A DNA stretch of 64,000 nt, from sequence record LC494302.1; one strand, 5' to 3'. Position numbers and translations under genes: made by a program. The notes under the pieces are model-generated. The model searched no databases. It was not told where the DNA came from and was given only the letters and a program-made list of their open reading frames with translations. The stretch comes from Escherichia phage SP27. Below are positions 1-64,000 of the stretch, in pieces (positions within the stretch are counted from its first letter, which is position 1; each line of letters begins with the position of its first letter).

Positions 1-321
1 GAAGTGAATTCTCTTAATGCTGGTAATACAGTAGATAAGTTCTTTATTGCTCAAGGGTACAGGAAAGATATTCATCAATATTGTTCAGTATATGGGGAGT
101 ACAATAGTACTGAAGATATAATTTATTGGTCAACACATCAAGATTATCTAACTAAAATTGGCGTTCCAGATGTTAGTACTTTATCTGAAGAAGAATACTT
201 TCAGTACAGCTTAGTACATGATTTACATATACCTTTAGGGTTAATCAAGGGTATGCAGGAAGAGGTTCATAAGCTTAAATCCATGAGTAAAGGTACTTTC
301 ATTAGAACAGTGCAATACTAG
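1..321 (+). CDS. FQxS-motif paralog family member, 5' end probably outside window
   Basis: ORF in frame from window edge, no in-frame ATG near 5' end; motif LSEEEYFQYSLVHD. Confidence 0.6.
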   Translation, partial: EVNSLNAGNTVDKFFIAQGYRKDIHQYCSVYGEYNSTEDIIYWSTHQDYLTKIGVPDVSTLSEEEYFQYSLVHDLHIPLGLIKGMQEEVHKLKSMSKGTFIRTVQY

Positions 322-322
322 C

Positions 323-351
323 TTGACAGTACTTTTCTTTAGTGCTATAGT
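323..351 (+). promoter_or_regulatory. sigma70-like promoter
   Basis: TTGACA (323-328), 17-nt spacer, TATAGT (346-351); upstream of ORF starting 381. Confidence 0.5.
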
Positions 352-380
352 ACCTGTACGTTAATCATAGGGTAGAAATT

Positions 381-626
381 ATGTTAAATTTTTTAAATTT
401 TCTTATCGTCTTGTGTATTGTTCTTGGGATTGCACCATTTGTATTGTATTTCATGGATTCAGATGAAATGCAGAAGATGAATTGCACAAGGACAGGACAG
501 AGTAGAGTAGAGACGATTCTTATGCCTGTTACGGTTATTGTTAACAACATGCCCATTACGAACATGGTCCCTACCCTAACGACAACGTACCAGTACTCTT
601 GTACAGACGGAGAGAGGTGGAGATGA
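381..626 (+). CDS. small hydrophobic protein (N-terminal TM segment)
   Basis: ORF directly downstream of promoter; N-terminus LNFLNFLIVLCIVLGIAPFVLYF is hydrophobic. Confidence 0.45.
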   Translation: MLNFLNFLIVLCIVLGIAPFVLYFMDSDEMQKMNCTRTGQSRVETILMPVTVIVNNMPITNMVPTLTTTYQYSCTDGERWR

Positions 627-943
627 AATTTAATATAGCAAAAACATCGAGTATATGTATTTTTGGTTATGCAGAAGAGTTAGGTGATATTGACATTCTT
701 TTGTACAAAAAGGATGGTGTTATGCATTTCAAGTACCAGGATGAAGAGGCAGACAATTATCTTTTACCTAATTTAGTACAAATGCAGGAAGAGGAATTAT
801 TCCAGTACAGCTTAATATACGACATTGTTATTTGCACGATGCCAGTACTAATTAGTATTCAAAAAGTGATGCTCGATATGTATGATAAGCTAATACAAGG
901 TACATCAGGGAGAATCATTGAAATCGATATACAAGACAATTAA
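623..943 (+). CDS. FQxS-motif paralog family member
   Basis: ATG 623 overlaps upstream stop (ATGA); RBS GGAGAGAGGTGGAG; motif EEELFQYSLIYD. Confidence 0.65.
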   Translation: MKFNIAKTSSICIFGYAEELGDIDILLYKKDGVMHFKYQDEEADNYLLPNLVQMQEEELFQYSLIYDIVICTMPVLISIQKVMLDMYDKLIQGTSGRIIEIDIQDN

Positions 944-1136
944 TCAAGAATGGAAGACCCAAAAGTACAGGGAATTCAACAGGAATTTTACAAAAGATGC
1001 ATTGAATTTAAAAACAACAGAGTTTGATATGTTTATTTTTCTTGGAACACGTTCACAAGAACAATTTGTTCATTATTATATAAATTCGTTGCGAACGGAG
1101 ATAGTATGCAAAACACAGGGTATTATAAAAAGGTAA
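918..1136 (+). CDS. small protein, family B (FLGT..QEQ motif)
   Basis: ORF; motif FIFLGTRSQEQFVHYYINSL shared with 1106, 13552 and 13748 genes. Confidence 0.55.
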   Translation: MKSIYKTINQEWKTQKYREFNRNFTKDALNLKTTEFDMFIFLGTRSQEQFVHYYINSLRTEIVCKTQGIIKR

Positions 1137-1372
1137 ACCAATATTTGTACGCTACAAAGTACAGGGATTTTTGTTTAAAGGGTGGTGATGAAGATTTTTC
1201 TTTGCGATTATCAGAATTTAATCTGTTATTTTATCTTGGTACAAAAGAACAAGAAGAAATGGCACAGAAATTTATCAAGCACCTTTTACAAAAAATTAAT
1301 ATGCAAATTTTGATGCTTAAGTTACAGAATGAGATAAATGAATATGAATCCAGAAATAGTTCAGGATCTTAA
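1106..1372 (+). CDS. small protein, family B
   Basis: ORF; motif LFYLGTKEQEEMAQKFIKHL; tandem to previous paralog. Confidence 0.55.
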   Translation: MQNTGYYKKVNQYLYATKYRDFCLKGGDEDFSLRLSEFNLLFYLGTKEQEEMAQKFIKHLLQKINMQILMLKLQNEINEYESRNSSGS

Positions 1373-1730
1373 AAAAGTAATATTTCTTTTGAATACCAGA
1401 AGTGAATTGTATACAGAGTTAAAAGAGATTAATGCATTTTATCAGAATTTTGTAATCCAAGAGATCAGTGATTTAATTACAGATGCATTATTTGAATTCT
1501 CGGAGAAATACAAAGGTTCAGAGTTCAGTGTTAAGAATGTTATTCGTCCAAGTGCAAGGAAAATTATATTATCACATTTTACATTTGACAATAAAGATTT
1601 ATTCAGTCATAATCCAAGTACAGCTTTATATTTTATTCCTGATTCAGACAAAAATCATCCTATTCATTACGGATGGATTTTGTCATATATAGTACAAGGA
1701 AAGGAGTATCCTATTAAATGGAAAGATTAG
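1338..1730 (+). CDS. hypothetical protein
   Basis: 130-aa ORF, same polarity, overlapping upstream gene end. Confidence 0.55.
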   Translation: MNMNPEIVQDLKKVIFLLNTRSELYTELKEINAFYQNFVIQEISDLITDALFEFSEKYKGSEFSVKNVIRPSARKIILSHFTFDNKDLFSHNPSTALYFIPDSDKNHPIHYGWILSYIVQGKEYPIKWKD

Positions 1731-1878
1731 GGCGATTAGATTATTACACAATTAATACAAATTATTTGTTGCGTAATATAAAATCCGATTACAAAATATG
1801 GATAAAGAACAGAGATAGCATGTGTTATGAATTTTATTTAGATTATGCTATCAAACGATTTTTAAGAGAAGAACATTA

Positions 1879-2082
1879 ATGCAAAAGATTAATACGATAA
1901 CATTAAATGCATTACAGGATTCATTATTAGATAGTATTAAGATGTATTACAATATACATTTGAAGGGTGGTATTGATAATTACGATTATTATTTGAGTTT
2001 AATTACATTTGAGCACCTTTCAGTACAGGACAGGATTTTACATCCTACAAATCCTAGGTATCCATCGATAGGTAAATTATGA
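1879..2082 (+). CDS. hypothetical small protein
   Basis: 67-aa ORF whose stop overlaps next start (ATGA). Confidence 0.45.
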   Translation: MQKINTITLNALQDSLLDSIKMYYNIHLKGGIDNYDYYLSLITFEHLSVQDRILHPTNPRYPSIGKL

Positions 2083-2627
2083 ATGAGATAAAGTTATTAG
2101 CACACAAGATAAGTACAATAATGCTTATCCTCAATAACAACCATCCTATATCGCATATAGATGGAATCCTGAGTCAGAGGACAGGTGGTAGTTTATATTT
2201 GTCCATAAACGCGGATATCGCAAGGAAATACATTGATATTGATGTTGAAATCGAATATGATACAACGGGGATTGTTGATGTAGGTGCATTAATCAGTTCA
2301 AATCCAGTATCAGCATCCCCATTGACCAAAGATGTTAGTACAGGATTCGAAGGATATTTGTGGTACAATACCAATGATGATTATTTTATATATCAGCATT
2401 CCAATACAAATTATGATGAAGACAAATTTCAGTTCATAGACCCTTATGATGAAGCTGAAGTATTTCAAAAATCATTAATCACAAAACCGCATGAGATGAT
2501 GTATCTAATGTTATTCAGTACAATGCATTTGAATCCATTAATTAAAGGTTTAAAATTTTATATTCAATTAAATTTAGTCCATGTAGTTTATGATTTATTA
2601 ATGCAAGGATATAGTTATGAAGTATAA
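2079..2627 (+). CDS. divergent FQxS-family member
   Basis: ORF; degenerate motif DEAEVFQKSLI. Confidence 0.6.
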   Translation: MNEIKLLAHKISTIMLILNNNHPISHIDGILSQRTGGSLYLSINADIARKYIDIDVEIEYDTTGIVDVGALISSNPVSASPLTKDVSTGFEGYLWYNTNDDYFIYQHSNTNYDEDKFQFIDPYDEAEVFQKSLITKPHEMMYLMLFSTMHLNPLIKGLKFYIQLNLVHVVYDLLMQGYSYEV

Positions 2628-2928
2628 AATGATGTATACCCCAGATATGATTTATGTTGAATTAGAAGATGATGACGATGGGTGGAATTTGATTTATTCA
2701 AGAAGTTCAGGTTGGTACATGGCACATTTAAATGATTCGATAGTTACAGATTATTTTGTAGATTTCAATACATTATCCGATGAAGAATTGTTCCAACAGC
2801 AATTAGTGATTGACACGGGTGGTTATGATGTCTTATTATTAAAAAAGATACAGAAAGCTGTTATTGATTTTAAGCCCATGATATGGCAAAGGAAATATTA
2901 TGACCTCGAAGTACCATACCAGCAATGA
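2617..2928 (+). CDS. FQxS-motif paralog family member
   Basis: ORF; motif LSDEELFQQQLVID. Confidence 0.65.
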   Translation: MKYKMMYTPDMIYVELEDDDDGWNLIYSRSSGWYMAHLNDSIVTDYFVDFNTLSDEELFQQQLVIDTGGYDVLLLKKIQKAVIDFKPMIWQRKYYDLEVPYQQ

Positions 2929-3466
2929 AATTCAGTACACCTACGCTAATGCAATCCTTATGGGACAAAAGTTAGCTTGTATTGTTGCAGCCTTATATAA
3001 TGCCCAGAAATATCACAAGCGTCATTTCCACAAATGTATTGGTATTATTCCATCGAAGTACAATACATATATTGCGTGCACGAGTCATTTTGATAAACGA
3101 TTCAATACACCAGATATACCAAATGCCCGTAGTGTTATTGGTCTTTTGGATTTCGCACCTGGTGCTGTTATTGGAAAGAATGATTTAGAGTACGCATGGT
3201 ATAATAAAAATGCCCCGTTAGTAATGGTAACATATGATAAAGAAACGAACAACGCAATAGAGTACAATACATATAAATCAGAGGAAGAATTTTTTCAAGG
3301 TTCAATGCTTGTACCAGTGCGTTTGTTATTTTATAATGTCATAATGAGTACAGTACACAATAGTCCATTACACAAGAATCACAAAATTAATTTCAATTTT
3401 TGTGCTTATGCGATTGATGGTGTGTATGAGTGTTTAATGGAGGTATTGAGTTATGAAGCTGAATAA
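2900..3466 (+). CDS. FQxS-motif paralog family member
   Basis: ORF; motif SEEEFFQGSMLV. Confidence 0.65.
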   Translation: MTSKYHTSNEIQYTYANAILMGQKLACIVAALYNAQKYHKRHFHKCIGIIPSKYNTYIACTSHFDKRFNTPDIPNARSVIGLLDFAPGAVIGKNDLEYAWYNKNAPLVMVTYDKETNNAIEYNTYKSEEEFFQGSMLVPVRLLFYNVIMSTVHNSPLHKNHKINFNFCAYAIDGVYECLMEVLSYEAE

Positions 3467-3794
3467 TACATTTGATATTAATAAGTTAAGAGAATGGTTT
3501 TATAGTATTGAAATTGAAGCCATCCCGTATCATAGATATGAACAATATAATTTAACCAGTATTGATATCAGTGAGTTGTACGCGTATTATCAAAGTGCAT
3601 TAGAGATGCATAAGTTATTTTTGAGTACAGATTTTGTTCTAAATTACAATTTTGAGGAATTTAAAAATTATAATTTAGTACAGAAATATGTAGTAGCAAA
3701 GTACATGTACCTTCAAGGAATTACAAGTATAGTGGAATTCAATACAGTCCTTGCTTTAGTTGAGGTAATTTTATGCAGTACATGTATGATTTAG
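3453..3794 (+). CDS. hypothetical protein
   Basis: 113-aa ORF in gene array, overlapping neighbours. Confidence 0.55.
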   Translation: MKLNNTFDINKLREWFYSIEIEAIPYHRYEQYNLTSIDISELYAYYQSALEMHKLFLSTDFVLNYNFEEFKNYNLVQKYVVAKYMYLQGITSIVEFNTVLALVEVILCSTCMI

Positions 3795-4279
3795 AGTTCA
3801 GCTTAGATGCTGCATTTAAATATGTTCACAAGATAGAAACAATATACAGTACATTATGTGCAATAAAATCAGTAACAGAAGAGCTTGATGTTGGTGAAAA
3901 ATATCAGGTATGGAATAATACATTTTTAAATAAAGAACGTTGCTCTACGGGGTTTAATATTTTAACATTTAATCCCAGCAATTGTTACCCAGAGAAGCAT
4001 GAACGTTATCCGAATGACGACATGTGGTTTGAGTACAAAGAAGATTGTGATATGTCGTTCATTGAAGTTCCTGATGATTTTAATGCACAAGATTTAACAG
4101 ACGAGTGGTGGTTCCAGCAGAATTTAGTCCACGATGATATTGATTTATTTTTTTATGTAGTATTTAAAATGCTTTATCACAACAATATAGTACAAGATAG
4201 TGTATTTTTTTCATGTCTATATATTGATGATTTGTACAATGAAATTCAAATCAACATGCCCAGAACGCCTGTATCGTAA
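3773..4279 (+). CDS. FQxS-motif paralog family member
   Basis: ORF; motif TDEWWFQQNLVHDDID. Confidence 0.65.
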   Translation: MQYMYDLEFSLDAAFKYVHKIETIYSTLCAIKSVTEELDVGEKYQVWNNTFLNKERCSTGFNILTFNPSNCYPEKHERYPNDDMWFEYKEDCDMSFIEVPDDFNAQDLTDEWWFQQNLVHDDIDLFFYVVFKMLYHNNIVQDSVFFSCLYIDDLYNEIQINMPRTPVS

Positions 4280-4304
4280 GATATGGGCTTTTTTCGTTTT
4301 GGTA

Positions 4305-4333
4305 TTGACATAGAAGACCAAAGCTGTTATCAT
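4305..4333 (+). promoter_or_regulatory. sigma70-like promoter with extended -10
   Basis: TTGACA (4305-4310), 17-nt spacer, TGt-TATCAT (4325-4333). Confidence 0.45.
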
Positions 4334-4361
4334 GTGTATTCATTTTAAAGGAGAATATATA

Positions 4362-4874
4362 GTGAGTTTCATAATCCCAAGTACATACGAAGATGCATCA
4401 AGTGCAGTTCATAAGATTCATTATATTTTTAATTTAATTATTAGATCTGCAAAAATTAAAATGTATGCACCTCTTGTGACAAATAATCGAAATGAAGAAA
4501 TTTTTATTAGCACAGACAAAATTATTTTTCCATATTTCAATGAAGATAGATTGTGGTTCATACATTTAGCTGCATTACAAAAATATAAGATGTCAATTCG
4601 TAATAATTTGGTTATACCGTTATATCATCCCGATATTGGAGAGGATGAGTATTTTCAGTACAGCACAGTACACCGCCATGAAGATATCTTTGCTGCTATG
4701 CTTATTGCTAAATTGAACACCGTTGATTTGGAGCAGTACAAATACAATAATAAATCATGTAAGATCATAATCCCTGCATTCATAGCTCTTTATGATTATG
4801 TGGTGCATAACAAAAAAGATGATACATATGCTTTCAATGAAGAGTATTTGGATTTTTTTAAGGATAACATATGA
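4362..4874 (+). CDS. FQxS-motif paralog family member
   Basis: ORF; likely GTG start 4362 after RBS AAAGGAG (ATG 4332 lies inside the -10 element); motif GEDEYFQYSTVH. Confidence 0.6.
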   Translation: MSFIIPSTYEDASSAVHKIHYIFNLIIRSAKIKMYAPLVTNNRNEEIFISTDKIIFPYFNEDRLWFIHLAALQKYKMSIRNNLVIPLYHPDIGEDEYFQYSTVHRHEDIFAAMLIAKLNTVDLEQYKYNNKSCKIIIPAFIALYDYVVHNKKDDTYAFNEEYLDFFKDNI

Positions 4875-5410
4875 GCAGTACAACAGTATCAAAAGTACAG
4901 AAAGCAATGTCATTCAATGAAATTGGTACATTTAAAGATAAGATCATTGATTGCCTTGAATACATGATTTGTAGTAATATCGAAAGTATCGAGATATTTA
5001 ACAAGACAAATCGCTCTTACCATATGATGTACATTGCAAACAATAATGGTATCATTCCATTTATTTCGGATAGTACAATATGGTACGCATGTGATACGAA
5101 AAAAACCACAATAGGTTTACATTTATTTGAGACACATTATGATCTAATTATTCCTGAGCATTGTATGCAAGAAGAAGAATATTTTCAAATGCAATGTATA
5201 CATTCACCATTAGTGTTGTTTAGTTTATATATTATACCTTATATCACCAAATGTGTTCATGAGAATAAAGCTCCGTGGAATCATGAATTTGTATCGTTGA
5301 AGTTATTGTATAATGTATTAGTAGAATATTATGATTACAGGCACAATGGTACAATCAGTGATGTATGGGATTTTGAATCGCTAAGGGTGAAAACATACAC
5401 AGGTGAATGA
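4871..5410 (+). CDS. FQxS-motif paralog family member
   Basis: ORF; motif MQEEEYFQMQCIH. Confidence 0.65.
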   Translation: MSSTTVSKVQKAMSFNEIGTFKDKIIDCLEYMICSNIESIEIFNKTNRSYHMMYIANNNGIIPFISDSTIWYACDTKKTTIGLHLFETHYDLIIPEHCMQEEEYFQMQCIHSPLVLFSLYIIPYITKCVHENKAPWNHEFVSLKLLYNVLVEYYDYRHNGTISDVWDFESLRVKTYTGE

Positions 5411-5411
5411 T

Positions 5412-6026
5412 ATGACCAGAATTAAAATGTATGATTTGATGCAGTACAGTAAAATTGCCATTCCAGTGCTTAATAAAGTGCTGGATGCATTCATTGCCAA
5501 ATACCCTGAGAATTCAGTGTTATGTATTCCATTTAGTGTTCCAGATAAAGATGATATATTCCAAGTGAATGTCAGTACACGTGGTATTACATTACAGCAG
5601 AAATACATGGATACGGAATATTATGGAATAAAGTTGGATTCAGTACAGGGTTCAAAATCAGCCTATGATTTTTTTGTTCCTAATAATATAGAGTCATGGG
5701 AAACAAACATTTCAAAGAAAGATGAAAATGATGTTCCTATTAGTGGTGTGTTCAACAATAAAGTTTTTTATTATTACGAAACCGACAAATTCCCTGAAGA
5801 GTTATATTACAATTCAGAAATGAATGAAGATGTAGATGCATTCATGTTTCAATTATCTTTAGTACATGATATCATTGATGTTAAAGAGTTAAGAGCAGAA
5901 ATCAATTTAGCTAAAGAGTTATCGGACATGCTGCCACCGTTTAGTATGCTTTTTTGTGAAGGTGGTTATTTTTCAAAAGAAGTGTTTGAACATTTCGTAG
6001 ATGTTGTAAAAGGGTTGGATATATAG
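5412..6026 (+). CDS. FQxS-motif paralog family member
   Basis: ATG 5412 after RBS AGGTGA; motif DAFMFQLSLVHD. Confidence 0.65.
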   Translation: MTRIKMYDLMQYSKIAIPVLNKVLDAFIAKYPENSVLCIPFSVPDKDDIFQVNVSTRGITLQQKYMDTEYYGIKLDSVQGSKSAYDFFVPNNIESWETNISKKDENDVPISGVFNNKVFYYYETDKFPEELYYNSEMNEDVDAFMFQLSLVHDIIDVKELRAEINLAKELSDMLPPFSMLFCEGGYFSKEVFEHFVDVVKGLDI

Positions 6027-6027
6027 T

Positions 6028-6222
6028 ATGCTTACAGTTGATGTTAAACAAAAATACCGTAAGTTTGATTGGTTCACCGACAGTTTCCAGCTTGAATTAT
6101 TACATTTGAATATCTGTGAAACATTATGTGCAGAAACACAAGATGAATTTGATGATAGAGTGATGAACATAGTAATGCTTTCTTGCTTTAAACATTTTGG
6201 TTATTTTTTCGGACAGAATTGA
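6028..6222 (+). CDS. hypothetical small protein
   Basis: 64-aa ORF starting 2 nt after upstream stop. Confidence 0.4.
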   Translation: MLTVDVKQKYRKFDWFTDSFQLELLHLNICETLCAETQDEFDDRVMNIVMLSCFKHFGYFFGQN

Positions 6223-6230
6223 GGTAAAAA

Positions 6231-6749
6231 ATGCATCAACACAAGCATCATTCATATGATTTTGCAATTAACATTATGAAGTTCATTCGAGCGTTGGAGG
6301 ATGGGAAGCTTAGTCATAAGTACAGAAAAGAGGGTAACAATTGGTTCAGAAATGATGATGATGAGTTCAGAAGTCATAAGATTGTTTACAGCAATAATTA
6401 CAGTGCCAATTACCTACAAGATGTAGTGATGTGTTTTGAATACGTGTTGCAGTTCAGGGGTTCAATCCAGGATGAGTTGATGGAGCACATGTACATCAGA
6501 TACCTTCCAATGCTCAAAGATGAAAATGTATTATTAAATTCAATATACCAACGAGTTCGTGAAATTGAGTGCAGGGATATATTAGATACAGAAGAATCGT
6601 ATTTCCAGCAATCCCTGATTTATGCACCTGATTTATTACAGGTACATAATTTGTTTAATACATTACGTCAAAACATCAGTACAGACATATTTTTGTCATT
6701 ATCGGATTATGATACATTTGTCAAAGATTTAGAGGAAATAGGTTTATGA
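6231..6749 (+). CDS. FQxS-motif paralog family member
   Basis: ORF; motif TEESYFQQSLIYAPD. Confidence 0.65.
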   Translation: MHQHKHHSYDFAINIMKFIRALEDGKLSHKYRKEGNNWFRNDDDEFRSHKIVYSNNYSANYLQDVVMCFEYVLQFRGSIQDELMEHMYIRYLPMLKDENVLLNSIYQRVREIECRDILDTEESYFQQSLIYAPDLLQVHNLFNTLRQNISTDIFLSLSDYDTFVKDLEEIGL

Positions 6750-7090
6750 GTATATTTTCGGTTTATATAGTAAACGTCAGTAAAGATGGTAGTTTAATTG
6801 AATTTGATGTAGTTGATAACAATGATAATTCATATGGTATTAAGGTACAGGACAATGATGTACAGTTCAGTACAAGGACAAATTTTGAGAATCCAGTCCA
6901 AGTTCCGAATTTCATAGAAGATGAAGCTGCACGATTCCAATACGAAACGGCATATGACAATGTACATATGCATATTATTATGCAAACGAGTTTAGTTCAA
7001 TTAGTTCCTTTGTTCAGACAAAATATATATGTACATGAAGTGTCGATTAATGGCATTCAAAGTTCCGTTTTGTTCGGTACAAATATGTAA
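6746..7090 (+). CDS. divergent FQxS-family member
   Basis: ORF (ATGA overlap); degenerate motif EDEAARFQYETAYD. Confidence 0.6.
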   Translation: MSIFSVYIVNVSKDGSLIEFDVVDNNDNSYGIKVQDNDVQFSTRTNFENPVQVPNFIEDEAARFQYETAYDNVHMHIIMQTSLVQLVPLFRQNIYVHEVSINGIQSSVLFGTNM

Positions 7091-7100
7091 GGAAAGTACA

Positions 7101-7652
7101 ATGAGTTCAATGAGTTTATTAGATACATTAGAAAAAGACAGAAGTGCAATTAAGCGTTTAAAAGAGCAAGTACAAAAGATTGTATACAACGTTGATAAGT
7201 TTGAAGTCCCAGGAAGATTTGGTGATATTTCCCATACGGAGATCAAATCCCTTAAGTCAGATTTGTTGATTAAAAATAAAAATGGGTTGATTTTAGTTTT
7301 GAGTTCAGATATGATGGGGGCAACACATAGTTATAATGCAGTATCGGTGCGTTCAGAGTGTGAAGGTATATATCTATCACAGGGTTTCAATAGCGAGACA
7401 CAGGTTTGTTTTTGTGATGCAGTACATGACCCTATGAAGTTCACGAGAAGTGAAGCCCAAGCGTTATTAGAGCTATCAGACGAGAGTTTGTTTCAGTACA
7501 GTACAATGTATGACAATGATAAGCTTCGTTGTATGTACGCTGTAAAGCATTATACACATGAGTTCTCTGGATTTGCATACCTTTTAGTTAGAACCAATAC
7601 CAGATATATTGATATGTTAGAAGATTACATCGATAAAGTTGTTAATGTATGA
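7101..7652 (+). CDS. FQxS-motif paralog family member
   Basis: ATG 7101 after RBS AAGGAAAG (longer ORF from 7029 overlaps upstream gene); motif DESLFQYSTMYD. Confidence 0.65.
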   Translation: MSSMSLLDTLEKDRSAIKRLKEQVQKIVYNVDKFEVPGRFGDISHTEIKSLKSDLLIKNKNGLILVLSSDMMGATHSYNAVSVRSECEGIYLSQGFNSETQVCFCDAVHDPMKFTRSEAQALLELSDESLFQYSTMYDNDKLRCMYAVKHYTHEFSGFAYLLVRTNTRYIDMLEDYIDKVVNV

Positions 7653-7674
7653 TGTATGATTATGTGATGGGATA

Positions 7675-7842
7675 ATGCTGATGAAAGAGTTATTTGAAGA
7701 TCAGTTCAATGCATATGTGGATAATATTCTTTATTCCAGTCGTGCCAGTCAACGAGGAAATCGTGCTTACAACATAGATTACCTATTAACGGTGCTGAGT
7801 TCACAGTACACCTACGCTGTACAGAGGACATATTATGAATAA
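7675..7842 (+). CDS. possible small protein (55 aa)
   Basis: ORF below the 60-aa track cutoff filling an otherwise empty gap; stop overlaps next start. Confidence 0.3.
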   Translation: MLMKELFEDQFNAYVDNILYSSRASQRGNRAYNIDYLLTVLSSQYTYAVQRTYYE

Positions 7843-8038
7843 TTTTAGAGATGTTGCTAAGGAGAAGTTCAAGTGCAGTTTAGATTACGGTTTAAATGAT
7901 TTTCTTACATGCACAATGTACAGGAATGATGATTATGAGCAATCCGTAATTTCGTTGCACAGATATTTCGAAATAATTTACGCAAGATATCTTAGAAGGT
8001 TAGATGGGATAGGGGATTGGAATTATGATTACGTTTGA
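7835..8038 (+). CDS. hypothetical small protein
   Basis: 67-aa ORF. Confidence 0.45.
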   Translation: MNNFRDVAKEKFKCSLDYGLNDFLTCTMYRNDDYEQSVISLHRYFEIIYARYLRRLDGIGDWNYDYV

Positions 8039-8234
8039 AGAGCCGGAAGTGTTAAGTTCGCATAGTATTAAGGGTTTTGAATACATGATGGATTTGATTT
8101 TGAAGGATACATATTTGGTTCAGAGTGTAGATAATACGGTACACCGAGTATTGAATTTATACGAGATGACGAGTCGAAGGCTTTGTGCTATGAAAAGGAT
8201 TGAAGAAATCAAGCTTTCTAGGCTGAATAAATAG
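8025..8234 (+). CDS. hypothetical small protein
   Basis: 69-aa ORF overlapping upstream gene end. Confidence 0.45.
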   Translation: MITFEEPEVLSSHSIKGFEYMMDLILKDTYLVQSVDNTVHRVLNLYEMTSRRLCAMKRIEEIKLSRLNK

Positions 8235-8433
8235 AGACGTTTCATTTTTACAGGCCGCTGGGGGGGGTCAAAAAAATTTCCGCTGAAAAACATGCTAAGG
8301 TATATGTTTAATATAAAGTTTTATATTGTGTTTTTCAGAGTACAGTTCATGTTTCCTGAAACAAAAAATACCCCGCCCCCGCAACGTGCTCCTTATATTG
8401 GAGTTTACCTTATTAATTATAGTAGAGATTAAG
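8235..8433. other. structured intergenic spacer with G-tract, C-tract and inverted repeat
   Basis: GCCGCTGGGGGGGG (~8262-8277), CCCCGCCCCCGC (~8377-8388); 10-bp inverted repeat CTGAAAAACA/TGTTTTTCAG. Confidence 0.5.
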
Positions 8434-8811
8434 ATGGAAATAAAATATAATGAATTTTGTGCAAGGACATGGATGTACACTGGTGAGTTAGTTACGCACT
8501 CTAACTTATACAAGGGTGATTTAAACTACGCTAGGGACAAGATTTTAAAGTACTGGAATGCTGACTTTTATTTGATGGATTTTAGTACTGGGTTTCATGG
8601 GATATCTATCGAGATGCCGGACTATACAGTACTTGATGATGCTGCACTGTTCCAGGAGGCATTAGTATTTGATAAGAAGTACATCTGTACATTAGAAGAG
8701 ATGATTGAATTACAGCGTAGAATTAAATGTATTCACAGGGAATGTATAGATATCTGGTGCAGTACTGGTGAGGCCGATTTCTGGAAATTTTTTAATCTAG
8801 GAGAAGAGTGA
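8434..8811 (+). CDS. FQxS-family member, tandem trio copy 1
   Basis: ATG 8434; motif MPDYTVLDDAALFQEALVFDKKYICT. Confidence 0.7.
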   Translation: MEIKYNEFCARTWMYTGELVTHSNLYKGDLNYARDKILKYWNADFYLMDFSTGFHGISIEMPDYTVLDDAALFQEALVFDKKYICTLEEMIELQRRIKCIHRECIDIWCSTGEADFWKFFNLGEE

Positions 8812-9167
8812 TGGAATTTGATTTTTTAATATCAGTACATACTTTCAAGCACAGTTATCAGTACTTTTGTAATTTAAACAAAGGTGATTTAATGCACAGT
8901 GCGAATGAGTATATTCATTACACTCAGGGTAAATTTACATTCATTGATTACAGTTCATTACAGTATCCACACCAAGATATGCCGGACTATACATTAATGG
9001 ATACCGCAGAACTATTCCAAGAATCATTAGTATTTGATAAGAAGTACTTGTGTACATTTGAAGAAGTTATTGCAATACAAAATGAAATGAAAGAGTATGC
9101 TGCTTTGCATAAACCCAATTCAAGTATTAATCAAGAATACAAATTCAATTTAGGAATTCAAGAATGA
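8808..9167 (+). CDS. FQxS-family member, tandem trio copy 2
   Basis: ATGA overlap; motif MPDYTLMDTAELFQESLVFDKKYLCT. Confidence 0.7.
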   Translation: MMEFDFLISVHTFKHSYQYFCNLNKGDLMHSANEYIHYTQGKFTFIDYSSLQYPHQDMPDYTLMDTAELFQESLVFDKKYLCTFEEVIAIQNEMKEYAALHKPNSSINQEYKFNLGIQE

Positions 9168-9523
9168 CATATGATTATTCTATGTACTATTATAAGTTAC
9201 CTAAAGGATGGGACTTGTGCTGTAATCTTATTAAGGGCGACTCGGAACATGAGTTGAGTTTATATATGCATTACAAAGATTCTTGTTTTAAATTTATTCA
9301 TGTATCACATGACGACTATGACTATGAATCTGAGAGTCTTATAGATTATACAGTACTGGACGATGGCGAACTATTTCAGGCTGCATTAGTGTTTGATAAG
9401 AATAAGTACTCCTGTACATTTGAAGAAATGGTTTCTTTGCAAAATGAAATGAAGAGATTTGAAAAAGAAAACGTATTTAATCCATCCCCATCAAGAACGA
9501 ATAATTATTATTTCAATATATGA
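9164..9523 (+). CDS. FQxS-family member, tandem trio copy 3
   Basis: ATGA overlap; motif DYTVLDDGELFQAALVFDKNKYSCT. Confidence 0.7.
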   Translation: MTYDYSMYYYKLPKGWDLCCNLIKGDSEHELSLYMHYKDSCFKFIHVSHDDYDYESESLIDYTVLDDGELFQAALVFDKNKYSCTFEEMVSLQNEMKRFEKENVFNPSPSRTNNYYFNI

Positions 9524-9532
9524 GATTATAAA

Positions 9533-10024
9533 ATGACATTACAGAGTTCATTGGAAAAAGCAAAGAAGATTCATGAGTACATGAATATGGCAAAAGAAGG
9601 TTCAGTTTACGGTGTTTTCAAAGACACAAGTACTCAATATTATGTACCGGATAACCTCCTTTATAATGACTGCTCAGATACAGAAACGTGCGTACTGGAT
9701 ACAGAAACGTGTGTACTGGATACCGACCCTAATGATTATGAATGCTACATTAATATGCATAATGAGTACATGGTCTATATTAATGATACAGATACCATCA
9801 ACAGTACTGACAGCGATTCCAATGACATTATAATTCCGAGTGAAGTACTGGAAGGTCCGTGGGATAGTGAAGAGTATTACTTCCAACAAAGTACTGTATA
9901 TGATAATGAAGTACTTGATGTTATTATAATTATGTGGTACTTTAAAAGTATTGGTTCTGGGAACTTCTATTTCGATTACAAATACGTAAAGAAAACTGTA
10001 GATAACGGTATTAACAGGGGTTGA
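9533..10024 (+). CDS. FQxS-family member, quintet copy 1 (MSLQSAL N-terminus, WYFK C-terminus)
   Basis: motifs VLEGPWDSEEYYFQQSTVYDNEVLDVIIIMWYFKSIGS; contains in-frame 21-bp tandem repeat. Confidence 0.7.
   Translation: MTLQSSLEKAKKIHEYMNMAKEGSVYGVFKDTSTQYYVPDNLLYNDCSDTETCVLDTETCVLDTDPNDYECYINMHNEYMVYINDTDTINSTDSDSNDIIIPSEVLEGPWDSEEYYFQQSTVYDNEVLDVIIIMWYFKSIGSGNFYFDYKYVKKTVDNGINRG
9677..9718 (+). repeat. 21-bp tandem repeat (2 units, 1 mismatch) inside CDS
   Basis: GATACAGAAACGTGCGTACTG / GATACAGAAACGTGTGTACTG, encoding DTETCVL twice. Confidence 0.85.
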
Positions 10025-10025
10025 A

Positions 10026-10496
10026 ATGAGTTTAGAAAGAGCATTAGAGATTGCGAAGTTAATTGATTTATGCAGCAAAGAAATTGTAGCAAATTGTCTT
10101 AATGGATATCTATTCAAGGAAGGTAAATCTTATTGTCGAATGAGATACGATGACAGTAGTGAGTACATTCACATGTATGAAGAAAACTTAGATTCTTCTG
10201 AAACAACACTCAATGGGTGTGATGTTAATTTGGAAGATAATTACATGTACTTCTGTCGTGATGCTGATATTTTAATACAAGATTCTGACATTATATCTGG
10301 TGCAGCAGAGAAACATCTTCCGTATTCAGTACTGGATAATGACTGGGGAAGTGAAGAGTTCTACTTCCAGCAGAATACTATCTACGAGGAATATGTGCTT
10401 GACAAGCTTGTCATTCTGTGGTACTTTAATAATACCGATTGTCCTAGCTTCTATCTGGACTTGGATCTACTACGAGTTATTAAAGAGGATATATGA
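10026..10496 (+). CDS. FQxS-family member, quintet copy 2
   Basis: motif DNDWGSEEFYFQQNTIYEEYVLDKLVILWYF. Confidence 0.7.
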   Translation: MSLERALEIAKLIDLCSKEIVANCLNGYLFKEGKSYCRMRYDDSSEYIHMYEENLDSSETTLNGCDVNLEDNYMYFCRDADILIQDSDIISGAAEKHLPYSVLDNDWGSEEFYFQQNTIYEEYVLDKLVILWYFNNTDCPSFYLDLDLLRVIKEDI

Positions 10497-10936
10497 GTTT
10501 AGCAAGTGCACTTAAACTGGCACACAAAATACATCACTTCCACGATAACATAAAAAGTGGTTTCTATGGTGATAAAGTAAGTGCATTTGGTAATGAGTAT
10601 TATCTATCAGGTATAAAGACATACTCTGATGATATTTTACTTATGGGCCATGATAAAGACAATACTATACAGTACTCTTCATGTAGTCAATATACTAGTT
10701 TTTTTGTATATATTCCAGGTACTAAGATTACGTTTGACACATCAAATACACCTGTTGACTTCGGGGTACTTGATGGCCCGTGGGGTACTGAAGAGTATTA
10801 CTTCCAACAGAGTCTTATTTTTAACCAAGAAATGCTTGATTCCTTGGTTGTTTTGTGGTACTTTAAGGAATTGAAGTTTGAACCATTTTTTCTTGACTGG
10901 GGAGCATGTGAATATTTAAGTACAGGGGATTTGTAA
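10493..10936 (+). CDS. FQxS-family member, quintet copy 3
   Basis: motif DGPWGTEEYYFQQSLIFNQEMLDSLVVLWYFK. Confidence 0.7.
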   Translation: MSLASALKLAHKIHHFHDNIKSGFYGDKVSAFGNEYYLSGIKTYSDDILLMGHDKDNTIQYSSCSQYTSFFVYIPGTKITFDTSNTPVDFGVLDGPWGTEEYYFQQSLIFNQEMLDSLVVLWYFKELKFEPFFLDWGACEYLSTGDL

Positions 10937-11427
10937 TGTCGTTACAAAGTGCATTGAAAGAAGCAAAGAAGATTCATGAGTACATGATTATGGTACAGGA
11001 AGGTTCAGTACCTGGGGTGTATAAAACATCTGATACTGAATTTTTTGTAAAAGACCGTGACGATTATGACGAGTCCGAGATATGTGCAGAAACATTAGTA
11101 CTGCACACTGATACTGGTGACAGTGATAACTGTGAATATCATATGTACAATCAGTACATTAGTTATTGCCGTAATGAAGATATTACCATCTACAACACAG
11201 ATAGTGATGCTGATGACACTATCATTCCTTATTCAGTACTGGAAGGACCGTGGGATAGTGAAGAATATTACTTCCAGAATAGTACGTTGTACAATGAAGA
11301 AGAACTGGATGTTATTGTGATTATGTGGTACTTTAAAAGTATTGGTTCTGATAGTTTCTATTTCGATTATGAATACGTAGAGAATACTGTAGGGGAAGAT
11401 AATGTCATTACAAAGTGCACTGGATAA
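10936..11427 (+). CDS. FQxS-family member, quintet copy 4
   Basis: motif EGPWDSEEYYFQNSTLYNEEELDVIVIMWYFKSIGS. Confidence 0.7.
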   Translation: MSLQSALKEAKKIHEYMIMVQEGSVPGVYKTSDTEFFVKDRDDYDESEICAETLVLHTDTGDSDNCEYHMYNQYISYCRNEDITIYNTDSDADDTIIPYSVLEGPWDSEEYYFQNSTLYNEEELDVIVIMWYFKSIGSDSFYFDYEYVENTVGEDNVITKCTG

Positions 11428-11845
11428 AGCAAAAGAACTACAGGTATATATTGAAGATATCAAGGCTGGGAAGTTCGAAGAAGTATACAAAGCCGAGAAT
11501 GGTAACTACTACAAGGATAGTGATTTTACCACAACTACAGTTATTCTTGGGCTGAATTCCAAAAGTCCCGCAGATTTTTCACAATACAATCCAGATGCAG
11601 AATTTATCAGTTATGCTTATGGTGGTGAAATCCGTTTTTATAATCGCAGCAGACCTTTAAAATTGAACTTTGAAGTACTGAAAGGTCCGTGGGATAGTGA
11701 AGAGTATTACTTTCAGAATAGTACTTTGTATGATGATGAAGTACTAGATACTTTAGTTATTATGTGGTACTTTAAAAGTATTGATAGTACAAGATTTTAT
11801 TTGGATTATGAATATGTACGTGAAGCATATAAGGGCAAACGATGA
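11402..11845 (+). CDS. FQxS-family member, quintet copy 5
   Basis: motif KGPWDSEEYYFQNSTLYDDEVLDTLVIMWYFKSIDS. Confidence 0.7.
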   Translation: MSLQSALDKAKELQVYIEDIKAGKFEEVYKAENGNYYKDSDFTTTTVILGLNSKSPADFSQYNPDAEFISYAYGGEIRFYNRSRPLKLNFEVLKGPWDSEEYYFQNSTLYDDEVLDTLVIMWYFKSIDSTRFYLDYEYVREAYKGKR

Positions 11846-12156
11846 AATTCTTATACAGTATTCAGTACATTCCTGGTACAATTAGTTTAATGTATTTCTT
11901 CGATCATGATAATTTCCAGCACCTTGCCGTTAGAAGATGTAATGAATCTTTAATGATTGAATATCTTCACGATTGTGATTATATTCCTGACTTCCTTGAA
12001 TGTGATTACAGAGATGATCATGAAACATTTCTTTTTCAGGAATCACTTGTATGGGATAAGAGAATTAATTTTTATGCTTTACTTGAGATACAAAAACAAG
12101 TGAAGTACTACTGGGATTACTTAATTACCCAAGAATATATAGAGATTGAAATATAA
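11842..12156 (+). CDS. FQxS-motif paralog family member
   Basis: motif DHETFLFQESLVWDKR. Confidence 0.65.
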   Translation: MKFLYSIQYIPGTISLMYFFDHDNFQHLAVRRCNESLMIEYLHDCDYIPDFLECDYRDDHETFLFQESLVWDKRINFYALLEIQKQVKYYWDYLITQEYIEIEI

Positions 12157-12629
12157 TGTACGAAAGTGATCTTAAGCACGCTGAGGAATTAGTTAATATA
12201 GTAAAGTTCTTTCAAAATAATGTAAAGTACTTAGACGACAAAGGGGCATATATTAGTACTATAAGTGTTGGTACAGATATTCTAGGATTAGGTAATGAAT
12301 ATAAGTACGAGTCCCATGATTATGATTTGGAATTCAAGTACTTCGAATGGAATCCTGGAACTTTCTATTCAATCGATGAAAGTGGGAAATATTTTGAATT
12401 CACCGAAGAAGACGTACTATTCTTAAATTCAGAAGATGCTTACTTCCAGTACAGTACTATATACCCAAATAGTGCATTAAGAGCTTTAGTAGTTTTTAAT
12501 GCATTTCTGAAAGAGAACTTTAATAATTCTATATTCATTGATTTAAATTATGTATATGAACTAAATCAGGTGATATATATGGAGTCCAGAAAAAATGAGT
12601 TACGAAAGTGCAATCAAGAAAGCAAATGA
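12156..12629 (+). CDS. FQxS-motif paralog family member
   Basis: motif NSEDAYFQYSTIYPN. Confidence 0.65.
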   Translation: MYESDLKHAEELVNIVKFFQNNVKYLDDKGAYISTISVGTDILGLGNEYKYESHDYDLEFKYFEWNPGTFYSIDESGKYFEFTEEDVLFLNSEDAYFQYSTIYPNSALRALVVFNAFLKENFNNSIFIDLNYVYELNQVIYMESRKNELRKCNQESK

Positions 12630-13041
12630 TATTCTAAAAGTTGTTAAGTTCTTCAAAGAAAATCCTGAATACGTAGATGATGAACGAAGAGAAGTTTCTA
12701 ATGGCACGAAGATTACAATTGATTCTTTATTTGACACTAGCAACAACAACTGTAGTACTATTGAATTAGCATACGATTATATTTCATTGAACAGAAAATA
12801 TGATGAAGTTACGATAGAGCGTCATGAGAATGAAGAATCTTTTAAAATTTCTGATATTTTATCTCTGAGTACAGAAGAAGGGTACTTCCAGGGAAGTACT
12901 GTTTATAATGAAGGAACACTAGACAATCTATGTACATTTAGTGTACTATATCAGAAGTCAGTACTGGATATATTTTATCTAGACACTGAAAAACTTGATA
13001 GGTTAGTTGATTTCGTTACTATAGAAGAGGCATCCGTTTGA
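12595..13041 (+). CDS. FQxS-motif paralog family member
   Basis: motif STEEGYFQGSTVYNEGTLD. Confidence 0.65.
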   Translation: MSYESAIKKANDILKVVKFFKENPEYVDDERREVSNGTKITIDSLFDTSNNNCSTIELAYDYISLNRKYDEVTIERHENEESFKISDILSLSTEEGYFQGSTVYNEGTLDNLCTFSVLYQKSVLDIFYLDTEKLDRLVDFVTIEEASV

Positions 13042-13574
13042 GAAAAATTAACATTAATGATTATGATGCATTACAAGATTTATCAAAAAAGATTCGCACT
13101 ATCGTACCAGTACTGAAGAAATGCAGTACTGGATTAATCGATCCTAGTACTGTTGTTAATGAGAAGTACAATTTTCATTATGTATTACAGGGTACTGGGG
13201 CATTCCAGAAGTGTGAGGTGCGTGAGAAACACGTAATTGATACATCATTGTTTTCTATTGGTGCACCTATGTCGAATAATACTATTTTCCTGGATGACGC
13301 AGGAAATATTCAACAATTAACATTTAAGAAAAGGAAAAAGAACAATAACATTGGTGTGTACGCGATGAAGTGGGGTCAACCTGATTTGAAGCGTGAAATT
13401 CACATCCCTAAGTACAATTACAATTCATTTGAAGAACAGTGCTTTCAACTATCGTGTACTGACCCTGACTATGCTATCATTCAGTTCTATATGGAATTGC
13501 AGATAGCATTTAACAGTAATTTGTATATTAACTTATTGGCGATTAACATTGATGAAGTATTCAAAAACATTTAA
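13038..13574 (+). CDS. divergent FQxS-family member
   Basis: motif SFEEQCFQLSCTDPD. Confidence 0.6.
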   Translation: MRKININDYDALQDLSKKIRTIVPVLKKCSTGLIDPSTVVNEKYNFHYVLQGTGAFQKCEVREKHVIDTSLFSIGAPMSNNTIFLDDAGNIQQLTFKKRKKNNNIGVYAMKWGQPDLKREIHIPKYNYNSFEEQCFQLSCTDPDYAIIQFYMELQIAFNSNLYINLLAINIDEVFKNI

Positions 13575-13770
13575 TCGAATTGAATACATGAGAACTGTGA
13601 GTGCAGTGTGGGACATATGGTTCACTACTAAACCAAAAATGGATTACCATGACTTTAAGCTCTTGTTCTTCGTTGGCTCTAACAAACAGGATGTTGCAAT
13701 GAAGGGTTATATTCAGCACTTACAGGAACTAATCCAGAAGAGAATATATGAAAATAATAGACCAAAATGA
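13552..13770 (+). CDS. small protein, family B
   Basis: motif LLFFVGSNKQDVAMKGYIQHL; start 13552 or 13588 uncertain. Confidence 0.5.
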   Translation: MKYSKTFNRIEYMRTVSAVWDIWFTTKPKMDYHDFKLLFFVGSNKQDVAMKGYIQHLQELIQKRIYENNRPK

Positions 13771-13939
13771 CATTGCTAAACTATTCAATATATATTCTAC
13801 TAGAATGATGCAAACAGACTCATATAGTACTGAATTCAAAGAGTTGAAAGTACTGATGTACTTAGGAACCCAATACCAAGAACAAGTTATTTTAGAATAT
13901 ATTAATTCGTTGAAGAAGGATATCCGTTATGTACGATGA
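13748..13939 (+). CDS. small protein, family B
   Basis: motif VLMYLGTQYQEQVILEYINSL. Confidence 0.5.
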   Translation: MKIIDQNDIAKLFNIYSTRMMQTDSYSTEFKELKVLMYLGTQYQEQVILEYINSLKKDIRYVR

Positions 13940-14489
13940 TTTAGATCTTGCGTTTGAACGTATGGTAATTTTAATGCAATGCAATGAAATGCATGAAACA
14001 ATCCGTCGCACCAAAGGGATTGAATATACAAGTAAACTATTCTCATACGAAAGTCGTCGAGGGATGGATCATTTTTACTGCACTGATTGTTCAAAGTTTT
14101 CAGTACTGAAATATTATCATCCTACTGTTTCCAATAATAGTTTAATATCCACATATGACGGTGATCTGTTTAGTGTAATGTATGACACATTACATCCATC
14201 AATTTCAATCTATAAAGATTGCGATAGTAGTTTATCGTATATAATTGAAGATTACTTATCTCCTAATACTGAAGAGAATATTTTTCAGAACAGTGTGTTG
14301 CATGATGAATTAAGTATAAAATGCATCTATATGTTCAATAAGTTAAAAGAGTACGCCGATAATAATTACTTCATTGATGATTTAGCGGTATTGTCTGTTT
14401 CCGTTTTTAATACAAATGATATTGATATGAAATACTATAATGAGATTTGTAAAGTACATAATATGTATAAGGAACTATTATGCCAATAA
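13929..14489 (+). CDS. FQxS-motif paralog family member
   Basis: motif NTEENIFQNSVLHDE. Confidence 0.65.
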   Translation: MYDDLDLAFERMVILMQCNEMHETIRRTKGIEYTSKLFSYESRRGMDHFYCTDCSKFSVLKYYHPTVSNNSLISTYDGDLFSVMYDTLHPSISIYKDCDSSLSYIIEDYLSPNTEENIFQNSVLHDELSIKCIYMFNKLKEYADNNYFIDDLAVLSVSVFNTNDIDMKYYNEICKVHNMYKELLCQ

Positions 14490-15082
14490 ATGCAAATAAA
14501 TGTTGTAGTGCAGATGTGCATTTGTTTTTTAAGAAATTAGTAAATGATATTATCTATATGCAAGAAATCATTTATCACAAAAGAATGGACTTAGAAAAAG
14601 CATTAGTTCAGTTCTCTTTTATGCTGGATGGGATTATTACTCTAGATGGTGATGGATTGCGTATAGCATTTGACGGTAATTCAAATAGGGTTTTCTATTG
14701 GATGAATAATAAATTATGTTCCTCAATTTGCCGCACTTTTTATAACCCTATTTCGGACTTATATCAATTGGTGTATTCTAAAGGTGCAGTAGAAGCATCA
14801 TATGGTGATAGTTATGCCCTAGGAAAGAGTATTCCATATATGCAATCATTTGATATTGAATTAGTCAGTACTGATGAAGATGCAATGTTCACAAATGATT
14901 TAACGATGGAACGTGAATCTGCAATGAGATATATTACAAATTCTATGCATACATTCTTTCAACGAGTAGAATTTGATAATGTATATATAGCAAATGTAAA
15001 TATTTTTACTGACCTGTGTCAGTACTTGAGAAGTGTTTGTGATTTTGATGAAAGCTATTGTAAGCTTTATACTGAGGTATAA
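14480..15082 (+). CDS. hypothetical protein (possible degenerate FQxS member)
   Basis: 200-aa ORF; only a weak DEDAMFTNDL match. Confidence 0.55.
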   Translation: MPINANKCCSADVHLFFKKLVNDIIYMQEIIYHKRMDLEKALVQFSFMLDGIITLDGDGLRIAFDGNSNRVFYWMNNKLCSSICRTFYNPISDLYQLVYSKGAVEASYGDSYALGKSIPYMQSFDIELVSTDEDAMFTNDLTMERESAMRYITNSMHTFFQRVEFDNVYIANVNIFTDLCQYLRSVCDFDESYCKLYTEV

Positions 15083-15087
15083 AACAA

Positions 15088-15450
15088 ATGAACACATTAA
15101 GTATTACATACTATACAACTAAAAAATTAGTTACTTGTTTAATATCATTGAAGACAAACCATGATGATATGTTTGATATGGCTGCATATGAATTAGAATT
15201 ATCAGAAGATGGCTTCAAGAGCTATGAAGTATATAGCTATGTTCGTGAAGATGTAATTGACACTACACTAATGCAAGAGGATGAGTTATTCCAAGAAAGT
15301 TTAGTATGGGATAATAAGTACGATTGTAACTTTGATTTCTTATGTTTAATCCAGAAAGAAATGAAAAGAATCTTTGATAATTATCCAGTGAAGAGATTGA
15401 GTACTGGACCGGAGCAGTACAGGAGAATTTTATTCCGTTATGAAGACTGA
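15088..15450 (+). CDS. FQxS-motif paralog family member
   Basis: motif MQEDELFQESLVWDNKYDC. Confidence 0.65.
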   Translation: MNTLSITYYTTKKLVTCLISLKTNHDDMFDMAAYELELSEDGFKSYEVYSYVREDVIDTTLMQEDELFQESLVWDNKYDCNFDFLCLIQKEMKRIFDNYPVKRLSTGPEQYRRILFRYED

Positions 15451-15775
15451 ATTAGTGAAAGTAATGTACGCTACTCATATTAAACTACTACTTGTGAAAT
15501 TTGATTATAATAAAAAACATAATGATTTCTATACTTTAATTCGTGATGAAAATACATTCTCCTTGCGATGCAACAATATACCGTTGAAGATAAATGATTT
15601 TACTTCACTTGACGAGGGTGAATTATTTCAAGAATCATTAGTTTTTAATAGTAATATAAAAATTGATATAGAAGTTATTAAAAAATACCAGATTTTATTG
15701 AACAAAATTATGAATTGTTATCCATGTGAAATAGGTGGTCATATGCAGTTCAAATCAAAAATGTATGAATTATGA
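15440..15775 (+). CDS. FQxS-motif paralog family member
   Basis: motif LDEGELFQESLVFNSN. Confidence 0.65.
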   Translation: MKTELVKVMYATHIKLLLVKFDYNKKHNDFYTLIRDENTFSLRCNNIPLKINDFTSLDEGELFQESLVFNSNIKIDIEVIKKYQILLNKIMNCYPCEIGGHMQFKSKMYEL

Positions 15776-15782
15776 GGTTTAT

Positions 15783-16319
15783 ATGTTAGATGAAAAAATG
15801 AACAATGGAACACAATATAATCATCTTAAGTTAGATACATTCGAATCAGCTATCAGTACTGCACAAGATATAATTGATATTATCAAGTTCATTAAAGAAA
15901 ATAAGTTCAAATGTTTGAAAATACTAAATCGTTCAATGTACCGTGATAACAATATTCATGTATCAGTACGTAGACCGAAAGATAAAGAAAGTGGGAGAGA
16001 TTTCTATAACAACAGTGAGCAGTTCGAATGTGAATATGATCCAGAATTCAGAGGCGGTTTCATGTGTTACAGTATAAAGGATACCTCACACATTGAGATA
16101 CGTTCATCGAAAGGTGGCATACGTACATTAGAGTTCATTGATATAGTTTTAAATCAGGAATACTACTTTCAACTATCATTATTGTTTCCTGCATACGATT
16201 TAGGAGTTCTATTCATGTATAAGTACTTTTATGAGCACTGGAATGAAGACTTCTATCTGGACTTAGAAGATTACCAATTAGTTTGGAAAGAAATGGTAGA
16301 ACTTCGCAATCCCTCTTGA
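15783..16319 (+). CDS. FQxS-motif paralog family member
   Basis: ATG 15783 after GAGG; motif NQEYYFQLSLLFPAYD. Confidence 0.65.
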   Translation: MLDEKMNNGTQYNHLKLDTFESAISTAQDIIDIIKFIKENKFKCLKILNRSMYRDNNIHVSVRRPKDKESGRDFYNNSEQFECEYDPEFRGGFMCYSIKDTSHIEIRSSKGGIRTLEFIDIVLNQEYYFQLSLLFPAYDLGVLFMYKYFYEHWNEDFYLDLEDYQLVWKEMVELRNPS

Positions 16320-16368
16320 CACCCACCGATTCTTTGTGATATAATCCCTTTATATTAATTGTAAAGGG
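16316..16368 (+). promoter_or_regulatory. sigma70-like promoter with extended -10 and leader hairpin
   Basis: TTGACA (16316-16321), 18-nt spacer, TG-n-TATAAT (16337-16345); hairpin CCCTTTA...TAAAGGG (16346-16368). Confidence 0.6.
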
Positions 16369-16378
16369 TTATAACACA

Positions 16379-16855
16379 ATGTCCAAAGACCTATCATTTA
16401 GCAATGCACAAAAAATAGCAAAAGACATTATCAGGGTTTATAAATTCCTTGCGAATGTTACTGAAGATTTTTCCGTGGGGGAACATAAAGTTATTAAACG
16501 AAATGGATACCTTTCATTTATGGATGGGTTACTCTATAGTTCAGATGAATCAACTTGTAGCATTAGAGTACTTGATGAAGTACCAAGTGGTGATTTTATT
16601 TCATACCATTTTCCAAGTTCAGATAATTTCAAATACTACAATCATCTTCTTATAAATGAAGCATTTAATACGATTGTAATTAACACTGAAGAAGAGTTCT
16701 TCCAGTACAGTACTGTGTATCCAGAGAGGATTGTTTTCAGTTCAGTGATTTTAACAGCCCTTAAAAATGAACTAAATTCCGATAGTGATCATTTCTACTT
16801 GGACCTGAACAATGTCGATTGTATTATTGAGTACCTGGAGAAAAATGGTTTATGA
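16379..16855 (+). CDS. FQxS-motif paralog family member
   Basis: motif NTEEEFFQYSTVYPE. Confidence 0.65.
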   Translation: MSKDLSFSNAQKIAKDIIRVYKFLANVTEDFSVGEHKVIKRNGYLSFMDGLLYSSDESTCSIRVLDEVPSGDFISYHFPSSDNFKYYNHLLINEAFNTIVINTEEEFFQYSTVYPERIVFSSVILTALKNELNSDSDHFYLDLNNVDCIIEYLEKNGL

Positions 16856-17337
16856 TTACTACAGAATATGATTACTATGGTGTTTTAGAATTTACAGAAA
16901 ATATCTATCGCATTGCAAAGGAGTTCAGAAGTCCTAAGCCTTTTGGTGGAATGCCTTTTGGTGGTATGTTTCAATACGATGAGTTCAGTTCATCTAAAGG
17001 AAGACTAGCATTTACTAATGGTAGAGGTAATCAAATCTACGCGGAGTACTTTGATGATAATGACTTTCATTACAAAGCCGAATACATTTCATATTGCCCT
17101 GGGTCTGATTTGAAGATTAATATTGATACATTTAGAGAAGCAGTATTTGTTCCGTATAATGATTTAGTCTTCATGTCAGAGGAAATGTACTTTCAGGGTT
17201 CTTGTATTCATGATGTAAAAGTACTTAATGCTATGTTATTTTATGGTGCACTACTTAATCATTACAAATACAATCAACGATTCTTTTTAGATTTAGCAGT
17301 CTACTATAAATGCGTGGATTATTTGAATGCAAAATAA
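16852..17337 (+). CDS. FQxS-motif paralog family member
   Basis: motif MSEEMYFQGSCIHD. Confidence 0.65.
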   Translation: MITTEYDYYGVLEFTENIYRIAKEFRSPKPFGGMPFGGMFQYDEFSSSKGRLAFTNGRGNQIYAEYFDDNDFHYKAEYISYCPGSDLKINIDTFREAVFVPYNDLVFMSEEMYFQGSCIHDVKVLNAMLFYGALLNHYKYNQRFFLDLAVYYKCVDYLNAK

Positions 17338-17689
17338 GAAAACAATTCAGTACATGACGGATGGCAATGAATGCTTTGCTTCAAGATATGAATTCAACAA
17401 GAACCATTTCGTAACCTATATCCCTGAATATAATCAGTTTTATCTACAGATTTACCAAAATGATTCATATATGAATGAGATATATTCTGAAATAAAAATC
17501 CCGGATTATAGTACTTTATCAGAAGAGGAATTGTTTCAGCAGAGCACTATCAGTACTGAAGATGTGTATGAAATAATGGAATACCAGAAGGTACTTAAAT
17601 ATTTCCATGAAGTTCAGGATATACAAATGGATAGTGTTAAAGCGTGGAATTATAACACATACGAGGTAAATTATGTTCGAAATGATTAA
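17327..17689 (+). CDS. FQxS-motif paralog family member
   Basis: motif IPDYSTLSEEELFQQSTIS. Confidence 0.65.
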   Translation: MQNKKTIQYMTDGNECFASRYEFNKNHFVTYIPEYNQFYLQIYQNDSYMNEIYSEIKIPDYSTLSEEELFQQSTISTEDVYEIMEYQKVLKYFHEVQDIQMDSVKAWNYNTYEVNYVRND

Positions 17690-18086
17690 AATTATGCAAC
17701 GATGTATTGTAGACCAACACGGGATATATGGATATCGTTTAAGTGCTCCTATTGACAAAAATAAAACAACCTATGTAAGCTATAATGCTGTACAAGGATT
17801 TGATATATTCATTGATGCCAACAATAAAATCAAACAAGCTAAGGATGTGTCTATAATGACCCCTGATGAGTTATTTCAGTACAGCTTAGTCTTTCCTACA
17901 TGTATCGATTTACAACGTCTAGGAGCGATACAGAAGGTTTTACGCGAACATAAAGTACAACCCAATAAAGTCACACACATTCCAGAAACAATCTTCAAAA
18001 CCATAGAAGTAGAAACTCCTGATTATATGTTAAGTGATGATGAGTACTACGAGAAACACTTCCCTGGTAAAGTTTGGAGAGACTAA
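17673..18086 (+). CDS. FQxS-motif paralog family member
   Basis: motif MTPDELFQYSLVFP. Confidence 0.65.
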   Translation: MFEMIKIMQRCIVDQHGIYGYRLSAPIDKNKTTYVSYNAVQGFDIFIDANNKIKQAKDVSIMTPDELFQYSLVFPTCIDLQRLGAIQKVLREHKVQPNKVTHIPETIFKTIEVETPDYMLSDDEYYEKHFPGKVWRD

Positions 18087-18568
18087 TGAACCGAAAGTAC
18101 AGAGAAACTATGAAGTTCGCTAAGGAGTGTTTAGAGACATTTGATTTCATTTTCGATAACAAAGACTCACTGGGTCATCACTTCGTAATTACAAAGAAAG
18201 AAGATAAGAGATACAAGTGTGAAAGATTAGGATACAGTATTGAGTTCTCCTTAATGATTGATGGAATGATAAACTCCTTATATGAATGTGGTAAGACTGA
18301 TTACCTTTCATTTAGATCATGGAGTGAAGGTATCATGTTCTTGAGAACAAATGGAGTTTTATATCCGTTTCTTGATGATTTATCAGAAGAAAGTTACTTT
18401 CAAAATAGTTTAATTTACACAGAAAAAGAACTCAAGATGCTATTCATTATGTCGTACTTTAAAAAGTACTGCAATTTTAAATCATTATCTTTTGAGATCT
18501 CTGCAATGAAAGTATTCATTAAAAATGTAAAAGAATTAAAGAGGATTTACGATGTACATAGAAAATGA
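18086..18568 (+). CDS. FQxS-motif paralog family member
   Basis: ATG 18086 (TAATG overlap) after GGAGAG; motifs SEESYFQNSLIY and LFIMSYFKKY. Confidence 0.65.
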   Translation: MNRKYRETMKFAKECLETFDFIFDNKDSLGHHFVITKKEDKRYKCERLGYSIEFSLMIDGMINSLYECGKTDYLSFRSWSEGIMFLRTNGVLYPFLDDLSEESYFQNSLIYTEKELKMLFIMSYFKKYCNFKSLSFEISAMKVFIKNVKELKRIYDVHRK

Positions 18569-19094
18569 TAATGTAAAATGCATTGCCGACATTTGTATAA
18601 AATTAATGAAAATTTTCATTAACCCAAAATACAAGACTCGTTCTTTACGTCATAATATTGATGAGCATTGTACCATTAATATACTAGGTAGTATTCTTGA
18701 TGTAAAATATGATGGTAAAATGTTATTCGGTATAAGAGAAGAGAAGATAGATGATGCATTCTTTTCTTCTAAAGATAAATTTGAACCTTCTGATTATAAA
18801 GTGATTATTCGTGATGATAGCATCTATATTAGTAGTGATTATTCAAATTACTTCGATAAAATATACACTGAAAACGTTGACTACCATTATGAAATGATTG
18901 ATTTACCAGTAACAGACATTGATATGGAGAGAATCAAATTTTCATTATCAGATAATGAGTACTTAGGTATACAAACATATTATTCACTACAAGGAAAGAT
19001 TCCACCTGCTATGTATATAAGGATTGAGATTGGTAATGTATTCAATGATAAGGTTATATCAATTGCTGATAAAATATTGAGGGTTGAATTATGA
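18552..19094 (+). CDS. hypothetical protein
   Basis: 180-aa ORF in array; no clear FQxS core. Confidence 0.55.
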   Translation: MYIENDNVKCIADICIKLMKIFINPKYKTRSLRHNIDEHCTINILGSILDVKYDGKMLFGIREEKIDDAFFSSKDKFEPSDYKVIIRDDSIYISSDYSNYFDKIYTENVDYHYEMIDLPVTDIDMERIKFSLSDNEYLGIQTYYSLQGKIPPAMYIRIEIGNVFNDKVISIADKILRVEL

Positions 19095-19654
19095 ATATCA
19101 ATGATTACCAATTTCATAGGCTTGAATTTCGTCATTGTGTTGCATTTGCAAAAACATTGATGTGCATCATTGACACTCTTTCATCCAAACAATTTCGTAA
19201 GGATAATGATTTATTTCTGAAAAAAGGTCGTGTAACATCATCCGATATCAGTGTTGAACTATTTGTTGATATCAGTGTTGATACCGGAGACAGTACAAGG
19301 GTTGGTTGTATAGGTCATATTGGTACACATTGCTTCACATGGAATCCAAATACAAGTCAAGTACGAATTGATTATAGAAATTCACGTTGGGTTGATCTTA
19401 GTACTGAATCCGATTTAGAATCAGCTATGTTCCAGCTAAGTTTAATTCACAATCCTAATGAACTTCTTTACATTATTACTTTCAGTTATCTGTTACAAAA
19501 CTACGATAATCCATCAGGGTTTTTCATAGAATCGGATATAGAAGAAATTATGGAAGAGTTTCCTAGTTTAAAGGATATTCTGGTAGAAAAAGATTTCTAT
19601 GAAGACTTCAGAGATTTATACGACATGCACTTGGAGTTATTTAAGAATGGATAA
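19091..19654 (+). CDS. FQxS-motif paralog family member
   Basis: motif ESAMFQLSLIHNPNE. Confidence 0.65.
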   Translation: MNINDYQFHRLEFRHCVAFAKTLMCIIDTLSSKQFRKDNDLFLKKGRVTSSDISVELFVDISVDTGDSTRVGCIGHIGTHCFTWNPNTSQVRIDYRNSRWVDLSTESDLESAMFQLSLIHNPNELLYIITFSYLLQNYDNPSGFFIESDIEEIMEEFPSLKDILVEKDFYEDFRDLYDMHLELFKNG

Positions 19655-20165
19655 AGATGATATTCTAATTAGACTAATTAAGAGTTTAATAAAGTTCTCA
19701 AATAATGATGTCGATACATACAAAGTAGGGGATATTGAATTCAAATCATTTGGTATGTACGGTGAGGACAAAACATATTATGCGTCAATGAAATTTCAAG
19801 ATTTTCACGAGATGTTAATATCGTTATCATATGAAGATGTTGATCCAAGATGGAGTTCCAGTATTTCACTATCGAGAATGGTAATTCGTAGTAAGCATCG
19901 TTACATTTCGTCAAAGAATACTCCTAACTTGATTAATATTGTGTTGAATGAAAATACCAATCCTATATCTAAACTTGATATCGTACCGTTAACCGATGAA
20001 GTACTTTTTCAATTGAGTACCATTTGTGATGAAGATGTGATATCATGTATGAAAATTTATGAGACGGTTGGGAGTGATATTCACATGAACTATTACCTAA
20101 CGATAGATGGAACATACCTCAGAGATGAAGCTCTAGCGTACATTGACAGTGTTTTACCAAAATAA
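19647..20165 (+). CDS. FQxS-motif paralog family member
   Basis: ATG 19647 after GGAG; motif TDEVLFQLSTICDED. Confidence 0.65.
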   Translation: MDKDDILIRLIKSLIKFSNNDVDTYKVGDIEFKSFGMYGEDKTYYASMKFQDFHEMLISLSYEDVDPRWSSSISLSRMVIRSKHRYISSKNTPNLINIVLNENTNPISKLDIVPLTDEVLFQLSTICDEDVISCMKIYETVGSDIHMNYYLTIDGTYLRDEALAYIDSVLPK

Positions 20166-20186
20166 AGACCCTTATGGGTCTTTTTG
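20166..20186 (+). terminator. intrinsic terminator
   Basis: stem AGACCC/GGGTCT, loop TTAT, then TTTTT. Confidence 0.7.
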
Positions 20187-20196
20187 TGTTTATGTC

Positions 20197-20225
20197 TTTA
20201 CAGTAGCATTCAGATGTGTTATAAT
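20197..20225 (+). promoter_or_regulatory. sigma70-like promoter with extended -10
   Basis: TTTACA (20197-20202), 17-nt spacer, TG-n-TATAAT (20217-20225); RBS AGGAGAAG before ATG 20253. Confidence 0.5.
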
Positions 20226-20252
20226 CACTTTTAATAGAGGATAGGAGAAGAT

Positions 20253-20819
20253 ATGAGTACTGAATTAATTAAAGAAGTTACCTTACTTCTGAAGCATTGT
20301 TTTAAGTTCATTCCTGATACTGGTTCACGCCAGTACATTAAAGTTAATGAGAAATATAACATCAATATCCTTGTATCTGAAACTGCGAGCAGTTATGCTA
20401 ACATTGAGTTGGATTCTGAAGAAAAATATACAGTATTACAAATCATAGCAGATGTACAACGTAAACAAGATTACCGTTCTTCATTTTACAACGATTATCT
20501 GTGTGTTTGCTCAAACTTCAGTGAGAATAAAATTGTGTATAAGAATTTATACACACATGAAGTGATTGATACATATAATTATAAAATTTCATCTGATGAA
20601 TACAATGTGCTAATGTTCAACGCAAACCTTTTGTATGATGCCAGTACTGTACGCTGTTTAGAGTTAGCATATAAAATTCCAAAGATCATGGAAAGAAAAG
20701 ATTTGATTCACTTTAAAACTATTTTAAAATACAGTACAAAAGAATTAGAGGATTTAGTACAGGCTCTTAAGAATTTCATTAATGAACATGTACCTGTTAA
20801 ATTCGAGGATGCACAATGA
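20253..20819 (+). CDS. hypothetical protein (possible degenerate FQxS member)
   Basis: 188-aa ORF, first gene after promoter. Confidence 0.6.
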   Translation: MSTELIKEVTLLLKHCFKFIPDTGSRQYIKVNEKYNINILVSETASSYANIELDSEEKYTVLQIIADVQRKQDYRSSFYNDYLCVCSNFSENKIVYKNLYTHEVIDTYNYKISSDEYNVLMFNANLLYDASTVRCLELAYKIPKIMERKDLIHFKTILKYSTKELEDLVQALKNFINEHVPVKFEDAQ

Positions 20820-21400
20820 ACCATATCAGAACTAAAATTTTGAGACTCATGCATGACATTGCAGAACTTTCAGAGATTCATGACATTACAGAAATTGTTG
20901 AATTTGATGATTATCGACTGAAAATTGAAAACAAATCCAAACATCGTTTTGGATCAGTTCAGTTGGATGTATATAAAACTTATGAATTTTCTAAAAAAAT
21001 TAAAAGTTCATGGGATACGATTACTATGTACATTCGCACATCCAGAAATCGTGAACGTATTGGTTCTATTTCTTCTAATATGGTATTTGCGAATGCATTA
21101 CATGAAAAAATGAATAAAATTGTAGAATCTGATTTCAGTGAAGATGATGGTTTTATTGGGTTGGATGTTCCACCAGAATTAGACCAAAGTGAAGATATTC
21201 GAGATGCATTCATTTTCCAGAAATCATTGTTGGACAATTACAAAGAATTCGAGTACTTAATGCTTTGTTACGATACTGCAAAAGTTCTTGATTGTGGTGA
21301 ACTAGTTATGTACAATGATTTTATCAATTACAAGACTGATGTTCTGAATACACTACTTCAAAATATAGAATCGGTTAAGGAAAAATATGAACGCTTATAG
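20816..21400 (+). CDS. FQxS-motif paralog family member
   Basis: motif RDAFIFQKSLLDN. Confidence 0.65.
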   Translation: MNHIRTKILRLMHDIAELSEIHDITEIVEFDDYRLKIENKSKHRFGSVQLDVYKTYEFSKKIKSSWDTITMYIRTSRNRERIGSISSNMVFANALHEKMNKIVESDFSEDDGFIGLDVPPELDQSEDIRDAFIFQKSLLDNYKEFEYLMLCYDTAKVLDCGELVMYNDFINYKTDVLNTLLQNIESVKEKYERL

Positions 21401-21965
21401 TTATATGACAGAACGCCATCAGTTATTATATGATATCAGTACAAAAATGTTATCAATTGTTAGTAGTGCAAAAGAAATTGAAAAACAATACCTCATCCGT
21501 GATGTAGCAATTTCATCTAAATGTTGGTCCAATGAATATTACGATCACGGTATTCTTACTATTTCTGGGGCTAGAAATATTTGTATTGTAAAAAATAAAA
21601 ATAAAAGTAATGAAGAGTGTGAGATTATAACCGATATACAAATTAAGGATGATGGAAGTTTTTCACACCACCCATTCCATATTAGTACTATTGGTGTTTT
21701 ATATAATATTAAAGTACTATTCGGTGATGAAGAGTATGTGTTAAAATCTATCAATCCAGAATCAAGTACAGTTGAAGAAGAACTGTTCCAGATGAGCACT
21801 GTTATACCTGAAGAGGTTCTTAGTACTGTTATTTTTTGTAGTTTAATTTATCATGAATACAAAAAGTACCAGTTCGATTTCCACATGTTAGGAACATACA
21901 TCTTCAATAATTTGAATGTAGATCGTTTAACAGCATTAAATGCAGCAATGGATAAGGTGCTATAA
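21387..21965 (+). CDS. FQxS-motif paralog family member
   Basis: motif TVEEELFQMSTVIPEE. Confidence 0.65.
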   Translation: MNAYSYMTERHQLLYDISTKMLSIVSSAKEIEKQYLIRDVAISSKCWSNEYYDHGILTISGARNICIVKNKNKSNEECEIITDIQIKDDGSFSHHPFHISTIGVLYNIKVLFGDEEYVLKSINPESSTVEEELFQMSTVIPEEVLSTVIFCSLIYHEYKKYQFDFHMLGTYIFNNLNVDRLTALNAAMDKVL

Positions 21966-22393
21966 TGACAAGAGATGATTGTTTGTACATATGGGATATA
22001 ATTGAAACTACACTTTCAAATCCAGAAAATTATAAAACAAAAAAAAGACAACGACACAAAATATGGATAGATTTGTTCGTTGAGGGCATACACGCAGTGA
22101 CTATTTGGGATTCACCGAGGGCATCATCATCTACTCTGTTGGACAATGAATGCATTGATTGCATTAATTCCACTTTTCATCTCTACGGTACTACAATTTT
22201 TGGTACATTTCTGGATATTGAAAGTAAAGATGATATTGATTCACTTGCGTTACAATACCAAGTACTATATAATACTAAATTAATTTACGATTTAGTACTA
22301 GCTTCTTATGTGTATAAATTAATGATGAAATATAATCATATTTCTGTTTCAGTTTATACTAAGGATATTCTTTCATTAAGAGACAAAACATGA
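21965..22393 (+). CDS. hypothetical protein (possible degenerate FQxS member)
   Basis: 142-aa ORF; weak LALQYQVLYN match. Confidence 0.55.
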   Translation: MTRDDCLYIWDIIETTLSNPENYKTKKRQRHKIWIDLFVEGIHAVTIWDSPRASSSTLLDNECIDCINSTFHLYGTTIFGTFLDIESKDDIDSLALQYQVLYNTKLIYDLVLASYVYKLMMKYNHISVSVYTKDILSLRDKT

Positions 22394-22899
22394 GTTTATT
22401 AAATGCACGCGAATTGGTTGAGATGTATGAGATTTTGTCTTCATATAAAAATTCTCCAAAAGATGTAATTCTAAACAAAAAGTTCCATGTCAGTGTTGAA
22501 CATATAACAAATATAGATATGATTTCTTTGGTGGAAAGTAATAAGTCAGGTCTGGAGCGTGATATCATGCGTTTGATTTATATTCCTAAACCATCATATA
22601 CTAATGATAGTACTATTAGCAATGAGACATTCATGTATAGTCCTGGTACGGATTCTACTATAGTATCGCTGTCCAATAAATCAATGGATACTTTCCAATT
22701 CATCTATACCAGTACTGATAACATTGAAGAAATTGAATTTCAAAACAATACATTAAGTCCATGTAGTAGTGTTATAACCTTTATGTCATATCTATGGTCA
22801 ACTAAAACAAGTGCTGTTGTATATAGTTCAAATTATACACAAGATAGTATTGTTGAATCATATAAAGTTCTAAAGGAATACTATGAAAATAACAAATGA
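22390..22899 (+). CDS. divergent FQxS-family member
   Basis: motif EEIEFQNNTLSP. Confidence 0.6.
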   Translation: MSLLNARELVEMYEILSSYKNSPKDVILNKKFHVSVEHITNIDMISLVESNKSGLERDIMRLIYIPKPSYTNDSTISNETFMYSPGTDSTIVSLSNKSMDTFQFIYTSTDNIEEIEFQNNTLSPCSSVITFMSYLWSTKTSAVVYSSNYTQDSIVESYKVLKEYYENNK

Positions 22900-23464
22900 T
22901 TTTATTAAAAGTGTAGTACACCCTATGCTTAGTATTATGAAAAAAATACAGAATCTACCGGAAGATAACGATTACAAGTTTAATCGTTTTGATTCAGATG
23001 TGTTTTGTATTGAAATTGAAATTAATAACAATCGTAATTTACATTTAAAATTCAAAGAATCTTCGAGTCCGTACTACAACTTTGATATGAATTTTAAAAT
23101 AGATACTGACATTGAAGAAAACGTAATATCAAATCATACTAGCAAAAATGGTTTTATGCATAGAACTACTATGTACAATAATAAAAATAGTATTATATCT
23201 AAATGGAATCAACAATTCACTAAAATTTGTGAAATTGAATATAATGATTTTGGTAAAGAACATTACTTTCAGTTAAGTACAATTCATGAACTTCCACCAT
23301 ATGATTATGTTAAAACATGGTTTGATATTCATAATATAATTGATGATGCAATCAAACTTCCATTTGGTGTGTCAATATCATATACTGCTCCTAAAACATT
23401 TGTTTTTACTGAAGATATGATTATGAAAAAGATATGGGCAATCATCCCACTTATGATGGATTAA
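22883..23464 (+). CDS. FQxS-motif paralog family member
   Basis: motif GKEHYFQLSTIHE. Confidence 0.65.
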   Translation: MKITNDFIKSVVHPMLSIMKKIQNLPEDNDYKFNRFDSDVFCIEIEINNNRNLHLKFKESSSPYYNFDMNFKIDTDIEENVISNHTSKNGFMHRTTMYNNKNSIISKWNQQFTKICEIEYNDFGKEHYFQLSTIHELPPYDYVKTWFDIHNIIDDAIKLPFGVSISYTAPKTFVFTEDMIMKKIWAIIPLMMD

Positions 23465-23470
23465 ATTTGT

Positions 23471-23496
23471 ACCAGGGGTTGACTCTGGTTTTTTTG
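23471..23496 (+). terminator. possible intrinsic terminator
   Basis: short stem ACCAG/CTGGT followed by T7. Confidence 0.4.
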
Positions 23497-23525
23497 TATG
23501 ATACATTGTTCTCAAGGAGAATTTT

Positions 23526-24077
23526 ATGAACTACAATCATGATCTTTTTACATTATGTGCATCCAAATGTGTTGAAGGATGGGCAGATAAAATCAATATC
23601 ATAATTCATCGATATCTCGTCTTTAGTTCCCGTGCACGAAGTGAGGGGGCTATGGATTTCAAATATACACTATCTATTGATGGTGTAACTATCCATGCAG
23701 ACGAAGAACGTCTGAACATTAATTTGTATGATTCCTGTGTATTTGCTATTCACCAAAAGATGGGGAAAGGATGGGGTTGTAATAACATTAACTCCAAAGC
23801 TATCTTTTGGGTTGGTCACCATCAGACAGTACTTGATCCTTCAATCAAATCTAATCTTTTATCCGATAATATGGTTTATGATTTATTGTACTCCGAAGAA
23901 CAACATTTTCAGTTAAGTACATTGCATGTTCTGGCACAGTACGAGGATTGTTACAAAACATTAGAACTATGCCATTCCCTTGAACTTAAAGATAAATTAA
24001 TACAAGTTTACCCTTCATTCTTTCATGAAGAAGTCCAAAGTACACTAGATCATATTTTATATGGATACGATAAATGA
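23526..24077 (+). CDS. FQxS-motif paralog family member
   Basis: motif SEEQHFQLSTLHV. Confidence 0.65.
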   Translation: MNYNHDLFTLCASKCVEGWADKINIIIHRYLVFSSRARSEGAMDFKYTLSIDGVTIHADEERLNINLYDSCVFAIHQKMGKGWGCNNINSKAIFWVGHHQTVLDPSIKSNLLSDNMVYDLLYSEEQHFQLSTLHVLAQYEDCYKTLELCHSLELKDKLIQVYPSFFHEEVQSTLDHILYGYDK

Positions 24078-24676
24078 GAAAAAGTTATCAAGAAGCTATT
24101 GACTTAATTCGTGAAGTTATCAAGGTGGCTCCTGCTGCTATTGAGTTCAAGAAGTCCATATACAAGAAGTATGGGTCAATGTCGAGTATGTGCTTTCAAA
24201 AGAAACGTAGAGCATTCACTACCCAGTACTGGAATGATTCTATCATCCTGAGCAATGAGACTCAGCGTATTTTAACACTAGAATCTGAACCTAATGAGTA
24301 CGGGGAAGGAAACATTTGTGTACCTGATTATGATGAAATTAACTTCAACTGCGGTGATTTTGAAACAACATTATTACTTCATGAGGGTTATCCAGAAGGT
24401 GATGTATTAGCTGAATACAATCCAAAAACTAAAATTCTCAAAAGAGGAATTCAGTTCACTATTAATAACAAAGATGATGTTGAAGCAGCACTGATGCAAC
24501 TGAGTACAAGTGAACCTATCACTATTAGTGTAGAAGAGTTATGGGGAATTATTTCAGTACTCAATGAGTGCTATAAAGTAAAATCATTGCGTAATCACAC
24601 CCTTATATTGCATACTAATATGGCAAATATAAAATGTAAGCACATTCAAGAAATGGTGGTTCCAGATGGACTTTAA
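24074..24676 (+). CDS. divergent FQxS-family member
   Basis: motif VEAALMQLSTSEP. Confidence 0.55.
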   Translation: MRKSYQEAIDLIREVIKVAPAAIEFKKSIYKKYGSMSSMCFQKKRRAFTTQYWNDSIILSNETQRILTLESEPNEYGEGNICVPDYDEINFNCGDFETTLLLHEGYPEGDVLAEYNPKTKILKRGIQFTINNKDDVEAALMQLSTSEPITISVEELWGIISVLNECYKVKSLRNHTLILHTNMANIKCKHIQEMVVPDGL

Positions 24677-25250
24677 AGAAATTGAAAGTAAATTAAAGTA
24701 CTTCAAAGATATCAAACTTCTTTGGGAAAAGTATAAAATTGATTACAATTTCAGTGATGATGAGACAATAAAATACATTGAGATTAATATCAAAATCAAG
24801 TTCAAGAATAATAATTATGGTGAAGTAAGCTTAAATCATGCTGGTATATCACTCAAGGACTATGATGGTTCAACACTCGCATATTTCGACTTCACACCAG
24901 AACCAGGTGAAACACTACTTAGTGAGATAAATTCCTATGACATGGAAGTGTTCGGCGGGAATCCGTTACTGTTCCGACTTTCTGAAGAGTGGAGTGAAGA
25001 ATACTACACTTACAAAGATGGTGTAGTACTTGACATTCATGGAGAAGTTGTGAATGACTTGGAAGAACGTTTGTTCCAAGAATTGTGTGTTTCAAATACT
25101 TCATATGCATACAATCATATCCTTGACATGTTTGATTTATATAGTAAAATAGATGCTGAAATGAATGCACATGGTATTCATTACCTTACAATTAACGACT
25201 ATGCTCAACTCGAAACCGCTGTGAAAGCATTGACTAAAGTACTGAAATAG
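24666..25250 (+). CDS. divergent FQxS-family member
   Basis: motif LEERLFQELCVS. Confidence 0.6.
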   Translation: MDFKEIESKLKYFKDIKLLWEKYKIDYNFSDDETIKYIEINIKIKFKNNNYGEVSLNHAGISLKDYDGSTLAYFDFTPEPGETLLSEINSYDMEVFGGNPLLFRLSEEWSEEYYTYKDGVVLDIHGEVVNDLEERLFQELCVSNTSYAYNHILDMFDLYSKIDAEMNAHGIHYLTINDYAQLETAVKALTKVLK

Positions 25251-25259
25251 GAATGAAAT

Positions 25260-25673
25260 ATGAAACTGTATCATGCGAGTACTGTAAAAATTGATAACTT
25301 TTATATCCCGTATGGTGGCCTTCATATGGGAGGTAAACACAGTGCTTTAGAAGCTGCCTTACGCAAGCTGAGAAGCCCACTAAACGTTGTTGACGCATGT
25401 ACAGTATACTTGCATACCTTAGAAGTTGATGTTGATAACGTGCTTCTGTGTGAAGATTTAGGCAGTGATGATGAGTGGCGTTCACTTATTGAGAATTGCA
25501 CGGCTCAAGGTTATGATGCTGTTCAGTACAAAAATGATTACGAGCCAGACAATGTTCCTAGCTTTATGATTTGGGATACATCTAAAATTCGTATTATTGA
25601 AGTTGATGCGATGCATATGGATGAAGCTGAAATGATCATCGAAGATTTCCTTGATGAATATGAAGGTGTATAA
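25260..25673 (+). CDS. hypothetical protein, compositionally distinct from neighbours
   Basis: 137-aa ORF with RBS; visibly GC-richer; three shadow minus-strand ORFs cluster here. Confidence 0.6.
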   Translation: MKLYHASTVKIDNFYIPYGGLHMGGKHSALEAALRKLRSPLNVVDACTVYLHTLEVDVDNVLLCEDLGSDDEWRSLIENCTAQGYDAVQYKNDYEPDNVPSFMIWDTSKIRIIEVDAMHMDEAEMIIEDFLDEYEGV

Positions 25674-26191
25674 TGATTGAACCTATGACAGTACTAGCAC
25701 GTACTAAATTATTATTGAAGATTGCTGAAATATTCACTGTTCTTATGTACAATAATCAAGACATAACTGACTTAGGTATTAAGCAACCGTGGCAAATTAC
25801 AAAGTTCACGGCGTTCCACCGATTGTCATATAATGGTGAAACTGTTCTTGATTTTAATCCAAAAGCCACGTTCGTGAATTACGCTGCATTATATGGATGT
25901 AATGGTGGATTAACAAATGACTTCACTGAAATAAAAGTACAATCAGAATCATTAGAATTTAATGACTTAATATATCCAGAATTTAAGTTAACAGAAGAAA
26001 CACTATTTCAGTACTCACTAATTATAAAAGATGTATATGATCTTGAGTACTACAAAGAGTTAGTAGATATTTTTAAGAATACTCGACTTTCAAAAGATAT
26101 TGTGATATTCTGGTATGTTGAGTATGTTACAGAGGAATTGCTAGAAGAATTTCTTCTAAATATGACAGCTATAAAGGAGAAGTTATGTTAG
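25673..26191 (+). CDS. FQxS-motif paralog family member
   Basis: motif TEETLFQYSLIIKD. Confidence 0.65.
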   Translation: MIEPMTVLARTKLLLKIAEIFTVLMYNNQDITDLGIKQPWQITKFTAFHRLSYNGETVLDFNPKATFVNYAALYGCNGGLTNDFTEIKVQSESLEFNDLIYPEFKLTEETLFQYSLIIKDVYDLEYYKELVDIFKNTRLSKDIVIFWYVEYVTEELLEEFLLNMTAIKEKLC

Positions 26192-26658
26192 ATATTTTAG
26201 GAAACATCGACACTGCAAATTATTTTATTCAAGATGCATTGTTTAATACAGTACAACAAGGTTTAGAAGTTCACCACAATGTTTATCAGGGTGATGGATA
26301 TTTTGTTGATATTATCGAGACACGTAAAAATACATTTAATGTTAACATTACGACGCTTGGAAGACAGAACATTGCACGAATTTTAGTAAGTAAAGATGAA
26401 ATAGTACTGAGATACAGTGCTAAGTTTATGTTGACTTATAAGAAAAAAACTGATATGTTCAGTACTAATTTATTTGATGAGCCATTTGACCTTGAAGATA
26501 TTGAAGCTACTTTCTTTACTCAAAGTACTATGGTAAAATACACTGATGTTCAATTTTCTGCTGATGTAATGTCAGAAACATTACAAATGATCAAGGTATT
26601 ATTTTATGCATTTGAGCAATTTAGAGAAGAAAGAAACAAGGTTAACAACCACAGATGA
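26185..26658 (+). CDS. divergent FQxS-family member
   Basis: motif EATFFTQSTMV. Confidence 0.55.
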   Translation: MLDILGNIDTANYFIQDALFNTVQQGLEVHHNVYQGDGYFVDIIETRKNTFNVNITTLGRQNIARILVSKDEIVLRYSAKFMLTYKKKTDMFSTNLFDEPFDLEDIEATFFTQSTMVKYTDVQFSADVMSETLQMIKVLFYAFEQFREERNKVNNHR

Positions 26659-27019
26659 ACTAATAGAGGCGATCACTAAGGAGTCAAAATACCATAAAGG
26701 GATTCGTCTATACTTTATAGATACTGGTTCGATGGAAGGTACATACATTTATGGTTCACAATCGTTGTCTTATGATGCAATGCCAAATAAACATGTTAAA
26801 ATCTTTTTAGGTTCAAGTAATAAAACTTTCTTGACAATTAATGATAAAAACGTTATTATGAATTCGTTGGGTCATGATAAGGTGGAAATTGATCTAAACA
26901 CGCTGGAGGATATTGATTTTTTTCAATACGAGTGTTTAGGTGTTGACTTACATGGCATTAGTAGCGATATGATAAAATCATTAATCAAATATTTCGAAGG
27001 TGTTCATAAATGTATCTAA
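26606..27019 (+). CDS. divergent FQxS-family member
   Basis: motif EDIDFFQYECLG; start uncertain (53-nt overlap). Confidence 0.55.
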   Translation: MHLSNLEKKETRLTTTDELIEAITKESKYHKGIRLYFIDTGSMEGTYIYGSQSLSYDAMPNKHVKIFLGSSNKTFLTINDKNVIMNSLGHDKVEIDLNTLEDIDFFQYECLGVDLHGISSDMIKSLIKYFEGVHKCI

Positions 27020-27507
27020 CTAAATCAATGAAAAATTCATTTGATAAAATTAAGAGTTGTCTTGATGGAGAAAATATTACAAGTGTTACACAAACTGCTG
27101 ACCAAATTCAAAGCAGTTCAAGTGATTGCACTGTTATTTTTGGTTTACATAGTCTGCGTTTATCAATAGTAAATAATATTGACAACACTGCTATTGTAAT
27201 CACACCATGCAATATTCAAAATGAGAATGGTGTATATCTTCATCACATGGGAACAGTATTTCACATTTTCAATTCAAACGAAAACATTGTTAAGGAATAC
27301 AATACTCTTAATATTGATTCAGGTGAATTATTTCAAATGAGTACTTTGTACTCATGTAATTTTACAGATACTTCATGTATTTTGCCATTTTTCTTGGAAA
27401 TTATTAAGAAAATGGAAAATTTAAAACGTGAATACAATAAAGAAATGGTTCCTGAAGCTATATTAAATATTACTAATGCTATAGAGAAGTATAATGCAGT
27501 GACTTAA
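27010..27507 (+). CDS. FQxS-motif paralog family member
   Basis: motif DSGELFQMSTLYS. Confidence 0.65.
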   Translation: MYLTKSMKNSFDKIKSCLDGENITSVTQTADQIQSSSSDCTVIFGLHSLRLSIVNNIDNTAIVITPCNIQNENGVYLHHMGTVFHIFNSNENIVKEYNTLNIDSGELFQMSTLYSCNFTDTSCILPFFLEIIKKMENLKREYNKEMVPEAILNITNAIEKYNAVT

Positions 27508-27549
27508 TAAAAACGCACATGGAGTGCATTAGAAGATCAAGGATAGATC

Positions 27550-28023
27550 ATGGAGATTAAAACTGTTGAAAATGGGAAAATTGATGACATTTTAGAGTTG
27601 GACGCATTCAAAGTTCATGATATAATGTTTAATGTGAAGGACATTATTCAATGTCTATTTTTGTGTAGCAAGACAATGCATGATTTTTTTCACAACCCAA
27701 ATACTAACGTTTTTATACTAACAATCAGTACTGAAAACTCGTTTATCATGGGTATGCCTATGAGTACAAATGAACAATATATTGATTGTGTTATTCGTAA
27801 TAACGATAGTATTACGCCACAATCTGAAGTACGTAAAAAGAAAAACACCTACACAATCAAAGATGATAAAATTATGATGTGCTGTAGTAAAGGGTTTATA
27901 TTAGATAATTTTATCGTAAAAGACAGTTATCACGACTTTAAAGTATCTGAAAATCAATCCAATGTAGTTCTTTATGCGAGTGACATAGAAAGTCTAACAG
28001 TTAAAGATCCTAGTTTGGAGTAA
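27550..28023 (+). CDS. hypothetical protein
   Basis: 157-aa ORF. Confidence 0.55.
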   Translation: MEIKTVENGKIDDILELDAFKVHDIMFNVKDIIQCLFLCSKTMHDFFHNPNTNVFILTISTENSFIMGMPMSTNEQYIDCVIRNNDSITPQSEVRKKKNTYTIKDDKIMMCCSKGFILDNFIVKDSYHDFKVSENQSNVVLYASDIESLTVKDPSLE

Positions 28024-28025
28024 TT

Positions 28026-28157
28026 ATGTCGAAGAAAGTTAACAATTTCGTACAGAAACATATGAATGAGTTTAATAAACCTCAGACACATGTGGATCGT
28101 AAAAAAGAAATGAAAAATGGTAAAGTAAAACACAAGTCGAGATTTATTCTCGACTAA
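28026..28157 (+). CDS. possible small basic protein (43 aa)
   Basis: ATG 28026 after GGAG; Lys-rich; stop sits inside the downstream terminator hairpin. Confidence 0.35.
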   Translation: MSKKVNNFVQKHMNEFNKPQTHVDRKKEMKNGKVKHKSRFILD

Positions 28158-28164
28158 TTTTTTG
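28136..28164 (+). terminator. intrinsic terminator
   Basis: stem GTCGAG/CTCGAC, 6-nt loop, then T-run. Confidence 0.5.
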
Positions 28165-28186
28165 TCTAAATTTATGAGGATTGTAT

Positions 28187-29035
28187 ATGTTAGACATTTC
28201 AGATTTTCTTAATTTTAAAAAGTATTCAGTACTTGAACATATCAACGAATTTCTGAATTCTACTACACCATTTGGTATCAGTACATCAGATGCATACGAT
28301 GGATATACAATCTTCCCATACAATGACTTTCAAATTTCCGTCAAAAAAGGTTTTACAAAAGAAGTTGCAATTCGTGATGTAGTAATGTATAGCGATTCTT
28401 CTATTTCTTACTGTCATGATGTGAACAAGTTTGAATCTCTTGCAACACCTAATTGTTCATACTACAAATCACATGACACGATGATGTATAAAGAACAACA
28501 TATCAATGGTGTTTCGTTCTATAAAACTAGCAGTGATAAATCATATACATCTAGAGATGATTTTGGAAAATACACATGTACTATGCACACGGATAATGAA
28601 AAAACAAATTACACTCATTCATTCGAGTCCAAATTCCAAGAGAGTGAAGTTTCAAATATCACTATACAAGAACAGGTTTCAGAAGGCATTGTATATCGTA
28701 GCACTGCATTCTTTCGCATGAAAGATATTGCCACAGGCAGACCAATGATGTACAATATTGACATATACATGAAAGGTGATATATCCGAAGTAGTGATTAG
28801 TACTGGTTATCGTGAAAAATATACAGTTACAATGGAATCACCAGATGCATCATTAGTTCATCTCTTTAACAATTTATATACATTCCAATTCGAACTTAGT
28901 TTCGATCCAAATGAATATCAAATATTTGATATATTAAAAAGTAATATTATTAATAAGTTAGAATATTACTACAAGTTAGGTGGTAAGATGTGCATAGTTA
29001 ATACTATGTTACATAACATAAAAGAAACATTATAA
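28187..29035 (+). CDS. hypothetical protein
   Basis: ATG 28187 after GAGGA; about 282 aa; no FQxS core. Confidence 0.6.
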   Translation: MLDISDFLNFKKYSVLEHINEFLNSTTPFGISTSDAYDGYTIFPYNDFQISVKKGFTKEVAIRDVVMYSDSSISYCHDVNKFESLATPNCSYYKSHDTMMYKEQHINGVSFYKTSSDKSYTSRDDFGKYTCTMHTDNEKTNYTHSFESKFQESEVSNITIQEQVSEGIVYRSTAFFRMKDIATGRPMMYNIDIYMKGDISEVVISTGYREKYTVTMESPDASLVHLFNNLYTFQFELSFDPNEYQIFDILKSNIINKLEYYYKLGGKMCIVNTMLHNIKETL

Positions 29036-29051
29036 ATCTGGAGGATTTGGT

Positions 29052-29345
29052 ATGGATACTAAATTCAAAATTATTTTTAAAACTAAGCCGTATATTCCAC
29101 ATACAGCAGAACGTTTTATACCACATGGTGCTGAGGAAATTATTCACCAAGATGGTACTAAGTTATACCTTGTTCCTTGTTCTTATGAACGTGCAGTAGA
29201 AATGTTACTAATGAATGCTAGACTATGCAAAAACAAGTACATTAGTTACCTATACAATGAACATATTTTAGATTTCAATGATGAAAATATGTTCATTCTA
29301 GCAATTGAGGATTTTGATAACTGGTACAATATTATTAAAATCTAA
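29052..29345 (+). CDS. hypothetical protein
   Basis: 97-aa ORF with RBS GGAGGA. Confidence 0.6.
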   Translation: MDTKFKIIFKTKPYIPHTAERFIPHGAEEIIHQDGTKLYLVPCSYERAVEMLLMNARLCKNKYISYLYNEHILDFNDENMFILAIEDFDNWYNIIKI

Positions 29346-29353
29346 TGAAAATA

Positions 29354-29401
29354 ATGTGAACATATTAGATTCTTGTGATATAATGTTCACATCTTTTTTT
29401 T
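29354..29401 (+). terminator. intrinsic terminator whose loop embeds an extended -10 promoter
   Basis: perfect 10-bp arms ATGTGAACAT/ATGTTCACAT, 19-nt loop, T8; TG-n-TATAAT at 29376-29384. Confidence 0.65.
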
Positions 29402-29417
29402 GATAACGGAGATATAG

Positions 29418-29804
29418 ATGAATACAAGTTCAATCCTAAAAGCAATTGGTGGTGTTTTACTCATTGAAGTAAAAGGTGAACCAAAGCTATGCTGTTTAGA
29501 AGATATGAAGAATACAAAACACTTCAGTACTGGTCAGATTTTCAATGCCATTCGTATTCTAAATGACAAATCCATTGCTGATTATGGAAAAGTTTGGCCT
29601 GTATATCAAAATGCTGATGGTGATATCAGTACTGATTGGAAAACAATTGAGGCGGTACGACAAAGTTGTGAGAGTGATTGGGACTTCATTGTTGAAGTTT
29701 GTGATCAACTACAAGAAGATGTTCCAGAAATTGTCGAACGAAAAGAAGTCCTAGCACGACTTGAAAAATTCCGTCACGGAACACTACAGTATGACACAAT
29801 CTAA
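29418..29804 (+). CDS. hypothetical protein
   Basis: 128-aa ORF with RBS GGAG. Confidence 0.6.
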   Translation: MNTSSILKAIGGVLLIEVKGEPKLCCLEDMKNTKHFSTGQIFNAIRILNDKSIADYGKVWPVYQNADGDISTDWKTIEAVRQSCESDWDFIVEVCDQLQEDVPEIVERKEVLARLEKFRHGTLQYDTI

Positions 29805-29853
29805 TCTGCTTATTAAAAATATCTAATTAACATTATATAAAAGGAATTTAAAA

Positions 29854-30159
29854 ATGGAAGACAATGGAATGAAATTTGATATGTTTGAAGGTGTACCAGA
29901 GTTCGATTTCAATAAACTTGAAAATGGTGAAGAATCAGAACTAGTAAGTGTTACACTAAAATCAGATACCAAAAAGAAATATTCCCCATCAGTTCGTTCA
30001 CGTTCTCAAGAAGAATATGAAACCTTCATTGAGAGTATTCATTACGAAACGTTCCATCATGCAGATGGTACTCCGTATGAAGTTCGTGTTACAGTACTGA
30101 AGCCTGAAGTAAACCCAATGGAAAATCTACGTCCTGTTTACTGCTGGGCAAGCCACTAA
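29854..30159 (+). CDS. hypothetical protein
   Basis: 101-aa ORF with RBS AAGGAA. Confidence 0.6.
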   Translation: MEDNGMKFDMFEGVPEFDFNKLENGEESELVSVTLKSDTKKKYSPSVRSRSQEEYETFIESIHYETFHHADGTPYEVRVTVLKPEVNPMENLRPVYCWASH

Positions 30160-30168
30160 TAAACCAAA

Positions 30169-30198
30169 GGACGGGATATAATATCTCGTCTTTTTTTT
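30169..30198 (+). terminator. intrinsic terminator
   Basis: near-palindrome GACGGGATAT/ATATCTCGTC followed by T8. Confidence 0.6.
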
Positions 30199-30210
30199 GT
30201 CTGGAGATAT

Positions 30211-31059
30211 ATGAAACTTTATCTAATCGTTGACTACAGTAAGGGTTATTATGACTACGCAGAAGAATCTGAAGGGTATTGCTCGTCTACTAATGTCAAT
30301 GTACGCACCAGTAGTACACATGAGCATGAATCTATTACAAACCTAAAAGATTTCATCGCATATCGAGCATTTGAAAAGAATTTCTGTCGTAGTAGATATT
30401 CGAAGTTTGAGTACCCGTTAATTGATGTTCCTGATGAATTGATGTTCCAGTTAATGCTCACTGGAGTACAAGATTATGATTACATCGCGTACAATCACAT
30501 TACTAAGAAAATTTATATCGGTACGTCAACACATGACATTTCTATGTATGCATCATGCCCCGATGATCGAATGAATGATAGAAAATCATACTATAGTGGT
30601 TCAGTTGGTTCAAATGATTCATTAAATGAAAATTTATTCTTTGAGTACGAGTTTGATAATCATCGAGGGAAAAAAGACCGAGAAGATTATTGTACTGAAA
30701 TTGATAGTACCAATGGATATGAAGAAGTGAAAGAAGCGATAATGCCATATATCCTTGACAAGTACTACAAAGATTTTCAGTACTGTAGTAATTTTCTAAT
30801 CCGAAATTCTATCATAATCGGTCGTCAAAGTACTGCATTCTCTAAGTACTACAATGATTCCCCTGTTGCTGAAAATGAAAACTGTAATATTCTCTCAATC
30901 CCACGTGAAGATATGGTATTCATGTTCACATCTTTCATTGAAGATGATGAGTTGTATGTAAAAAACAAGCACAGGTTCATGCCAAGTAAGATTGAGGTTA
31001 TGAGAAGCTTAAGTGCAGATATCTTAACTAATTTCACTGAAAAAACAGAATACAACTGA
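30211..31059 (+). CDS. hypothetical protein with internal FQ-type motif
   Basis: 282-aa ORF; motif PDELMFQLMLTG. Confidence 0.6.
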   Translation: MKLYLIVDYSKGYYDYAEESEGYCSSTNVNVRTSSTHEHESITNLKDFIAYRAFEKNFCRSRYSKFEYPLIDVPDELMFQLMLTGVQDYDYIAYNHITKKIYIGTSTHDISMYASCPDDRMNDRKSYYSGSVGSNDSLNENLFFEYEFDNHRGKKDREDYCTEIDSTNGYEEVKEAIMPYILDKYYKDFQYCSNFLIRNSIIIGRQSTAFSKYYNDSPVAENENCNILSIPREDMVFMFTSFIEDDELYVKNKHRFMPSKIEVMRSLSADILTNFTEKTEYN

Positions 31060-31089
31060 GACATACCATAAGTTTATGATATAATGTAA

Positions 31090-31122
31090 GGTGACAGCAG
31101 AATATGTTGTCGCCTTTTTTTT
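31090..31122 (+). terminator. intrinsic terminator
   Basis: 10-bp stem GGTGACAGCA/TGTTGTCGCC (2 G-U pairs), 5-nt loop, T8. Confidence 0.75.
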
Positions 31123-31659
31123 AATCCTGAAAGGTTCCATATGGAAATGATTAAAGCCTAATCCACTCGAAAAGTAGAGGGTAGATGAGTAGTCCTTTCA
31201 GTACGAACAGCAAATGAAACCCGTTAGATGATGGCATAGTTTGAACCACTCACGGCAATGCGGCTGTATAAAGAACTCCAATAGGATAAAGAGAGTTCCT
31301 CGATAGACATATAAGGATCGCACCTTACCAATTATCTAAGGGAGATTTCATGAGAAATTTGCGGTCGGAATTATACAATATAGTTGCGTCCAAATTTTGT
31401 GAAATCAAATACAAGTACTGGTCATATGGTATTTGTATTATGTGTCGGGATGTTTAAGACCGACGACCGTTGCTACAAGAACCGCGATAGAGAGAAACAG
31501 AGCAACCCGCTTTCGTCTCGTAAGAGAATTCGTGATATGAACTATGTGAAGGCCACCAGCGTCAAACTTTTTTGTTCTTTCCCCTGCGGGGGGATGAAAT
31601 ATGCTCAAGCAAACCCCGTCAATATTAATTAAAAGAAAATAGTACTTGTAGAATTAGAC
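31123..31659. other. ORF-poor, GC-richer island; candidate structured or non-coding RNA region
   Basis: about 530 nt with no convincing CDS in a genome otherwise near 95 percent coding. Confidence 0.4.
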
Positions 31660-32280
31660 ATGCGTAGCATGGTAATTCTACTGATGTTGATGAAATCAAC
31701 GTCACGTATATTCATTGATGTTTCCATAGGAATAATGATGGCATTTATTAGAAAAGAAAAAACTGTTACTTATAAAACTTTGAATTTTGATGATTGCATT
31801 AATCAATCACAAGACGAAGATATCTTTACTGGATATGTGGTTATTAAAGAAAAAGGATGCATTTCTTATATAAAGGAATTGCAAAATGGAATTGAAGTGA
31901 CTTCAGTTAAATTACTTCCTACTCAAAAACCAACAATATCAAAAGCCCAGTATGGTAATTATTTTGAAGAAAGATATAGTAATAATTCAATAAGTGTTAA
32001 GGCTCATATTATTAAAGGAGAACTAGAAGGAGAATATAGAAAATACAACCCACAAGGAAAATGTGTTTGGGTTAAATACTTCAATTCAGGATATGATGTA
32101 ACATCTGAAATTATAGAGTTCTTAGGTTTAAAATGTACCCCTGAGACTATTCATGATTACAAGTTCAATACTGAAGAAGAGTTTAATCTGATGATGCGTT
32201 ACGGTTCACATTTTAAATTTTTATATGAATATAACATTGACAGTAGTACTTTTGATAAGATAGTACACAACTGTCTCTAA
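31660..32280 (+). CDS. hypothetical protein
   Basis: 206-aa ORF; start uncertain (ATG lies in a 9-bp hairpin GTAGAATTA/TAATTCTAC). Confidence 0.5.
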   Translation: MRSMVILLMLMKSTSRIFIDVSIGIMMAFIRKEKTVTYKTLNFDDCINQSQDEDIFTGYVVIKEKGCISYIKELQNGIEVTSVKLLPTQKPTISKAQYGNYFEERYSNNSISVKAHIIKGELEGEYRKYNPQGKCVWVKYFNSGYDVTSEIIEFLGLKCTPETIHDYKFNTEEEFNLMMRYGSHFKFLYEYNIDSSTFDKIVHNCL

Positions 32281-32296
32281 CAAAAGGAATTATATA

Positions 32297-32818
32297 ATGT
32301 CGAAGAAGGATGCTTCGAAAAAACATTCAGTACATTTTAGTACTGGAAAAGATAACTGGACAACTCCAAAGGATTTCTTTGAAGATTTGGATGAACTCTG
32401 GGAATTTACACTAGATGCAGCATGTGTCAAAGAAACTGCATTGTGTGATAATTTTTTCACTCCAGAAGATGATTCACTGTCACAGGATTGGGGAAATAAT
32501 ATAGTTTGGTTGAATCCACCATATAGTGACTTGAAAACTTGGTTATCTAAAGCAGTAGATGCATATAATAACGGGGCAACTGTAGTTATTCTTGTACCCT
32601 CAAGAACCGATACAATTGCTTTTCAGGATTATGCTGCTAAAATATGTGATTGTATTTGTTTTATTAAGGGAAGATTGAGATTTGGTATACCAGAAGAACC
32701 CGATAAGAAAACAGATTCAGCACCATTTCCTTCGTGTCTGATAGTACTGGATAAGTACTTAACCACTGCTAAAATCAATTATCTTAAATCTCTTGGGTTG
32801 GTGATGAAGAATTTATGA
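32297..32818 (+). CDS. DNA N6-adenine methyltransferase (phage Dam-type)
   Basis: WTTPKDFF N-terminal motif and NPPYS catalytic motif. Confidence 0.8.
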   Translation: MSKKDASKKHSVHFSTGKDNWTTPKDFFEDLDELWEFTLDAACVKETALCDNFFTPEDDSLSQDWGNNIVWLNPPYSDLKTWLSKAVDAYNNGATVVILVPSRTDTIAFQDYAAKICDCICFIKGRLRFGIPEEPDKKTDSAPFPSCLIVLDKYLTTAKINYLKSLGLVMKNL

Positions 32819-33348
32819 AAGAAACATGCGTATTAACTTTTGGACGTGTTAATCCCGTACATCGTGGACATGGTTTAGTTTTTGAAAAGGCCAAAACATT
32901 ACAAGAACAGTACAATGCTGATTTAAAAATATATCTAAGCACCAGTACTGACAATATAAAAAACCCACTCCCACCTGAACTAAAAATGTATTATACAGAG
33001 GGATTCTATCCTTCAGTGCAAGAGAACATCTACACAGAAGACAATCTATTTGATATAATGAGAGAACTGGATGGAAAGTACTTAGATGTTCTTTTCATAT
33101 GTGGTTCTGACCGTATTGATTCTTTTCAAAAAACTCTTGACATGTACAATGGTAAGTTGTATAATTTTTGTAGTATAAAAGCAATTCAAGCAGGTATTGA
33201 CCGTAATGTAAGTCAATATAGCTCAACACAAATGCGTAACTTCGCAAAAAATGAAGATTTTGATAGTTTTCGTGAGTTTTTACCTGGAAATGACGAGGAC
33301 TTAAAAATACAATTATTTGAAGACGTTATAAAATACATGAGGAAATAA
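32815..33348 (+). CDS. HxGH nucleotidyltransferase, NMN/NaMN adenylyltransferase-like
   Basis: GRVNPVHRGH (HxGH) and SSTQMR (ISxTxxR-like) motifs; ATGA overlap with Dam gene. Confidence 0.6.
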   Translation: MKETCVLTFGRVNPVHRGHGLVFEKAKTLQEQYNADLKIYLSTSTDNIKNPLPPELKMYYTEGFYPSVQENIYTEDNLFDIMRELDGKYLDVLFICGSDRIDSFQKTLDMYNGKLYNFCSIKAIQAGIDRNVSQYSSTQMRNFAKNEDFDSFREFLPGNDEDLKIQLFEDVIKYMRK

Positions 33349-33350
33349 TT

Positions 33351-33644
33351 ATGTCAGTACTGTTCAAAACCAATCCAGTACTTTGGGATCAAAATGAGCA
33401 ATCAGGATTTCGTTCCATCCATGTTGAATACAAAGGTAATACTGTAGTTGCAATTATTGCTAACAAAACTCTAGGAAACTGGACTGCACAGGTTGTTCCT
33501 ATGGGATATTCTTACACATCTGATGAGGTTCAATTCCTGGCTGAACTATATCGTCAAGTGCCGTTTATCATTAATGTACTAGAAGGTAATGATACATTAT
33601 CACATGCAGATGTGATTAATTTTCTTGGAAACTTGCATGTGTGA
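33351..33644 (+). CDS. hypothetical protein
   Basis: 97-aa ORF. Confidence 0.55.
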   Translation: MSVLFKTNPVLWDQNEQSGFRSIHVEYKGNTVVAIIANKTLGNWTAQVVPMGYSYTSDEVQFLAELYRQVPFIINVLEGNDTLSHADVINFLGNLHV

Positions 33645-33924
33645 TGAAATAAATCTTACAGGATATTTTTTACAAGAATCAATGATTAAATTTAGTGATA
33701 AATTTTCAGTACTGGATGGTATCGAAATGTGGCATGTCAAACCACTGTTCCACACTTTCAGTAAAGAGCACAAAATGTTATTGACTGAAGCCAGTAAATC
33801 AAATAACATATGTGAAATCAAAATTGGTGTAAATGTCTATAAAGGGATGGTTATCTTTTTTGACAATAACAGCAACTACTTTTATATTGTTAAGGAGCAT
33901 TACGTTGACAAATACAAATACTAA
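33625..33924 (+). CDS. hypothetical protein
   Basis: 99-aa ORF. Confidence 0.5.
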   Translation: METCMCDEINLTGYFLQESMIKFSDKFSVLDGIEMWHVKPLFHTFSKEHKMLLTEASKSNNICEIKIGVNVYKGMVIFFDNNSNYFYIVKEHYVDKYKY

Positions 33925-34519
33925 TACATATTTCCGTTATCTTCGCTTAGGTCTTTCCCTACGTCCGATCCGTGGAAAGTGCGATTCACTCGCTGACCTT
34001 GACTATGCATATGCATTACATCATGAAGGTGTACAGTATGTATTGGGTGATTATGGTGAATTTGAAGAAACAAATGACAGTACTGGAATTAATGCTGGTG
34101 TAGAAAATCTTAACAACATTGCTAACAGTTCTCGCCATGACATTGTGTTACAGATTCAAAACTTTATTGAGCAACACACAGGCAAACGTGTTTGGTGCTA
34201 TGTCGGTACTGATGCACAAATGTCAATTTCATTCGGTAACGATGAAGGATATGTTGCACAGCTTATTATGGATTTTGAATCTGAAGAGAAGTTTTTAGAA
34301 TTCAAAGAAAAGATTATTCAGTCACTTGTTGATATGGGTATCCCCGAAGATAAAATGCCAGAAGTCCAAAACATTGATGAATTTGTTTTGATTCCATCTG
34401 ATGAGAAATATGATGCAATGTTTACTGCTCTTAATATTCCAAGAGTTATTGTGGAGTACTTTGATGATGGTGATGATAGTATCTATATCGATCTAGATGA
34501 CGATGACGACGATGAATAA
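33833..34519 (+). CDS. hypothetical protein with poly-acidic C-terminus
   Basis: ORF ends IYIDLDDDDDDE; true start unclear (no in-frame ATG downstream of upstream stop). Confidence 0.5.
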   Translation: MSIKGWLSFLTITATTFILLRSITLTNTNTNTYFRYLRLGLSLRPIRGKCDSLADLDYAYALHHEGVQYVLGDYGEFEETNDSTGINAGVENLNNIANSSRHDIVLQIQNFIEQHTGKRVWCYVGTDAQMSISFGNDEGYVAQLIMDFESEEKFLEFKEKIIQSLVDMGIPEDKMPEVQNIDEFVLIPSDEKYDAMFTALNIPRVIVEYFDDGDDSIYIDLDDDDDDE

Positions 34520-34526
34520 TGTACAT

Positions 34527-34553
34527 AGCCCGACATAAGTTCGGGCTATTTTT
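34527..34553 (+). terminator. intrinsic terminator
   Basis: stem AGCCCGA/TCGGGCT, 7-nt loop, TTTTTG. Confidence 0.7.
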
Positions 34554-34565
34554 GTAAGGGGATAT

Positions 34566-34841
34566 ATGAATTATAAAGTTCTACAATATACATACAGTGT
34601 TTTGTTTGATTTACATCACAATGGAAGATATCTCAATACAATACGAGAAAACACATTCACTCATACTATCTGGATTAATCACTTAATAATGATACGTGAA
34701 TATTTTGTTAATAGTGAGATAATCATTCGTGGTAAAAAACAGAAGATAGAACAAGTTAATAGTTTTGGTGGTAAATTAGTACTATCATTTATAGATAGTA
34801 ATACTAATGAAAGATATAGTATAGATTTGGTGGACATATGA
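34566..34841 (+). CDS. small protein, family C
   Basis: about 90 aa; N-terminus MNYKVLQYTYSVLFDL. Confidence 0.6.
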   Translation: MNYKVLQYTYSVLFDLHHNGRYLNTIRENTFTHTIWINHLIMIREYFVNSEIIIRGKKQKIEQVNSFGGKLVLSFIDSNTNERYSIDLVDI

Positions 34842-35104
34842 ATTATAAAGATTTCCTACTAACATACAAGATTATTCGAGATTTAGCACACGACAATGAT
34901 AGCCCTAGTCTAGAAGACACATGCACTGAAATGATTCATACGATTCGTGGTAAGATTAAAAAAAAATTCAGTACTGTTATTATTAATGACGACCATGCAG
35001 AATTTTCTGATATAATCATTAGACGTGATGGTAAAGTTGAGGTTCAGTACTACACTGATTTTGGATTTACTAGTGTTCCGTTGGAGATATTCCCTTGGTA
35101 TTAA
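34838..35104 (+). CDS. small protein, family C
   Basis: N-terminus MNYKDFLLTYKIIRDL; ATGA overlap. Confidence 0.6.
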   Translation: MNYKDFLLTYKIIRDLAHDNDSPSLEDTCTEMIHTIRGKIKKKFSTVIINDDHAEFSDIIIRRDGKVEVQYYTDFGFTSVPLEIFPWY

Positions 35105-35406
35105 ATTTAAATGATATACAATTCACTTATAAGATCCTATATGACTTGTATGATACATACCTTGTTAGTAACAAAATAGGTTCACATAACCCATCTAAAG
35201 AACAACAATTTATTGATTTATATATTGAGTACTTAGATTCTATTGAAAACTATCTCAAAAAGAATTACAGTACTTTTATCGATGGAAATGATAAATTCGA
35301 TTTCTATGGTGTACAATCATATAATGGTATAATCCATGTTCAATTTCAGGAAATAACCGATAGGGGATTTATCGAGATTAAAGTTGTGAAGTTGGTGAAT
35401 TTATAA
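35095..35406 (+). CDS. small protein, family C (probable TTG start)
   Basis: N-terminus LNDIQFTYKILYDL; no in-frame ATG near start. Confidence 0.5.
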   Translation: MVLNLNDIQFTYKILYDLYDTYLVSNKIGSHNPSKEQQFIDLYIEYLDSIENYLKKNYSTFIDGNDKFDFYGVQSYNGIIHVQFQEITDRGFIEIKVVKLVNL

Positions 35407-35416
35407 GAGGTTACAT

Positions 35417-35728
35417 ATGAATATAAATGATATACAATTCACATACAAATTTTTGTATATCCAATACGCTACGGTTGATGCTGGAGAATATCTCTACAGT
35501 GAAATCTATCGTTCGGTATGGATAAAGTTTTTGGATGAATTACATGAATATTACCATGATTTGTGTATAGTTCGTGATAATAAAATATACAAATTCCGCG
35601 ATATTGTTAGTCATAGCGGTAAGCTACGATTGGAATTAAGTACTGATAGTGATGTTGATTGGATTGGTGTAAATTTACTGGAGTTGGAGAATGAAAAACA
35701 ACTTAAAGGAAATACAAGTATTTTATAA
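35417..35728 (+). CDS. small protein, family C
   Basis: N-terminus MNINDIQFTYKFLYIQ. Confidence 0.6.
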   Translation: MNINDIQFTYKFLYIQYATVDAGEYLYSEIYRSVWIKFLDELHEYYHDLCIVRDNKIYKFRDIVSHSGKLRLELSTDSDVDWIGVNLLELENEKQLKGNTSIL

Positions 35729-35975
35729 ATTCTTATACTTATCATATGTAAAAGATGAGTACTATGAAAGTGTGTATTATTTTTTATGGCAACATTACCG
35801 TACTATAGTAAGAGATTTATATATAGGAAAATCTATCATATCCAATGGTGAAAAATGTATCTGTACGGATGTAGTTAGTTTTAATGGTTCTTTAACACTG
35901 TGTTTCAGATGCGATAATAATAGTGGGTCATTTTCATTAAACGTATATCAGTTAGAAGGAATAAATTTTGAATAA
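35691..35975 (+). CDS. small protein, family C
   Basis: N-terminus MKNNLKEIQVFYKFLYL. Confidence 0.55.
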   Translation: MKNNLKEIQVFYKFLYLSYVKDEYYESVYYFLWQHYRTIVRDLYIGKSIISNGEKCICTDVVSFNGSLTLCFRCDNNSGSFSLNVYQLEGINFE

Positions 35976-36168
35976 ATGTCCATATTGTAACAGTACTCAA
36001 TTAGCTCGTTTCCGTTTAGATTCAGACTGGGCGACTGGTGCTGGTGATTTCTTCCCTATTAATGATGATGCAGAATACACCGAAGAACAGCACAAAGATT
36101 TTGATAAATCATGGCGACCTGACATTGAGTGCATTTATTGCCTTAATTGTGAGCGTGTTCATGACTAA
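35968..36168 (+). CDS. small zinc-ribbon protein
   Basis: CPYC ... CIYCLNC cysteine pairs in 66 aa. Confidence 0.55.
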   Translation: MNKCPYCNSTQLARFRLDSDWATGAGDFFPINDDAEYTEEQHKDFDKSWRPDIECIYCLNCERVHD

Positions 36169-36424
36169 AGCTGAACTAATAGTTCATACATATAAAATGA
36201 TATCAAGTACTGAGTTATCATATAGTGCAGATAATCCAGTACTGGATTATTTTGTTGAATTATTGAAAGAGCATTATATTGGTAAATCACTGATTCTTAA
36301 TAATATTAATTTCACGGTAAAGGATGTAGCACCTGGAAAAAACGTACTAATAGTATGTGTTACTTCATCTGATAACCCAGTATACCCAATATCAATAATT
36401 TTTGAGATATTAGGAGATTTATGA
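36161..36424 (+). CDS. hypothetical small protein
   Basis: ATG 36161 overlaps upstream stop (ATGACTAA). Confidence 0.5.
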   Translation: MTKAELIVHTYKMISSTELSYSADNPVLDYFVELLKEHYIGKSLILNNINFTVKDVAPGKNVLIVCVTSSDNPVYPISIIFEILGDL

Positions 36425-36711
36425 ATATCATTTTAATGCAGAAAACATATGCTATATTGGTGAAAGATTATTCCATTACTTTCGATTCACAAGAAAGTGC
36501 TCTACATAACCTATACAAAAACGTAACACAAGAATACAGAAATATGTTTTCTGACTTAGTAGTAGGAAGGTATTTCAGTACTAGAAAATACCCAAAACTT
36601 CAAATAGTTGATGTTTCTTTTTATTTCAATGGTCATATTACTATTCATAGTTTAGACCAAGATTCAACAACGTACTTAAACTTTTCATTTGATGAGGTAA
36701 CATTTTTATGA
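36421..36711 (+). CDS. small protein, family C
   Basis: N-terminus MNIILMQKTYAILVKDY. Confidence 0.55.
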   Translation: MNIILMQKTYAILVKDYSITFDSQESALHNLYKNVTQEYRNMFSDLVVGRYFSTRKYPKLQIVDVSFYFNGHITIHSLDQDSTTYLNFSFDEVTFL

Positions 36712-36884
36712 GAACAGTATTTTTTATCTGGAGTCTTTTTTCATTGGCAGTACTGACAGTATGTGGGATTTGTTTCCTTTCATCAATTAATACTTGGTAT
36801 ATCAATTTACTATTTCCATTTGTCGGTGTTGGTTTAGGGTTTACTTTGCATAGTGTATGTAAGGATTACAATGAGAACAAATGA
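36708..36884 (+). CDS. small hydrophobic membrane peptide (58 aa)
   Basis: ATGA-overlapping ORF below track cutoff; two hydrophobic stretches. Confidence 0.4.
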   Translation: MRTVFFIWSLFSLAVLTVCGICFLSSINTWYINLLFPFVGVGLGFTLHSVCKDYNENK

Positions 36885-37149
36885 AGTACTTATTGCTGAA
36901 ACAATGAAGATGATTTACAATATCACGTCAGCACAGAATATGCCCTATCCAACTAAGTCTTTATTGAGGACTGTGTATCTGGGGATAGTACAGGAGTACT
37001 ACAAATCCAAGCACCGAAGCATTATTAGTGTTTATCGTGATTATGAAAGGATTCGTATTTTATTCTGGAACAAGAATCGAGTACGTTCTGAATGTGACCT
37101 AGTGGACTTTAAATTAGAGAATCTTTATTGCTATAAACAGGGACAATAG
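36871..37149 (+). CDS. hypothetical protein
   Basis: ATG 36871 after AAGGA. Confidence 0.55.
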   Translation: MRTNEVLIAETMKMIYNITSAQNMPYPTKSLLRTVYLGIVQEYYKSKHRSIISVYRDYERIRILFWNKNRVRSECDLVDFKLENLYCYKQGQ

Positions 37150-37207
37150 TTTAATTCATGATATAATAATGGGTAAGGAACAATAATTAACACAAGGAGT
37201 GTGTGAA

Positions 37208-37936
37208 ATGCTTGACCGTATCCGTTTCGCTACAGAGATGGCGAATGAATTAAACATGGCAAATTTCCAAATGTTAACATCAGTAATGGCTGAACATGCA
37301 TGTGCTTATTCTGTAAGTGGTGTGCAGTGTGGTCAGGAGAATATGTTAGCAGATGTTTATAGTGAAGTGCAAAGTAAGCAATATAGTGTAAAGACATATA
37401 AGGATAAGTTTGTTAGTCTTTATATGAACGAAGATATTGCCGAAGACCGTAAATTCACTGATTTTATTATTGAACGCCGAGTATCAGGTGTATCTAATCC
37501 TAATGCATCAAGCGAGGAAGTTTTTGCAGAAGTACTGAAAGATATATACGAAAATGAATTAAAAAGTAAGAATCATTACAATGTACGTGAAACTAACACA
37601 GTGCTCTTGGGATATGATGAAGACGAAGAATACTATTATTTTCGTATGACTGAAGTTCCTTTTGAATATAAATCACCAAGTACTACTGCTGTAAAAGAAT
37701 TTACCGAGAAAAGCAAGAACTACAAGAAACATGAAGGCAACCGTTGTAGTATAAATGGTTATAATGAAGATGGTGTTCATATATATGAATGGGTACATCC
37801 TAATTGCCAGACATACACCCGTTGCTTAAAGAAACGTTATAATTTAGAAGATAATGAATCCTTCTACTTTAAAGTTAAGAAACAAAGTTATACTCGTCCT
37901 GAAGATTCAGAATTGATGGGTATGGTATATTTCTAA
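37208..37936 (+). CDS. hypothetical protein
   Basis: ATG 37208 after AAGGAG; 242 aa. Confidence 0.6.
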   Translation: MLDRIRFATEMANELNMANFQMLTSVMAEHACAYSVSGVQCGQENMLADVYSEVQSKQYSVKTYKDKFVSLYMNEDIAEDRKFTDFIIERRVSGVSNPNASSEEVFAEVLKDIYENELKSKNHYNVRETNTVLLGYDEDEEYYYFRMTEVPFEYKSPSTTAVKEFTEKSKNYKKHEGNRCSINGYNEDGVHIYEWVHPNCQTYTRCLKKRYNLEDNESFYFKVKKQSYTRPEDSELMGMVYF

Positions 37937-37945
37937 GGAACTGTT

Positions 37946-38230
37946 ATGGATTTTAACTCACATGCTTGGACATTCGAACAGTATATTTCTTTGTATAATG
38001 AAATATACAATACTGATATGTCATACTGCAATTATTTTAGCAATATGATTGATGAATATTCAAAGGAATTTAATAGTTTATACCTTTATGTGAATAAAGA
38101 AGTTACACATAAGACTATGAATAAAACAGGTACAATTGATGAAATTTCATTTGATACCCGTGGTGTGTATTTCTATATTACATTTTCTGATGATACTCTC
38201 GGTATATACACTTGTAGTGAGTTAAAATAA
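37946..38230 (+). CDS. hypothetical protein
   Basis: 94-aa ORF followed by terminator. Confidence 0.6.
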   Translation: MDFNSHAWTFEQYISLYNEIYNTDMSYCNYFSNMIDEYSKEFNSLYLYVNKEVTHKTMNKTGTIDEISFDTRGVYFYITFSDDTLGIYTCSELK

Positions 38231-38237
38231 AAATATA

Positions 38238-38261
38238 GGCCAGCGTTTGCTGGTCTTTTTT
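38238..38261 (+). terminator. intrinsic terminator
   Basis: stem GGCCAGC/GCTGGTC, loop GTTT, T6. Confidence 0.7.
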
Positions 38262-38274
38262 CGCAGGTACAAAG

Positions 38275-38577
38275 ATGCTCAGTATAGATTTAATTAACAG
38301 TACTATCAAAATGTTGGCTGATTTGGTGAGACAATCCAATGGAACTTTATATCCATCAATGTATAAAATGTTTGACCGATACATCAAGGATTGTAACATA
38401 TCATTATATGGACTTGCTGTTGATATAGACGATTACTATGGAATTAATACTTCATATAAAACAGGAATTTTAATTGGTATTAATATAAAGATGGGGTATT
38501 TCCCTTATTACTGTATAGGATTACCAGATAATACTTTGGTAGAATATCCAGCCAGTACTATTAAATTAAGAGGATAA
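38275..38577 (+). CDS. hypothetical protein
   Basis: 100-aa ORF. Confidence 0.55.
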   Translation: MLSIDLINSTIKMLADLVRQSNGTLYPSMYKMFDRYIKDCNISLYGLAVDIDDYYGINTSYKTGILIGINIKMGYFPYYCIGLPDNTLVEYPASTIKLRG

Positions 38578-38584
38578 AACTAAA

Positions 38585-39163
38585 ATGAATGTATTAGAAT
38601 TAAGTACTAAGCTGATTAGTATGCGTAATGAGTGGTACGATTGGTTTTATAATGGTACTGATATGGATTTTTCAAAATATCCATTTATGGAATCAGGATG
38701 TGATGCAAGATACCGCTGGTTGAGCAAAGATTGTTCTGGTTTACATATTCTAGTTGACGATAGTGGTCAGGGAATTATAAAAGATTTACTTCAAGTTGAA
38801 CAACTCGTCCATGATAATTGGTGTGATAACGATCCATACCTTGGAAATATGATTTATGTAAGTGAAGATGATTGCATATTCGTTATCCAGCGTCATGGTA
38901 ATTCTATGTTTTATGTAGCAGACAGCAGTACACCAGAAGGTGCAGCAGCCGATGGACTTATGCCTAAGATTGATATATTGGAATTTGGATTACCTGAGCA
39001 CTTCCAGATTAGTACTTTATACGATATTCCACCACTTGAGTTCTTTGAAGAATTTAAATTGTACTACAATGATCTTCAAAAATTGAGTACTGATCGACGC
39101 ATTGAAATAACTGTTAAGTACATGGACGGAACGAAATTAACTGATACGGGGATAGAATTTTGA
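38585..39163 (+). CDS. hypothetical protein with FQxS-like motif
   Basis: motif LPEHFQISTLYD. Confidence 0.6.
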   Translation: MNVLELSTKLISMRNEWYDWFYNGTDMDFSKYPFMESGCDARYRWLSKDCSGLHILVDDSGQGIIKDLLQVEQLVHDNWCDNDPYLGNMIYVSEDDCIFVIQRHGNSMFYVADSSTPEGAAADGLMPKIDILEFGLPEHFQISTLYDIPPLEFFEEFKLYYNDLQKLSTDRRIEITVKYMDGTKLTDTGIEF

Positions 39164-39849
39164 TTAAAGATTTAGATAGAATTTTATATGTACTAAGGGG
39201 TGTAATTACATTACATCCACAAATCAATCGAATTGAAAGTACATTTCAGTTGGAGTCAAGAGAAACTCCATATTCACATATATCAAATGTAGTTGGTTCA
39301 CTCAGTACTGAAGACTCGTCTTACGATATTTGTGTATGTGAAGTACAACCAAGTTCGGATCTTGGATTTGCTATTTTTGATAAAAATCAAAATCTCATTA
39401 GTATGTTTCAGTGCAATAATCCTTTTTGGAAAACATGCCTGTATCCAGAGTGGGCTATGCTTGATCCAACCAAGAGTACCATTAAAGTTTATGACTCTAA
39501 AAATGATGAAGTCGTTATTGATTTAGATGAGTCAATGTCAGAGGAAGAACACTTTCAGCTAATGATGATGCGTGCTATGCCTGAATACAATGCAATGATT
39601 AACACTGTGCAATACATTAAGGATACCATGCCAGCGTTGCGTACACATGAGTTTTGTCATCCGGTATTGTATGAACATCTAGATTTAGACTTCAGTACTA
39701 TTCAATTTAAAGATAGTGTTAAAAAATATATTCAAGAGAATGTTAAATTTGATTTTATTAGTACTATGAACAATAATCCAAAAACTAATTTTAGGCATCA
39801 GTACAATGAATCTTTGTCTAATGGACGTGATACCAGTTGGTGGAAATAA
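39160..39849 (+). CDS. hypothetical protein with FQ-type motif
   Basis: motif MSEEEHFQLMMM; ATGA overlap. Confidence 0.6.
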   Translation: MIKDLDRILYVLRGVITLHPQINRIESTFQLESRETPYSHISNVVGSLSTEDSSYDICVCEVQPSSDLGFAIFDKNQNLISMFQCNNPFWKTCLYPEWAMLDPTKSTIKVYDSKNDEVVIDLDESMSEEEHFQLMMMRAMPEYNAMINTVQYIKDTMPALRTHEFCHPVLYEHLDLDFSTIQFKDSVKKYIQENVKFDFISTMNNNPKTNFRHQYNESLSNGRDTSWWK

Positions 39850-39850
39850 T

Positions 39851-40114
39851 ATGAATATTCAAGATAGATTACAATTACTGTACACACTTGAACAGGCTGC
39901 TTATGATCTTGTTCGAAAAATCTCAGATGAACTACCTAAAGGAACTAAAGTTCGTGTACGTGAGATGAATTATTTTTCTGGAGTAATTGAAGAACAAGTA
40001 CTAACAGTGAATAAAGTAACATACTATGAATCTGAGTTGTCTATTCAGTGTGAATCTGATGATGGATTAATATCATATTATGGAACTGATGTAGATATAG
40101 AGGTAATAAAATGA
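39851..40114 (+). CDS. hypothetical small protein
   Basis: ATG 39851 one nt after upstream stop. Confidence 0.55.
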   Translation: MNIQDRLQLLYTLEQAAYDLVRKISDELPKGTKVRVREMNYFSGVIEEQVLTVNKVTYYESELSIQCESDDGLISYYGTDVDIEVIK

Positions 40115-41253
40115 CCCTTTTGCAAATATATGAAGATTTAATGCACTTATGTAATACAAACGATGCATTCTTTTATGTGGATCATAAAAGTCCTGCTGGT
40201 GGCACGTATCGTGTATTCAGTTATCGTCTAGCATCATACACTGATTTCATGCAACCAAATGCGTTGGAAACCCGTGGCTCTATGTGGGAAATTGATGAAG
40301 AAGGTGACATGATACGTTGTGCAGCACGTACAATGAAAAAGTTCTTCAATGCTTACGAGAATCCTGCTACAATGTTCCCTGCTAACACCACATGCGATGA
40401 CATTGCGGTAGTGATGCCTAAGTTGGATGGCTCGATCATCAGTACTTATCGTGATAATGATGGTGAGATTCGTTGTAAATCACATACTGCATTGTATTCT
40501 GACCATGCGATTAACAGCACTCGACTTATTAACGAGAACCAGAATTTGTATCAGTACATCGACGAAGCGGAACGTTTAGGTTACACAGTTAATATGGAGT
40601 ATACAAGCCCAGAGTACCGAATTGTATTACCATATCAGGTAGAACAACTGTTTGTACTGAACGTTCGTCATCGTGTGAGTGGTGAGTTGCTTTGTGGTAA
40701 AGCACTACGTGATAAGTTTCCATGTCTTGCACAGTACAGTACTAATATGACTGGAAAAGATATTCATCACACTTTTCCGGTACGAAATACCTTCCGTGAA
40801 AGCGTGGAGGAAGTTCATAAAATGCTTGATATTGAGGGTTTTGTGTGCATCCTAAATAATGGGACAATGTGTAAAATAAAGACTGACTGGTACAGTTCAT
40901 TACATCTTACAAAAGATAGTATTATTATTGATTCTCATTTATATGAAGCAGTATTAAATGGTTCAAGTGATGATTTAAAACAATTGTTCAGTACTGATGA
41001 ATATGCTATGCAAAAGATATTAAGAATGGAACAATTGGTATTTTCGTGCTATAATGCATTACAAGATGAAGTAGAAAGCTTCGTCAAGGAACACAAGCAC
41101 TTGGAGCGAAAGGAATTCGCAATGAAGGTTCAGGAGTGTTTAACTAATGAACTGAATCGTCAGGGCTTGGCCTTTGCAATGTATAACAATAAGAAAGTTG
41201 ATTACAAAGAGACTCTTATAAAATACATGAAAATTGTACTAAAGGATTTTTAG
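40111..41253 (+). CDS. rnlA: RNA ligase 1 (T4 Rnl1-like)
   Basis: near-collinear with T4 Rnl1 as recalled: FFYVDHKS..GTYRVFSY, KLDGS ligase motif I, IKTDWY. Confidence 0.9.
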   Translation: MTLLQIYEDLMHLCNTNDAFFYVDHKSPAGGTYRVFSYRLASYTDFMQPNALETRGSMWEIDEEGDMIRCAARTMKKFFNAYENPATMFPANTTCDDIAVVMPKLDGSIISTYRDNDGEIRCKSHTALYSDHAINSTRLINENQNLYQYIDEAERLGYTVNMEYTSPEYRIVLPYQVEQLFVLNVRHRVSGELLCGKALRDKFPCLAQYSTNMTGKDIHHTFPVRNTFRESVEEVHKMLDIEGFVCILNNGTMCKIKTDWYSSLHLTKDSIIIDSHLYEAVLNGSSDDLKQLFSTDEYAMQKILRMEQLVFSCYNALQDEVESFVKEHKHLERKEFAMKVQECLTNELNRQGLAFAMYNNKKVDYKETLIKYMKIVLKDF

Positions 41254-41283
41254 TACTATCTAGCCTAAGCACAAGGAGAAGTG

Positions 41284-41538
41284 ATGGCTAAACCTAAGTA
41301 TAAAAATGACGGTTCCCTTTCTCCGACTGAGTTCAGGAAAATACAAGAAGAAATCGATGAATTACAGCACAAACGCTCAATGAAAGGTGTGAAGATAAGT
41401 AAGAAACGAATCGAGAATACCTTCGGATGTAGTAGTACTGAATACAAGAAGAAAAGGAAACCAAAAGGTGTTAAGCCGAGAATACATGATGTAACTCGCT
41501 ATACATCGAAACGTGAAAATAAATTTGATCCACTATAA
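41284..41538 (+). CDS. small basic protein
   Basis: ATG 41284 after AAGGAGAA; Lys/Arg-rich. Confidence 0.55.
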   Translation: MAKPKYKNDGSLSPTEFRKIQEEIDELQHKRSMKGVKISKKRIENTFGCSSTEYKKKRKPKGVKPRIHDVTRYTSKRENKFDPL

Positions 41539-41547
41539 GGAGTTCAT

Positions 41548-41784
41548 ATGAAAGTTGAAGTTCAGCATAGTATTGTTCAGGATATGTCAGTAGTTAAATT
41601 TCTTTCTCTGAAAGATTACTTCAGATGTATCAAGTTCCTAGAAGAATCTCAATTACAGTGGACCCCATTAAAGTACAGTTCATCCAATGATACTGCTAGT
41701 ATTCGTTGTGATGAATCTGTACTTGTGAAAATCTCCAAGCGATTTGGAGTTGGGAAATATAATGATAAACAATGCACAAAGTAA
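41548..41784 (+). CDS. hypothetical small protein
   Basis: 78-aa ORF. Confidence 0.55.
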   Translation: MKVEVQHSIVQDMSVVKFLSLKDYFRCIKFLEESQLQWTPLKYSSSNDTASIRCDESVLVKISKRFGVGKYNDKQCTK

Positions 41785-42073
41785 TTTACTATATATAAAG
41801 TCAGTAGAAGCTGAAATTAAAAATTCAGTACAAACTATCGTCGATGAAATGATTGACAAATACAAGAGCAATCTTATTGGGAAGAAAGTCAGATGTTGGG
41901 ATTACACATTCAAACACTGGTACGATTCCGAGATTGTGAAAGTTGATGTGAATACTGATAGTAATGGTCTAATTAATGGTATTGCGTATATTGGTGTTTT
42001 AATACGCAAGGGAACACCACAGGAATGGCTAACTTATCATAATATAGAGCATGTTAAATTTTTAGAGGATTAA
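41762..42073 (+). CDS. small protein, family D (KY.G..VR motif)
   Basis: motif DKYKSNLIGKKVRCWDY. Confidence 0.55.
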   Translation: MINNAQSNLLYIKSVEAEIKNSVQTIVDEMIDKYKSNLIGKKVRCWDYTFKHWYDSEIVKVDVNTDSNGLINGIAYIGVLIRKGTPQEWLTYHNIEHVKFLED

Positions 42074-42076
42074 AGG

Positions 42077-43009
42077 ATGCCAACTATCACACTAACAGTT
42101 GGATTGCCTGGGTGTGGTAAAACTACATGGGCAGTGCAAGAGATTAAAAACGCCAAATCCAAGACTATCAACATCAACCGTGATGATATTCGTGAATCTA
42201 TGGCTGGGTCACATGATGCTTACAAATTCAACGATGCTAATGAGCAGTACGTAACTAATTTACAGTTCAGTGCAGCAAATTCAGCAGCAGAGAATGGTTG
42301 GAACATCATCATATCCGATACGAACCTTAAACAACATTTCCGTAATCTATGGAAAGTATGGGCTAAAGATAATGGCTATGATTACAAAGAAAAGAACTTC
42401 TATGATGATTTTGTACCTAATGAAGACCGTGGTGCAGATGTTCATGAATTCTTTAAGATTAAAGAGTTCGTAAAACTTTGCAAGAAATATAATCTCCAGC
42501 GTGAGCGTTCAGTACAAGATAATATCATTGACACTATGGCAGATACGTACTATTATAGTAAAGCATTGCACATTGGTTACTATGGTAATTCACGAGAAGC
42601 TGCTATTATCGTTGATATCGACGGTACTCTTGCTCATAAATGGGGTCGTAATCCTTACGATGAAAGTACTGTTCTTCAGGATACACCTGATGAAGAAGTT
42701 ATTTTGTCTATTATCGCTGAAGCAGTTTTTCATAAACGCAAGATTATCGTCATGAGTGGGCGTACTGAAGGGTGTCGTGCTGATACCGAACAGTGGCTTA
42801 AGAATTGGGGTGTTCCTTACGATGCATTGTTTATGCGAGATATCGATGATAAACGTCCTGATGATGTTGTAAAATTCGACCTGTACATGAAAAATGTGGT
42901 TGATCATTACGATGTTAAAAAGGTATATGATGACCGCGATCAAGTTGTATTCATGTGGCGTAAACTACTTGGGTTGAAAGTTTTCCAAGTGGCTGAAGGA
43001 AATTTCTAA
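42077..43009 (+). CDS. pseT: polynucleotide 5'-kinase / 3'-phosphatase
   Basis: Walker A GLPGCGKTT; phosphatase DxDGT motif VDIDGTLA; T4 Pnk-like C-terminus WQVAEGNF. Confidence 0.9.
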   Translation: MPTITLTVGLPGCGKTTWAVQEIKNAKSKTININRDDIRESMAGSHDAYKFNDANEQYVTNLQFSAANSAAENGWNIIISDTNLKQHFRNLWKVWAKDNGYDYKEKNFYDDFVPNEDRGADVHEFFKIKEFVKLCKKYNLQRERSVQDNIIDTMADTYYYSKALHIGYYGNSREAAIIVDIDGTLAHKWGRNPYDESTVLQDTPDEEVILSIIAEAVFHKRKIIVMSGRTEGCRADTEQWLKNWGVPYDALFMRDIDDKRPDDVVKFDLYMKNVVDHYDVKKVYDDRDQVVFMWRKLLGLKVFQVAEGNF

Positions 43010-43016
43010 TACAAAA

Positions 43017-43045
43017 GGGATCATATATTGGTCCCTTTTTCTTTT
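43017..43045 (+). terminator. intrinsic terminator
   Basis: stem GGGATCA/TGGTCCC, loop TATAT, T-run. Confidence 0.7.
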
Positions 43046-43076
43046 AAGGTACATTATAGTGAATGTAACAACACAG

Positions 43077-43235
43077 ATGTTATTACGAAAAGACTACTTA
43101 GAAAATATAGAACGATACTATAGATTGTCTTTGTATGAAAATAAGCATAAAAATTATAGTTTTGATAAACTACTAAATTCCAGTACTGATGATTATCTAT
43201 TTTCATCAATGTTTTATGTGAGAGGTTTATTATAA
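43077..43235 (+). CDS. possible small protein (52 aa)
   Basis: ORF below cutoff; stop overlaps next start (TAATG); no clear RBS. Confidence 0.3.
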   Translation: MLLRKDYLENIERYYRLSLYENKHKNYSFDKLLNSSTDDYLFSSMFYVRGLL

Positions 43236-43495
43236 TGGATAAATTTCACACAGATATAACACAGATAGGTAATCTTATCAATAGTCTAATTACTGATTTA
43301 GAAGAAAAGTACTTAGGTCGAAATGTATACGTAGAAATGTATGAAACATATGGTGTTATTGATATGATTTATTACAGTGCATTGAAGTGTGAAATACGTT
43401 TAACAATATGTTTGTTTGAAAAAAATACATTCAACAGAAGTACTGCAATTCGCCAAGTTGGAGTTGATGATATAGAATTATACGAGGAACAATAA
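43235..43495 (+). CDS. small protein, family D
   Basis: motif DLEEKYLGRNVYVEMY. Confidence 0.6.
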   Translation: MDKFHTDITQIGNLINSLITDLEEKYLGRNVYVEMYETYGVIDMIYYSALKCEIRLTICLFEKNTFNRSTAIRQVGVDDIELYEEQ

Positions 43496-43746
43496 TGTTT
43501 GAGCAGGACTTAGAGATATTCAAAAGTCATATTGATTACTTGACTATATTAGAAAATGATTTAACTACAAAGTACAAAGGCATTCGTGTTCTGTGCTGGT
43601 ATGATGATTGGGATTATAAACGTGAACTCACGATTGATCGAATTTATTTCAGTGACGGTGTACTAAATGTACATGGTGTAAATGATTTTGGTCATTCATA
43701 TACATATTCTAATAATGCTAAATTTAAAAGGATCTACAATGAATGA
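43495..43746 (+). CDS. small protein, family D
   Basis: motif DLTTKYKGIRVLCWYD. Confidence 0.6.
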   Translation: MFEQDLEIFKSHIDYLTILENDLTTKYKGIRVLCWYDDWDYKRELTIDRIYFSDGVLNVHGVNDFGHSYTYSNNAKFKRIYNE

Positions 43747-44041
43747 ATATTATCATAATTTATTCGATTACATAAAACTAATAGATGATCTTTCTTTTGA
43801 ATTTCTCAGTACTGAAAAAGTTCTTGAACCTCTCTATTATGATTGTATTAGTTCACTATGTTTAGATGAAAAAGAGATATTAGCAAACAACTTACCATCC
43901 ACGGTCTGTACAATCAATGGTTCCAAGGCATTAGTGTGCGAGGTTAATTTTCATAAATCACTTAATACAATTGTTTACAAGTTCGATAACACTTGGGTAA
44001 ATCATGTAACCAGTAATATTAAATCTGTGAGATTTTTATGA
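43736..44041 (+). CDS. hypothetical protein
   Basis: ATG 43736 overlapping upstream stop. Confidence 0.55.
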   Translation, partial: TMNEYYHNLFDYIKLIDDLSFEFLSTEKVLEPLYYDCISSLCLDEKEILANNLPSTVCTINGSKALVCEVNFHKSLNTIVYKFDNTWVNHVTSNIKSVRFL

Positions 44042-44334
44042 ATATAAAAAAATTATTTGAACAAGTAAATTTATTGTACTGGTGTTCAGACGGGTCAGAT
44101 AAAGAAAATAGTGAAGCTTTTTTAGAATTATTCAGAAATGAAATACACATAATTAGAAGATACTTAATTGATAATAAAACTGAAGTAAAAGTTAGATACC
44201 ATAATGGTACTTTAAAGAATGGTATAATTATTGGATTGATAGTTACACGAATGTCTAGTAATATTAAAGTTGCAGTAAGATTAATGACTGATGATGGTGT
44301 CTACACAATAGAAGCTAGTGAGATTATATATTAA
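44038..44334 (+). CDS. hypothetical protein
   Basis: 98-aa ORF, ATGA overlap. Confidence 0.55.
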   Translation: MNIKKLFEQVNLLYWCSDGSDKENSEAFLELFRNEIHIIRRYLIDNKTEVKVRYHNGTLKNGIIIGLIVTRMSSNIKVAVRLMTDDGVYTIEASEIIY

Positions 44335-44640
44335 ATGGATATACAAACATTCAATAAACTTAAGTACTATGATGATGGTTTTGCATTAATAATTAACGAA
44401 CTTGATGGAATACCATACGAATATCATAATCAAGTAATGAAGATAATAAAATGTATATGTGAAGAATTAAAAAGTATATTTAAAAATGAATATGTTTATG
44501 ATTTAGGTAATAATAGCAAAAAACTATACATAAAGAAATTCTGGGGAACGCATTGCGGTTTGATGGTCGATTTAGGTTTAAGTTTAGACGATAATTCTGA
44601 ATCATGTTCATTATATATAGATGAAATGCGAATATCATGA
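44335..44640 (+). CDS. hypothetical protein
   Basis: 101-aa ORF abutting upstream stop. Confidence 0.55.
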   Translation: MDIQTFNKLKYYDDGFALIINELDGIPYEYHNQVMKIIKCICEELKSIFKNEYVYDLGNNSKKLYIKKFWGTHCGLMVDLGLSLDDNSESCSLYIDEMRIS

Positions 44641-44655
44641 GACGTATCAGAATTC

Positions 44656-44680
44656 GGTGATATAATTTGATTACATCACC
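44656..44680 (+). promoter_or_regulatory. extended -10 promoter inside a short inverted repeat
   Basis: TG-n-TATAAT (44658-44666); arms GGTGAT/ATCACC; RBS GGGAGA before GTG 44698. Confidence 0.4.
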
Positions 44681-44697
44681 AATAGGGAGAAGTTGAA

Positions 44698-45024
44698 GTG
44701 AATGGTTCGTTTTTAACAATATTAGAAAAGACAACCGAGATGCTTTCTAGCTCGTTAATGCAGATTTTCAGTACTAATAATTTATACAATACCAAGGTGT
44801 TAGATTCAATTAATAATAACTATGTGGTAAGTATATCTGATGAAATATGTCCATTTAACGCGTATTCAATTTATAGTGTAGAAGAGTTTCATATATCCGA
44901 GATTCGATGTGGTTTTGGTGCTTGGTTAGTTCTAAATGAACGTTCAGGGTTGTCTTTATACATCGAAGAAGTTAGTAAATTTATATACAAAGGAGTAGAA
45001 TATGTTAACCCCAATTATTCTTAG
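44698..45024 (+). CDS. hypothetical protein (GTG start)
   Basis: 108-aa ORF after RBS AGGGAGA. Confidence 0.5.
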   Translation: MNGSFLTILEKTTEMLSSSLMQIFSTNNLYNTKVLDSINNNYVVSISDEICPFNAYSIYSVEEFHISEIRCGFGAWLVLNERSGLSLYIEEVSKFIYKGVEYVNPNYS

Positions 45025-45631
45025 CAGTGCATATGTAATCGGTATTATTATTTCTGGTATGCTTGCATATAACTATAACAGAAGTGTTCTAGGTTATGTA
45101 GTACTTGGTACAGTACTAAGTCCAGTGATTGCCATTGGTCTTCTTGTTATGCTAGGTGAGAAAAATACAAGCTTCTTTATTACTAAAGAACTTGATAAAA
45201 TCACTCCAGCACCAGAAACAGTTATTCCAGAAGTTAAAGAAGAAGTTAAAGAAGTTGAAGTTCAAATGCAAGTTAAAGTGTATAATACACTTGAAGAAAC
45301 TGATCCTAAAGTTGTAGTGAATGTAGTTCCAGTAGTTGAAGATGTGAAACCAAAAGCTCCTAAAGTACAGAAAAATACTAAAACTGCAAAGAAAGCTCGT
45401 TACACTAAAGGTAAGAACAAAGGTAAATCTAAGGATGAACCACAACTAGGTGTTCATGACCATACTGCACAAATTGCAACGGCAGCGACCGCAGCAGCAA
45501 TCGTAACATCACCAATCTACAACAATGATGATTACAGTGATTATAGCCGTCACAGCAGTTCTTCCTCTGATTCTTGTTCCTATGATAGCTCTAGTTCTGA
45601 TTCAAGTTCATCGTCTGGAAGTTGTGATTAA
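45002..45631 (+). CDS. membrane protein with low-complexity Lys/Val/Glu and Ser-rich tail
   Basis: two N-terminal hydrophobic segments; PEVKEEVKEVEV repeats; C-terminus SSSSSDSCSYDSSSSDSSSSSGSCD. Confidence 0.6.
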   Translation: MLTPIILSSAYVIGIIISGMLAYNYNRSVLGYVVLGTVLSPVIAIGLLVMLGEKNTSFFITKELDKITPAPETVIPEVKEEVKEVEVQMQVKVYNTLEETDPKVVVNVVPVVEDVKPKAPKVQKNTKTAKKARYTKGKNKGKSKDEPQLGVHDHTAQIATAATAAAIVTSPIYNNDDYSDYSRHSSSSSDSCSYDSSSSDSSSSSGSCD

Positions 45632-45966
45632 TGTCAATGAAACCACTAATTCAACATAATATTTTTTATAGGTCATTATTCAAAATTCAAGATGATTTTT
45701 ATCAGACGTTGAGTAATGATCTTATAGGTAAAACTGTACGATATTCGGAACAATACATCAAACGTATGACAAGTCAGTATATTGACCCTGAATACGAATA
45801 CGAATACGACATTGAACACATTAATCCCAATACTAGAATGAAAATCATTGAGATATTTAAGAATGGGAGAACTATAGGTGCTGAAATTGAGTACTTGAAT
45901 TGTGATTGTTACATAGATACAGAGTTGAGTTTGGATTATCTTGTTTTAGTGGATGATGAGGAATAA
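45631..45966 (+). CDS. small protein, family D
   Basis: motif LSNDLIGKTVRYSEQ. Confidence 0.55.
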   Translation: MSMKPLIQHNIFYRSLFKIQDDFYQTLSNDLIGKTVRYSEQYIKRMTSQYIDPEYEYEYDIEHINPNTRMKIIEIFKNGRTIGAEIEYLNCDCYIDTELSLDYLVLVDDEE

Positions 45967-45968
45967 TT

Positions 45969-46184
45969 ATGATAACATTTTTTGCAATATATGGATTTGT
46001 AGCATTTGTTACATTTATAACCAACTTTCTAGTACTCAATTGGGGTTGTTTTAAAGATGAAATCATGATTATCATGAATCTCCAAACAGCAGCACTGATG
46101 GCTATTATTTGGCCTATAACGTTAGTATATATTTTTATTTCACTTACCCAAGATATTATTAACAAATATAAGAGAAAGAAATAA
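45969..46184 (+). CDS. small membrane protein
   Basis: 71 aa with two hydrophobic helices. Confidence 0.55.
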   Translation: MITFFAIYGFVAFVTFITNFLVLNWGCFKDEIMIIMNLQTAALMAIIWPITLVYIFISLTQDIINKYKRKK

Positions 46185-46435
46185 TGTTCAACACTGACTT
46201 ATCACATTTGCGATATCTTATGTCTTTGGCTGATGATTTTATAAATGATCTGAAGCCAAAATATATTGGTCAAGAAGTACGATTAATAAACTCCAGAGGG
46301 TATGGAAAGTATATTATTACTGATATGTATATTAGTGGTGGTGAATGGCGTTTTAAAATTAATACTTATCTTAAAGATGGTTCTTTTGCTGGAACACAAG
46401 TTACTAAACACACTAATATTATATGGTTGGAGTAA
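46184..46435 (+). CDS. small protein, family D
   Basis: motif DLKPKYIGQEVRLINS. Confidence 0.6.
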   Translation: MFNTDLSHLRYLMSLADDFINDLKPKYIGQEVRLINSRGYGKYIITDMYISGGEWRFKINTYLKDGSFAGTQVTKHTNIIWLE

Positions 46436-46437
46436 TA

Positions 46438-47181
46438 ATGAAACACTTCTTAGAAGTAACCGTACCTGATGATAAAGATTTATACATTGTAGGTGATTTG
46501 CATGGTAATGGTAAACTATGGGATGCTACAGTGAAAGAATTTGGTATTACACACAATGATTATGTTTTCAGTGTAGGTGATATTATCGACCGTGGAGAAC
46601 AAAATTCAAAGCTCCTTTTTGAATTTTTGTTCGGAGAAAATCGTTACATGATTGCGGGTAATCATGAGATGATGTGCGTTGATTCGGAAACACTTCGAGA
46701 TTGGTATCATTGTTGGATAAGTAATGGTGGTGATAAATTCCTTGATGAAGTTGGAGGAACAGGCATTCAATTCTTTCGTCAGTACTTAAAGGATCTCCCT
46801 ATGATTATCCAAATCAATCACCGAGGATTGAAGATTGGGTTAGTTCATGCTGGAGTTCCGTTGGAATATACAACATGGGAACGATTTGTTAATGGGACAA
46901 AATCACTTAGTGCTGATATAATTGATAAGTGCTTGTGGGATAGAAAAACATTCGATTATTGTAGAACTAATAATACATATTATGCACCTAAGTTAGATGG
47001 AGTGCATTGTGTCTTTAGTGGACATACAGCAGTTACAGACCCACTCATTTACGGTAATCGTATTTGGATTGATAGTCAGTTCTTGACGGGTGACTTAACT
47101 CTCGCTACTCCACAAAGTGGTGGGATGAGATACTTACGTAAAGAAAAAGATGAGTACTCATTCAATCGTTTCAAAAGGTAA
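46438..47181 (+). CDS. calcineurin-like metallophosphoesterase (Ser/Thr phosphatase-like)
   Basis: GDLHGN, GDIIDRG and GNHE motifs. Confidence 0.8.
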   Translation: MKHFLEVTVPDDKDLYIVGDLHGNGKLWDATVKEFGITHNDYVFSVGDIIDRGEQNSKLLFEFLFGENRYMIAGNHEMMCVDSETLRDWYHCWISNGGDKFLDEVGGTGIQFFRQYLKDLPMIIQINHRGLKIGLVHAGVPLEYTTWERFVNGTKSLSADIIDKCLWDRKTFDYCRTNNTYYAPKLDGVHCVFSGHTAVTDPLIYGNRIWIDSQFLTGDLTLATPQSGGMRYLRKEKDEYSFNRFKR

Positions 47182-47186
47182 TAATT

Positions 47187-47456
47187 ATGCATGATGTAGT
47201 TAAAAAATATTTGAATGATAGATATATTATGAAAAAATCTATTAATTCTATCCTAAAAGACCATGCAAATCAAATACGTGAGATTCTATCAAATAAACTT
47301 ATTGGTTGTTCAGTTGAGTTCAACTACAAAAAGAATGTCGTGAAGATTGGAGTTATTAAACGTGTAGTTGCTGTTTATGACCAAGATGTATATGTTGAAA
47401 TAGAATATGATGGTAAATTATCACAATTAAGTACTGAAGATTTAACATTTTTATAA
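47187..47456 (+). CDS. small protein, family D
   Basis: motif LSNKLIGCSVEFNY. Confidence 0.55.
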   Translation: MHDVVKKYLNDRYIMKKSINSILKDHANQIREILSNKLIGCSVEFNYKKNVVKIGVIKRVVAVYDQDVYVEIEYDGKLSQLSTEDLTFL

Positions 47457-47466
47457 GGAAATAGAA

Positions 47467-47694
47467 ATGAAAGTAATTCAAGTTATGGTAGAAAAATACC
47501 AAACTGAAGATGGTCGTATTTTTGATTCAGCTAAACAAGCTGAACACCATGAACGTATTATTTCTGGTGCACGTAAAGTATGTCCTACATGTAATGGAAC
47601 ACAACAAGTACCGTCAGAAGATTACCGCAGCTTTTATGCTTGTCCACACTGTGATGGGAAAGGCTACGTAGAAAAACAAGAGGTATGGAAATGA
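47467..47694 (+). CDS. small zinc-ribbon protein
   Basis: CPTC ... CPHC cysteine pairs. Confidence 0.6.
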   Translation: MKVIQVMVEKYQTEDGRIFDSAKQAEHHERIISGARKVCPTCNGTQQVPSEDYRSFYACPHCDGKGYVEKQEVWK

Positions 47695-48104
47695 AATTGT
47701 ATTGCTTAACTAATATGTACTGCCAAGGTGTCCAAGCTGGTATTCAAGCATTCCATGCTGGTGTTAAACTAATTAAAGAATATGAAGGTACTGCTTTCAG
47801 TACTATTATTGATGAATGGTACTATGAACACGAAACTATTGTAGTACTAAATGCTGGTGGTCATGATAAGTTAAATTCTTATTATAACAACCTTAGCAAA
47901 CAGGGAAAAGTTCCGTTTGCCAAATTCAATGAAGCTGGATTGAATGATGCTATTACCTGTGTAGCAGTACTGTGTACGTCTGAAATGATTGAAGACATGG
48001 CTGTTATGCGTATGAATCTTCCTGCTGGTGATCAACTAATGCAAGTAAAATATGGTGCATTGTTTGACACATTAAAAGCAATCAGCACAATGAGGACCAT
48101 TTGA
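47685..48104 (+). CDS. hypothetical protein
   Basis: ORF; start 47685 or 47691. Confidence 0.6.
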   Translation: MEMKLYCLTNMYCQGVQAGIQAFHAGVKLIKEYEGTAFSTIIDEWYYEHETIVVLNAGGHDKLNSYYNNLSKQGKVPFAKFNEAGLNDAITCVAVLCTSEMIEDMAVMRMNLPAGDQLMQVKYGALFDTLKAISTMRTI

Positions 48105-49303
48105 TGGATTTTCCAGAGAAGTTATTTGTTGCACGTTCCTATGTAAACCACAACCAAGTTGATGGTTTTATTATCGATGCAACAAAATCACATACAAAAG
48201 CGTTTGAAACAAAGAAAGAGAGAGCAGAGTACTGGGCAAAGAAGAACAATCTTCCATCGTTATATATTGACAACGTTCCAACCACGGGATTTTGTGTAGT
48301 TGATAAATTAACAACTCATGCACGAGAAACATATTTCACGATCCGTCACCCAGAAGGATTTGAATTTATGATTAGTGCAAAAAACATGAATGATTTAATT
48401 ATCAATAACGATATAATCAAAGGTGTTTTTGTAGACCCAATGTTTTTCAACAATAACTTAGAATTAATTAATGGTAAAACAAAAACGTTTGCTAAGTTAG
48501 TTGAAAAAGAAAATAAAAAAGAACAACAAAAAGAAACTGTAGCAGGTCTTAAAGTTGGTGATGGTTTCACTTATCTTAAAGAAGATTACTATTACTGCGG
48601 TAAAGTACATGCAATTTGTATAAAGAAAACTAAAGAATTTGCATATCCCGACAAAAGTTCAGTTTATCATTTACTTTTTAACAGTACTCGTGGAACTTAT
48701 GCATTGAATCAACGTTTGGATAATTACAATCTTGAACCTCGTGCACTCTTGAATAAGAAGACTACGGCAGATGAAGAAATTAAACTTGCTAATGAATTTT
48801 GGCAAAGCTATAGAACAAACAGACATAACCCATTAGGTGAATCTAACATTCCAGTACTGGTACACAATAAATCATTTAAAGCAAAAGACCTTAAAATTAA
48901 ATACGAAGAAATAAATGTTGATGATCTTATGAATAATGGACGTTTCAACGAGAACGTACCATTTATGACTAAAGATAATGAACAAACATATCGCGTATTT
49001 TTTGGTGTAAGTAATAATACAACGCGTAGTTATTATGGGCGTAGTGGAGATTATAATATCCATTATAATGATAAATTTGAACGCTTTAGTGCATATCCAG
49101 TTCAAATTGATGATAATGGGATTATGGTAATGGATGTTGATATTAATGAACACTCATCATTTAGTACATGGAATGGCTATCGTTCCCCATTCTTCCCACC
49201 AAATGAACGCAAAACATCAAGCACTCGTTACTACCAAGACAAACCATGTCACGTCCAACTATCAATTAGTAATCCACTTTATATTGGAAAGTATTATCTA
49301 TAA
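48101..49303 (+). CDS. hypothetical protein (400 aa)
   Basis: long ORF, ATGA overlap. Confidence 0.65.
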   Translation: MMDFPEKLFVARSYVNHNQVDGFIIDATKSHTKAFETKKERAEYWAKKNNLPSLYIDNVPTTGFCVVDKLTTHARETYFTIRHPEGFEFMISAKNMNDLIINNDIIKGVFVDPMFFNNNLELINGKTKTFAKLVEKENKKEQQKETVAGLKVGDGFTYLKEDYYYCGKVHAICIKKTKEFAYPDKSSVYHLLFNSTRGTYALNQRLDNYNLEPRALLNKKTTADEEIKLANEFWQSYRTNRHNPLGESNIPVLVHNKSFKAKDLKIKYEEINVDDLMNNGRFNENVPFMTKDNEQTYRVFFGVSNNTTRSYYGRSGDYNIHYNDKFERFSAYPVQIDDNGIMVMDVDINEHSSFSTWNGYRSPFFPPNERKTSSTRYYQDKPCHVQLSISNPLYIGKYYL

Positions 49304-49314
49304 AGGAATATACA

Positions 49315-50733
49315 ATGAGCATTTTAGCAATTCTTGAAAGCATTAAAAATACTAGCAGTACACTAGGCAAAAAGGCTATTCTTGAACAAAATAAAGATAA
49401 TGTAACTTTACAAAAAGTACTGAAATATACTCTAGACCCTTCTATCGTAAGTGGCTATAAGAAGCTCCCTGACGCTGATGACGTATATCAACATATGACG
49501 TTAGATGAAGCAATTGATAAGTTAGAATGCATTTACAAGCGTGATGTGACAGGAAATGCGGGGCGTGATTTCATTGCTTCAGTACTGGGTTCAGTATCAG
49601 AAGATGATCAAGAAGTTCTCCGTAAAATGCTTACTAAAAACCTTGATTGTGGTATTCAAGAAAAGAACTGCAATGATGTATTTGGTAAAGGCTTTATTAA
49701 AGACGAACCATATATGCGTTGTTCTTTGATTGACAAAAAGACTGCAAAGAACATCAACTTCAAAGATTATGGTTACGCTATATCAGAAGTGAAAATGGAT
49801 GGTCAGTACTTGAACCACGTTGTCATTAATGGTTCATTAACTTCTACATCCCGTAATGGTAAACTATACGACTTCCTGGGTTGTCGTGATGGTGAGATGG
49901 CAGGTCTTGCTCACATCATCCAAAGTAAAGATGAACGTTTTAGTAGTGGTGTGGTCTTTATGGGGGAAGGTGTAGTACTGGACAATGATGGAGAAACCAT
50001 TCTCCCACGCACTACTGGCAACGGTATAATTCAGAAAGCTGGTAAAGATAGCATCAGTCAGAATGAAGCAATGCGTACTGTATTCGTTCTATGGGATGTT
50101 GTTCCATATGATGCATTTTGTGAAGGTGTATGGGATGTAAAACGTAAAGAACGTCGCGAGATCTTAGTAGATGCAATTAACGAACTCAATAGTGATTTTG
50201 TTCGTATGGTTGGATTCCGTAAAGTTCTAAACATTAAAGAAGCATTTGAGTACAATAGTGAACTAATGAACGAAGGTGAAGAGGGTTCAGTACTGAAATG
50301 TGAAGATGGTATCTGGAAATCTCATACTTCACCTAAGCAGTTGAAAATGAAATTGAAAATGCAACTGGACTTACGTATTGTTGGTTTCAATGAAGGTGAA
50401 GGTAAACGTAAAGGAAGCCTAGGTTCTTTACAACTGGAAAGTGCTTGTGGTTCATTGAAAGTTAATGTGGGTACTGGTATCAAAGAGAAAGATGCTGAAT
50501 GGACATTTAAAACCATTTGGGAAAGAATGCAAGAACTTATTGGTAAAGTGGTTACAGTTGAGTGTAATGACATTGTATTCGACAAGCGTACTGGTGAGCC
50601 ATCACTGTTCTTACCAGTGTTTATTGAATTTAGATTTGACAAAAACACTTGTGATGATTATACTCGTATCTTAGAAATTCGTGAGAGTGCAGTTGAAGTG
50701 TTCTCAAACAGTATTATTGACGCATTAGGTTAA
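49315..50733 (+). CDS. 30: ATP-dependent DNA ligase (T4 gp30-like)
   Basis: N-terminus ILESIKNTSSTLGKKAILEQNKDN resembles T4 ligase as recalled; KMDG adenylation motif. Confidence 0.9.
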   Translation: MSILAILESIKNTSSTLGKKAILEQNKDNVTLQKVLKYTLDPSIVSGYKKLPDADDVYQHMTLDEAIDKLECIYKRDVTGNAGRDFIASVLGSVSEDDQEVLRKMLTKNLDCGIQEKNCNDVFGKGFIKDEPYMRCSLIDKKTAKNINFKDYGYAISEVKMDGQYLNHVVINGSLTSTSRNGKLYDFLGCRDGEMAGLAHIIQSKDERFSSGVVFMGEGVVLDNDGETILPRTTGNGIIQKAGKDSISQNEAMRTVFVLWDVVPYDAFCEGVWDVKRKERREILVDAINELNSDFVRMVGFRKVLNIKEAFEYNSELMNEGEEGSVLKCEDGIWKSHTSPKQLKMKLKMQLDLRIVGFNEGEGKRKGSLGSLQLESACGSLKVNVGTGIKEKDAEWTFKTIWERMQELIGKVVTVECNDIVFDKRTGEPSLFLPVFIEFRFDKNTCDDYTRILEIRESAVEVFSNSIIDALG

Positions 50734-50752
50734 CCATTTATTGGAGGTAATT

Positions 50753-51544
50753 ATGAAATTTGTTGTAACATCTGATGTACACGGTGGGACTGATTACCTC
50801 CATAGTGGTGATTACAGTGATACAGTACTGATTATTGCTGGGGACTTCGATGAAGTTAAACGCAGTCGTTACCGTACTGGTATAGAATCACTATGTAAGC
50901 AGTTTAAGAATGTAGTACTGGTTCCTGGCAATCATGAATATTATGGTTCCAATATCCACAAAACGCATAAAGTACTGTCCGATATGCAAGATGAGATTCC
51001 AAATTTCATCTTTTTGCAAAACAAATTTGTATGGCTGGATGGAGTACTGCTTGTTGGTAGTACTCTGTGGACAGACTTCGATAAAGGTAATTCTTTGACG
51101 AAGTTTGATGCTTGTCAGAAGATGAACGATTACAAACATATCCGTCATGGAACAACATCAGAGCCTTGGCGTAAGAAACTGACACCAGATGATACTGAGT
51201 TTATGCATCACAAAGATAAACAATTTATCAAAAATTCTATTGACACAGTTCGCTTTATGCATGATAATGATTTCAAGGTCATCGTGGTTACCCATCACGC
51301 ACCAAGTTATCAAAGTGTTTCACCAAAATATAAAAATGATTCACTGAATGGTTGTTACTGTTCCGATATGGATCAGTACATTGAAGATTTGGGTGCTGAT
51401 GTTTGGATTCATGGACATGTTCATAGTAGCTTTGACTACCACATTGGTAAGACACGTATCATTTGTAATCCAAGAGGCTATGAATCATACAGTGGAGCTT
51501 GTGAGAATTTTGATTACAATCCTAAATTTGTATTTGAAATTTAA
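50753..51544 (+). CDS. calcineurin-like metallophosphoesterase
   Basis: ATG 50753 after GGAGG; motifs SDVHGG, GDFDE, PGNHEYYG. Confidence 0.75.
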   Translation: MKFVVTSDVHGGTDYLHSGDYSDTVLIIAGDFDEVKRSRYRTGIESLCKQFKNVVLVPGNHEYYGSNIHKTHKVLSDMQDEIPNFIFLQNKFVWLDGVLLVGSTLWTDFDKGNSLTKFDACQKMNDYKHIRHGTTSEPWRKKLTPDDTEFMHHKDKQFIKNSIDTVRFMHDNDFKVIVVTHHAPSYQSVSPKYKNDSLNGCYCSDMDQYIEDLGADVWIHGHVHSSFDYHIGKTRIICNPRGYESYSGACENFDYNPKFVFEI

Positions 51545-51556
51545 TGAGAGGATATT

Positions 51557-51940
51557 GTGTCATTAATTTATTTTGAACTACCAGAATATACCAATTATCC
51601 AAGCCGAGTTATTTGCTCAGTTTATAGTAATGCATATCATCACTTGTTAGTGAATAGTAATAAAGCTGTGCATTATTATCGAAATAAAGAACCACGTACA
51701 TTAAAGAATCGTTATGGGTTTGACCCAACTAACACTGAAGTTGAACTCTGTGATCTGTTCGGGGAAGTAATGGTGGTGTTGAAACGAGATATTCATCTTT
51801 TCCATACATACAAACTTAATCAGTACTTTATGGAAACACTGTCTATACGTTCCCATGCTCCGATGATTAAAGTTGATTTGAATTATGTTGATGATAAATT
51901 GAAATATGATTTCATTAATTCACTTGTTTATTTGGAGTAA
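51557..51940 (+). CDS. hypothetical protein (GTG start)
   Basis: 127-aa ORF after RBS GAGAGGA. Confidence 0.5.
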   Translation: MSLIYFELPEYTNYPSRVICSVYSNAYHHLLVNSNKAVHYYRNKEPRTLKNRYGFDPTNTEVELCDLFGEVMVVLKRDIHLFHTYKLNQYFMETLSIRSHAPMIKVDLNYVDDKLKYDFINSLVYLE

Positions 51941-51941
51941 T

Positions 51942-52346
51942 ATGAATATACGTTCAGTACGAATATTTTCATTTGTTGATATGAATAAAAAACACTCTTA
52001 TGTTTTTGAAAATGTCAATAAGTTAAATCCTCATACGGCAAAAATGATTGAAACCATGAAGAACTTGAGTTTACATATAGAAGTTTACTATCTTCATGAC
52101 GATTCTGTTTATGTATATGATGATGGATGGTATGACGGTGTGTTTTATGATGACATTAGCACTACTGCTGATTACTACTTTCTAGTGAGTAATCCACTAT
52201 TCAGTACTAAAACTTTGTTTGACATTACCGATACAAGCGTGTATGATACAAGTCATGTTGAGTTACTTAAGTTTGATCCAGTATTATTCAACAAAGAGAC
52301 GGCGTATTGGATGACTGATTTCTTTTCAAATATTCCAGTAAAATAG
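51942..52346 (+). CDS. hypothetical protein
   Basis: ATG 51942 after GGAG. Confidence 0.55.
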   Translation: MNIRSVRIFSFVDMNKKHSYVFENVNKLNPHTAKMIETMKNLSLHIEVYYLHDDSVYVYDDGWYDGVFYDDISTTADYYFLVSNPLFSTKTLFDITDTSVYDTSHVELLKFDPVLFNKETAYWMTDFFSNIPVK

Positions 52347-52348
52347 TT

Positions 52349-52376
52349 TGGACATTTTAAATCTTAGTGATATAAT
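52349..52376 (+). promoter_or_regulatory. sigma70-like promoter with extended -10
   Basis: TGGACA, 16-nt spacer, TG-n-TATAAT (52368-52376); 35 nt upstream of ClpP-like start. Confidence 0.5.
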
Positions 52377-52410
52377 ACTCACAACAACGAAATAATAGAG
52401 GAAATTAATA

Positions 52411-53106
52411 ATGGTTGAACAATTCATGTTTGGTGGTTATGCTAATGGCGAAGTACGTAACATTTCTATTCCTTACGTAGTTGAGAAAGTTAATGGTTCA
52501 GAACGTACATATGATCTAGCATCTCGTATGATGCAAGACCGTATCATTTTCCTTGATACTGATTTCAATGATCAAATGGCACATATCATCAAACAACAAT
52601 TGGTATGGTTAGACTCACAAGGTGATTCCCCTATTACATTCTACATTAGTTCACCGGGTGGTTCAGTACACGCAGGTTTGGGTATTGCAGACGTTGCTAA
52701 GTCTTGTATTTCGCCAATTCGCACTGTAGTAATGGGCTATGCAGCATCAATGGGTTGCTATACACAATCTGTTATTGGGACTAAAGGTTTCCGTTTAGGT
52801 GGTAAACGCTCATACTTCATGTGTCATCAAGTAAGTTCTGGTACACAAGGTCTAATTACAGACCAGAAGATTTCCCTACAACATTCTGATGCACTGAATA
52901 CATTGTTGACCAAAGAAATTGCAGAAGCTGTAGGTGTATCACATGAACAATTACTAAAAGATGCTGACCGCGATTTGTGGTTAAATGCAGAAGAAGCACT
53001 TGAATATGGTGAACATGGTTTCATTGATGGTATTATTCTTGGACCACGTAACGAAGAAGGCAAGTACTTAGTTAAGCGTCGCGGTGGTGTAGAAGAGTGG
53101 GTGTAA
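52411..53106 (+). CDS. clpP: ClpP-like serine protease subunit
   Basis: ClpP signature ERTYDLASRMMQDRIIFL, SPGGSV, MGYAASMG. Confidence 0.85.
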   Translation: MVEQFMFGGYANGEVRNISIPYVVEKVNGSERTYDLASRMMQDRIIFLDTDFNDQMAHIIKQQLVWLDSQGDSPITFYISSPGGSVHAGLGIADVAKSCISPIRTVVMGYAASMGCYTQSVIGTKGFRLGGKRSYFMCHQVSSGTQGLITDQKISLQHSDALNTLLTKEIAEAVGVSHEQLLKDADRDLWLNAEEALEYGEHGFIDGIILGPRNEEGKYLVKRRGGVEEWV

Positions 53107-53154
53107 GATAGATTTTGATGCCTCAATATGGGGCATCATCTTTGTGGAGATTAT

Positions 53155-53445
53155 ATGAAAGTACTAGTACGTAATAATACGGAAGTAGCAAATGTATTAG
53201 AAGATTCCGATTTTATTAATGTTGCGTTCGATCAAATTAGTGCAGTAGCACTTGAATTAAAAAATGTAGATGAATCTGAGCGTGTGCTGAATGGTTTTGC
53301 AATTGTACTTGAATTAATGAAGGAAGTACTAATTAAAAAGAACATTAATCCAGTTGATGCGGTTCAACATGCAGAAGCTGTGCGTAAAGAACACGGTACA
53401 TTCTCTGACAAAAAATACATTCAAACTGATGAGGTAAAAGAATAA
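53155..53445 (+). CDS. hypothetical protein
   Basis: ATG 53155 after GGAGA (alternative ATG 53128). Confidence 0.55.
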   Translation: MKVLVRNNTEVANVLEDSDFINVAFDQISAVALELKNVDESERVLNGFAIVLELMKEVLIKKNINPVDAVQHAEAVRKEHGTFSDKKYIQTDEVKE

Positions 53446-53446
53446 T

Positions 53447-53893
53447 ATGTCCAATGCACAATATAAAGATGGTTATGACGCATACAAAGCAAAAGTAGTT
53501 CTAAGTGCTGAACAGCTAAAAATGCAGCATCCATTATATCGTCAGGGCTATCGTGCAGCACAAGCAGAAGCAATGAAGAAAAATAATGTAACTTTCCCTA
53601 CTACACTATATGATATTCCAAAACGTCCACACATTTTTAAAGCTGAATGGACTGATATTATGGCAGCGACAAAGCGTCCACGCTTTGCTAAATTACACAC
53701 CGATGAAGGTCGCTGGTTGCTAATGGGGATTATGAAAGCAGTTGAGAATCAATCTCATAAGATTGTTCGTTATAAAGATGTTGTTGCTATGGTTGATAAA
53801 GCATTTGACCTTGTACTTCAATATGGTTATGATGAAGGTGTTCTAACTGTTTCTGATTGTGAAAAATATCAGTACACCCCATATCAAAAATAA
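53447..53893 (+). CDS. hypothetical protein
   Basis: 148-aa ORF followed by terminator. Confidence 0.6.
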   Translation: MSNAQYKDGYDAYKAKVVLSAEQLKMQHPLYRQGYRAAQAEAMKKNNVTFPTTLYDIPKRPHIFKAEWTDIMAATKRPRFAKLHTDEGRWLLMGIMKAVENQSHKIVRYKDVVAMVDKAFDLVLQYGYDEGVLTVSDCEKYQYTPYQK

Positions 53894-53903
53894 TATTGTG
53901 AAA

Positions 53904-53935
53904 AGGAATCCTATCATGGGATTCCTATTTTTATT
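53904..53935 (+). terminator. intrinsic terminator
   Basis: 8-bp stem AGGAATCC/GGATTCCT, 7-nt loop, ATTTTTATT. Confidence 0.7.
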
Positions 53936-54019
53936 GCTGTATATCAATTTTCCATTGATCATATTTTGATCTATATGAGCTAAATACCCAAGGAATCATT
54001 GTTACTAGGGTAGGTGAAT

Positions 54020-54568
54020 ATGCAGCAATATAATTTAACTGAAGAACAAAGTGATATTTTTTACCATCATATGTTTTTAATTGATGAATTTGCTTTAAAA
54101 ATTAATTCTGAAGCAATTGATATATTGAAGAAATGGTATAGTTGTTATAATAAAAACAAAAAGTGGTATTGGTTTAATAGAAATATAAAATCATTTCTAA
54201 AAACAATCACATACACTGATAGTATTGAGTTAATACATAGTTCTATTGGATATAGTTACTTAACTAAACACAACAGTACTATGATGTTATCAGGGTTTAA
54301 AGTTGAAAGAATTTCCAAATTAACAGGTTTGTCATTAGAAACAATTCTATATGATATTGAGAAAATTTGGAAAACTATAGAATTAATGCATAAAAATATG
54401 TCATTCATATATAGAAATTATGATATATTCACTGATGTACGACAATATCATAATAAACCGTATGTATTGGATGAAAAGTACTATAATCATATGGAAGTTT
54501 GTTCTAAACTCGTTGATGATTGGAATCTAGAGGGACATAATGAAATACACACACCTAAGTATAGATGA
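54020..54568 (+). CDS. hypothetical protein
   Basis: 183-aa ORF from ATG 54020. Confidence 0.55.
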   Translation: MQQYNLTEEQSDIFYHHMFLIDEFALKINSEAIDILKKWYSCYNKNKKWYWFNRNIKSFLKTITYTDSIELIHSSIGYSYLTKHNSTMMLSGFKVERISKLTGLSLETILYDIEKIWKTIELMHKNMSFIYRNYDIFTDVRQYHNKPYVLDEKYYNHMEVCSKLVDDWNLEGHNEIHTPKYR

Positions 54569-55064
54569 TACTAATATCTGGTTAGATAACATAATCAAGA
54601 CATTAGAATTAATTAAACTTACATTACAAAAAACTACTGATATTGAAATTAATATTAAACAAGAAATATTAAACTATTATCATAGAAACAAATATAGCAC
54701 GTTTATCTCTAAATTAATTTATGGATTATATGATATTGAAGATATTTGCATCGGTTACAGTACTGGTATTTGCTTCACAGTTAATGGTTTAAAAAATGAT
54801 TTAAATTTCAGACTTTCCGATGAAGAGCAAGATTTTCGTAGATTTTGTGATAATATTATGGATACAGATAAAATTACATTTGTTATTGAATTAAATCAAA
54901 CGTGGTCTACATATGCAGATAAACCATTTGAAATTAATGAAACAGATGTGTTAAACTATATTCGAGTTATGAAAATTCATGATTTGTGTAAAAACGCATT
55001 GTTAAGTATTGGAGCTTATAATGAAACATACGACTTGGTTGAAGATAGCAGAAGTAGTTGCTGA
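54540..55064 (+). CDS. hypothetical protein
   Basis: 174-aa ORF. Confidence 0.55.
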   Translation: MKYTHLSIDDTNIWLDNIIKTLELIKLTLQKTTDIEINIKQEILNYYHRNKYSTFISKLIYGLYDIEDICIGYSTGICFTVNGLKNDLNFRLSDEEQDFRRFCDNIMDTDKITFVIELNQTWSTYADKPFEINETDVLNYIRVMKIHDLCKNALLSIGAYNETYDLVEDSRSSC

Positions 55065-55500
55065 GGAAAGTAAATGTATTTCACAAAAAGTTGGTTGTGT
55101 TATTGTTAAAAATAACCGAGTATTGAGTACTGGATACAATGGTACTCCATCAAAACAACCAAATTGTTGTGATGTGAATCAACACTTAGTCAATGATGGA
55201 CGTTTTCAAGACTGGGTTAGTGATGAAGCAAAGCATGAACATCATGAGTGGAGTAATATTCATGAAATCCATGCTGAAATGAACGCTTTACTCTATAGTT
55301 CTCCTACTGAACGTCAAGGTGCTACTCTTTACACAACACTACAACCATGTTATACTTGTTCTAAGTTGATCGCAGGTAGTGGGATTTCACGTGTAATTTA
55401 TCTCAAAAATTATCCTCGTACACCACCAGAAGCTATTAAAGTACTGGAAGATGCTGGAATTATTGTTAATTGCATTTATGATAAGGGTCTTGATAAATGA
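55021..55500 (+). CDS. cd: dCMP deaminase
   Basis: ATG 55021 after GGAG; zinc motifs HAEMNAL and PCYTCSKLI. Confidence 0.85.
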   Translation: MKHTTWLKIAEVVAEESKCISQKVGCVIVKNNRVLSTGYNGTPSKQPNCCDVNQHLVNDGRFQDWVSDEAKHEHHEWSNIHEIHAEMNALLYSSPTERQGATLYTTLQPCYTCSKLIAGSGISRVIYLKNYPRTPPEAIKVLEDAGIIVNCIYDKGLDK

Positions 55501-55754
55501 CAGTAATAATTATTATTGCTTTTCTAATAACAGTGTTTTTCATTTTTATGTTATATATAGTTGCTATGGATGAACCTAATACTTCTTTTCGAAATTATGA
55601 AGTTCGTTTTTCTGCACAAAATAATAAGTACTATATTGTAAACTGTATACACCGTAGTGAGAAAAGGGTAACAAGTAGATTTGGATTTACCATTTATTAT
55701 AAAGACCGAGTAGAAGCTGATATGATTTGTCAGAAGCTTAATACTGTAGAATAA
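55497..55754 (+). CDS. small membrane protein
   Basis: N-terminus MTVIIIIAFLITVFFIFMLYIVA; ATGA overlap with cd. Confidence 0.55.
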   Translation: MTVIIIIAFLITVFFIFMLYIVAMDEPNTSFRNYEVRFSAQNNKYYIVNCIHRSEKRVTSRFGFTIYYKDRVEADMICQKLNTVE

Positions 55755-55782
55755 AAAAAGGAGCCGTATGGCTCCTTTTTTT
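55753..55782. terminator. bidirectional intrinsic terminator
   Basis: A7-GGAGCC-GTAT-GGCTCC-T7, between convergent genes. Confidence 0.8.
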
Positions 55783-55783
55783 G

Positions 55784-56161
55784 TTAACCAGGGAGGTTAC
55801 AATAATACAAATCCCAAGGGTGATATTTCATCGCACCAGTACTCAATTTAATTTTATGAAACTGGAATGATTCGGCAAATGCACTATCGTCAATCTTAAT
55901 ACAAAAAGTGTTTTTGGCTAGAGTTGGTGCAATTTCCAATGCTGTTTTAGATGCATCTAATCTAATTTTATCTTTATCATAACTAGTGATAGTTACAAAA
56001 CGATAAACATTAAAATCAGTATCAATGAGATCGTAAACACAACTAGAACGTTGATTAAAGATGTTCAAGTTATATTTCAATTCACCGTTTATATTAGCTG
56101 CGGTTACACAAAACCCGCCGATATTGAATGGTAGTTTACCTTGTGCTGCGATAGCTTTCAT
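55784..56161 (-). CDS. hypothetical protein (only convincing minus-strand gene in window)
   Basis: 125-aa ORF in a gap free of plus-strand ORFs, convergent on the bidirectional terminator. Confidence 0.5.
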   Translation of the reverse strand: MKAIAAQGKLPFNIGGFCVTAANINGELKYNLNIFNQRSSCVYDLIDTDFNVYRFVTITSYDKDKIRLDASKTALEIAPTLAKNTFCIKIDDSAFAESFQFHKIKLSTGAMKYHPWDLYYCNLPG

Positions 56162-56386
56162 ATTTTATTTCCTTTTTTAAATATAAGTATGAAATATATT
56201 TGTTTTTTACATCAGATGCACCATGAACTAGTTGACAAAACATCAGTGGTATGATATGATCTGTTATAAACTGTACACCTTAAGTTTTATTTTTAAAAAT
56301 TTGAGTTAAGTACAGAAAAAGTTTGACTTAAGTGTTTAAGTACTATATTATTTATATCTTCCTAAACAAAATTGAGGACTTGTTAT

Positions 56387-56995
56387 ATGAAAAGACTATG
56401 GCTTGAAGTGATACAAGCAGCAATGTTTCTATTGTTAATAAATTTTCCAGCCAGTGCTGGTATTGAAAGTAAAAATGTGATAAAGTATAATCCTGAAACC
56501 CGAAATGTATATTTCATATCAGATATTACAGATGGGTCACTCAAGAGAATGATAGAGTTGTATGATAAAGAACACTATGATACCATCACAATTACATCTC
56601 CTGGTGGTGATTTTGATGCAGGTATTCGAATGGCAAACTTTGTTAGAGACAATGGGATAAATTTAATTGTTTCTAGGTATTGCAATTCAGCATGTACTGT
56701 GGTATTCTTTAGTGTATCTCCCGAAAAGCGATATATGACAAATCGCTCAGTACTGGGTCTTCATAACATTTCGATTAAAAGTAATGTTACTGATGGTGAT
56801 AATTCATTTGTGTCTGTAAGACAGCTATCAACTTTTACCGAAGAAATGGCAACAAAGGTAGGTTTCCTTTTTTCACTATATGCAGCAAATGGAATCCCAC
56901 CAGAAGTTCTATTTAGAGTTAGTCGTTCTCGTGGTGAAGATGTTGTAATATTAACAAAACCAGAACTGGTTTTTTACGGTTCAGTCAAACAATAA
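56387..56995 (+). CDS. secreted ClpP/S49-fold serine peptidase-like protein
   Basis: signal-peptide-like N-terminus ending ASAG; TSPGGDFDAG motif. Confidence 0.6.
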   Translation: MKRLWLEVIQAAMFLLLINFPASAGIESKNVIKYNPETRNVYFISDITDGSLKRMIELYDKEHYDTITITSPGGDFDAGIRMANFVRDNGINLIVSRYCNSACTVVFFSVSPEKRYMTNRSVLGLHNISIKSNVTDGDNSFVSVRQLSTFTEEMATKVGFLFSLYAANGIPPEVLFRVSRSRGEDVVILTKPELVFYGSVKQ

Positions 56996-57065
56996 AAATA
57001 ATTAAAATAACAGGATGATTATGATGTACTTCCTTTGTTATTAATTATATTGAGATTATATAACT

Positions 57066-57326
57066 ATGACAAACATCCAAAACTTGACATCTATTATTTT
57101 TTATGCTACTGTAGTAATGTATGCTACAGTTATTTTTCTAACAGTTTTCATTTACAAAGATTATCGTAATGGCTTTATTGATCCAACTACAATGAAGTTC
57201 AATTCAAAATTCGAAGCAATAATTTATTATGTACTATCAACTTCATACTTGGTGTGCCTAATGTTGTTAGGAGCACTAATTTATATCTTATACACAACAT
57301 TATTTGCAATTGGAGCTATTTTATGA
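57066..57326 (+). CDS. small membrane protein
   Basis: 86 aa, three hydrophobic segments; ATGA overlap with next gene. Confidence 0.55.
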   Translation: MTNIQNLTSIIFYATVVMYATVIFLTVFIYKDYRNGFIDPTTMKFNSKFEAIIYYVLSTSYLVCLMLLGALIYILYTTLFAIGAIL

Positions 57327-57916
57327 CCTGTATTATTGCACACACTGACGGAGTAAGTTCTTTTATTGCTGGCGATAAGTTAGGAAGCAATGGATTTACA
57401 AAAACTGTTCAAACTGAGCCAAAGGTATTCGAGAAAGAATTTATCAAGTTACATGATGATGGACTAACTAGAACTAAAGAAGTAATGGCATTGGGTTATA
57501 CTACATCATTTCGTATGGGTCAGTTGTTAAATTATAACCTTAATTTACCTGAACAAGCTGCTGGTCAAACATTTTCACAATATTTGGTTCTTAAAGTTAT
57601 TCCAATCATTCGTCAAATGTTTAAAGAAGAATGGGGTTCACGAGATGCATCACAAGATGTAGGTGGTGGACAATTTATCATTCTCCACAATCATACAATC
57701 TATGAAGTTCAAGAAGACTTTTCAGTACTACAACCTAAAACAAGAATTACCGCAGTAGGTAGTGGGACATATCATGCAATTGCAGCAATGCAAGCATATA
57801 TTGAAGTTGAGAACGAATCTAAAAAACCACTACACGAACGTATCAAATCAATTTTTAAAATTGTTAGTGATAATGTAACAAGCGTAAGCGAAGAGTTTGA
57901 TGTTTTAAAATATTAA
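57323..57916 (+). CDS. HslV/proteasome beta-like Ntn hydrolase
   Basis: Thr at position 2 (MTCIIAHTDG..IAGD) and AVGSGTYHAIAAMQAY resemble HslV TTIV..IAGD and GSG..YA.AAA segments. Confidence 0.7.
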   Translation: MTCIIAHTDGVSSFIAGDKLGSNGFTKTVQTEPKVFEKEFIKLHDDGLTRTKEVMALGYTTSFRMGQLLNYNLNLPEQAAGQTFSQYLVLKVIPIIRQMFKEEWGSRDASQDVGGGQFIILHNHTIYEVQEDFSVLQPKTRITAVGSGTYHAIAAMQAYIEVENESKKPLHERIKSIFKIVSDNVTSVSEEFDVLKY

Positions 57917-57943
57917 AAGTACTAATATTATAAGAGAGAATAG

Positions 57944-58138
57944 ATGATGGCATACACAATTTATGAATGGGTTTTGAGTTTTTTTATAGTTTTTTCTATT
58001 GTTGTAATTTATAACAATGCTAAATGCTTATATAGGGACTTGAAATCCAATGGTTATCACAAAGATAATAATTTTATGTATGCCTATCATATTGGAATCA
58101 TTCTGTTATTATCAATATATTTAATTGTTTTTTTATAA
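57944..58138 (+). CDS. small membrane protein
   Basis: 64 aa, two hydrophobic segments. Confidence 0.5.
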   Translation: MMAYTIYEWVLSFFIVFSIVVIYNNAKCLYRDLKSNGYHKDNNFMYAYHIGIILLLSIYLIVFL

Positions 58139-58147
58139 GGATTGAAT

Positions 58148-58900
58148 ATGATATCAGAAAAATTTATAAGAAATGAAGGTAAAAAGCGATTACTGATTAT
58201 ATCAGGTGCAGGACTTTCTGTTGAAAGTGGTATGGAACCTTTTCGATTTGATGATGGTTTGTGGGATACATTTAAAATTAATGATGTATGTAACATTGCG
58301 AGTTTAACTACAAAATATCATGTTGTTCATTCTTTCTATAATACATTACGTGTAAAATTGGGACAATGCGAACCGAATGCAATGCATTATTTTATAAAAT
58401 CGTTAGAAGATCAATATGGTGATTGCTTCCTTCATATGACTTCTAACATGGACGATCTTTATACTCGTATTGGTGGTCATGAGCTTAAACTTCATGGAAA
58501 CTTGTGTGAAGTTATTGAAAATTATAGTATCAATTCCGATGATTATAATGTTATTAACTGCGGATACGAACCATACATACCAAAACATGATGTTTTTGCT
58601 AAACCAAATGTAGTAATGATTGGAGAATATCATCGTTATGTTGATGGTATTCGCTTACCAATTTACGAAGAACGAAATAATGTGTTGAAATCTCTTAATG
58701 AAAATGATACAGTTATTGTAATTGGTAGTAGCGATACAGTACTGGTATGGTCGAGATTAGCAGCAGCATTGCCATGTTATAGTGTTAATGTTAACATTCG
58801 TAAAAATGATAATGATTTTTTGTTTAATGAAAAAGTTATCAAGCCAGCAACCAAAGCAATACCGCATCTAGAGACTATAATTAAGGAACGTATGAAATGA
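58148..58900 (+). CDS. Sir2-like NAD-dependent protein (sirtuin family)
   Basis: GAGLSVESGMEPFR (Sir2 GAGISxxSGIPxFR), LHGN catalytic His motif, VIVIGSS. Confidence 0.7.
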   Translation: MISEKFIRNEGKKRLLIISGAGLSVESGMEPFRFDDGLWDTFKINDVCNIASLTTKYHVVHSFYNTLRVKLGQCEPNAMHYFIKSLEDQYGDCFLHMTSNMDDLYTRIGGHELKLHGNLCEVIENYSINSDDYNVINCGYEPYIPKHDVFAKPNVVMIGEYHRYVDGIRLPIYEERNNVLKSLNENDTVIVIGSSDTVLVWSRLAAALPCYSVNVNIRKNDNDFLFNEKVIKPATKAIPHLETIIKERMK

Positions 58901-59448
58901 GTGTTAAAGAAGTTCCCTTTGGTGAATATGGCACACGTGCAAATTTTGTATTTTGTTATTTCTTTGCAAGAAAATGCAACCCTTACAAAAACTATGAGTT
59001 GAATGATATACCAGAAGTAAATTTAGTATTACTGCAATTACGATGGGATGGTCTTCTTGGTGGATGTGGTGGAACCGTAGAAAGTACTGATATCTCACTA
59101 GAAGATGCGTTGCGTCGTGAAGTTCAAGAAGAAATGGATTACAATATTTTTGTTTCCCATCTTCGACCACTCAAAACTTTTGAAATTTACCCAGGTGCAA
59201 ACAGTCATAGTTTTAGCTATGAAGTGAGCTATGACGAGTTGAAACACATTAGAGATGGATACACTAATGCTAAACATGCAAGTGCAGAAGTTGCTGGTGT
59301 AAATTTATGTCATATTTCTCGTTATTCTAAGGGACAAAATCGAGAAGCGGGATATAATAATCTTATGACACAGAACTTCATCGGTACAGCAAAACAAGAA
59401 TTGGAGTATCTGGTTCAAAAAGAAAACTTACTAATTAGTTATCTATAG
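58897..59448 (+). CDS. Nudix hydrolase
   Basis: Nudix box GGTVESTDISLEDALRREVQEEMDY; ATGA overlap with Sir2-like gene. Confidence 0.8.
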   Translation: MSVKEVPFGEYGTRANFVFCYFFARKCNPYKNYELNDIPEVNLVLLQLRWDGLLGGCGGTVESTDISLEDALRREVQEEMDYNIFVSHLRPLKTFEIYPGANSHSFSYEVSYDELKHIRDGYTNAKHASAEVAGVNLCHISRYSKGQNREAGYNNLMTQNFIGTAKQELEYLVQKENLLISYL

Positions 59449-59457
59449 GAGTTTAAC

Positions 59458-59778
59458 ATGTCTTACTCAATGTTTTTGGATGATATTCGTGATGCAAATC
59501 TATATTATCCAAACCAAGATATGGTGGTATGTCGTGACTTTAAAAGTGCATGTGAATATGTTATTGAAAATGGAATTCCAGCATTTGTATCATTCGACCA
59601 TGACTTGGGTGATGTGAGCGAAGACGAAAAGACTGGATATTCTTTTGCTAAGTTTCTTATTGATTATATGTTTGATAATAATATTAAAGAACCGTTTGAG
59701 TACTTTGTTCACAGTAGTAATCCTGTTGGTAAAATTAATATTGAAACATACTTAAACAATGGATTTAACGCATTATGA
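59458..59778 (+). CDS. hypothetical protein
   Basis: 106-aa ORF. Confidence 0.55.
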   Translation: MSYSMFLDDIRDANLYYPNQDMVVCRDFKSACEYVIENGIPAFVSFDHDLGDVSEDEKTGYSFAKFLIDYMFDNNIKEPFEYFVHSSNPVGKINIETYLNNGFNAL

Positions 59779-60077
59779 TTCAAACACACATCAAAAGTCT
59801 TATTTGTACTGTTCTGTTAGGTGCAGGAGTTCTTTGGTTCGGACAGTATCACGAGAACACTAAGCGTACCAACATTCACTACAATACCGCAGAAGTTGTT
59901 AGTTTAGGACAATGTAGCGAGTCCAAATGTTCATTTATGTATAAAACCCAAAATGGTGAAGTACGTAATGGACTATCAAGAGAACCAGTTTCAATTGGTC
60001 AACTTGTTTACCAGGAGTGCTGGGAAGAAAAGGTTCGAGGTTCACGTTGCTATGTTGAATACGAACCAAATATGTAA
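59775..60077 (+). CDS. hypothetical membrane-anchored protein
   Basis: N-terminal hydrophobic segment LICTVLLGAGVLWF. Confidence 0.55.
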   Translation: MIQTHIKSLICTVLLGAGVLWFGQYHENTKRTNIHYNTAEVVSLGQCSESKCSFMYKTQNGEVRNGLSREPVSIGQLVYQECWEEKVRGSRCYVEYEPNM

Positions 60078-60137
60078 TAATCCGAGTCAATAACATTAGT
60101 CGAGTACAAGGATGTACTCATAACTCAAGGATGTTTT

Positions 60138-61577
60138 ATGAAAAAATATACAATTGACACAAACGTACTACTATCTGACCCTAATGCATCTATTGCTTTT
60201 GATGGTGCTACAATCATTCTACCATTTACAGTACTGGAAGAATTGGATTCAATTAAGAGTCGTAATGTAGATGTTTCACGCGATGCTCGTGTTGCTATTC
60301 GTAACATTGAAGCAATTATTGCAGATGCATCACATGATGAGATTAGTAGTACTGGTGTTAATATTGCTGATGTTCATACCAATATGAATCCTGATAGCAA
60401 ATTGTTTGTTATTACAAACGAAGAAGCTGAAGCACTAATTCGTACTAAAGGTTCAGAAGAGAAAGTTCAAACCCTTCTCAAAAGCACAGTACCTGATGAT
60501 AAAATCATTCTGGTAGCTTTAGCAACAGAATCAGTACTGGTAACTCGTGATATCAACATGCGTATCAAAGCACTAAGTTATGGTGTCGAGGTACAAGATT
60601 ATCGCCATGATATTGTTATTGGTGATAGTGATTTGATTCACATTGGTCAACACCATTTGGAAATTAATTTTTGGGAAGTATATAGCAACTTAACCAATAC
60701 TAATATTCAATCCGAACAAGTTGGTCGTCGTTTGTATCATTACATTTCTAAAAGCTTGATTGAACATTTGCTTCCACAAAATCTATGCATCGGTGATTAT
60801 CTATATGATGATGCAGACGTATTATTTGTGTACGAAGGTCAATCAGCAATTGAGGAAGATGATGGAACACTAACACCAGAAGATATTTTGGTATTCCAAG
60901 ATATTGGACAATCAGTAGCTTTACGTGCTAAAGTATGGGATATTAAAGCAAAGAATATCCAACAAGCACTCGCCATCAACAGTATTCTCGATCCTGATGT
61001 ACATCTAACAGTACTGCTAGGTTCTGCTGGTACTGGTAAAACACTAATTACGATTGCTACTGCATTAGAATTAGTACTGGAAAAACGTAAATACGACCGA
61101 ATCATCTTCTCTAAAACTCAAGACTCACAGTTTGAAGATATTGGTTTCTTGCCAGGTTCAGAAGCAGAAAAAGTGATTCCATTCTGTGGAGCCGCAATTG
61201 ACGCGTTAGAGTTTCTTCATAAAGATGATGCTAACCCACAAGGTAGTATTGAAGAGATTATGAAACGTAATGTTATTCAATTTAAAGCACTAAACTTTGT
61301 ACGTGGACGTTCATTCACCAACACTATTCTAGTAGTTGATGAATTCCAAAACATTACACCTGCACAAGCCAAAACAATCTTGACACGAGCAGGATTAAAC
61401 TGTAAAGTAGTAATTATGGGTAACTTGAGTCAGATTGACAGTAAGTTTATTAGTCCTGTTAACAGTGGTTTGACATATGTAACTGAGAAGTTTAAAGATT
61501 GGGCAGGTTGTCGTGTCATCGAACTAGAAGGTGTTGTTCGTTCACCACTTGCAGAATTTGCTGAAGAAAATATGTAA
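60138..61577 (+). CDS. phoH: PIN-domain PhoH-like ATPase
   Basis: N-terminal PIN-like YTIDTNVLL; Walker A GSAGTGKT; 479 aa. Confidence 0.85.
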   Translation: MKKYTIDTNVLLSDPNASIAFDGATIILPFTVLEELDSIKSRNVDVSRDARVAIRNIEAIIADASHDEISSTGVNIADVHTNMNPDSKLFVITNEEAEALIRTKGSEEKVQTLLKSTVPDDKIILVALATESVLVTRDINMRIKALSYGVEVQDYRHDIVIGDSDLIHIGQHHLEINFWEVYSNLTNTNIQSEQVGRRLYHYISKSLIEHLLPQNLCIGDYLYDDADVLFVYEGQSAIEEDDGTLTPEDILVFQDIGQSVALRAKVWDIKAKNIQQALAINSILDPDVHLTVLLGSAGTGKTLITIATALELVLEKRKYDRIIFSKTQDSQFEDIGFLPGSEAEKVIPFCGAAIDALEFLHKDDANPQGSIEEIMKRNVIQFKALNFVRGRSFTNTILVVDEFQNITPAQAKTILTRAGLNCKVVIMGNLSQIDSKFISPVNSGLTYVTEKFKDWAGCRVIELEGVVRSPLAEFAEENM

Positions 61578-61581
61578 TATT

Positions 61582-61614
61582 GTATGGGACATAATGTCCC
61601 ATACATGATATAAT
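61582..61614 (+). promoter_or_regulatory. 23-bp perfect palindrome abutting an extended -10 promoter (candidate operator)
   Basis: GTATGGGACAT-A-ATGTCCCATAC (61582-61604), then TG-n-TATAAT (61606-61614). Confidence 0.45.
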
Positions 61615-61645
61615 GTTGTTATCATAATACAGAAGGAGATATAAA

Positions 61646-61834
61646 ATGGCTAAACAACCTAAGAAAAAAGAACCAGTAGCAAAAGTTAAGAAAGAGAAAG
61701 TTATTCAATCTAAAGAACAACGTATGTACGAACAACGTAAGAGTGAAACCCTATCCGGTCTACAAGCTCTACGCAAACAAGGTGTACTAACTCGTGCACA
61801 GTACCGTGAACTAGTAGCTCAGAAAGGTTTTTGA
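61646..61834 (+). CDS. small basic protein
   Basis: 62 aa, Lys-rich N-terminus; RBS AAGGAG. Confidence 0.6.
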   Translation: MAKQPKKKEPVAKVKKEKVIQSKEQRMYEQRKSETLSGLQALRKQGVLTRAQYRELVAQKGF

Positions 61835-61948
61835 TTCATTTGAAGACATATTGTGGAGTTCTTAATAAATACTTTTATAAGAATAATAATACTTTTTATT
61901 AAATTAAAAAGAACTCCATGTGTTATTTCAGTTTTTCGTCCCTGTCTT

Positions 61949-61975
61949 TTGGCAGGGATTTTTTATATCTATATC
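61949..61975 (+). terminator. intrinsic terminator
   Basis: 8-bp stem TCCCTGTC/GGCAGGGA, loop TTTT, T6; preceded by a 10-bp inverted repeat with AT-rich loop (61864-61928). Confidence 0.7.
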
Positions 61976-62060
61976 TTGACAAAAGGAACAAATCATGAGA
62001 ACATGTATTAAAGGAAGAATGACTTTCCATTAGGTTATTTTAACTTAAAGGAGATTTCAT

Positions 62061-62618
62061 ATGTTTTTTGACCAAACATTTACGTTGTATCACGATTCTG
62101 GTAAAGTTGAGATTATTGATAATCTGTTAGAGTACATTGCGGAACATGACGGTATAGACCGTTTCCACAGTAAGATGAAATTCGATTTAGCTGAATTCAA
62201 CAAAAAGAATCGTGAAACATTTTGGAAGAACCGTTTCTATTACGAAATGTTTCCAGAAAAGTTTGTGGGTTATTATCTTTGTACTGAAAAAGGATTACTT
62301 GTATCTCCTGATTTACTTATGGGTGAATACATGATACTCTATAATGAGTACTGGGAACATAAACGTAAAGCTCGTGATACGGAATGGCGACATAAGCGTT
62401 CGTATATGTACAAACATAACCACTCCCGATACAAGCGTCCTAAGACTCAGCAAGAGCGTCGTATGGCTTGTGCAGTACTGAAGGATGAGGGGGAACCTGA
62501 TATACGTGGAAGACGTAAGATGCGTTCATTACCATCGTATTGGGACGATATCAGAACAAGACATAGTACTGGCTGGAAATACAGTACTAAACGTAAACAT
62601 CAATACAAAGGGAGCTAA
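62061..62618 (+). CDS. hypothetical protein with Arg/Lys-rich C-terminal half
   Basis: 185-aa ORF with RBS AAGGAGA. Confidence 0.6.
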   Translation: MFFDQTFTLYHDSGKVEIIDNLLEYIAEHDGIDRFHSKMKFDLAEFNKKNRETFWKNRFYYEMFPEKFVGYYLCTEKGLLVSPDLLMGEYMILYNEYWEHKRKARDTEWRHKRSYMYKHNHSRYKRPKTQQERRMACAVLKDEGEPDIRGRRKMRSLPSYWDDIRTRHSTGWKYSTKRKHQYKGS

Positions 62619-62636
62619 TGCTCCCTAATTTTATAG

Positions 62637-62975
62637 GTGAACTTTATGAACAAAATTGACGTTACTGTAGTGATTGGTTATATTGAAATTGAACCGTGTG
62701 GCATTGATACCTTTATTGACACTCTTAATAAGTATCGTGCTGAATATAACGGTCCCATTAGTCTTTCACCCGACGGTGGTTACGGCGGTTTTCATGGATA
62801 CAATGTAATTTGGACCAGAGAAGAAACTGACGAAGAATATAATACACGAATTGAAGCTGAATCTAAAAGATGTGAAGAAATTGAACGCCAAGAAATGAAA
62901 CACTTAATGAACAAGAAATCATTAAGTACCGAAGAGAAATCTAAACTGCTAAAATACATCAAGGATTACATGTAA
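62637..62975 (+). CDS. hypothetical protein
   Basis: 112-aa ORF. Confidence 0.6.
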   Translation: MNFMNKIDVTVVIGYIEIEPCGIDTFIDTLNKYRAEYNGPISLSPDGGYGGFHGYNVIWTREETDEEYNTRIEAESKRCEEIERQEMKHLMNKKSLSTEEKSKLLKYIKDYM

Positions 62976-63625
62976 TGAAAAATGTAACTCAAGAAAAGAT
63001 TCTGTACCTTGCAAAGTACAATGGTGGTTTCAATATCATTAGCCGTGAGTACAGTGGCAATTTGGCTAAGTTGATTGACAGTTTGTTAGAATTTGATTTC
63101 ATTAAATGGGAAACTAATGAACTTTGGTACGAATATGCTGGTCAGAAATGGGAAAGTGATTATGATAATGCAATACATTCATACACTATCACCAAAGCAG
63201 GTGAAGTTCGATTAGCCATTATGCGTTGTGCATATACTTACAAAAATCATAAAGGTGAAGAAAAACATATTCGCAGAAATGAAGAGCTATTACTTCTCAT
63301 GGAAGCAGCAAAAGTTACAATGCATGATTTGTTCCACCACCCACGTTGGTATGAAAATTTAACAAAAGCAGAGTACAAAGCTTTACGTTACATTGATGAA
63401 CAAAACAACACCCCAGTTGAAGTTAATGTTGTTAGTGATGATGAACTAAGCCTCAAAAATGTATTTGAAAGTACCAGTACTGAAAGTATTACAGACATTT
63501 CTGTACAGATGGCACTAAAAGCAATGGAACTTTTCAAGACACAATATGAAGGACACAGTGCTGAAGAAGTAGAGCGTGAGTTCATTACACGCGTACAGAT
63601 TGCATTGTTCCAATCGAAAAAGTAG
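62975..63625 (+). CDS. hypothetical protein
   Basis: 216-aa ORF, TAATG overlap. Confidence 0.6.
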   Translation: MKNVTQEKILYLAKYNGGFNIISREYSGNLAKLIDSLLEFDFIKWETNELWYEYAGQKWESDYDNAIHSYTITKAGEVRLAIMRCAYTYKNHKGEEKHIRRNEELLLLMEAAKVTMHDLFHHPRWYENLTKAEYKALRYIDEQNNTPVEVNVVSDDELSLKNVFESTSTESITDISVQMALKAMELFKTQYEGHSAEEVEREFITRVQIALFQSKK

Positions 63626-63637
63626 GATGATGTGCAC

Positions 63638-63666
63638 TTGACATGTTCGCTTTGCAATGCGATAAT
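63638..63666 (+). promoter_or_regulatory. sigma70-like promoter
   Basis: TTGACA (63638-63643), 17-nt spacer, GATAAT (63661-63666). Confidence 0.5.
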
Positions 63667-63756
63667 ATGAGTTCAGAAGAGATGGAACGTGAGTTCCTTA
63701 CTTACATGAATGTTAAACTAGCCAAATGGCGTAAATCAATTCAATAGGTATTTTAA

Positions 63757-64000
63757 ATGAAAACTAAAATTATTTCTGAACAAAAAATTGGCAATACTAC
63801 AGTACTGAATCTTGAAGTTCAAGGTCTTAGTAATGTTCGTTCTCTTACGGTTTGTACTCAGAGAGATGATTTGACTGATTTCTATAGCTCAGAATACATG
63901 TCAGAAGAACCTTGGGATATGGGATGGTTGGACGGTAGTAGTTATATCAGTTCACGTTATAGTTTTGGTTCTCATGAAAATATTGAACAATTAAAAAATG
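63757..64000 (+). CDS. hypothetical protein, 3' end outside window
   Basis: ORF from ATG 63757 after AGGTA, runs to window edge. Confidence 0.5.
   Translation, partial: MKTKIISEQKIGNTTVLNLEVQGLSNVRSLTVCTQRDDLTDFYSSEYMSEEPWDMGWLDGSSYISSRYSFGSHENIEQLKN

Follow-up and report, generated by a model that had tools for sequence, protein, structure and literature searches.

A 64,000-nucleotide stretch of Escherichia phage SP27 DNA (LC494302.1), called the window below, was analyzed, and all coordinates refer to it. At 25260–25673 the window carries a gene with a predicted ADP-ribosyltransferase (ART) fold that is flanked on both sides by members of a long array of paralogous genes. The features of this locus are collected in Table 1. 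The window comes from an Asteriusvirus jumbo coliphage. The region around the gene (23500–27500) shares 97.3% identity with Escherichia phage PBECO4 and 94–96% with 121Q, UB, phAPEC6 and some 30 further records of 320–386 kb. PBECO4 and 121Q belong, with RaK2, GAP32 and others, to the RaK2-like jumbo phages, which are candidates for phage therapy and in which more than 80% of the genes lack a known function.

Table 1. Coordinates of the ART-fold gene, its putative active-site codons and the surrounding features.
Feature	Coordinates	Strand	Remarks
ART-fold gene	25260..25673	+	137 aa, stand-alone, predicted divergent ART-PolyVal-like; PHROG 11632
Shine-Dalgarno-like AGGA	25249..25252	+	7 nt 5' of the ATG; overlaps the stop codon of the upstream paralog (25248-25250)
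TAATG stop/start overlap of the ART-fold gene with the downstream paralog	25671..25675	+	translational coupling
His5 codon	25272..25274	+	strand 1, L-Y-H-A-S; 94% conserved (69 members); placed by hhalign columns
His22 codon	25323..25325	+	strand 2, G-G-L-H-x-G-G; 97% conserved; aligned to the Y of G-F-Y-F-G
Y90-x-N92-x-x-E95-P-D97-x-x-x-S101 codons	25527..25562	+	end of strand 4, ARTT-like loop, start of strand 5
Upstream array paralog	24666..25250	+	194 aa; family HMM match
Downstream array paralog	25673..26191	+	172 aa; family HMM match
Four overlapping shadow ORFs	24919..25501	-	59-83 aa
Terminator-like hairpin	23471..23489	+	5' bound of the transcription unit
Terminator-like hairpin	28135..28155	+	end of the putative operon 23526-28023 that holds the ART-fold gene
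Sigma-70-like TTGACA-16-TAAAAT	25123..25150	+	candidate internal promoter; in the upstream gene, ~110 nt before the ART-fold gene start

The signals around the gene tie it closely to its neighbors. The AGGA in front of its start codon is kept in ph0011 and 121Q, and the overlap with the following gene has a counterpart in RaK2, GAP32 and BF, where a 4-nt overlap of the ART-fold gene with its upstream gene is found instead of the TAATG. Terminator-like sites numbered 15 against 4.0 ± 2.0 expected. None of them is private to the ART-fold gene, which lies within a nine-gene unit delimited by the nearest two hairpins (23471–23489 and 28135–28155). Sigma-70-like sites are present at 23479–23537, after the first of these hairpins. 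However, a promoter scan of the region returned sigma-70-like sites at a frequency not above that of shuffles, and the operon model therefore rests mainly on the terminators and the gene overlaps. The candidate promoter within the upstream gene matches the consensus at 11 of 12 positions, with its two hexamers also present in ph0011 and 121Q; it is at most a possible internal promoter for the ART-fold gene.

The array itself was delineated with a hidden Markov model (HMM) iterated from ORFs bearing the motif F-Q-x-S-T, with the core E-E-x-x-F-Q-x-S-T and a recovery cut-off of E < 0.01. About 46 ORFs within 623–27507 are joined by this model, as is one further along at 31660–32280. The ORF at 25260–25673 was not recovered by the iterated model, in agreement with the original prediction that it lacks the family core, a property it shares with four other ORFs of the array (20253–20819, 21965–22393, 26185–26658 and 27550–28023). 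An AlphaFold2 (AF2) model of the downstream paralog, built from 38 paralogs of the window, reached a pLDDT of only 59 and was unusable. The conserved neighbors (27550–28023, 26185–26658, 29418–29804 and others) were also compared with Pfam in search of a partner such as a macrodomain, a NADAR protein or an antitoxin, and gave only sub-threshold noise. Neither this comparison nor that of synteny identified a conserved partner gene beside the ART-fold gene, and three HMMs found no second ART-like gene in the window.

Base composition had first drawn attention to the gene. At 0.386, its GC content tops all 53 ORFs of the array (z +2.87) and ranks third among the 115 ORFs in the window, and the segment falls at the 99.4th percentile of 414-nt windows of the array. 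The description of the gene as GC-richer than its neighbors thus holds within the array; against the whole window the segment is only at the 96th percentile (z +1.8), and the excess is confined to the first codon position. Namely, GC1 is 0.551 (z +4.1 against the array ORFs), while GC2 has a z of +0.9 and GC3, at 0.312, a z of +0.5. Because the GC excess lies entirely at codon position 1, amino-acid composition is behind it, and the protein indeed contains more Ala, Asp, Val, Gly and Glu and less Phe, Lys, Ser, Asn and Ile. The claim that codon composition departs from the phage norm did not survive: synonymous codon choice has a z of −1.41, next to −1.43 for the upstream neighbor (window SD 1.31), and observed minus expected GC3 has a z of 1.06 (window SD 1.32). 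Similar GC1-driven profiles occur in conserved genes of the phage's own at 42077–43009 (GC 0.384, GC1 0.514) and 52411–53106 (GC 0.398, GC1 0.547). The 3′ half of the upstream paralog (24666–25250) also contributes to the local GC bump, as it does to the shadow ORFs. The bump therefore reflects a constrained globular protein among AT-drifted, fast-evolving paralogs and not a foreign donor.

The same stretch stands out on the opposite strand. The depth of minus-strand stop-free stretches, counted from those of at least 60 codons, reaches its window maximum over 24919–25501 (99.7th percentile), so the cluster noted in the original prediction is indeed the densest in the window. Its individual stretches, however, are of ordinary length, at 83–88 codons in a window that has 34 stretches of at least 80 codons, the longest of 151, and half of the cluster overlies the upstream gene. 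Of the four minus-strand ORFs, two persist as open frames in ph0011, and RaK2 retains none that is similarly long. These ORFs are shadows and not genes.

Searches with tblastn recovered the ART-fold protein from 74 phage records. It is present in all of the Asteriusvirus records listed, at 88–100% amino acid identity, and typically reaches 98.5% in records whose surrounding DNA matches at about 94.6%. Matches further afield share 58% identity in Klebsiella phages RaK2, K64-1 and Muenster, 52% in Salmonella phages Munch and 7t3, 47% in Cronobacter phage GAP32, 44–46% in Serratia phage BF (45%) and in Erwinia and Yersinia jumbo phages, 39% in Pectobacterium phage CBB and 38% in a 136-kb Vibrio phage. 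Each of the 30 Asteriusvirus records that were listed as matching the surrounding DNA has the gene at the same position, and the same slot is filled in RaK2, GAP32, Serratia phage BF and six metagenomic RaK2-like contigs from IMG/VR. In ph0011, RaK2, GAP32 and BF the slot has paralogs upstream and one to four paralogs downstream, followed in conserved order by homologues of 26185–26658, 27550–28023, 29418–29804 and 29854–30159. Among the relatives examined, the sole exceptions to its presence are deletion-ridden records of the Salmonella SD series. A deletion in Salmonella phage SD-1_S14 could be read as a sign of dispensability, but we set it aside, as that record has about ten other small deletions in 10 kb and the deletion may be an assembly artefact.

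The gene is also among the best-conserved of the segment. Relative to ph0011 it retains 90.5% amino acid identity, compared with 73% for the upstream and 77% for the downstream paralog, and its dN is 0.049 (dN/dS 0.117), compared with 0.18 and 0.14 for the flanking genes. In RaK2, GAP32 and BF its neighbors are barely or not detectable. Its conservation exceeds that of the surrounding array, so turnover takes place in the array on either side of a fixed gene and the array is not interrupted by it, in reversal of the original picture. Its distribution is likewise not patchy, and a conserved position in related phages is one of the two outcomes that the original prediction itself had named as speaking against a horizontally acquired gene. 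The other, a composition like that of the neighbors, holds for codon usage and GC3, with a difference in total GC only. Homologues in other contexts were found in unrelated phages, namely Vibrio phage helene 12B3 and two IMG/VR contigs, and in these three non-RaK2 contexts the homologue adjoins replication genes (primase/helicase, UvrD-like helicase, DnaB-like helicase, HNH). Judged by sequence comparison and synteny, the ART-fold gene is an apparently old part of the core gene set of RaK2-like jumbo phages, passed on vertically and kept at a fixed position.

Single-sequence searches of Pfam, NCBIfam and the PDB with the protein returned nothing, even at E ≤ 10, and the PHROG group to which it belongs has no function label. 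The GenBank records of ph0011 and Muenster already label the orthologue ‘putative ADP-ribosyl transferase’. An AF2 model built with 31 homologues was of high quality (pLDDT 90.4, pTM 0.83), and in this model the protein has the split β-sheet of the ART fold. A Foldseek search of the PDB agreed with the ART fold, MbcT was the top structural match, and a search of BFVD returned many ART-PolyVal-like proteins, an N4-like vRNAP-ART fusion and MuF fusions. Two further matches were rejected. A PADLOC match to HamA/DUF1837 (E 0.0059, 14 bits, residues 98–133) was short and sub-threshold, and RecA concatemers from a PDB profile search were an artefact of six repeated ~5-bit matches, each with an i-Evalue above 100.

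The link to ART-PolyVal domains (PF18760) comes from profiles. When 1.84 billion cluster representatives were searched with the A1 profile, 120 relatives were found, mostly stand-alone proteins of 115–150 aa, with some being domains in proteins of 2,500–3,700 aa. The giant proteins with A1-matched domains also carry canonical PF18760 domains. Matches of A1 in PF18760-bearing proteins had whole-library E-values of 1e-10 to 1e-4, and all seven A1-matched segments of the giants match PF18760, three of them above the gathering score. In the wider family, 12 of 96 members match PF18760 (best E 9.8e-17), and the only other recurring family is DUF3990, a relative of PF18760. Alignment by hhalign of the 69-sequence family with canonical ART-PolyVal domains gave a probability of 91% and an E-value of 1.1e-6 over 99 columns. 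The protein itself and its 31 close homologues do not match PF18760 even at E ≤ 10, short of the gathering threshold of 31.2 bits; its putative membership of the ART-PolyVal family is transitive. Taken from the model and the profiles, the ORF at 25260–25673 is predicted to encode a minimal stand-alone protein of the ART superfamily, in a divergent part of the H-Y-[E/D] (diphtheria toxin/PARP-like) branch and closest to the ART-PolyVal domains found in injected polyvalent proteins of phages and conjugative elements.

The active site of ART-PolyVal domains consists of a His on strand 1, a Tyr on strand 2 and an Asp on strand 5, and these domains (Tox-ART-HYD2-related) fall in a clade with kinship to PARPs and diphtheria toxin (Iyer et al., PMC5512222). 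His5 of the phage protein aligns with the His of the canonical Y-H-G-T motif, and region 1 thus has the His or Arg with which ARTs bind NAD+. The remainder of the canonical H/Y/D configuration is replaced. In the hhalign alignment, His22 stands at the position of the strand-2 Tyr and an invariant Ser101 at that of the strand-5 catalytic acid, with an invariant Glu95 and Asp97 in the loop 4–6 residues before Ser101, so that the configuration is H5/H22/S101 with E95 in the loop. This loop between strands 4 and 5 is three residues longer than the canonical one and holds the invariant Tyr90, Asn92 and Glu95, the last of which may stand in for the canonical acid. Across the 69 sequences, D66, W73, Y90, N92, E95 and S101 are 100% invariant, and H5, H22 and G24 are 94–98% conserved, copies within polyvalent proteins included. 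The invariance of these polar residues argues for a retained active site in the family. AcrIF11 is an active and highly specific ART despite its non-canonical H-F-H-D configuration (PMC11383003), and MbcT, which lacks the region-3 acid (Gly152), is an NAD+ phosphorylase without a protein acceptor (PMC6436930). ART folds without a region-3 acid can be NAD+ phosphorylases or inactive pseudo-enzymes.

Of the known systems, ART-PolyVal shares most with the protein: the ART fold, the strand-1 His in [Y]-H-[GA]-[ST], a phage origin, a G-[YF]-[DE]-[GAS]-hydrophobic motif before strand 4, a C-terminal ‘hydrophobic-F/W-D-x-x-x-I’ strand, and sister copies of its subfamily in polyvalent giants where canonical PF18760 domains are found as well. 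Unlike those domains, it is a 137-aa stand-alone protein outside any polyvalent protein, with no evidence of packaging into the virion, and it has His22 in place of Tyr, the invariant Ser101 in place of the acid, and an additional invariant D66 and W73. ART-PolyVal domains are predicted to modify host proteins early in infection (Iyer et al., PMC5512222). AcrIF11 (PDB 6KYF, 8DWQ) is similar in size, fold and the use of non-canonical catalytic residues, but neither the single sequence nor the profile matched it in the PDB. It differs in having its own acidic pair, D115/E116, at the catalytic loop, in its target, Cas8f of type I-F CRISPR, which has no demonstrated relevance to the hosts considered here, and in being a mobile gene of acr loci, whereas the gene described here belongs to the fixed core of a lineage of lytic jumbo phages. 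The T4 proteins Alt, ModA and ModB are phage mono-ARTs for host take-over, of which ModA and ModB are small and expressed early, and an analogy with them has been proposed for jumbo-phage ARTs (Iyer et al., PMC7824862). They belong to the R-S-E clade, however (PMC5512222), whereas the protein described here has the strand-1 His of the H-Y-[E/D] clade and no sequence similarity to them. In RES toxins (MbcT, an NAD+ phosphorylase, and ParT, an ART), the region-1 residue is an essential Arg; they carry an R-E-S motif and pair with Xre antitoxins (PMC6436930). Here region 1 has His5, the neighbors are array paralogs and Pfam gives no RES match.

On this basis, we think it probable that the gene encodes an NAD+-dependent mono-ART, expressed from an early operon of the host RNA polymerase type, which modifies a host macromolecule for take-over or counter-defence. 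The gene would be co-transcribed and translationally coupled with its neighbors early in infection, from an operon with a sigma-70-like promoter and intrinsic terminators. The cleft that binds NAD+ would be built from strand 1 (His5-Ala-Ser7), from strand 2 (His22-x-Gly24-Gly25) and from the loop between strands 4 and 5 (Tyr90, Asn92, Glu95 and Ser101), and the ADP-ribose would be moved onto a host macromolecule, favoring infection through host take-over or counter-defence. In its role the protein may be analogous to T4 ModA and ModB, to injected ART-PolyVal domains and to AcrIF11. The paralog array expands, contracts and diverges around the fixed gene, whose higher GC follows from the Gly/Ala/Asp/Glu/Val-rich make-up of a constrained globular protein. 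The original guess of a host-modifying or anti-defence function is thus plausible, given the ART fold, the kinship to ART-PolyVal and a size like that of AcrIF11, and it is from these features that we infer such a function.

A different origin and even a different coding strand have to be weighed against this account. The original prediction saw the gene as possible foreign cargo; in this reading, it would have been acquired recently from a GC-richer donor and inserted into a pre-existing paralog array. It does have the highest GC of the array (z +2.9), its ORF stands outside the array family, and the homologues in other contexts in unrelated phages imply that the family has moved between phage lineages at some time. 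However, the same slot is filled in the relatives examined, with an identical syntenic position in four genera at 90, 58, 47 and 45% identity, above that of the flanking genes. GC3 (z +0.5) and synonymous choice are those of the neighbors, and an equal, GC1-driven GC content is found in the phage's own conserved genes at 42077–43009 and 52411–53106. The gene is moreover translationally coupled, lacks flanking repeats and has neither a promoter nor a terminator to itself. A recent foreign insertion is therefore very improbable. That the minus-strand gene (24919–25501) is real and the plus-strand ORF spurious could be argued from the density of open minus-strand frames, the highest in the window, but these frames are short and overlap one another in different phases, half of them are lost in ph0011 and all comparable ones in RaK2, whereas orthologues of the plus-strand ORF can be traced to 39% identity, its dN/dS is 0.12 and its fold is predicted with confidence. 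The plus-strand gene is real, and we give its minus-strand competitor virtually no credence.

Other readings accept the fold and place its chemistry elsewhere. The combination of a His on each of strands 1 and 2 with a non-acidic residue on strand 5 recalls KptA/Tpt1, whose active-site configuration is H-H-h, and a nucleic-acid-directed ART, DarT- or Tpt1/KptA-like and acting on DNA or on RNA/DNA phosphate ends, would also suit the position of the homologue beside replication genes in three non-RaK2 contexts. However, early and middle phage genes of all kinds commonly lie close to replication genes, the structural scores are far below those to the protein-modifying DT/PARP/RES group, and the sequence profiles tie the protein to ART-PolyVal and not to Tpt1 or DarT, so that we consider this unlikely. 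There is a similarly small chance that the protein consumes NAD+ without a macromolecular acceptor, as an NADase or an NAD+ phosphorylase like MbcT and RES proteins, or that it acts on NAD+-derived small molecules. MbcT is also without the region-3 acid, having Gly152 (PMC6436930) where the equivalent here is Ser101. Yet strand 1 has a His in place of the essential Arg27 of MbcT (PMC6436930), the loop offers an invariant Glu95, neither an Xre-type antitoxin nor any conserved partner lies next to the gene, and the significant sequence link is to ART-PolyVal, with none to RES; depletion of NAD+ would also seem costly to a lytic phage. Finally, the protein might be a dead ART-fold pseudo-enzyme that functions through binding, such as a stoichiometric inhibitor or a sensor of NAD+ or ADP-ribose. 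We doubt this strongly, as H5, H22, D66, N92, E95 and S101 are invariant, or for the two histidines nearly so, across a set of over 69 sequences in which identity falls to about 25%, polyvalent copies included.

Jumbo phages are known to encode several ARTs (PMC7824862, PMC9503650). These ARTs and the two GenBank labels were thus already known; what is new is a divergent ART-PolyVal-like subfamily that stands alone and whose active site is a variant one. Our literature search found no paper on the ART-fold gene or its array, no mention of either in the phAPEC6 virion-proteome paper, the Sharanji paper or a 2026 jumbo-phage review, and no expression, proteomic or biochemical results for any member of the family. 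One conserved gene of the early region of RaK2-like phages can now be placed in the ART fold, and the region can be read anew, with the GC bump as a constrained enzyme that is the fixed anchor and the paralog array as the mobile part. A bolder version, which we hold to be a long shot, is that the H-H-S site with its loop Glu defines an ART subfamily with non-canonical chemistry or a non-canonical acceptor, and that the ART-fold protein serves as the catalytic anchor, with the ~46 paralogs acting beside it, for example as target-specific adaptors or decoys, of a counter-defence module that all RaK2-like jumbo phages share. The acceptors named for that version are nucleic-acid ends, a small molecule or a component of a defence system. 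If the protein is active, its His/His/Ser site with the loop Glu would widen the catalytic repertoire of the H-Y-[E/D] ART clade. The same variant site is common to the domain copies inside giant polyvalent proteins.

Among phages related to RaK2, the paralog array grows and shrinks between genes that keep their place. Between the gene for the 137-aa ADP-ribosyltransferase-fold protein (ART gene, 25260-25673) and the homologue of 26185-26658 (window 25673-26658), the number of paralogs varies from one to four across the RaK2-like genera (L002-L004 and L009-L015, loci of other RaK2-like phages and contigs). Two genes close to the ART gene, 26185-26658 and 27550-28023, are conserved anchors. The 157-aa product of 27550-28023 is under extreme constraint, with a dN/dS of 0.011 against the comparison phage ph0011, and shares 64% identity with its counterpart in RaK2 and 54% with those in GAP32 and BF; a Pfam search assigned it to no significant family. 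The gene at 26185-26658 is similarly constrained (dN/dS of 0.04).

The array itself is a very large tandem arrangement of about 46 highly diverged paralogs (window 623-27507 and 31660-32280). Their mean identity is about 14%, and the sole feature common to them is a central E-E-x-x-F-Q-x-S-T motif; plain BLASTP connects only 23 members, all within 623-18568. For the member at 25673-26191, the AF2 model has a pLDDT of 59. Comparison of window 20816-30159 with the ph0011 locus showed that neighboring genes differ sharply in dS, from 0.12 (21965-22393) to 1.04 (24666-25250) and 1.32 (20816-21400). Because dS jumps in this way between adjacent genes, mosaic recombination or gene replacement inside the array is suggested. 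At 34566-35975, BLASTP also links three ORFs (34566-34841, 35417-35728 and 35691-35975) into a further, small group of paralogs.

A promoter may lie inside the array, upstream of the ART gene. Both hexamers of a sigma-70-like site upstream of it are kept in ph0011 and 121Q, within a paralog whose protein identity is merely 73%, and we regard the site as a possible internal promoter. Terminator-like hairpins are enriched, with 15 observed versus 4.0 ± 2.0 in shuffles, and as predicted elements they would split the array into multi-gene units.

Candidate promoter and terminator-like hairpins in and around the array
Feature	Position	Remarks
Sigma-70-like site, TTGACA-16-TAAAAT	25123-25150	11/12 matches; within upstream paralog, ~110 nt 5' of ART start codon
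Terminator-like hairpin	20164-20183	scores on both strands
Terminator-like hairpin	23471-23489	
Terminator-like hairpin	28135-28155	scores on both strands
Terminator-like hairpin	30166-30194	
Terminator-like hairpin	31088-31116	

Salmonella phage SD-1_S14 (OR699183) is 99% identical to window 20274-29930 and carries about 10 small deletions in 10 kb relative to it. One of them, corresponding to window 25324-26040, takes out residues 22-137 of the ART protein together with most of the following gene. Either the genome has truly been reduced or the deletions arose in assembly; the record comprises 310 kb with 677 fragmented CDS. Copies of the ART gene in SD-6_S16 and SD-2_S15 are likewise truncated or patchy.

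Beyond the RaK2-like phages, the ART homologue sits in no paralog array at any of three loci, those of Vibrio phage helene 12B3 and two contigs (L016 and L017). In all three it is adjoined by replication genes: a primase/helicase and an endonuclease, a UvrD-like helicase, or a DnaB-like helicase with an HNH gene. A search of the 64-kb window for another ART-like ORF found none. At least one RaK2-like phage carries an extra ART-PolyVal-like protein by annotation, namely a 199-aa protein of Yersinia phage fHe-Yen9-03 (BFVD match A0A2C9D1N7).

Follow-up and report, generated by a model that had tools for sequence, protein, structure and literature searches.

ROOL, GOLLD and OLE are 'ornate' large RNAs of bacteria and phages: they are hundreds of nucleotides long, contain many covarying helices and pseudoknots, are encoded by stand-alone genes in phages and prophages, and have no known function (PMC12286853). 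In PA5oct, a distant Rak2-like phage, RNA-seq defined four ORF-free loci, ncRNA001–004, of 236–619 nt, two of which are highly transcribed (PMC7318152). The locus described here, which lies within a 64,000-nt stretch of DNA (the window), resembles ROOL, GOLLD and OLE in all of these respects and, as an ORF-free locus of a related jumbo phage lineage, also resembles the PA5oct loci; its family profile had no similarity to ncRNA001 or ncRNA002, the two of the four that were compared. Unlike ROOL, GOLLD and OLE, the new RNA is found in Enterobacterales and their jumbo phages rather than in Lactobacillales or the rumen, matches neither the sequence nor the structure of their Rfam models, and has four or five diverged paralogs per genome, paired R1/R2 boxes and copies in integrase islands.

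Phage morons are promoter–gene–terminator cassettes inserted between phage genes. Like them, the new element appears to be an autonomous unit that brings a promoter, and often also a terminator, of its own; it lies between unrelated genes and, in temperate elements, beside int/cI. Its cargo, however, would be an RNA rather than a protein, and in jumbo phages the copies are not sporadic but ancient and syntenic. Large RNAs of such conserved architecture are, to our knowledge, rare. Those found earlier are nearly all machines or catalysts (the ribosome, RNase P, introns) or unexpected assemblies (ROOL, GOLLD).

Most neighbouring genes are separated by no more than some tens of bases, whereas the locus itself is a gap of ~680 nt without a conserved ORF (31060–31737; Table 1). 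A preliminary description, made from a single copy and with the multi-copy family and its bacterial-island members out of view, had noted half a kilobase without a convincing coding sequence and richer in GC than its surroundings. Both observations held. The GC content is 0.38–0.44 over 31100–31700 as against 0.28–0.36 in the DNA to either side, in a genome of ~34% GC. ORF 31384–31632, already judged unconvincing, exists (82 aa, TTG start) and is not conserved in the homologs. Among 33 homologs there was no conserved reading frame, the longest ORFs differing in strand and frame, and in the B-type orthologs any + strand ORFs among the two longest reached 34 aa at most. Pfam and PHROG searches of all ORFs of the region returned nothing significant. 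A protein-coding gene or pseudogene was rejected on these grounds. The 9-bp hairpin reported at 31646–31689 is present (31648–31656 / 31673–31681), but the ATG in its loop, at 31660, had been taken for the start codon of the next gene, which it probably is not. The slurp01 record puts that start at 31738, which has an AGGA ribosome-binding site and gives a product of 180 aa, comparable with the 174–176 aa of the GAP32, CBB and Munch orthologs. Measured to 31738 rather than to 31660, the gap comes to about 680 nt. Farther downstream lie genes for a Dam methyltransferase and a nucleotidyltransferase.

A family-profile nhmmer search matched 31120–31627 with E = 9e-120; a search for further copies within the window found none. 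This Asteriusvirus genome, of the slurp01/PBECO4/121Q type, carries four same-strand paralogs, ~72% identical, which in slurp01 lie at 29.5, 135.4, 188.0 and 266.8 kb, all on the + strand. Copy orientation is also uniform within GAP32, CBB, BF and Yen9-04. Homologs are present in 61 phage records, at 4–5 per genome, all from jumbo phages of ~310–390 kb, including GAP32, CBB, BF, fHe-Yen9-04, Munch and XaC1, and match at ~70% identity over ~470 nt. The preliminary description had named conservation in relatives as a check on its proposal of a non-coding RNA, and such conservation was found: 523 nt are kept at ~70% identity, with compensatory pair changes, across phage genera whose flanks fail to align, far more than chance would be expected to leave. 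The window copy is of type B, which is syntenic across genera. Copy D sits between two opposite-strand genes, and the genes downstream differ from paralog to paralog. In divergent 'type 2' variants only the 3′ core (31443–31541) is still recognisable, and a further divergent copy occurs in Klebsiella K64-1. Most phage copies are unannotated.

To derive a secondary structure, we aligned 33 non-redundant copies with a median identity of 63%. The alignment supported 18 helices, including three pseudoknots, comprising 93 pairs. Of the cells, 95.2% were paired, as compared with 77.5% in shuffled controls and 36–43% when partners were slid. Compensatory changes occurred at 63 of the 93 pairs, and the covariation score was 0.489 versus 0.06–0.09 in controls, with none of 500 shuffles reaching the observed values; controls that ignore phylogeny can overstate significance, and the slid-partner control retains relatedness. 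Compensatory pairs thus exceeded the controls, our mark of a structured non-coding RNA gene. Many conserved G–U pairs would become C–A mismatches on the opposite strand. Judged from these comparisons, selection is maintaining base-pairing of the + strand and not any reading frame. Folding of single sequences on either strand was indistinguishable from shuffles, and all structure claims therefore rest on the comparison between copies. The folding check suggested earlier gave a divided answer: the window copy was unexceptional (z = −1.2), whereas 31560–31737 had a z-score of −3.1. Together, the conserved promoter, the strand-specific G–U pairs, the covariation over 18 helices and the three pseudoknots strongly support the candidate non-coding RNA of the preliminary description, and the locus is almost certainly a structured RNA gene.

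Table 1. Features of the RNA locus and its boundaries (positions in the window)
Feature	Position	Strand	Description	Basis
−35-like box TGAGACA	31057–31063	+	family consensus TGRRAC; 16 nt upstream of TATAAT	
Extended −10 element TGATATAAT	31077–31085	+	family consensus TGnTATAAT	
Intrinsic terminator of upstream gene	31088–31122	+	12-bp hairpin 31088–31116, then T-run to 31122	terminator scan
RNA body, part 1	31124–31565	+		family profile, alignment A1, covariation
Pseudoknot helix H1	31127–31201	+	CTGAAAGG 31127–31134 with CCTTTCAG 31194–31201; crosses H3	
Hairpin H2	31158–31184	+	conserved loop GAAAA(Y)GTA; then (A/T)TGAG motif, GAG invariant	
Helix H3	31189–31191 / 31202–31204	+	crossed by pseudoknot helix H1	
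Helices H4 and H5	31207–31267	+	H4 31207–31211 / 31263–31267; H5 31221–31224 / 31252–31255	
Hairpin H6/7	31273–31298	+	GAACTC / GAGTTC	
Hairpin H8 region	31303–31346	+	conserved GATAGACATATAAGG...CCTTACC; H8 31312–31315 / 31324–31327	
Shine–Dalgarno-like TAAGGGA	31338–31344	+	invariant	invariant columns
Hairpin H9	31409–31438	+	loop 31421–31426 forms long-range H10 with 31536–31541	
3′ core	31443–31541	+	H11–H15; near-invariant AGAAAC.G....ACCCGCTT	
H11	31443–31446 / 31461–31465	+	in 3′ core	
Pseudoknot H12, GTTGC/GCAAC	31469–31473 / 31502–31506	+		100% paired, 3 compensatory pairs
H13	31483–31487 / 31530–31534	+		100% paired, 4 compensatory pairs
H14	31490–31494 / 31510–31514	+		100% paired, 2 compensatory pairs
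H15	31517–31519 / 31524–31526	+	in 3′ core	
Repeat R1 (CAGCGTCAA)	31557–31565	+	then T-run 31569–31574	
C-run/G-run hairpin	31575–31598	+	TTCTTTCCCC TGCG GGGGGATGAA	
Repeat R2 (CCCCGTCAA)	31614–31622	+	direct repeat of R1	
Part 2, two stable hairpins	31648–31704	+	31648–31656 / 31673–31681 and about 31682–31704	
Next gene	31738–32280	+	hypothetical protein, 180 aa; outside RNA, marks boundary	slurp01 CDS 136008–136550

Within part 1, H1 changes on both sides at seven of its eight pairs (91% of cells paired), and seven of eight pairs are also compensatory in H2. H4 and H5, paired in 100% of cells with compensatory changes at 4 of 9 pairs, enclose a variable hairpin and the highly conserved strands GCAAA.GAAACCCGT and ACGGCAATGCGGC. 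All six pairs of H6/7 are compensatory, other copies having, for example, GAACCAC/GTGGTTC or GAAGTAC/GTACTTC; H8 is 98.5% paired. No conserved start codon or ORF follows TAAGGGA among the homologs. The long-range helix H10 is paired in 99.5% of cells over the 33 copies, with compensatory changes at 6/6 pairs. It covaries within each gene, a pattern that fits a contact in cis or a homomeric contact in trans; as in the cages of ROOL and GOLLD, such long-range loop pairing could be intra- or intermolecular.

The 3′ part of the element is marked by the repeats R1 and R2, whose cores are identical within most copies (n = 57: CGTCAG in 31, CGTCAA in 21 and CGACAA in 1; of the other four, three are discordant and one has no recognisable R1). 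The pairs are CGAAG/CGAAG in type 2 and CTTCAA/CTTCAA in K64-1, the two short direct repeats changing in step across lineages. A local hairpin that had been pointed out near 31581 (CCCCTGCGGGGGG, 31581–31593) is indeed kept in all copies: the C-run/G-run hairpin occurs in every one, island, type 2 and K64-1 copies included, is 97.6% paired and shows one-sided U–G to C–G changes at 5 of 5 core pairs. Conserved hairpins continue beyond R2. At the position of part 2, other lineages have GAATTGAG, loop ACGAAGTGA and AAAATTC-TTGAC-stem-loop-GGCAA, and compensatory changes read by hand in the part 2 stem include CATTC/GAATG, CAATC/GATTG and CATAC/GTATG.

Each copy has promoter-like signals of its own, TGRRAC-N17-TGnTATAAT. 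By direct inspection of 57 non-redundant copies, TGnTATAAT or a close variant (e.g. TATACT) lies upstream of 52, and a box in the −35 position is conserved in most. This box agrees with the TGAAACG −35 class of promoters reported in phages CBB and GAP32, a class that the CBB authors located upstream of DNA-synthesis genes (PMC5259590). In the window, it overlaps the stop codon of the upstream ORF (30211–31059). The strong upstream terminator of the preliminary description was confirmed, and in B-type copies its hairpin begins 2–7 nt after the −10 box. The same order of promoter, hairpin and body is found in the B-type orthologs of Munch, GAP32, CBB and Yen9-04 and in metagenomic ones. In the window copy, we infer that a transcript from the RNA's own promoter would begin inside the hairpin and miss part of its 5′ arm; the hairpin would then halt incoming transcripts and spare the RNA's own.

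The island had also been described as flanked by terminators, and in the window copy this applies to the 5′ side only, as the stretch from the RNA to the next gene contains none. An intrinsic-terminator-like hairpin, T1, follows R1 in about half of the 33 copies and is absent from whole lineages, the window copy included; in D-type copies another terminator follows part 2. The position of copy D between opposite-strand genes and the terminator-like hairpins after R1 or part 2 suggest a stand-alone unit. Because the window copy has a hairpin and T-run right after its own −10 box and no 3′ terminator, this copy is possibly made only as a read-through product, or as a leader of the downstream operon. 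The transcription start, 3′ ends and stability of every copy are predictions from sequence.

Comparison with known RNA classes gave no identity for the element. ARAGORN found 0 tRNA or tmRNA genes in the whole window. The 4227 Rfam families were scanned over the whole window at gathering thresholds, over the region at E ≤ 10 and over 14 homologous loci at E ≤ 3; these scans returned only chance matches to terminators, outside the element, and none to tRNA or tmRNA. The tRNAs and T4-type small stable RNAs considered in the preliminary description were therefore set aside. A group I intron (RF00028) had no match at E ≤ 10, and the element is intergenic, with its own promoter, after the upstream stop codon and terminator. 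Group II introns (domain V/VI, RF00029 and relatives) had no match in the window or the 14 copy-bearing loci. RNase P RNA (RF00010, RF00011, RF00373) likewise had no Rfam match, and the two ACCCG-containing strands share one sense and so cannot form a helix together. For small self-cleaving ribozymes (hammerhead, HDV-like, twister and others) Rfam gave no match, and core positions differ between copies (GTTGAG, AATGAG) in a hammerhead-like GATGAG...CGAA stretch. Neither gathering nor E-value thresholds yielded a match to ROOL, GOLLD, OLE, HEARO or raiA. Likenesses seen by eye to the sarcin–ricin motif, the 11-nt receptor, RNase P and the hammerhead either vary at core positions or have no model match. 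No description of the RNA was found in the literature, including papers on PBECO4, phAPEC6, CBB, Sharanji and fEgEco12, a jumbo-phage review and papers on ROOL and GOLLD, and the literature searches turned up no transcriptome of these phages. By these comparisons the family is uncatalogued: a new large structured RNA gene family with no match in Rfam.

On balance, we favour the reading that 31057–31704 is a gene in its own right, whose product is a large non-coding RNA with pseudoknots and a role in trans. The RNA is ~0.5 kb long to R2 and ~0.6 kb with the 3′ hairpins. Transcribed from its TGRRAC-N17-TGnTATAAT promoter, it would fold into a compact core held by the three pseudoknots and displaying invariant single-stranded motifs: TGAG, GAAACCCGU, CGGCAAUGCGGC, UAAGGGA and AGAAAC..ACCCGCUU. 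The stable folded RNA would act during infection as a protein-bound scaffold or an RNA-only assembly rather than as the leader of a neighbouring gene, and the paired R1/R2 boxes may be recognition or processing sites for one common partner. No partner protein is encoded beside the copies, and gene context therefore lends the trans-acting role no support. The only protein common to the islands and the phage is a DUF4326 protein, whose phage homolog is near no copy. A trans-acting folded RNA would nevertheless be the most likely function, its main rival being an origin or primer RNA.

According to that rival, which we consider unlikely, every copy marks an origin of the 350-kb genome: a transcript from a middle-type promoter would fold, stall or terminate at the T-run/G-run region, form an R-loop and prime the leading strand, as at T4 oriF/oriG or ColE1 RNA II. 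T4 has several origins, each on a middle promoter, and the new family likewise has four or five dispersed, co-oriented copies per genome, with the promoter class that CBB uses for DNA-synthesis genes. The promoter-driven folded RNA of ~0.5 kb is the size of RNA II. A G-run near the putative 3′ end is a further likeness: an invariant GGGGGG directly follows the T-run in a ~34% GC genome, and AT-rich DNA follows R2. Copy D adjoins recombination and baseplate genes. Islands without replication genes in the 8–15 kb inspected carry one copy with a phage-type promoter, which they would keep for replication by an infecting jumbo phage. However, known origin transcripts need far less structure than 18 covarying helices with three pseudoknots in 450 nt, and we know of no conserved pseudoknotted core or paralog family for T4 oriF/oriG or ColE1 RNA II. 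Moreover, conserved hairpins of the new RNA pass the putative primer end: the G-run and part 2 hairpins keep U–G to C–G and compensatory changes. RNA-type changes downstream of the putative termination point indicate that function extends beyond the supposed primer end. Cumulative GC skew has no inflection at 31.1–31.7 kb.

The joint change of R1 and R2 across deep lineages (CGTCAG, CGTCAA, CGACAA, CGAAG, CTTCAA) is what one shared recogniser predicts, and the pseudoknotted core has many invariant unpaired nucleotides and a size and complexity within the range of large ribozymes. It is conceivable, if improbable, that this core reads the R box via a single internal guide and cuts the RNA at R1 and R2, with or without rejoining the ends, so that the segment between them is released or removed. 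Yet a search for an internal guide complementary to or covarying with R gave nothing consistent, and a proposed helix of R1 with GACGA farther upstream reaches only 73% pairing in alignment A1. None of the hammerhead, HDV, twister, group I, group II or RNase P models matched at E ≤ 10, and a protein binding both boxes would explain R1 and R2 equally well. Slightly less probable again is a role in cis, the RNA being a giant 5′ untranslated region through which downstream read-through or translation is controlled, as by a riboswitch or antitermination element. The window copy and its orthologs have no terminator before the genes for the hypothetical protein, Dam methyltransferase and nucleotidyltransferase, and the mid-element hairpin T1 of many copies could be regulated. 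Against this, each paralog has different genes downstream, those after copy D lie on the opposite strand and copy D has a terminator of its own, island copies face a divergent repressor gene, and T1 is missing from whole lineages. Finally, although the GC-richer composition and lack of ORFs first hinted at foreign or decayed DNA, and some phage records show small hypothetical ORFs across the element, a decayed gene or mobile-element remnant, such as the degraded insertion or homing-endonuclease relic suggested at first, or an overlooked tRNA, tmRNA or intron, is very improbable given the identity and compensatory changes across genera, the synteny, the 4–5 ancient paralogs, ORFs that vary in strand and frame with no remnant or protein-family match, and the ARAGORN and Rfam results.

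The diverged paralogs, the synteny across genera and the DNA-synthesis promoter class suggest that the RNA is central to these phages rather than accessory. Dozens of sequenced jumbo phages, several of which have been studied as possible therapeutic agents, carry the family without annotation or with small ORFs wrongly annotated in its place, and it would be a new family for Rfam and for annotation pipelines. Its function can be tested directly, the phages being in culture and their hosts being E. coli and its relatives. More speculatively, the family may represent a hitherto unrecognised class of large functional RNA (an R-box-reading ribozyme or RNA machine, or else an origin or primer RNA) that is essential to Rak2-like jumbo phages and was copied, with its phage-type promoter, by enterobacterial defence islands to sense, hijack or jam an infecting jumbo phage.

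Beyond phages, full-length copies with the same promoter type are present in eight bacterial genome records and two E. coli chromosomes; a plasmid collection contained no match to the family. In enterobacterial islands, these copies lie beside integrases and CI-like repressors; the island of E. coli LR-29-1 that has the RNA adjoins ffs. One island carries the Kiwa defence gene KwaB, and this setting points to a role in conflicts between mobile elements.

The preliminary description had placed a gap without a convincing CDS behind a terminator in the window. The hairpin and T-run were present (Table), and no such CDS was seen downstream of 31122 up to the next gene. The region is GC-richer, as described (0.38–0.44 over 31100–31700 vs 0.28–0.36 in the flanks), and its sole ORF, 31384–31632, is indeed weak: it comprises 82 aa with a TTG start and no protein-family match. 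The claim of terminators on both flanks failed on the 3′ side, where the window copy has none. The window is 99.9–100% identical to Escherichia phage vB_Eco_slurp01, a PBECO4/121Q-type jumbo phage (Asteriusvirus) of 348 kb, and in that near-identical record the next gene starts at window position 31738, encodes 180 aa and is preceded by an AGGA ribosome-binding site. Its orthologs in GAP32, CBB and Munch encode 174–176 aa. Annotation and ortholog length thus favour 31738 and make ATG 31660, previously taken as a start codon within a hairpin loop, an unlikely start. ATG 31660 is the start of the gene's longest ORF and lies in a conserved RNA hairpin loop. A start at 31738 extends the gap to ~680 nt, whereas most neighbouring genes in this genome are spaced by only tens of bases.

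Searched sensitively at the nucleotide level, the 523-nt window copy matched 61 phage records, all of jumbo phages of ~310–390 kb: Escherichia phages; Salmonella phages Munch and 7t3; Erwinia phages; Yersinia phage fHe-Yen9-04; Serratia phage BF; Cronobacter phage GAP32; Pectobacterium phage CBB; Klebsiella phage Kae01; and Xanthomonas phages XaC1 and XbC2. The matches had ~70% identity across ~470 nt and occurred at 4–5 places per genome. In slurp01 there are four copies in all (A–D), with ~72% mutual identity and all on the + strand; the 64-kb window contains copy B alone. Copies recovered from IMG/VR likewise lie on a single strand in GAP32, CBB, BF and Yen9-04. Munch, GAP32 and CBB share the gene order around copy B (terminator, element, hypothetical gene, Dam methyltransferase, nucleotidyltransferase), and copy D is syntenic with the Yen9-04 copy adjoining a gp46-like recombination nuclease. 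Klebsiella phage K64-1 (Alcyoneusvirus) carries a far more divergent copy (145 bits; locus L202 1475–1952, AB897757.1 279504–279981). As BLAST had picked up just 70 nt of it, the RNA family extends further than nucleotide searches would indicate. The family profile did not match slurp01 76124–78314 (locus L007 26124–28314), a 2.2-kb stretch outside the window without annotated CDS.

Annotation at the phage matches was mostly absent or consisted of spurious small 'hypothetical proteins'. In several GenBank records (e.g. JP4, SHEFM2K, WPEC3/5 and SD-x Salmonella phages), 3–6 of these overlap across the element. They are almost certainly false gene calls, which probably also explain a weak PHROG match (phrog_37483, E = 0.002) to a minus-strand ORF. 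Among 33 non-redundant copies (<93% identical, median pairwise identity 63%), the longest ORFs were 29–102 aa and inconsistent in strand and frame, and the window's 82-aa frame was missing from the CBB, GAP32 and Munch orthologs. Judged from sequence, the element is non-coding.

In a MAFFT alignment of the 33 copies, invariant blocks alternated with helices whose two sides vary in a compensatory way. Of the 66 pairs predicted by RNAalifold, 40 showed compensatory changes, and a column-pair scan added long-range and crossing helices. The curated structure scored on this alignment comprised 93 pairs in 18 helices: 95.2% of cells formed a standard pair, 63 pairs had changed on both sides and the covariation score was 0.489. 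Shuffling the 3′ partners yielded 77.5%, 42 and 0.177, respectively, and sliding the partners by 1–3 columns yielded 36–43%, 18–27 and 0.06–0.09; none of the three observed values was reached in any of 500 shuffles. Three helices (H1, H10 and H12) cross others, forming pseudoknots. Conserved G-U pairs or U-G/C-G alternation occurred at numerous positions; read from the other strand, these would be C-A mismatches, which identifies + as the structured strand. Folding of single sequences was ordinary (z = −1.2 and −0.4), and the case for structure therefore rests on comparative evidence. One of the invariant motifs, UAAGGGA, resembles a Shine-Dalgarno sequence, and no ORF follows it. Depending on the paralog, a ~25-nt module (TACAATATAGATCCGTCCAAAATT-like) occupied either of two insertion points (alignment columns 385–415 vs 545–590), and a variable hairpin after GAAACCCGTTAG had a short or long form, swapped among paralogs. 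The movable module and swapped forms point to modular exchange between copies.

Features of the element in the window and its copies in slurp01
Feature	Position	Strand	Description
−35-like box, TGAGACA	31057–31063	+	window copy
Extended −10 element, TGATATAAT	31077–31085	+	window copy; promoter spans 31057–31085
Terminator hairpin	31088–31116		12 bp, T-run to 31122; after stop codon of ORF 30211–31059
H1	31127–31134 with 31194–31201	+	crosses H3
First ~25-nt-module site	31385–31406		alignment columns 385–415
H10	31421–31426 (loop of hairpin H9) with 31536–31541	+	6/6 pairs compensatory; 99.5% of cells paired
H12	31469–31473 (GTTGC) with 31502–31506 (GCAAC)	+	crosses H14; 100% paired
R1, CAGCGTCAA	31557–31565	+	follows core
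C-run/G-run hairpin	31575–31598	+	invariant
R2	31614–31622	+	after C-run/G-run hairpin
Hairpins at part 2 position	31648–31681 and about 31682–31704		stable (z = −3.1)
Copy A	slurp01 29496–29947	+	immediately downstream of phage RpoD-like sigma gene (28430–29395)
Copy B	slurp01 135393–135915 = window 31123–31645	+	
Copy C	slurp01 188038–188566	+	+ strand hypothetical genes on both sides
Copy D	slurp01 266812–267285	+	two minus-strand genes on either side

The 3′ end is composite. Near it lie two short direct repeats, R1 and R2. R1 is followed in about half of the copies by T1, a hairpin plus T-run resembling a terminator; the window copy lacks the hairpin. Among 57 copies, the R1/R2 cores were CGTCAG/CGTCAG in 31, CGTCAA/CGTCAA in 21 and CGACAA/CGACAA in one; three were discordant and in one R1 was not found. 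Divergent copies, termed type 2, had CGAAG/CGAAG, and K64-1 had CTTCAA/CTTCAA. The cores were mostly identical within a copy and different across lineages. Two direct repeats are unable to base-pair, and the way R1 and R2 change together therefore indicates a common reader, with a protein, a processing activity or an internal guide as candidates. Beyond R2, most lineages contain another conserved segment (part 2) with GAATTGAG, a stem with loop ACGAAGTGA, and AAAATTC-TTGAC-stem-loop-GGCAA, the stem of which varies in a compensatory manner. The 9-bp hairpin noted earlier, with the presumed start codon of the next gene in its loop, is the first of the two stable hairpins at this position in the window copy. 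RNA-type conservation thus runs past T1, which can be no more than a partial terminator.

An extended −10 element, TGnTATAAT, was present upstream of 52 of the 57 non-redundant copies, with a TGRRAC box ~17 nt further upstream. The CBB genome paper describes this promoter class, with −35 consensus TGAAACG, chiefly ahead of DNA-synthesis genes in CBB and GAP32 (PMC5259590). In orthologs of copy B, the upstream gene's terminator hairpin separates the −10 box from the RNA body and begins 2–7 nt past that box; this overlap was seen in every genus examined. Transcripts from the RNA's own promoter would lack part of the hairpin's 5′ arm and escape termination, and incoming upstream transcripts would be halted. 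Such an overlap would shield the RNA gene from transcription arriving from upstream.

Together with the promoter, the compensatory pairing over 18 helices and the lack of a consistent ORF bear out the candidate non-coding RNA, and the element is very likely a structured RNA gene. The suggestion of a degraded insertion did not survive: with structure maintained by compensation and no consistent ORF, a decayed gene is effectively excluded, and the structured RNA is conserved across jumbo phages. A missed known RNA family is likewise effectively excluded. Rfam 15 (4227 models) had no match in the window at gathering thresholds; at E ≤ 10 for the region and E ≤ 3 for 14 homologous loci, it gave chance matches to flanking terminators only. 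ARAGORN detected no tRNA or tmRNA, in agreement with the earlier inspection by eye. The one relative with RNA-seq-defined ncRNAs is PA5oct, whose ncRNA001 and ncRNA002 are highly expressed (PMC7318152); their loci (L122 1264–1499 and 14952–15402) showed no similarity to the family. No description of the RNA was found in the PBECO4, phAPEC6, CBB, Sharanji and fEgEco12 papers, a 2026 jumbo-phage review, the ROOL/GOLLD literature or full-text searches. We found no described counterpart combining a pseudoknotted core, co-varying R boxes, jumbo-phage paralog sets and defence-island copies. The family appears categorically new; its activity could yet resemble a known mechanism.

A wider search with a 24-base-specific pattern picked out 69 loci in metagenomes and 8 records of bacterial genomes, all homologs according to profile search. 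All 8 bacterial copies and most metagenomic ones were full-length; some metagenome matches were partial or cut at contig ends. The bacterial records (among them Serratia fonticola, another Serratia, Silvania, Enterobacter chinensis, Buttiauxella and further Enterobacteriaceae) carry the RNA within small integrative elements. There it directly follows an integrase, which is either a tyrosine recombinase or a large serine recombinase depending on the element, and it faces a CI-like S24 repressor. Of 5426 complete E. coli genomes, two had a full-length copy, unannotated by NCBI's PGAP, within a 10-kb island inserted beside ffs (LR-29-1, NZ_AP027515.1 3473260–3485515; L200 1753–12256). No plasmid carried the RNA. 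The islands share a backbone of the integrase, the RNA and, in most, the CI-like repressor, after which come a membrane protein of 257–286 aa, a small secreted protein (in island L137, 3733–14625, it is LprI-like) and a small resolvase. Cargo is variable: the Kiwa defence gene KwaB in one metagenomic island carrying the RNA, and DUF4326, DUF488 and dual-OB proteins in E. coli. Island copies retain the phage-type promoter, R boxes, G-run hairpin and part 2. On a neighbour-joining tree, one clade held most of them together with two copies from a 349-kb jumbo contig, and the E. coli island copy nested within the C/D-type copies of jumbo phages, suggesting that transfer happened more than once. 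Type 2 copies, sharing only the 3′ core with the family, occur in uncultured T4-like phage contigs and adjoin portal (gp20) and baseplate genes, as in the copy D neighbourhood.

We consider it an even prospect that the RNA is made during infection, folds stably and acts in trans, its pseudoknotted core offering unpaired, invariant motifs to a conserved partner while a single factor reads the R boxes. The paralogs' neighbours are unrelated, copy D stands alone with genes of the opposite strand on either side, many copies come with a terminator of their own, and the extent of conserved architecture is typical of machine or scaffold RNAs, all of which argue for action in trans. The main rival, an origin or primer RNA, is unlikely: copy number, co-orientation, the replication-type promoter class, the T-run plus G-run arrangement and the capture of the RNA by islands showing no replication genes in the stretches inspected are consistent with it, but the structure is elaborate and RNA-level conservation continues downstream of the supposed primer end. 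Self-processing at R1/R2 is improbable, and a cis-acting leader slightly more so. Copy A lies directly 3′ of a sigma factor gene, and the RNA genes carry TGRRAC promoters.

Follow-up and report, generated by a model that had tools for sequence, protein, structure and literature searches.

The 64,000-nucleotide stretch of DNA analyzed here (the window) belongs to an Asteriusvirus of the PBECO4/121Q type, a Rak2-like jumbo coliphage, and is 95–99.8% identical to PBECO4. The phage is not, strictly speaking, of the T4 type, the frame of reference of the first-pass annotation. Genome-wide statements beyond the window were read from the nearly identical PBECO4 genome. The features considered are the following:

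52349..52376, plus strand: candidate sigma-70-like promoter, TGGACA-16-TATAAT with a TG extension (11 of 12 consensus positions)
52411..53106, plus strand: ClpP-family serine peptidase, 231 aa (Pfam PF00574, NCBIfam, alignments, PDB matches)
53116..53138, plus strand: candidate terminator-like hairpin with a 10-bp stem, 10 nt 3' of the clpP stop codon
56387..56995, plus strand: predicted exported serine protease of the ClpP fold, 202 aa counted from the ATG (PHROG 26024, family alignment, model)
57066..57326, plus strand: predicted small membrane protein, 86 aa (hydrophobic in three windows of 19 residues, of which the second and third adjoin)
57323..57916, plus strand: predicted HslV-like/proteasome-beta-like Ntn threonine peptidase, 197 aa (PHROG, family profile, model)
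57944..58138, plus strand: second predicted small membrane protein, with two hydrophobic segments in 64 aa (weak match to PHROG 18969, "membrane protein")

The three peptidase genes listed above are all already labeled as proteases in the 121Q record, and surveys from 2021 cover both the Clp genes of jumbo phages and the phage homologs of the proteasome.

The ClpP-like peptidase and its head-maturation label

The open reading frame at 52411..53106 was confirmed, and its earlier description as a bona fide ClpP-like subunit is upheld: the product is full-length, matching Pfam CLP_protease over profile positions 2–179 of 182 (E = 4e-41) and the NCBIfam ClpP models at E = 2e-45 (155 bits, below their equivalog cut-offs), and the top-scoring solved structures are without exception cellular ClpPs (E down to 1e-36). 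The catalytic residues, which had been singled out for checking, are present, with the Ser, His, and Asp of the motifs GYAASMG, MCHQ, and DRD aligning to E. coli S111, H136, and D185. This triad and an N-terminal Pro, Val, Glu, Arg, and Asp are invariant in the phage ClpP clade and E. coli. The protein thus shares fold family, triad, and N-terminal loop residues with the peptidase of bacterial ClpAP(S) (E. coli ClpP, MEROPS S14, with ClpA and ClpS), but is only ∼36% identical to E. coli ClpP and carries a clade-specific C-terminal extension of ∼20 aa. It also differs at several presumed residues of the docking pocket of E. coli ClpP, where the alignment gives Y60T, F82S, F112L, and L114G.

The proposal that clpP lies behind its own promoter was sustained only in part. 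An extended -10 site does occupy the 64-nt gap before the gene, but shuffled sequence yields matches of this kind as often as this AT-rich region does (41 found, 40.9 expected), and the site is therefore weak evidence and a candidate only. The same status applies to the downstream hairpin, because its T-tail (TCTTTGTGGA) is weak.

In RefSeq, the PBECO4 and 121Q proteins carry the name "head maturation protease," which is also that of the best PHROG match (phrog_94, E = 5e-44), and mass spectrometry of the CBB virion recovered ClpP by one peptide (4.5% coverage), a weak hint of particle association (PMC5259590). A role as a head-maturation or particle-associated protease is nevertheless very improbable. 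The PHROG-based label can be attributed to the ClpP fold, which this protein shares with the ClpP-related head-maturation proteases of phages (PHROG 94, NF045542); on the NCBIfam model for that group its score is 51 bits, short of the cut-off of 120, compared with its 155 bits on ClpP. It is not fused to a scaffold or capsid domain, and its gene is distant from the head genes, in an early/metabolic block with DNA ligase, dCMP deaminase, Sir2, Nudix, and PhoH. The capsid module has a separate gp21-type prohead protease, PBECO4 gp520 (Peptidase_S77, E = 1e-20), which lies beside gp518 (major head protein) and gp523 (portal); the same S77/capsid/portal arrangement is reported for phAPEC6 gp225-230 (PMC7247149). 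Neither the ClpP-like nor the HslV-like protein is the conventional prohead protease or scaffold, the identity that would have undone the original proposal. Moreover, the 62 virion proteins identified by mass spectrometry in phAPEC6 include neither ClpP nor the HslV-like protein nor the exported protease, while the neighboring gp347 is present.

Candidate Clp partners encoded elsewhere in the genome

The first-pass annotation described both the ClpP-like and HslV-like subunits as orphan chambers lacking an unfoldase gene in the window. Within the window this is correct: with ClpX, ClpA, HslU, or Lon of E. coli or this phage type's own ClpA (see below) as query, phmmer searches of six-frame ORFs gave nothing better than E = 0.4, and in ORFs of at least 150 aa the Walker-A pattern G..G.GK[ST] occurs only in polynucleotide kinase and PhoH. 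Outside the window, the PBECO4 genome encodes a 762-aa ClpA homolog, gp539 (PBECO4 330788-333076), so that ClpP is not an orphan. This protein comprises the Pfam domains AAA, AAA_lid_9, AAA_2, and ClpB_D2-small, and was matched by E. coli ClpA at E = 4.6e-155 in a phmmer search of PBECO4. Its best PDB match is ClpA, in one stretch (2.4e-180), while matches to ClpB and ClpC are split in two; like the ClpA of bacterial ClpAP(S), which it resembles in length, it has two AAA+ modules and lacks a middle domain. In each of the five phage ClpA homologs examined, the two Walker A motifs, the Walker B motif of D2, and the pore loops KYR and GYVG are aligned. At the position of the ClpA IGL loop, which docks on ClpP, gp539 has IGM, and the hydrophobic-Gly-hydrophobic pattern is kept in four other phages of the supergroup (IGV, LGM, IGV, and IGF).

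A possible adaptor is also encoded. PBECO4 gp457 (PBECO4 249684-250229) is a ClpS-domain protein which, at 181 aa with a long N-terminal part, differs from its bacterial counterpart. Its assignment to ClpS is marginal: it scores 24.7 on Pfam ClpS (gathering score 23) and all eight of its PDB matches at E up to 1 are ClpS, but the individual scores are weak, with a phmmer E-value of 0.004 to E. coli ClpS and one of 0.17 in the PDB-scale search. The clpP, clpA, and clpS genes are scattered ∼180–260 kb apart on the linear map, rather than forming an operon of the host type. ClpA and ClpP co-occur, and diverge in parallel, across the Rak2-like supergroup as sampled here (Asteriusvirus, RaK2/K64-1, CBB, Erwinia and Yersinia phages, Vibrio phage 2.275.O, PA5oct-like phages, and Atu_ph07).

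From this co-occurrence and the conserved motifs, the ClpP-like protein appears to supply the proteolytic core of a ClpA-ClpP(-ClpS) machine that the phage itself encodes. The phage ClpP would presumably form the usual barrel, on which the double-ring phage ClpA would dock through its IGM loop, and the ClpS-domain protein may retune substrate choice. Such a machine would serve the turnover of cytoplasmic proteins during infection rather than capsid maturation, with host or defense proteins as possible targets, or the quality control of a very large phage proteome. More broadly, this region of the Rak2-like jumbo phage would then hold genes for non-structural proteolysis that follow two different logics, and we assign this explanation as a whole, the Clp machine included, a probability of roughly 0.6. 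The docking geometry between ClpA and ClpP is not assured, because several of the presumed pocket residues differ.

The original proposal was that the phage subunits could redirect host unfoldases or degrade host or defense proteins. For ClpP, this would mean a chamber that captures mainly host ClpX or ClpA and either directs them to phage-chosen substrates or titrates them. The retained axial-loop residues and overall architecture of E. coli ClpP are consistent with this, as are the presence of host ATPases in every infected cell and the lack of an ATPase gene near clpP; however, several of the presumed E. coli-type pocket residues are altered, and a ClpA homolog with a ClpP-docking tripeptide is co-inherited with clpP supergroup-wide. 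Since the phage has its own ClpA, hijacking of host ATPases is not needed to account for ClpP, and we regard it as unlikely to be the main mode of action, while noting that it and a partnership with the phage ClpA are not mutually exclusive.

Phage Clp proteins have been reported before: ClpP in some jumbo phages of groups 1 and 2.2, a phage ClpS, ClpA or ClpX in subsets, and ClpA in most Rak2-like phages (Iyer, Anantharaman, Krishnan, Burroughs, and Aravind, 2021, PMC7824862; PMC6102473 for Atu_ph07). In the 2021 survey these were treated as separate and patchy, on the assumption that ClpS feeds host ClpAP and that ClpA acts as an assembly translocase (PMC7824862); here, by contrast, a single genome has all three genes, and ClpA, with its docking loop retained, is inherited together with ClpP.

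The HslV-like protein

Because the phage has its own ClpA-type motor and ClpS-type adaptor, the description as an orphan holds for the HslV-like gene only. Neither HslU, ClpX, nor Lon was found among PBECO4 six-frame ORFs of at least 50 aa, where the only, weak, matches fell on the ClpA homolog. Among 80 IMG/VR loci of the family, none had HslU or ClpX within 10 kb, and no neighboring gene family recurred in more than 11. The gene is truly unpartnered. It is probably translationally coupled to the 86-aa protein, as had been proposed: its start codon, at 57323, and the TGA stop codon of the upstream gene overlap as ATGA, with GGAG 7 nt upstream, and a hydropathy scan gives the upstream product hydrophobic segments. 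Genes 474 and 475 of 121Q are annotated with the same 4-nt overlap. The 64-aa membrane protein is encoded directly downstream.

The identification as an HslV/proteasome beta-like Ntn hydrolase with Thr at position 2 was confirmed, both in the reading frame (57323-57916, product beginning MTC) and in profile and fold matches. The protein matches PHROG 1040, "peptidase HslV family" (E = 4e-24), its family profile aligns with HslV chains end to end (E = 8e-8), and the model (pLDDT 92) has the proteasome-beta/HslV fold, with Foldseek E-values of ∼1e-9 and TM scores of 0.62–0.72 to HslV and BPH structures. The catalytic core shares the HslV numbering, with Thr1 directly after the initiator Met, Asp17, Lys33, and Gly-Ser-Gly, and M1, T2, C3, D18, K34, G146, and G148 are invariant in 36 family sequences, down to 26% identity. 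Unlike HslV, which has Thr2, the family has an invariant Cys next to Thr1, and the present protein and its closest relatives carry an insertion described below. Thr1 would be exposed by removal of the initiator Met alone, with no propeptide.

Such genes are common in large virulent phages, contrary to the first impression that none was known from T4-type phages: the family comprises 197 phage records, including T5-like Epseptimavirus, and ∼8,500 clusters at 50% identity, compared with 240–324 nr90 sequences listed for AAH and PPH (PMC8665760). The 121Q GenBank/RefSeq record already labels this gene "ClpYQ-like." Fuchs, Alva, and Lupas (2021, PMC8665760) described the group I proteasome homologs PPH, AAH, and CPH in phages, together with BPH, and the present protein resembles these in its compact form, lack of a propeptide, Thr1-Asp17-Lys33 core, occurrence in Caudovirales genomes, and lack of a known ATPase partner. 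It is not a PPH, which has ∼140 aa and no helix H2; the model of the 197-aa protein has both helix pairs. Its family is large and phage-borne, and probably forms a branch within the HslV/BPH group of proteasome homologs.

As no HslU occurs in the phage or at the other viral loci, the protein would act either alone, in the manner of BPH, or on host HslU. Docking on the latter, giving a hybrid of phage peptidase and host ATPase with altered specificity or a competitor of host HslV, is possible but doubtful. HslV chains are the closest solved relatives by sequence profile, and the bacterial hosts named for phages with this gene presumably carry hslVU. However, identity to HslV structures is only 14–22%, the score on HslV equivalog models (∼20 bits, cut-offs 137–158 bits) falls short by more than 100 bits, and the ATPase-independent BPH is structurally at least as similar (TM 0.67–0.72). 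Lys28 of HslV, which we take to contact the HslU C-terminus, is not kept at the aligned position, and an inserted hairpin of ∼20 aa between S3 and S4 could hinder ring contacts. The segment after helix H2 is close to HslV rather than BPH length in a HMMER alignment to Bacillus-type HslV chains; this short form has been linked to HslU-regulated enzymes (Fuchs et al., PMC8665760), which argues somewhat against the autonomous option.

The same hairpin occupies the site of the connectase specificity insertion, and many proteasome homologs may form no rings (Fuchs et al., PMC8665760). Together with weak matches to the Pfam connectase N-terminal domain in six of the 36 family members, and the unexplained Cys beside Thr1, this might suggest a specific Ntn enzyme (a connectase-like ligase/transpeptidase or an amidohydrolase) or a catalytic, non-compartmentalized monomer in place of a general protease. 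We consider this improbable, given that HslV, BPH, and proteasome beta subunits are matched far more strongly than connectase, by profile as well as by fold, and that the insertion, seen only in the closest relatives aligned (at least 51% identity), is missing from most of the aligned family.

A third, exported protease

Between the ClpP and HslV-like genes lies a third protease gene, overlooked in the first reading. Its ORF opens at TTG 56372, and the predicted protein has a signal-peptide-like N-terminus (hydrophobic residues 4–22) ending in an invariant NFPASA. The family alignment shows invariant TSPGGD, YCNS, and GLHN motifs. The match to PHROG 26024, "protease," is strong (E = 4e-119) and those to Pfam and NCBIfam ClpP are weak; the best Foldseek matches of its model (pLDDT 69) are all ClpP, at E ∼1e-6 and TM ∼0.5. 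This ClpP-fold protein presumably acts in the cell envelope.

Source phage and the protease genes of the region

The entire window aligns with the reverse strand of Escherichia phage PBECO4 (125151 to 61291) at 95-99.5% identity, so its source is an Asteriusvirus of the PBECO4/121Q type. This Rak2-like jumbo myovirus of ~350 kb is not, strictly speaking, a T4-type phage. The segment 52000-58200 is 99.8% identical to PBECO4, and 21 records span at least 80% of it. Two proteolytic subunits, ClpP-like and HslV-like, had been proposed here as orphans lacking a cognate unfoldase gene in the window. Both open reading frames are real, and the features of this region are as follows.

52411-53106: ClpP-like protein (231 aa)
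just 3' of clpP: candidate hairpin, from a sequence scan
56387-56995, plus strand: exported ClpP-fold serine protease, recognized from its motifs and a structural model, located between the ClpP-like and HslV-like genes and absent from the first-pass annotation
57323-57916: HslV-like protein (197 aa)
58142-59448 and ~60081-61574, plus strand: Sir2-family protein (Pfam E=4e-20), Nudix hydrolase, and PhoH-like ATPase (479 aa), directly 3' of the HslV-like gene

All three protease genes had already been recognized. The GenBank/RefSeq notes of the related phage 121Q include "protease (ClpP-like)" for genes 464 and 473, and "protease (ClpYQ-like)" for gene 475. ClpP, ClpS, and ClpA/ClpX have been listed among jumbo-phage genes (Iyer et al., 2021; PMC7824862), ClpA is described as conserved in most Rak2-like phages in the Atu_ph07 paper (PMC6102473), HslV genes without HslU were noted in a paper on Salmonella jumbo phages, and PPH, AAH, and CPH have been described as proteasome homologues carried by phages (Fuchs et al., 2021; PMC8665760). 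No functional study of the ClpP, HslV-like, or exported phage proteins was found in the literature. What is added here is the occurrence of ClpP, ClpA, and a putative ClpS in one coliphage genome, a predicted ClpP-docking loop conserved across the supergroup, a RefSeq label for ClpP that is probably mistaken, an HslV-like family that is very large and consistently without an ATPase neighbor, and the membership of the exported ClpP-fold protease in the same gene cluster. The orphan interpretation is half right: it fails for ClpP, for which the phage has its own ClpA, and stands for the HslV-like gene, which has no ATPase partner in the phage genome.

The ClpP-like protein and its partners elsewhere in the genome

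The protein encoded at 52411-53106 is a bona fide ClpP-like subunit, with a near-full-length match to the Pfam CLP_protease family (PF00574), covering positions 2-179 of the 182 in the profile at 141 bits (cut-off 20.2; E=4e-41), matches to the NCBIfam ClpP models (E=2e-45), and cellular ClpPs throughout its best PDB matches. The catalytic triad is intact: carried by the motifs GYAASMG, MCHQ, and DRD, it aligns with S111, H136, and D185 of E. coli ClpP and is invariant among 12 sequences (E. coli ClpP and eleven relatives). Five N-terminal residues in the axial region (Pro, Val, Glu, Arg, and Asp) are likewise invariant. The equivalog cut-offs for housekeeping ClpP are not reached (TIGR00493, 151.6 bits vs. 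308.6; PRK00277, 155.2 vs. 249), and sequence comparison places the protein in a divergent phage clade, with 60-75% identity among Rak2-like phages and ~45% at most to cellular-type ClpPs. A C-terminal tail of ~20 aa is specific to this clade, and some pocket residues are unlike those of E. coli ClpP; these changes leave room for an orthogonal docking code. The gene had also been credited with its own promoter. A good -35/-10 match does lie upstream, but such matches do not exceed their frequency in shuffled sequence (41 matches vs. 40.9 in shuffles), making the scan uninformative in this AT-rich DNA.

The proposal that an unfoldase gene is lacking holds for the window itself, where no AAA+ unfoldase is encoded. 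The search for partners was extended to the complete PBECO4 RefSeq genome, following the check on AAA+ partners outside the window that the first-pass annotation had suggested. There ClpP is not an orphan, since PBECO4 encodes a ClpA homologue, gp539, which carries a ClpP-docking loop and is co-inherited with ClpP. This protein (762 aa) has the Pfam domains AAA, AAA_lid_9, AAA_2, and ClpB_D2-small, and is matched by E. coli ClpA at E=4.6e-155. Its best solved relative in a PDB search is likewise ClpA (2.4e-180), in one stretch over residues 20-734; the matches to ClpB and ClpC are split in two, as expected if gp539 has no middle domain. It combines the features that define a ClpA: two AAA+ modules, an N-domain, no middle domain, and a ClpP-docking loop. 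In each of five phage ClpA homologues compared, the Walker A motifs line up, as do the Walker B motif of D2 and the pore loops KYR and GYVG. The ClpP-binding loops of Clp ATPases follow a hydrophobic-Gly-hydrophobic rule, and all five phage tripeptides fit it: IGM in gp539 (at the site of IGL in ClpA), IGV in RaK2, LGM in CBB, IGV in a Vibrio jumbo phage, and IGF in a PA5oct-like phage. The docking motif sought on a cognate AAA+ unfoldase, [LIV]-G-[FLMV], is thus present in gp539 and kept in the four other phages.

A ClpS-domain protein, gp457, also lies outside the window; its score for PF02617 (ClpS) is barely above the gathering score (24.7 bits vs. 23), and each of its eight PDB matches with E no higher than 1 is a ClpS, though weak (E ~0.2). 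By tblastn, ClpA and ClpP co-occur and diverge in parallel across Asteriusvirus, RaK2/K64-1, CBB, Erwinia and Yersinia phages, Vibrio phage 2.275.O, PA5oct-like phages, and Atu_ph07. The simplest reading of these sequences is a phage-encoded ClpA-ClpP machine, possibly with a ClpS adaptor, and it does not require the capture of host ATPases by the phage ClpP that had been envisaged, although such capture may also occur. Phage-driven regulated proteolysis has received almost no experimental study, and a coliphage carrying a ClpA/ClpP/ClpS set (ClpS being putative), with E. coli K-12 and O157 among its growth hosts, would allow the viral gain to be tested, whether host takeover, anti-defense, or quality control of a 550-gene proteome.

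Three other PBECO4 proteins were considered as Clp/Hsl-like AAA+ candidates and rejected: gp528 contains a Rad50 zinc hook and adjoins a metallophosphoesterase, making it SbcC/gp46-like; gp484 is instead a DnaB-like helicase; and the AAA matches of gp010 are marginal. The annotated "Hsp70", gp015, gave no match in a Pfam search. By annotation only, gp507, outside the window, is a GroES-like co-chaperonin, and 121Q gene 457 (at about 47467-47694 of the window) is DnaJ-like, a small J-domain-like protein; alongside ClpA, ClpP, and ClpS, these genes suggest a wider chaperone/protease toolkit.

A further possibility, that the ClpP-like protein is the conventional prohead protease or scaffold of this phage, very probably does not hold, the S77 enzyme gp520 being the prohead protease. 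On the ClpP-related head-maturation model NF045542 the protein scores 51.3 bits, below the cut-off of 120, compared with 155 for ClpP models, and the match to PHROG 94 spans just positions 56-262 of the 622 in the profile. On the linear map, clpP lies >220 kb (~225 kb) from the T4-like head module of PBECO4, which consists of the major head protein gp518, gp519, gp520, and the portal gp523. Within this module, gp520 matches Peptidase_S77 (E=1e-20) at the expected place beside the major head protein and portal, and this enzyme, adjoining the capsid gene, is the real prohead protease of the genome. The same head module is reported for phAPEC6, whose virion proteome of 62 proteins includes the S77 protease and gp347, a small neighbor, and does not include ClpP (gp353c), the exported protease (gp346c), or the HslV-like protein (gp345c) (PMC7247149). 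The sole contrary hint is a single ClpP peptide, at 4.5% coverage, from CBB virions (PMC5259590). RefSeq names this ClpP "head maturation protease" (NC_027364 gp105; NC_025447 gene 464), a label most plausibly carried over in error from PHROG 94.

An HslV-like family without a consistent ATPase neighbor

The second subunit had been described as an HslV/proteasome beta-like Ntn hydrolase with Thr at position 2, translationally coupled to a small membrane protein, and both parts of this description agree with the present results. The protein starts with MTC, and its fold and active-site residues match; the start codon and the stop codon of the 86-aa membrane protein overlap as ATGA, with GGAG 7 nt upstream. 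No Pfam family scores above threshold, and PHROG 1040 ("peptidase HslV family") matches at E=4e-24. In a 36-member family alignment, extending to 26% identity, M1, T2, C3, D18, K34, G146, and G148 are invariant, and T2, D18, K34, and G146/G148 align with the residues that are Thr1, Asp17, Lys33, and Gly-Ser-Gly in HslV numbering. The family profile aligns end to end with HslV chains (E=8e-8); its next matches are proteasome beta subunits and the proteasome homologue BPH. The AlphaFold model (pLDDT 92) has the proteasome-beta/HslV fold, and in Foldseek it matches HslV at E=6e-10 (TM 0.62/0.70) and BPH with TM up to 0.69/0.72. The Cys directly after the catalytic Thr occurs in 36 of 36 family members; in HslV and the beta subunits of proteasomes this position is Thr.

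The HslV equivalog models (TIGR03692, PRK05456) give the protein 19-20 bits against cut-offs of 137-158, and a phmmer search of the phage genome with E. coli HslV did not find it at E<1, so it is not an HslV orthologue. Used as a query against viral loci, E. coli HslV likewise gave no match, the link to HslV being made via profile and fold methods only. The protein shares features with the phage-associated group I proteasome homologues (PPH, AAH, and CPH): it is compact, without propeptide, has the Thr1-Asp17-Lys33 core, and occurs in Caudovirales. In nearly every one of the best 150 matches, the alignment of the family member begins at residue 1. Unlike the homologue PPH (~140 residues, without helix H2), the protein has 197 aa (its relatives have ~180) and is predicted to contain both helix pairs (H63-72, H84-104, H149-166, and H170-184). 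A confidently modeled beta-hairpin of 20 aa (residues ~36-55) lies between S3 and S4; it is present in the nine closest relatives (at least 51% identity) and missing from the more distant family members in the alignment. In connectase, a substrate-specificity insertion occupies the S3/S4 site (Fuchs et al., 2021; PMC8665760).

The family occurs in 197 phage records, including the T5-like Epseptimavirus, phages of Aeromonas, Vibrio, and other hosts, and Salicola phage SCTP-2. Clustering at 50% identity leaves 8,473 representatives with E up to 1e-3, and 2,289 of them reach 1e-30. No characterized member was found in the literature, and thousands of clusters in well-known phage groups constitute a real gap in the proteasome-family map. 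Some phages carry two or up to three such genes, as in one of the viral loci (L064) and in Aeromonas phage 2L372X, where genes 210 and 211 are adjacent; two have been reported in Salmonella phage pSal-SNUABM-04. Multiple family genes in one phage raise the possibility of hetero-oligomeric rings.

At the phage-genome level, the HslV-like gene is truly unpartnered. Neither HslU nor ClpX was found among the six-frame ORFs of at least 50 aa in PBECO4. The 80 viral loci carrying a family member likewise have neither within 10 kb, and Lon occurs within this distance in one of the 80. PhoH was considered as a partner ATPase; its gene lies ~2.2 kb downstream in the window and near the HslV-like gene in the first four or five contexts, but within 10 kb in just five of 80 IMG/VR loci, and its proximity is shared synteny in one lineage, not a general partnership. 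When the same-strand ORFs within 4 kb of the HslV-like gene were clustered for the 80 loci, no family was present in more than 11; the most recurrent neighbors (HD-domain, NAD-ligase, and Thg1-like genes) are confined to one sub-lineage. This lack of a conserved ATPase neighbor, along with a similarity to BPH equal to that to HslV, lends weight to autonomous action without an ATPase. Use of the host HslU carries some weight as well, given that the segment after H2 is close to HslV length and not BPH length, and the short post-H2 form has been linked to HslU-gated enzymes (Fuchs et al., 2021; PMC8665760).

Considered jointly, these observations could describe an orthogonal ClpA-ClpP-ClpS machine together with an HslV-like class that is ATPase-free or uses host HslU, insulated from or parasitic on the host, a reading to which we assign a probability of about one in five. 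The docking code would comprise the IGM-type loop, the remodeled ClpP pocket, and the clade-specific C-terminal tail of ClpP; it would prevent mixing with host ClpXP/ClpAP and aim the machine at host or defense proteins. The HslV-like protein would stand for a class of proteasome homologues that is phage-specific and very large; if this is true, the class would represent a widespread, unstudied viral counter-measure or takeover device common to jumbo and T5-like phages.

The exported protease and neighboring genes

The protease encoded at 56387-56995 has a signal-peptide-like N-terminus that ends in an invariant NFPASA. Its motifs TSPGGD, YCNS, and GLHN are also invariant, and correspond to the oxyanion, Ser, and His positions of ClpP. 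The structural model is of moderate confidence (pLDDT 69), and its best structural matches are all ClpPs. The family is small, with 13 clusters, and those that carry names come from Asteriusvirus phages or E. coli assemblies. To our knowledge, an exported ClpP-like enzyme is unusual in a phage; its target may lie in the host envelope or among phage proteins.

Between the ClpP and exported protease genes, a lone minus-strand gene (55784-56161) is found amid plus-strand early/metabolic genes. Its product of 14 kDa carries the 121Q note "structural protein; Ig domain", and its phAPEC6 counterpart, gp347, is a virion component detected at 75% coverage; the PhoH-like protein (phAPEC6 gp341c) also occurs in that virion proteome, at 31% coverage (PMC7247149). 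At the other end of the window, ~1-38000 corresponds to PBECO4 gp160-gp213, a long one-strand run of hypothetical genes of ~120-200 aa each with tight or overlapping junctions, which may represent paralogous arrays.
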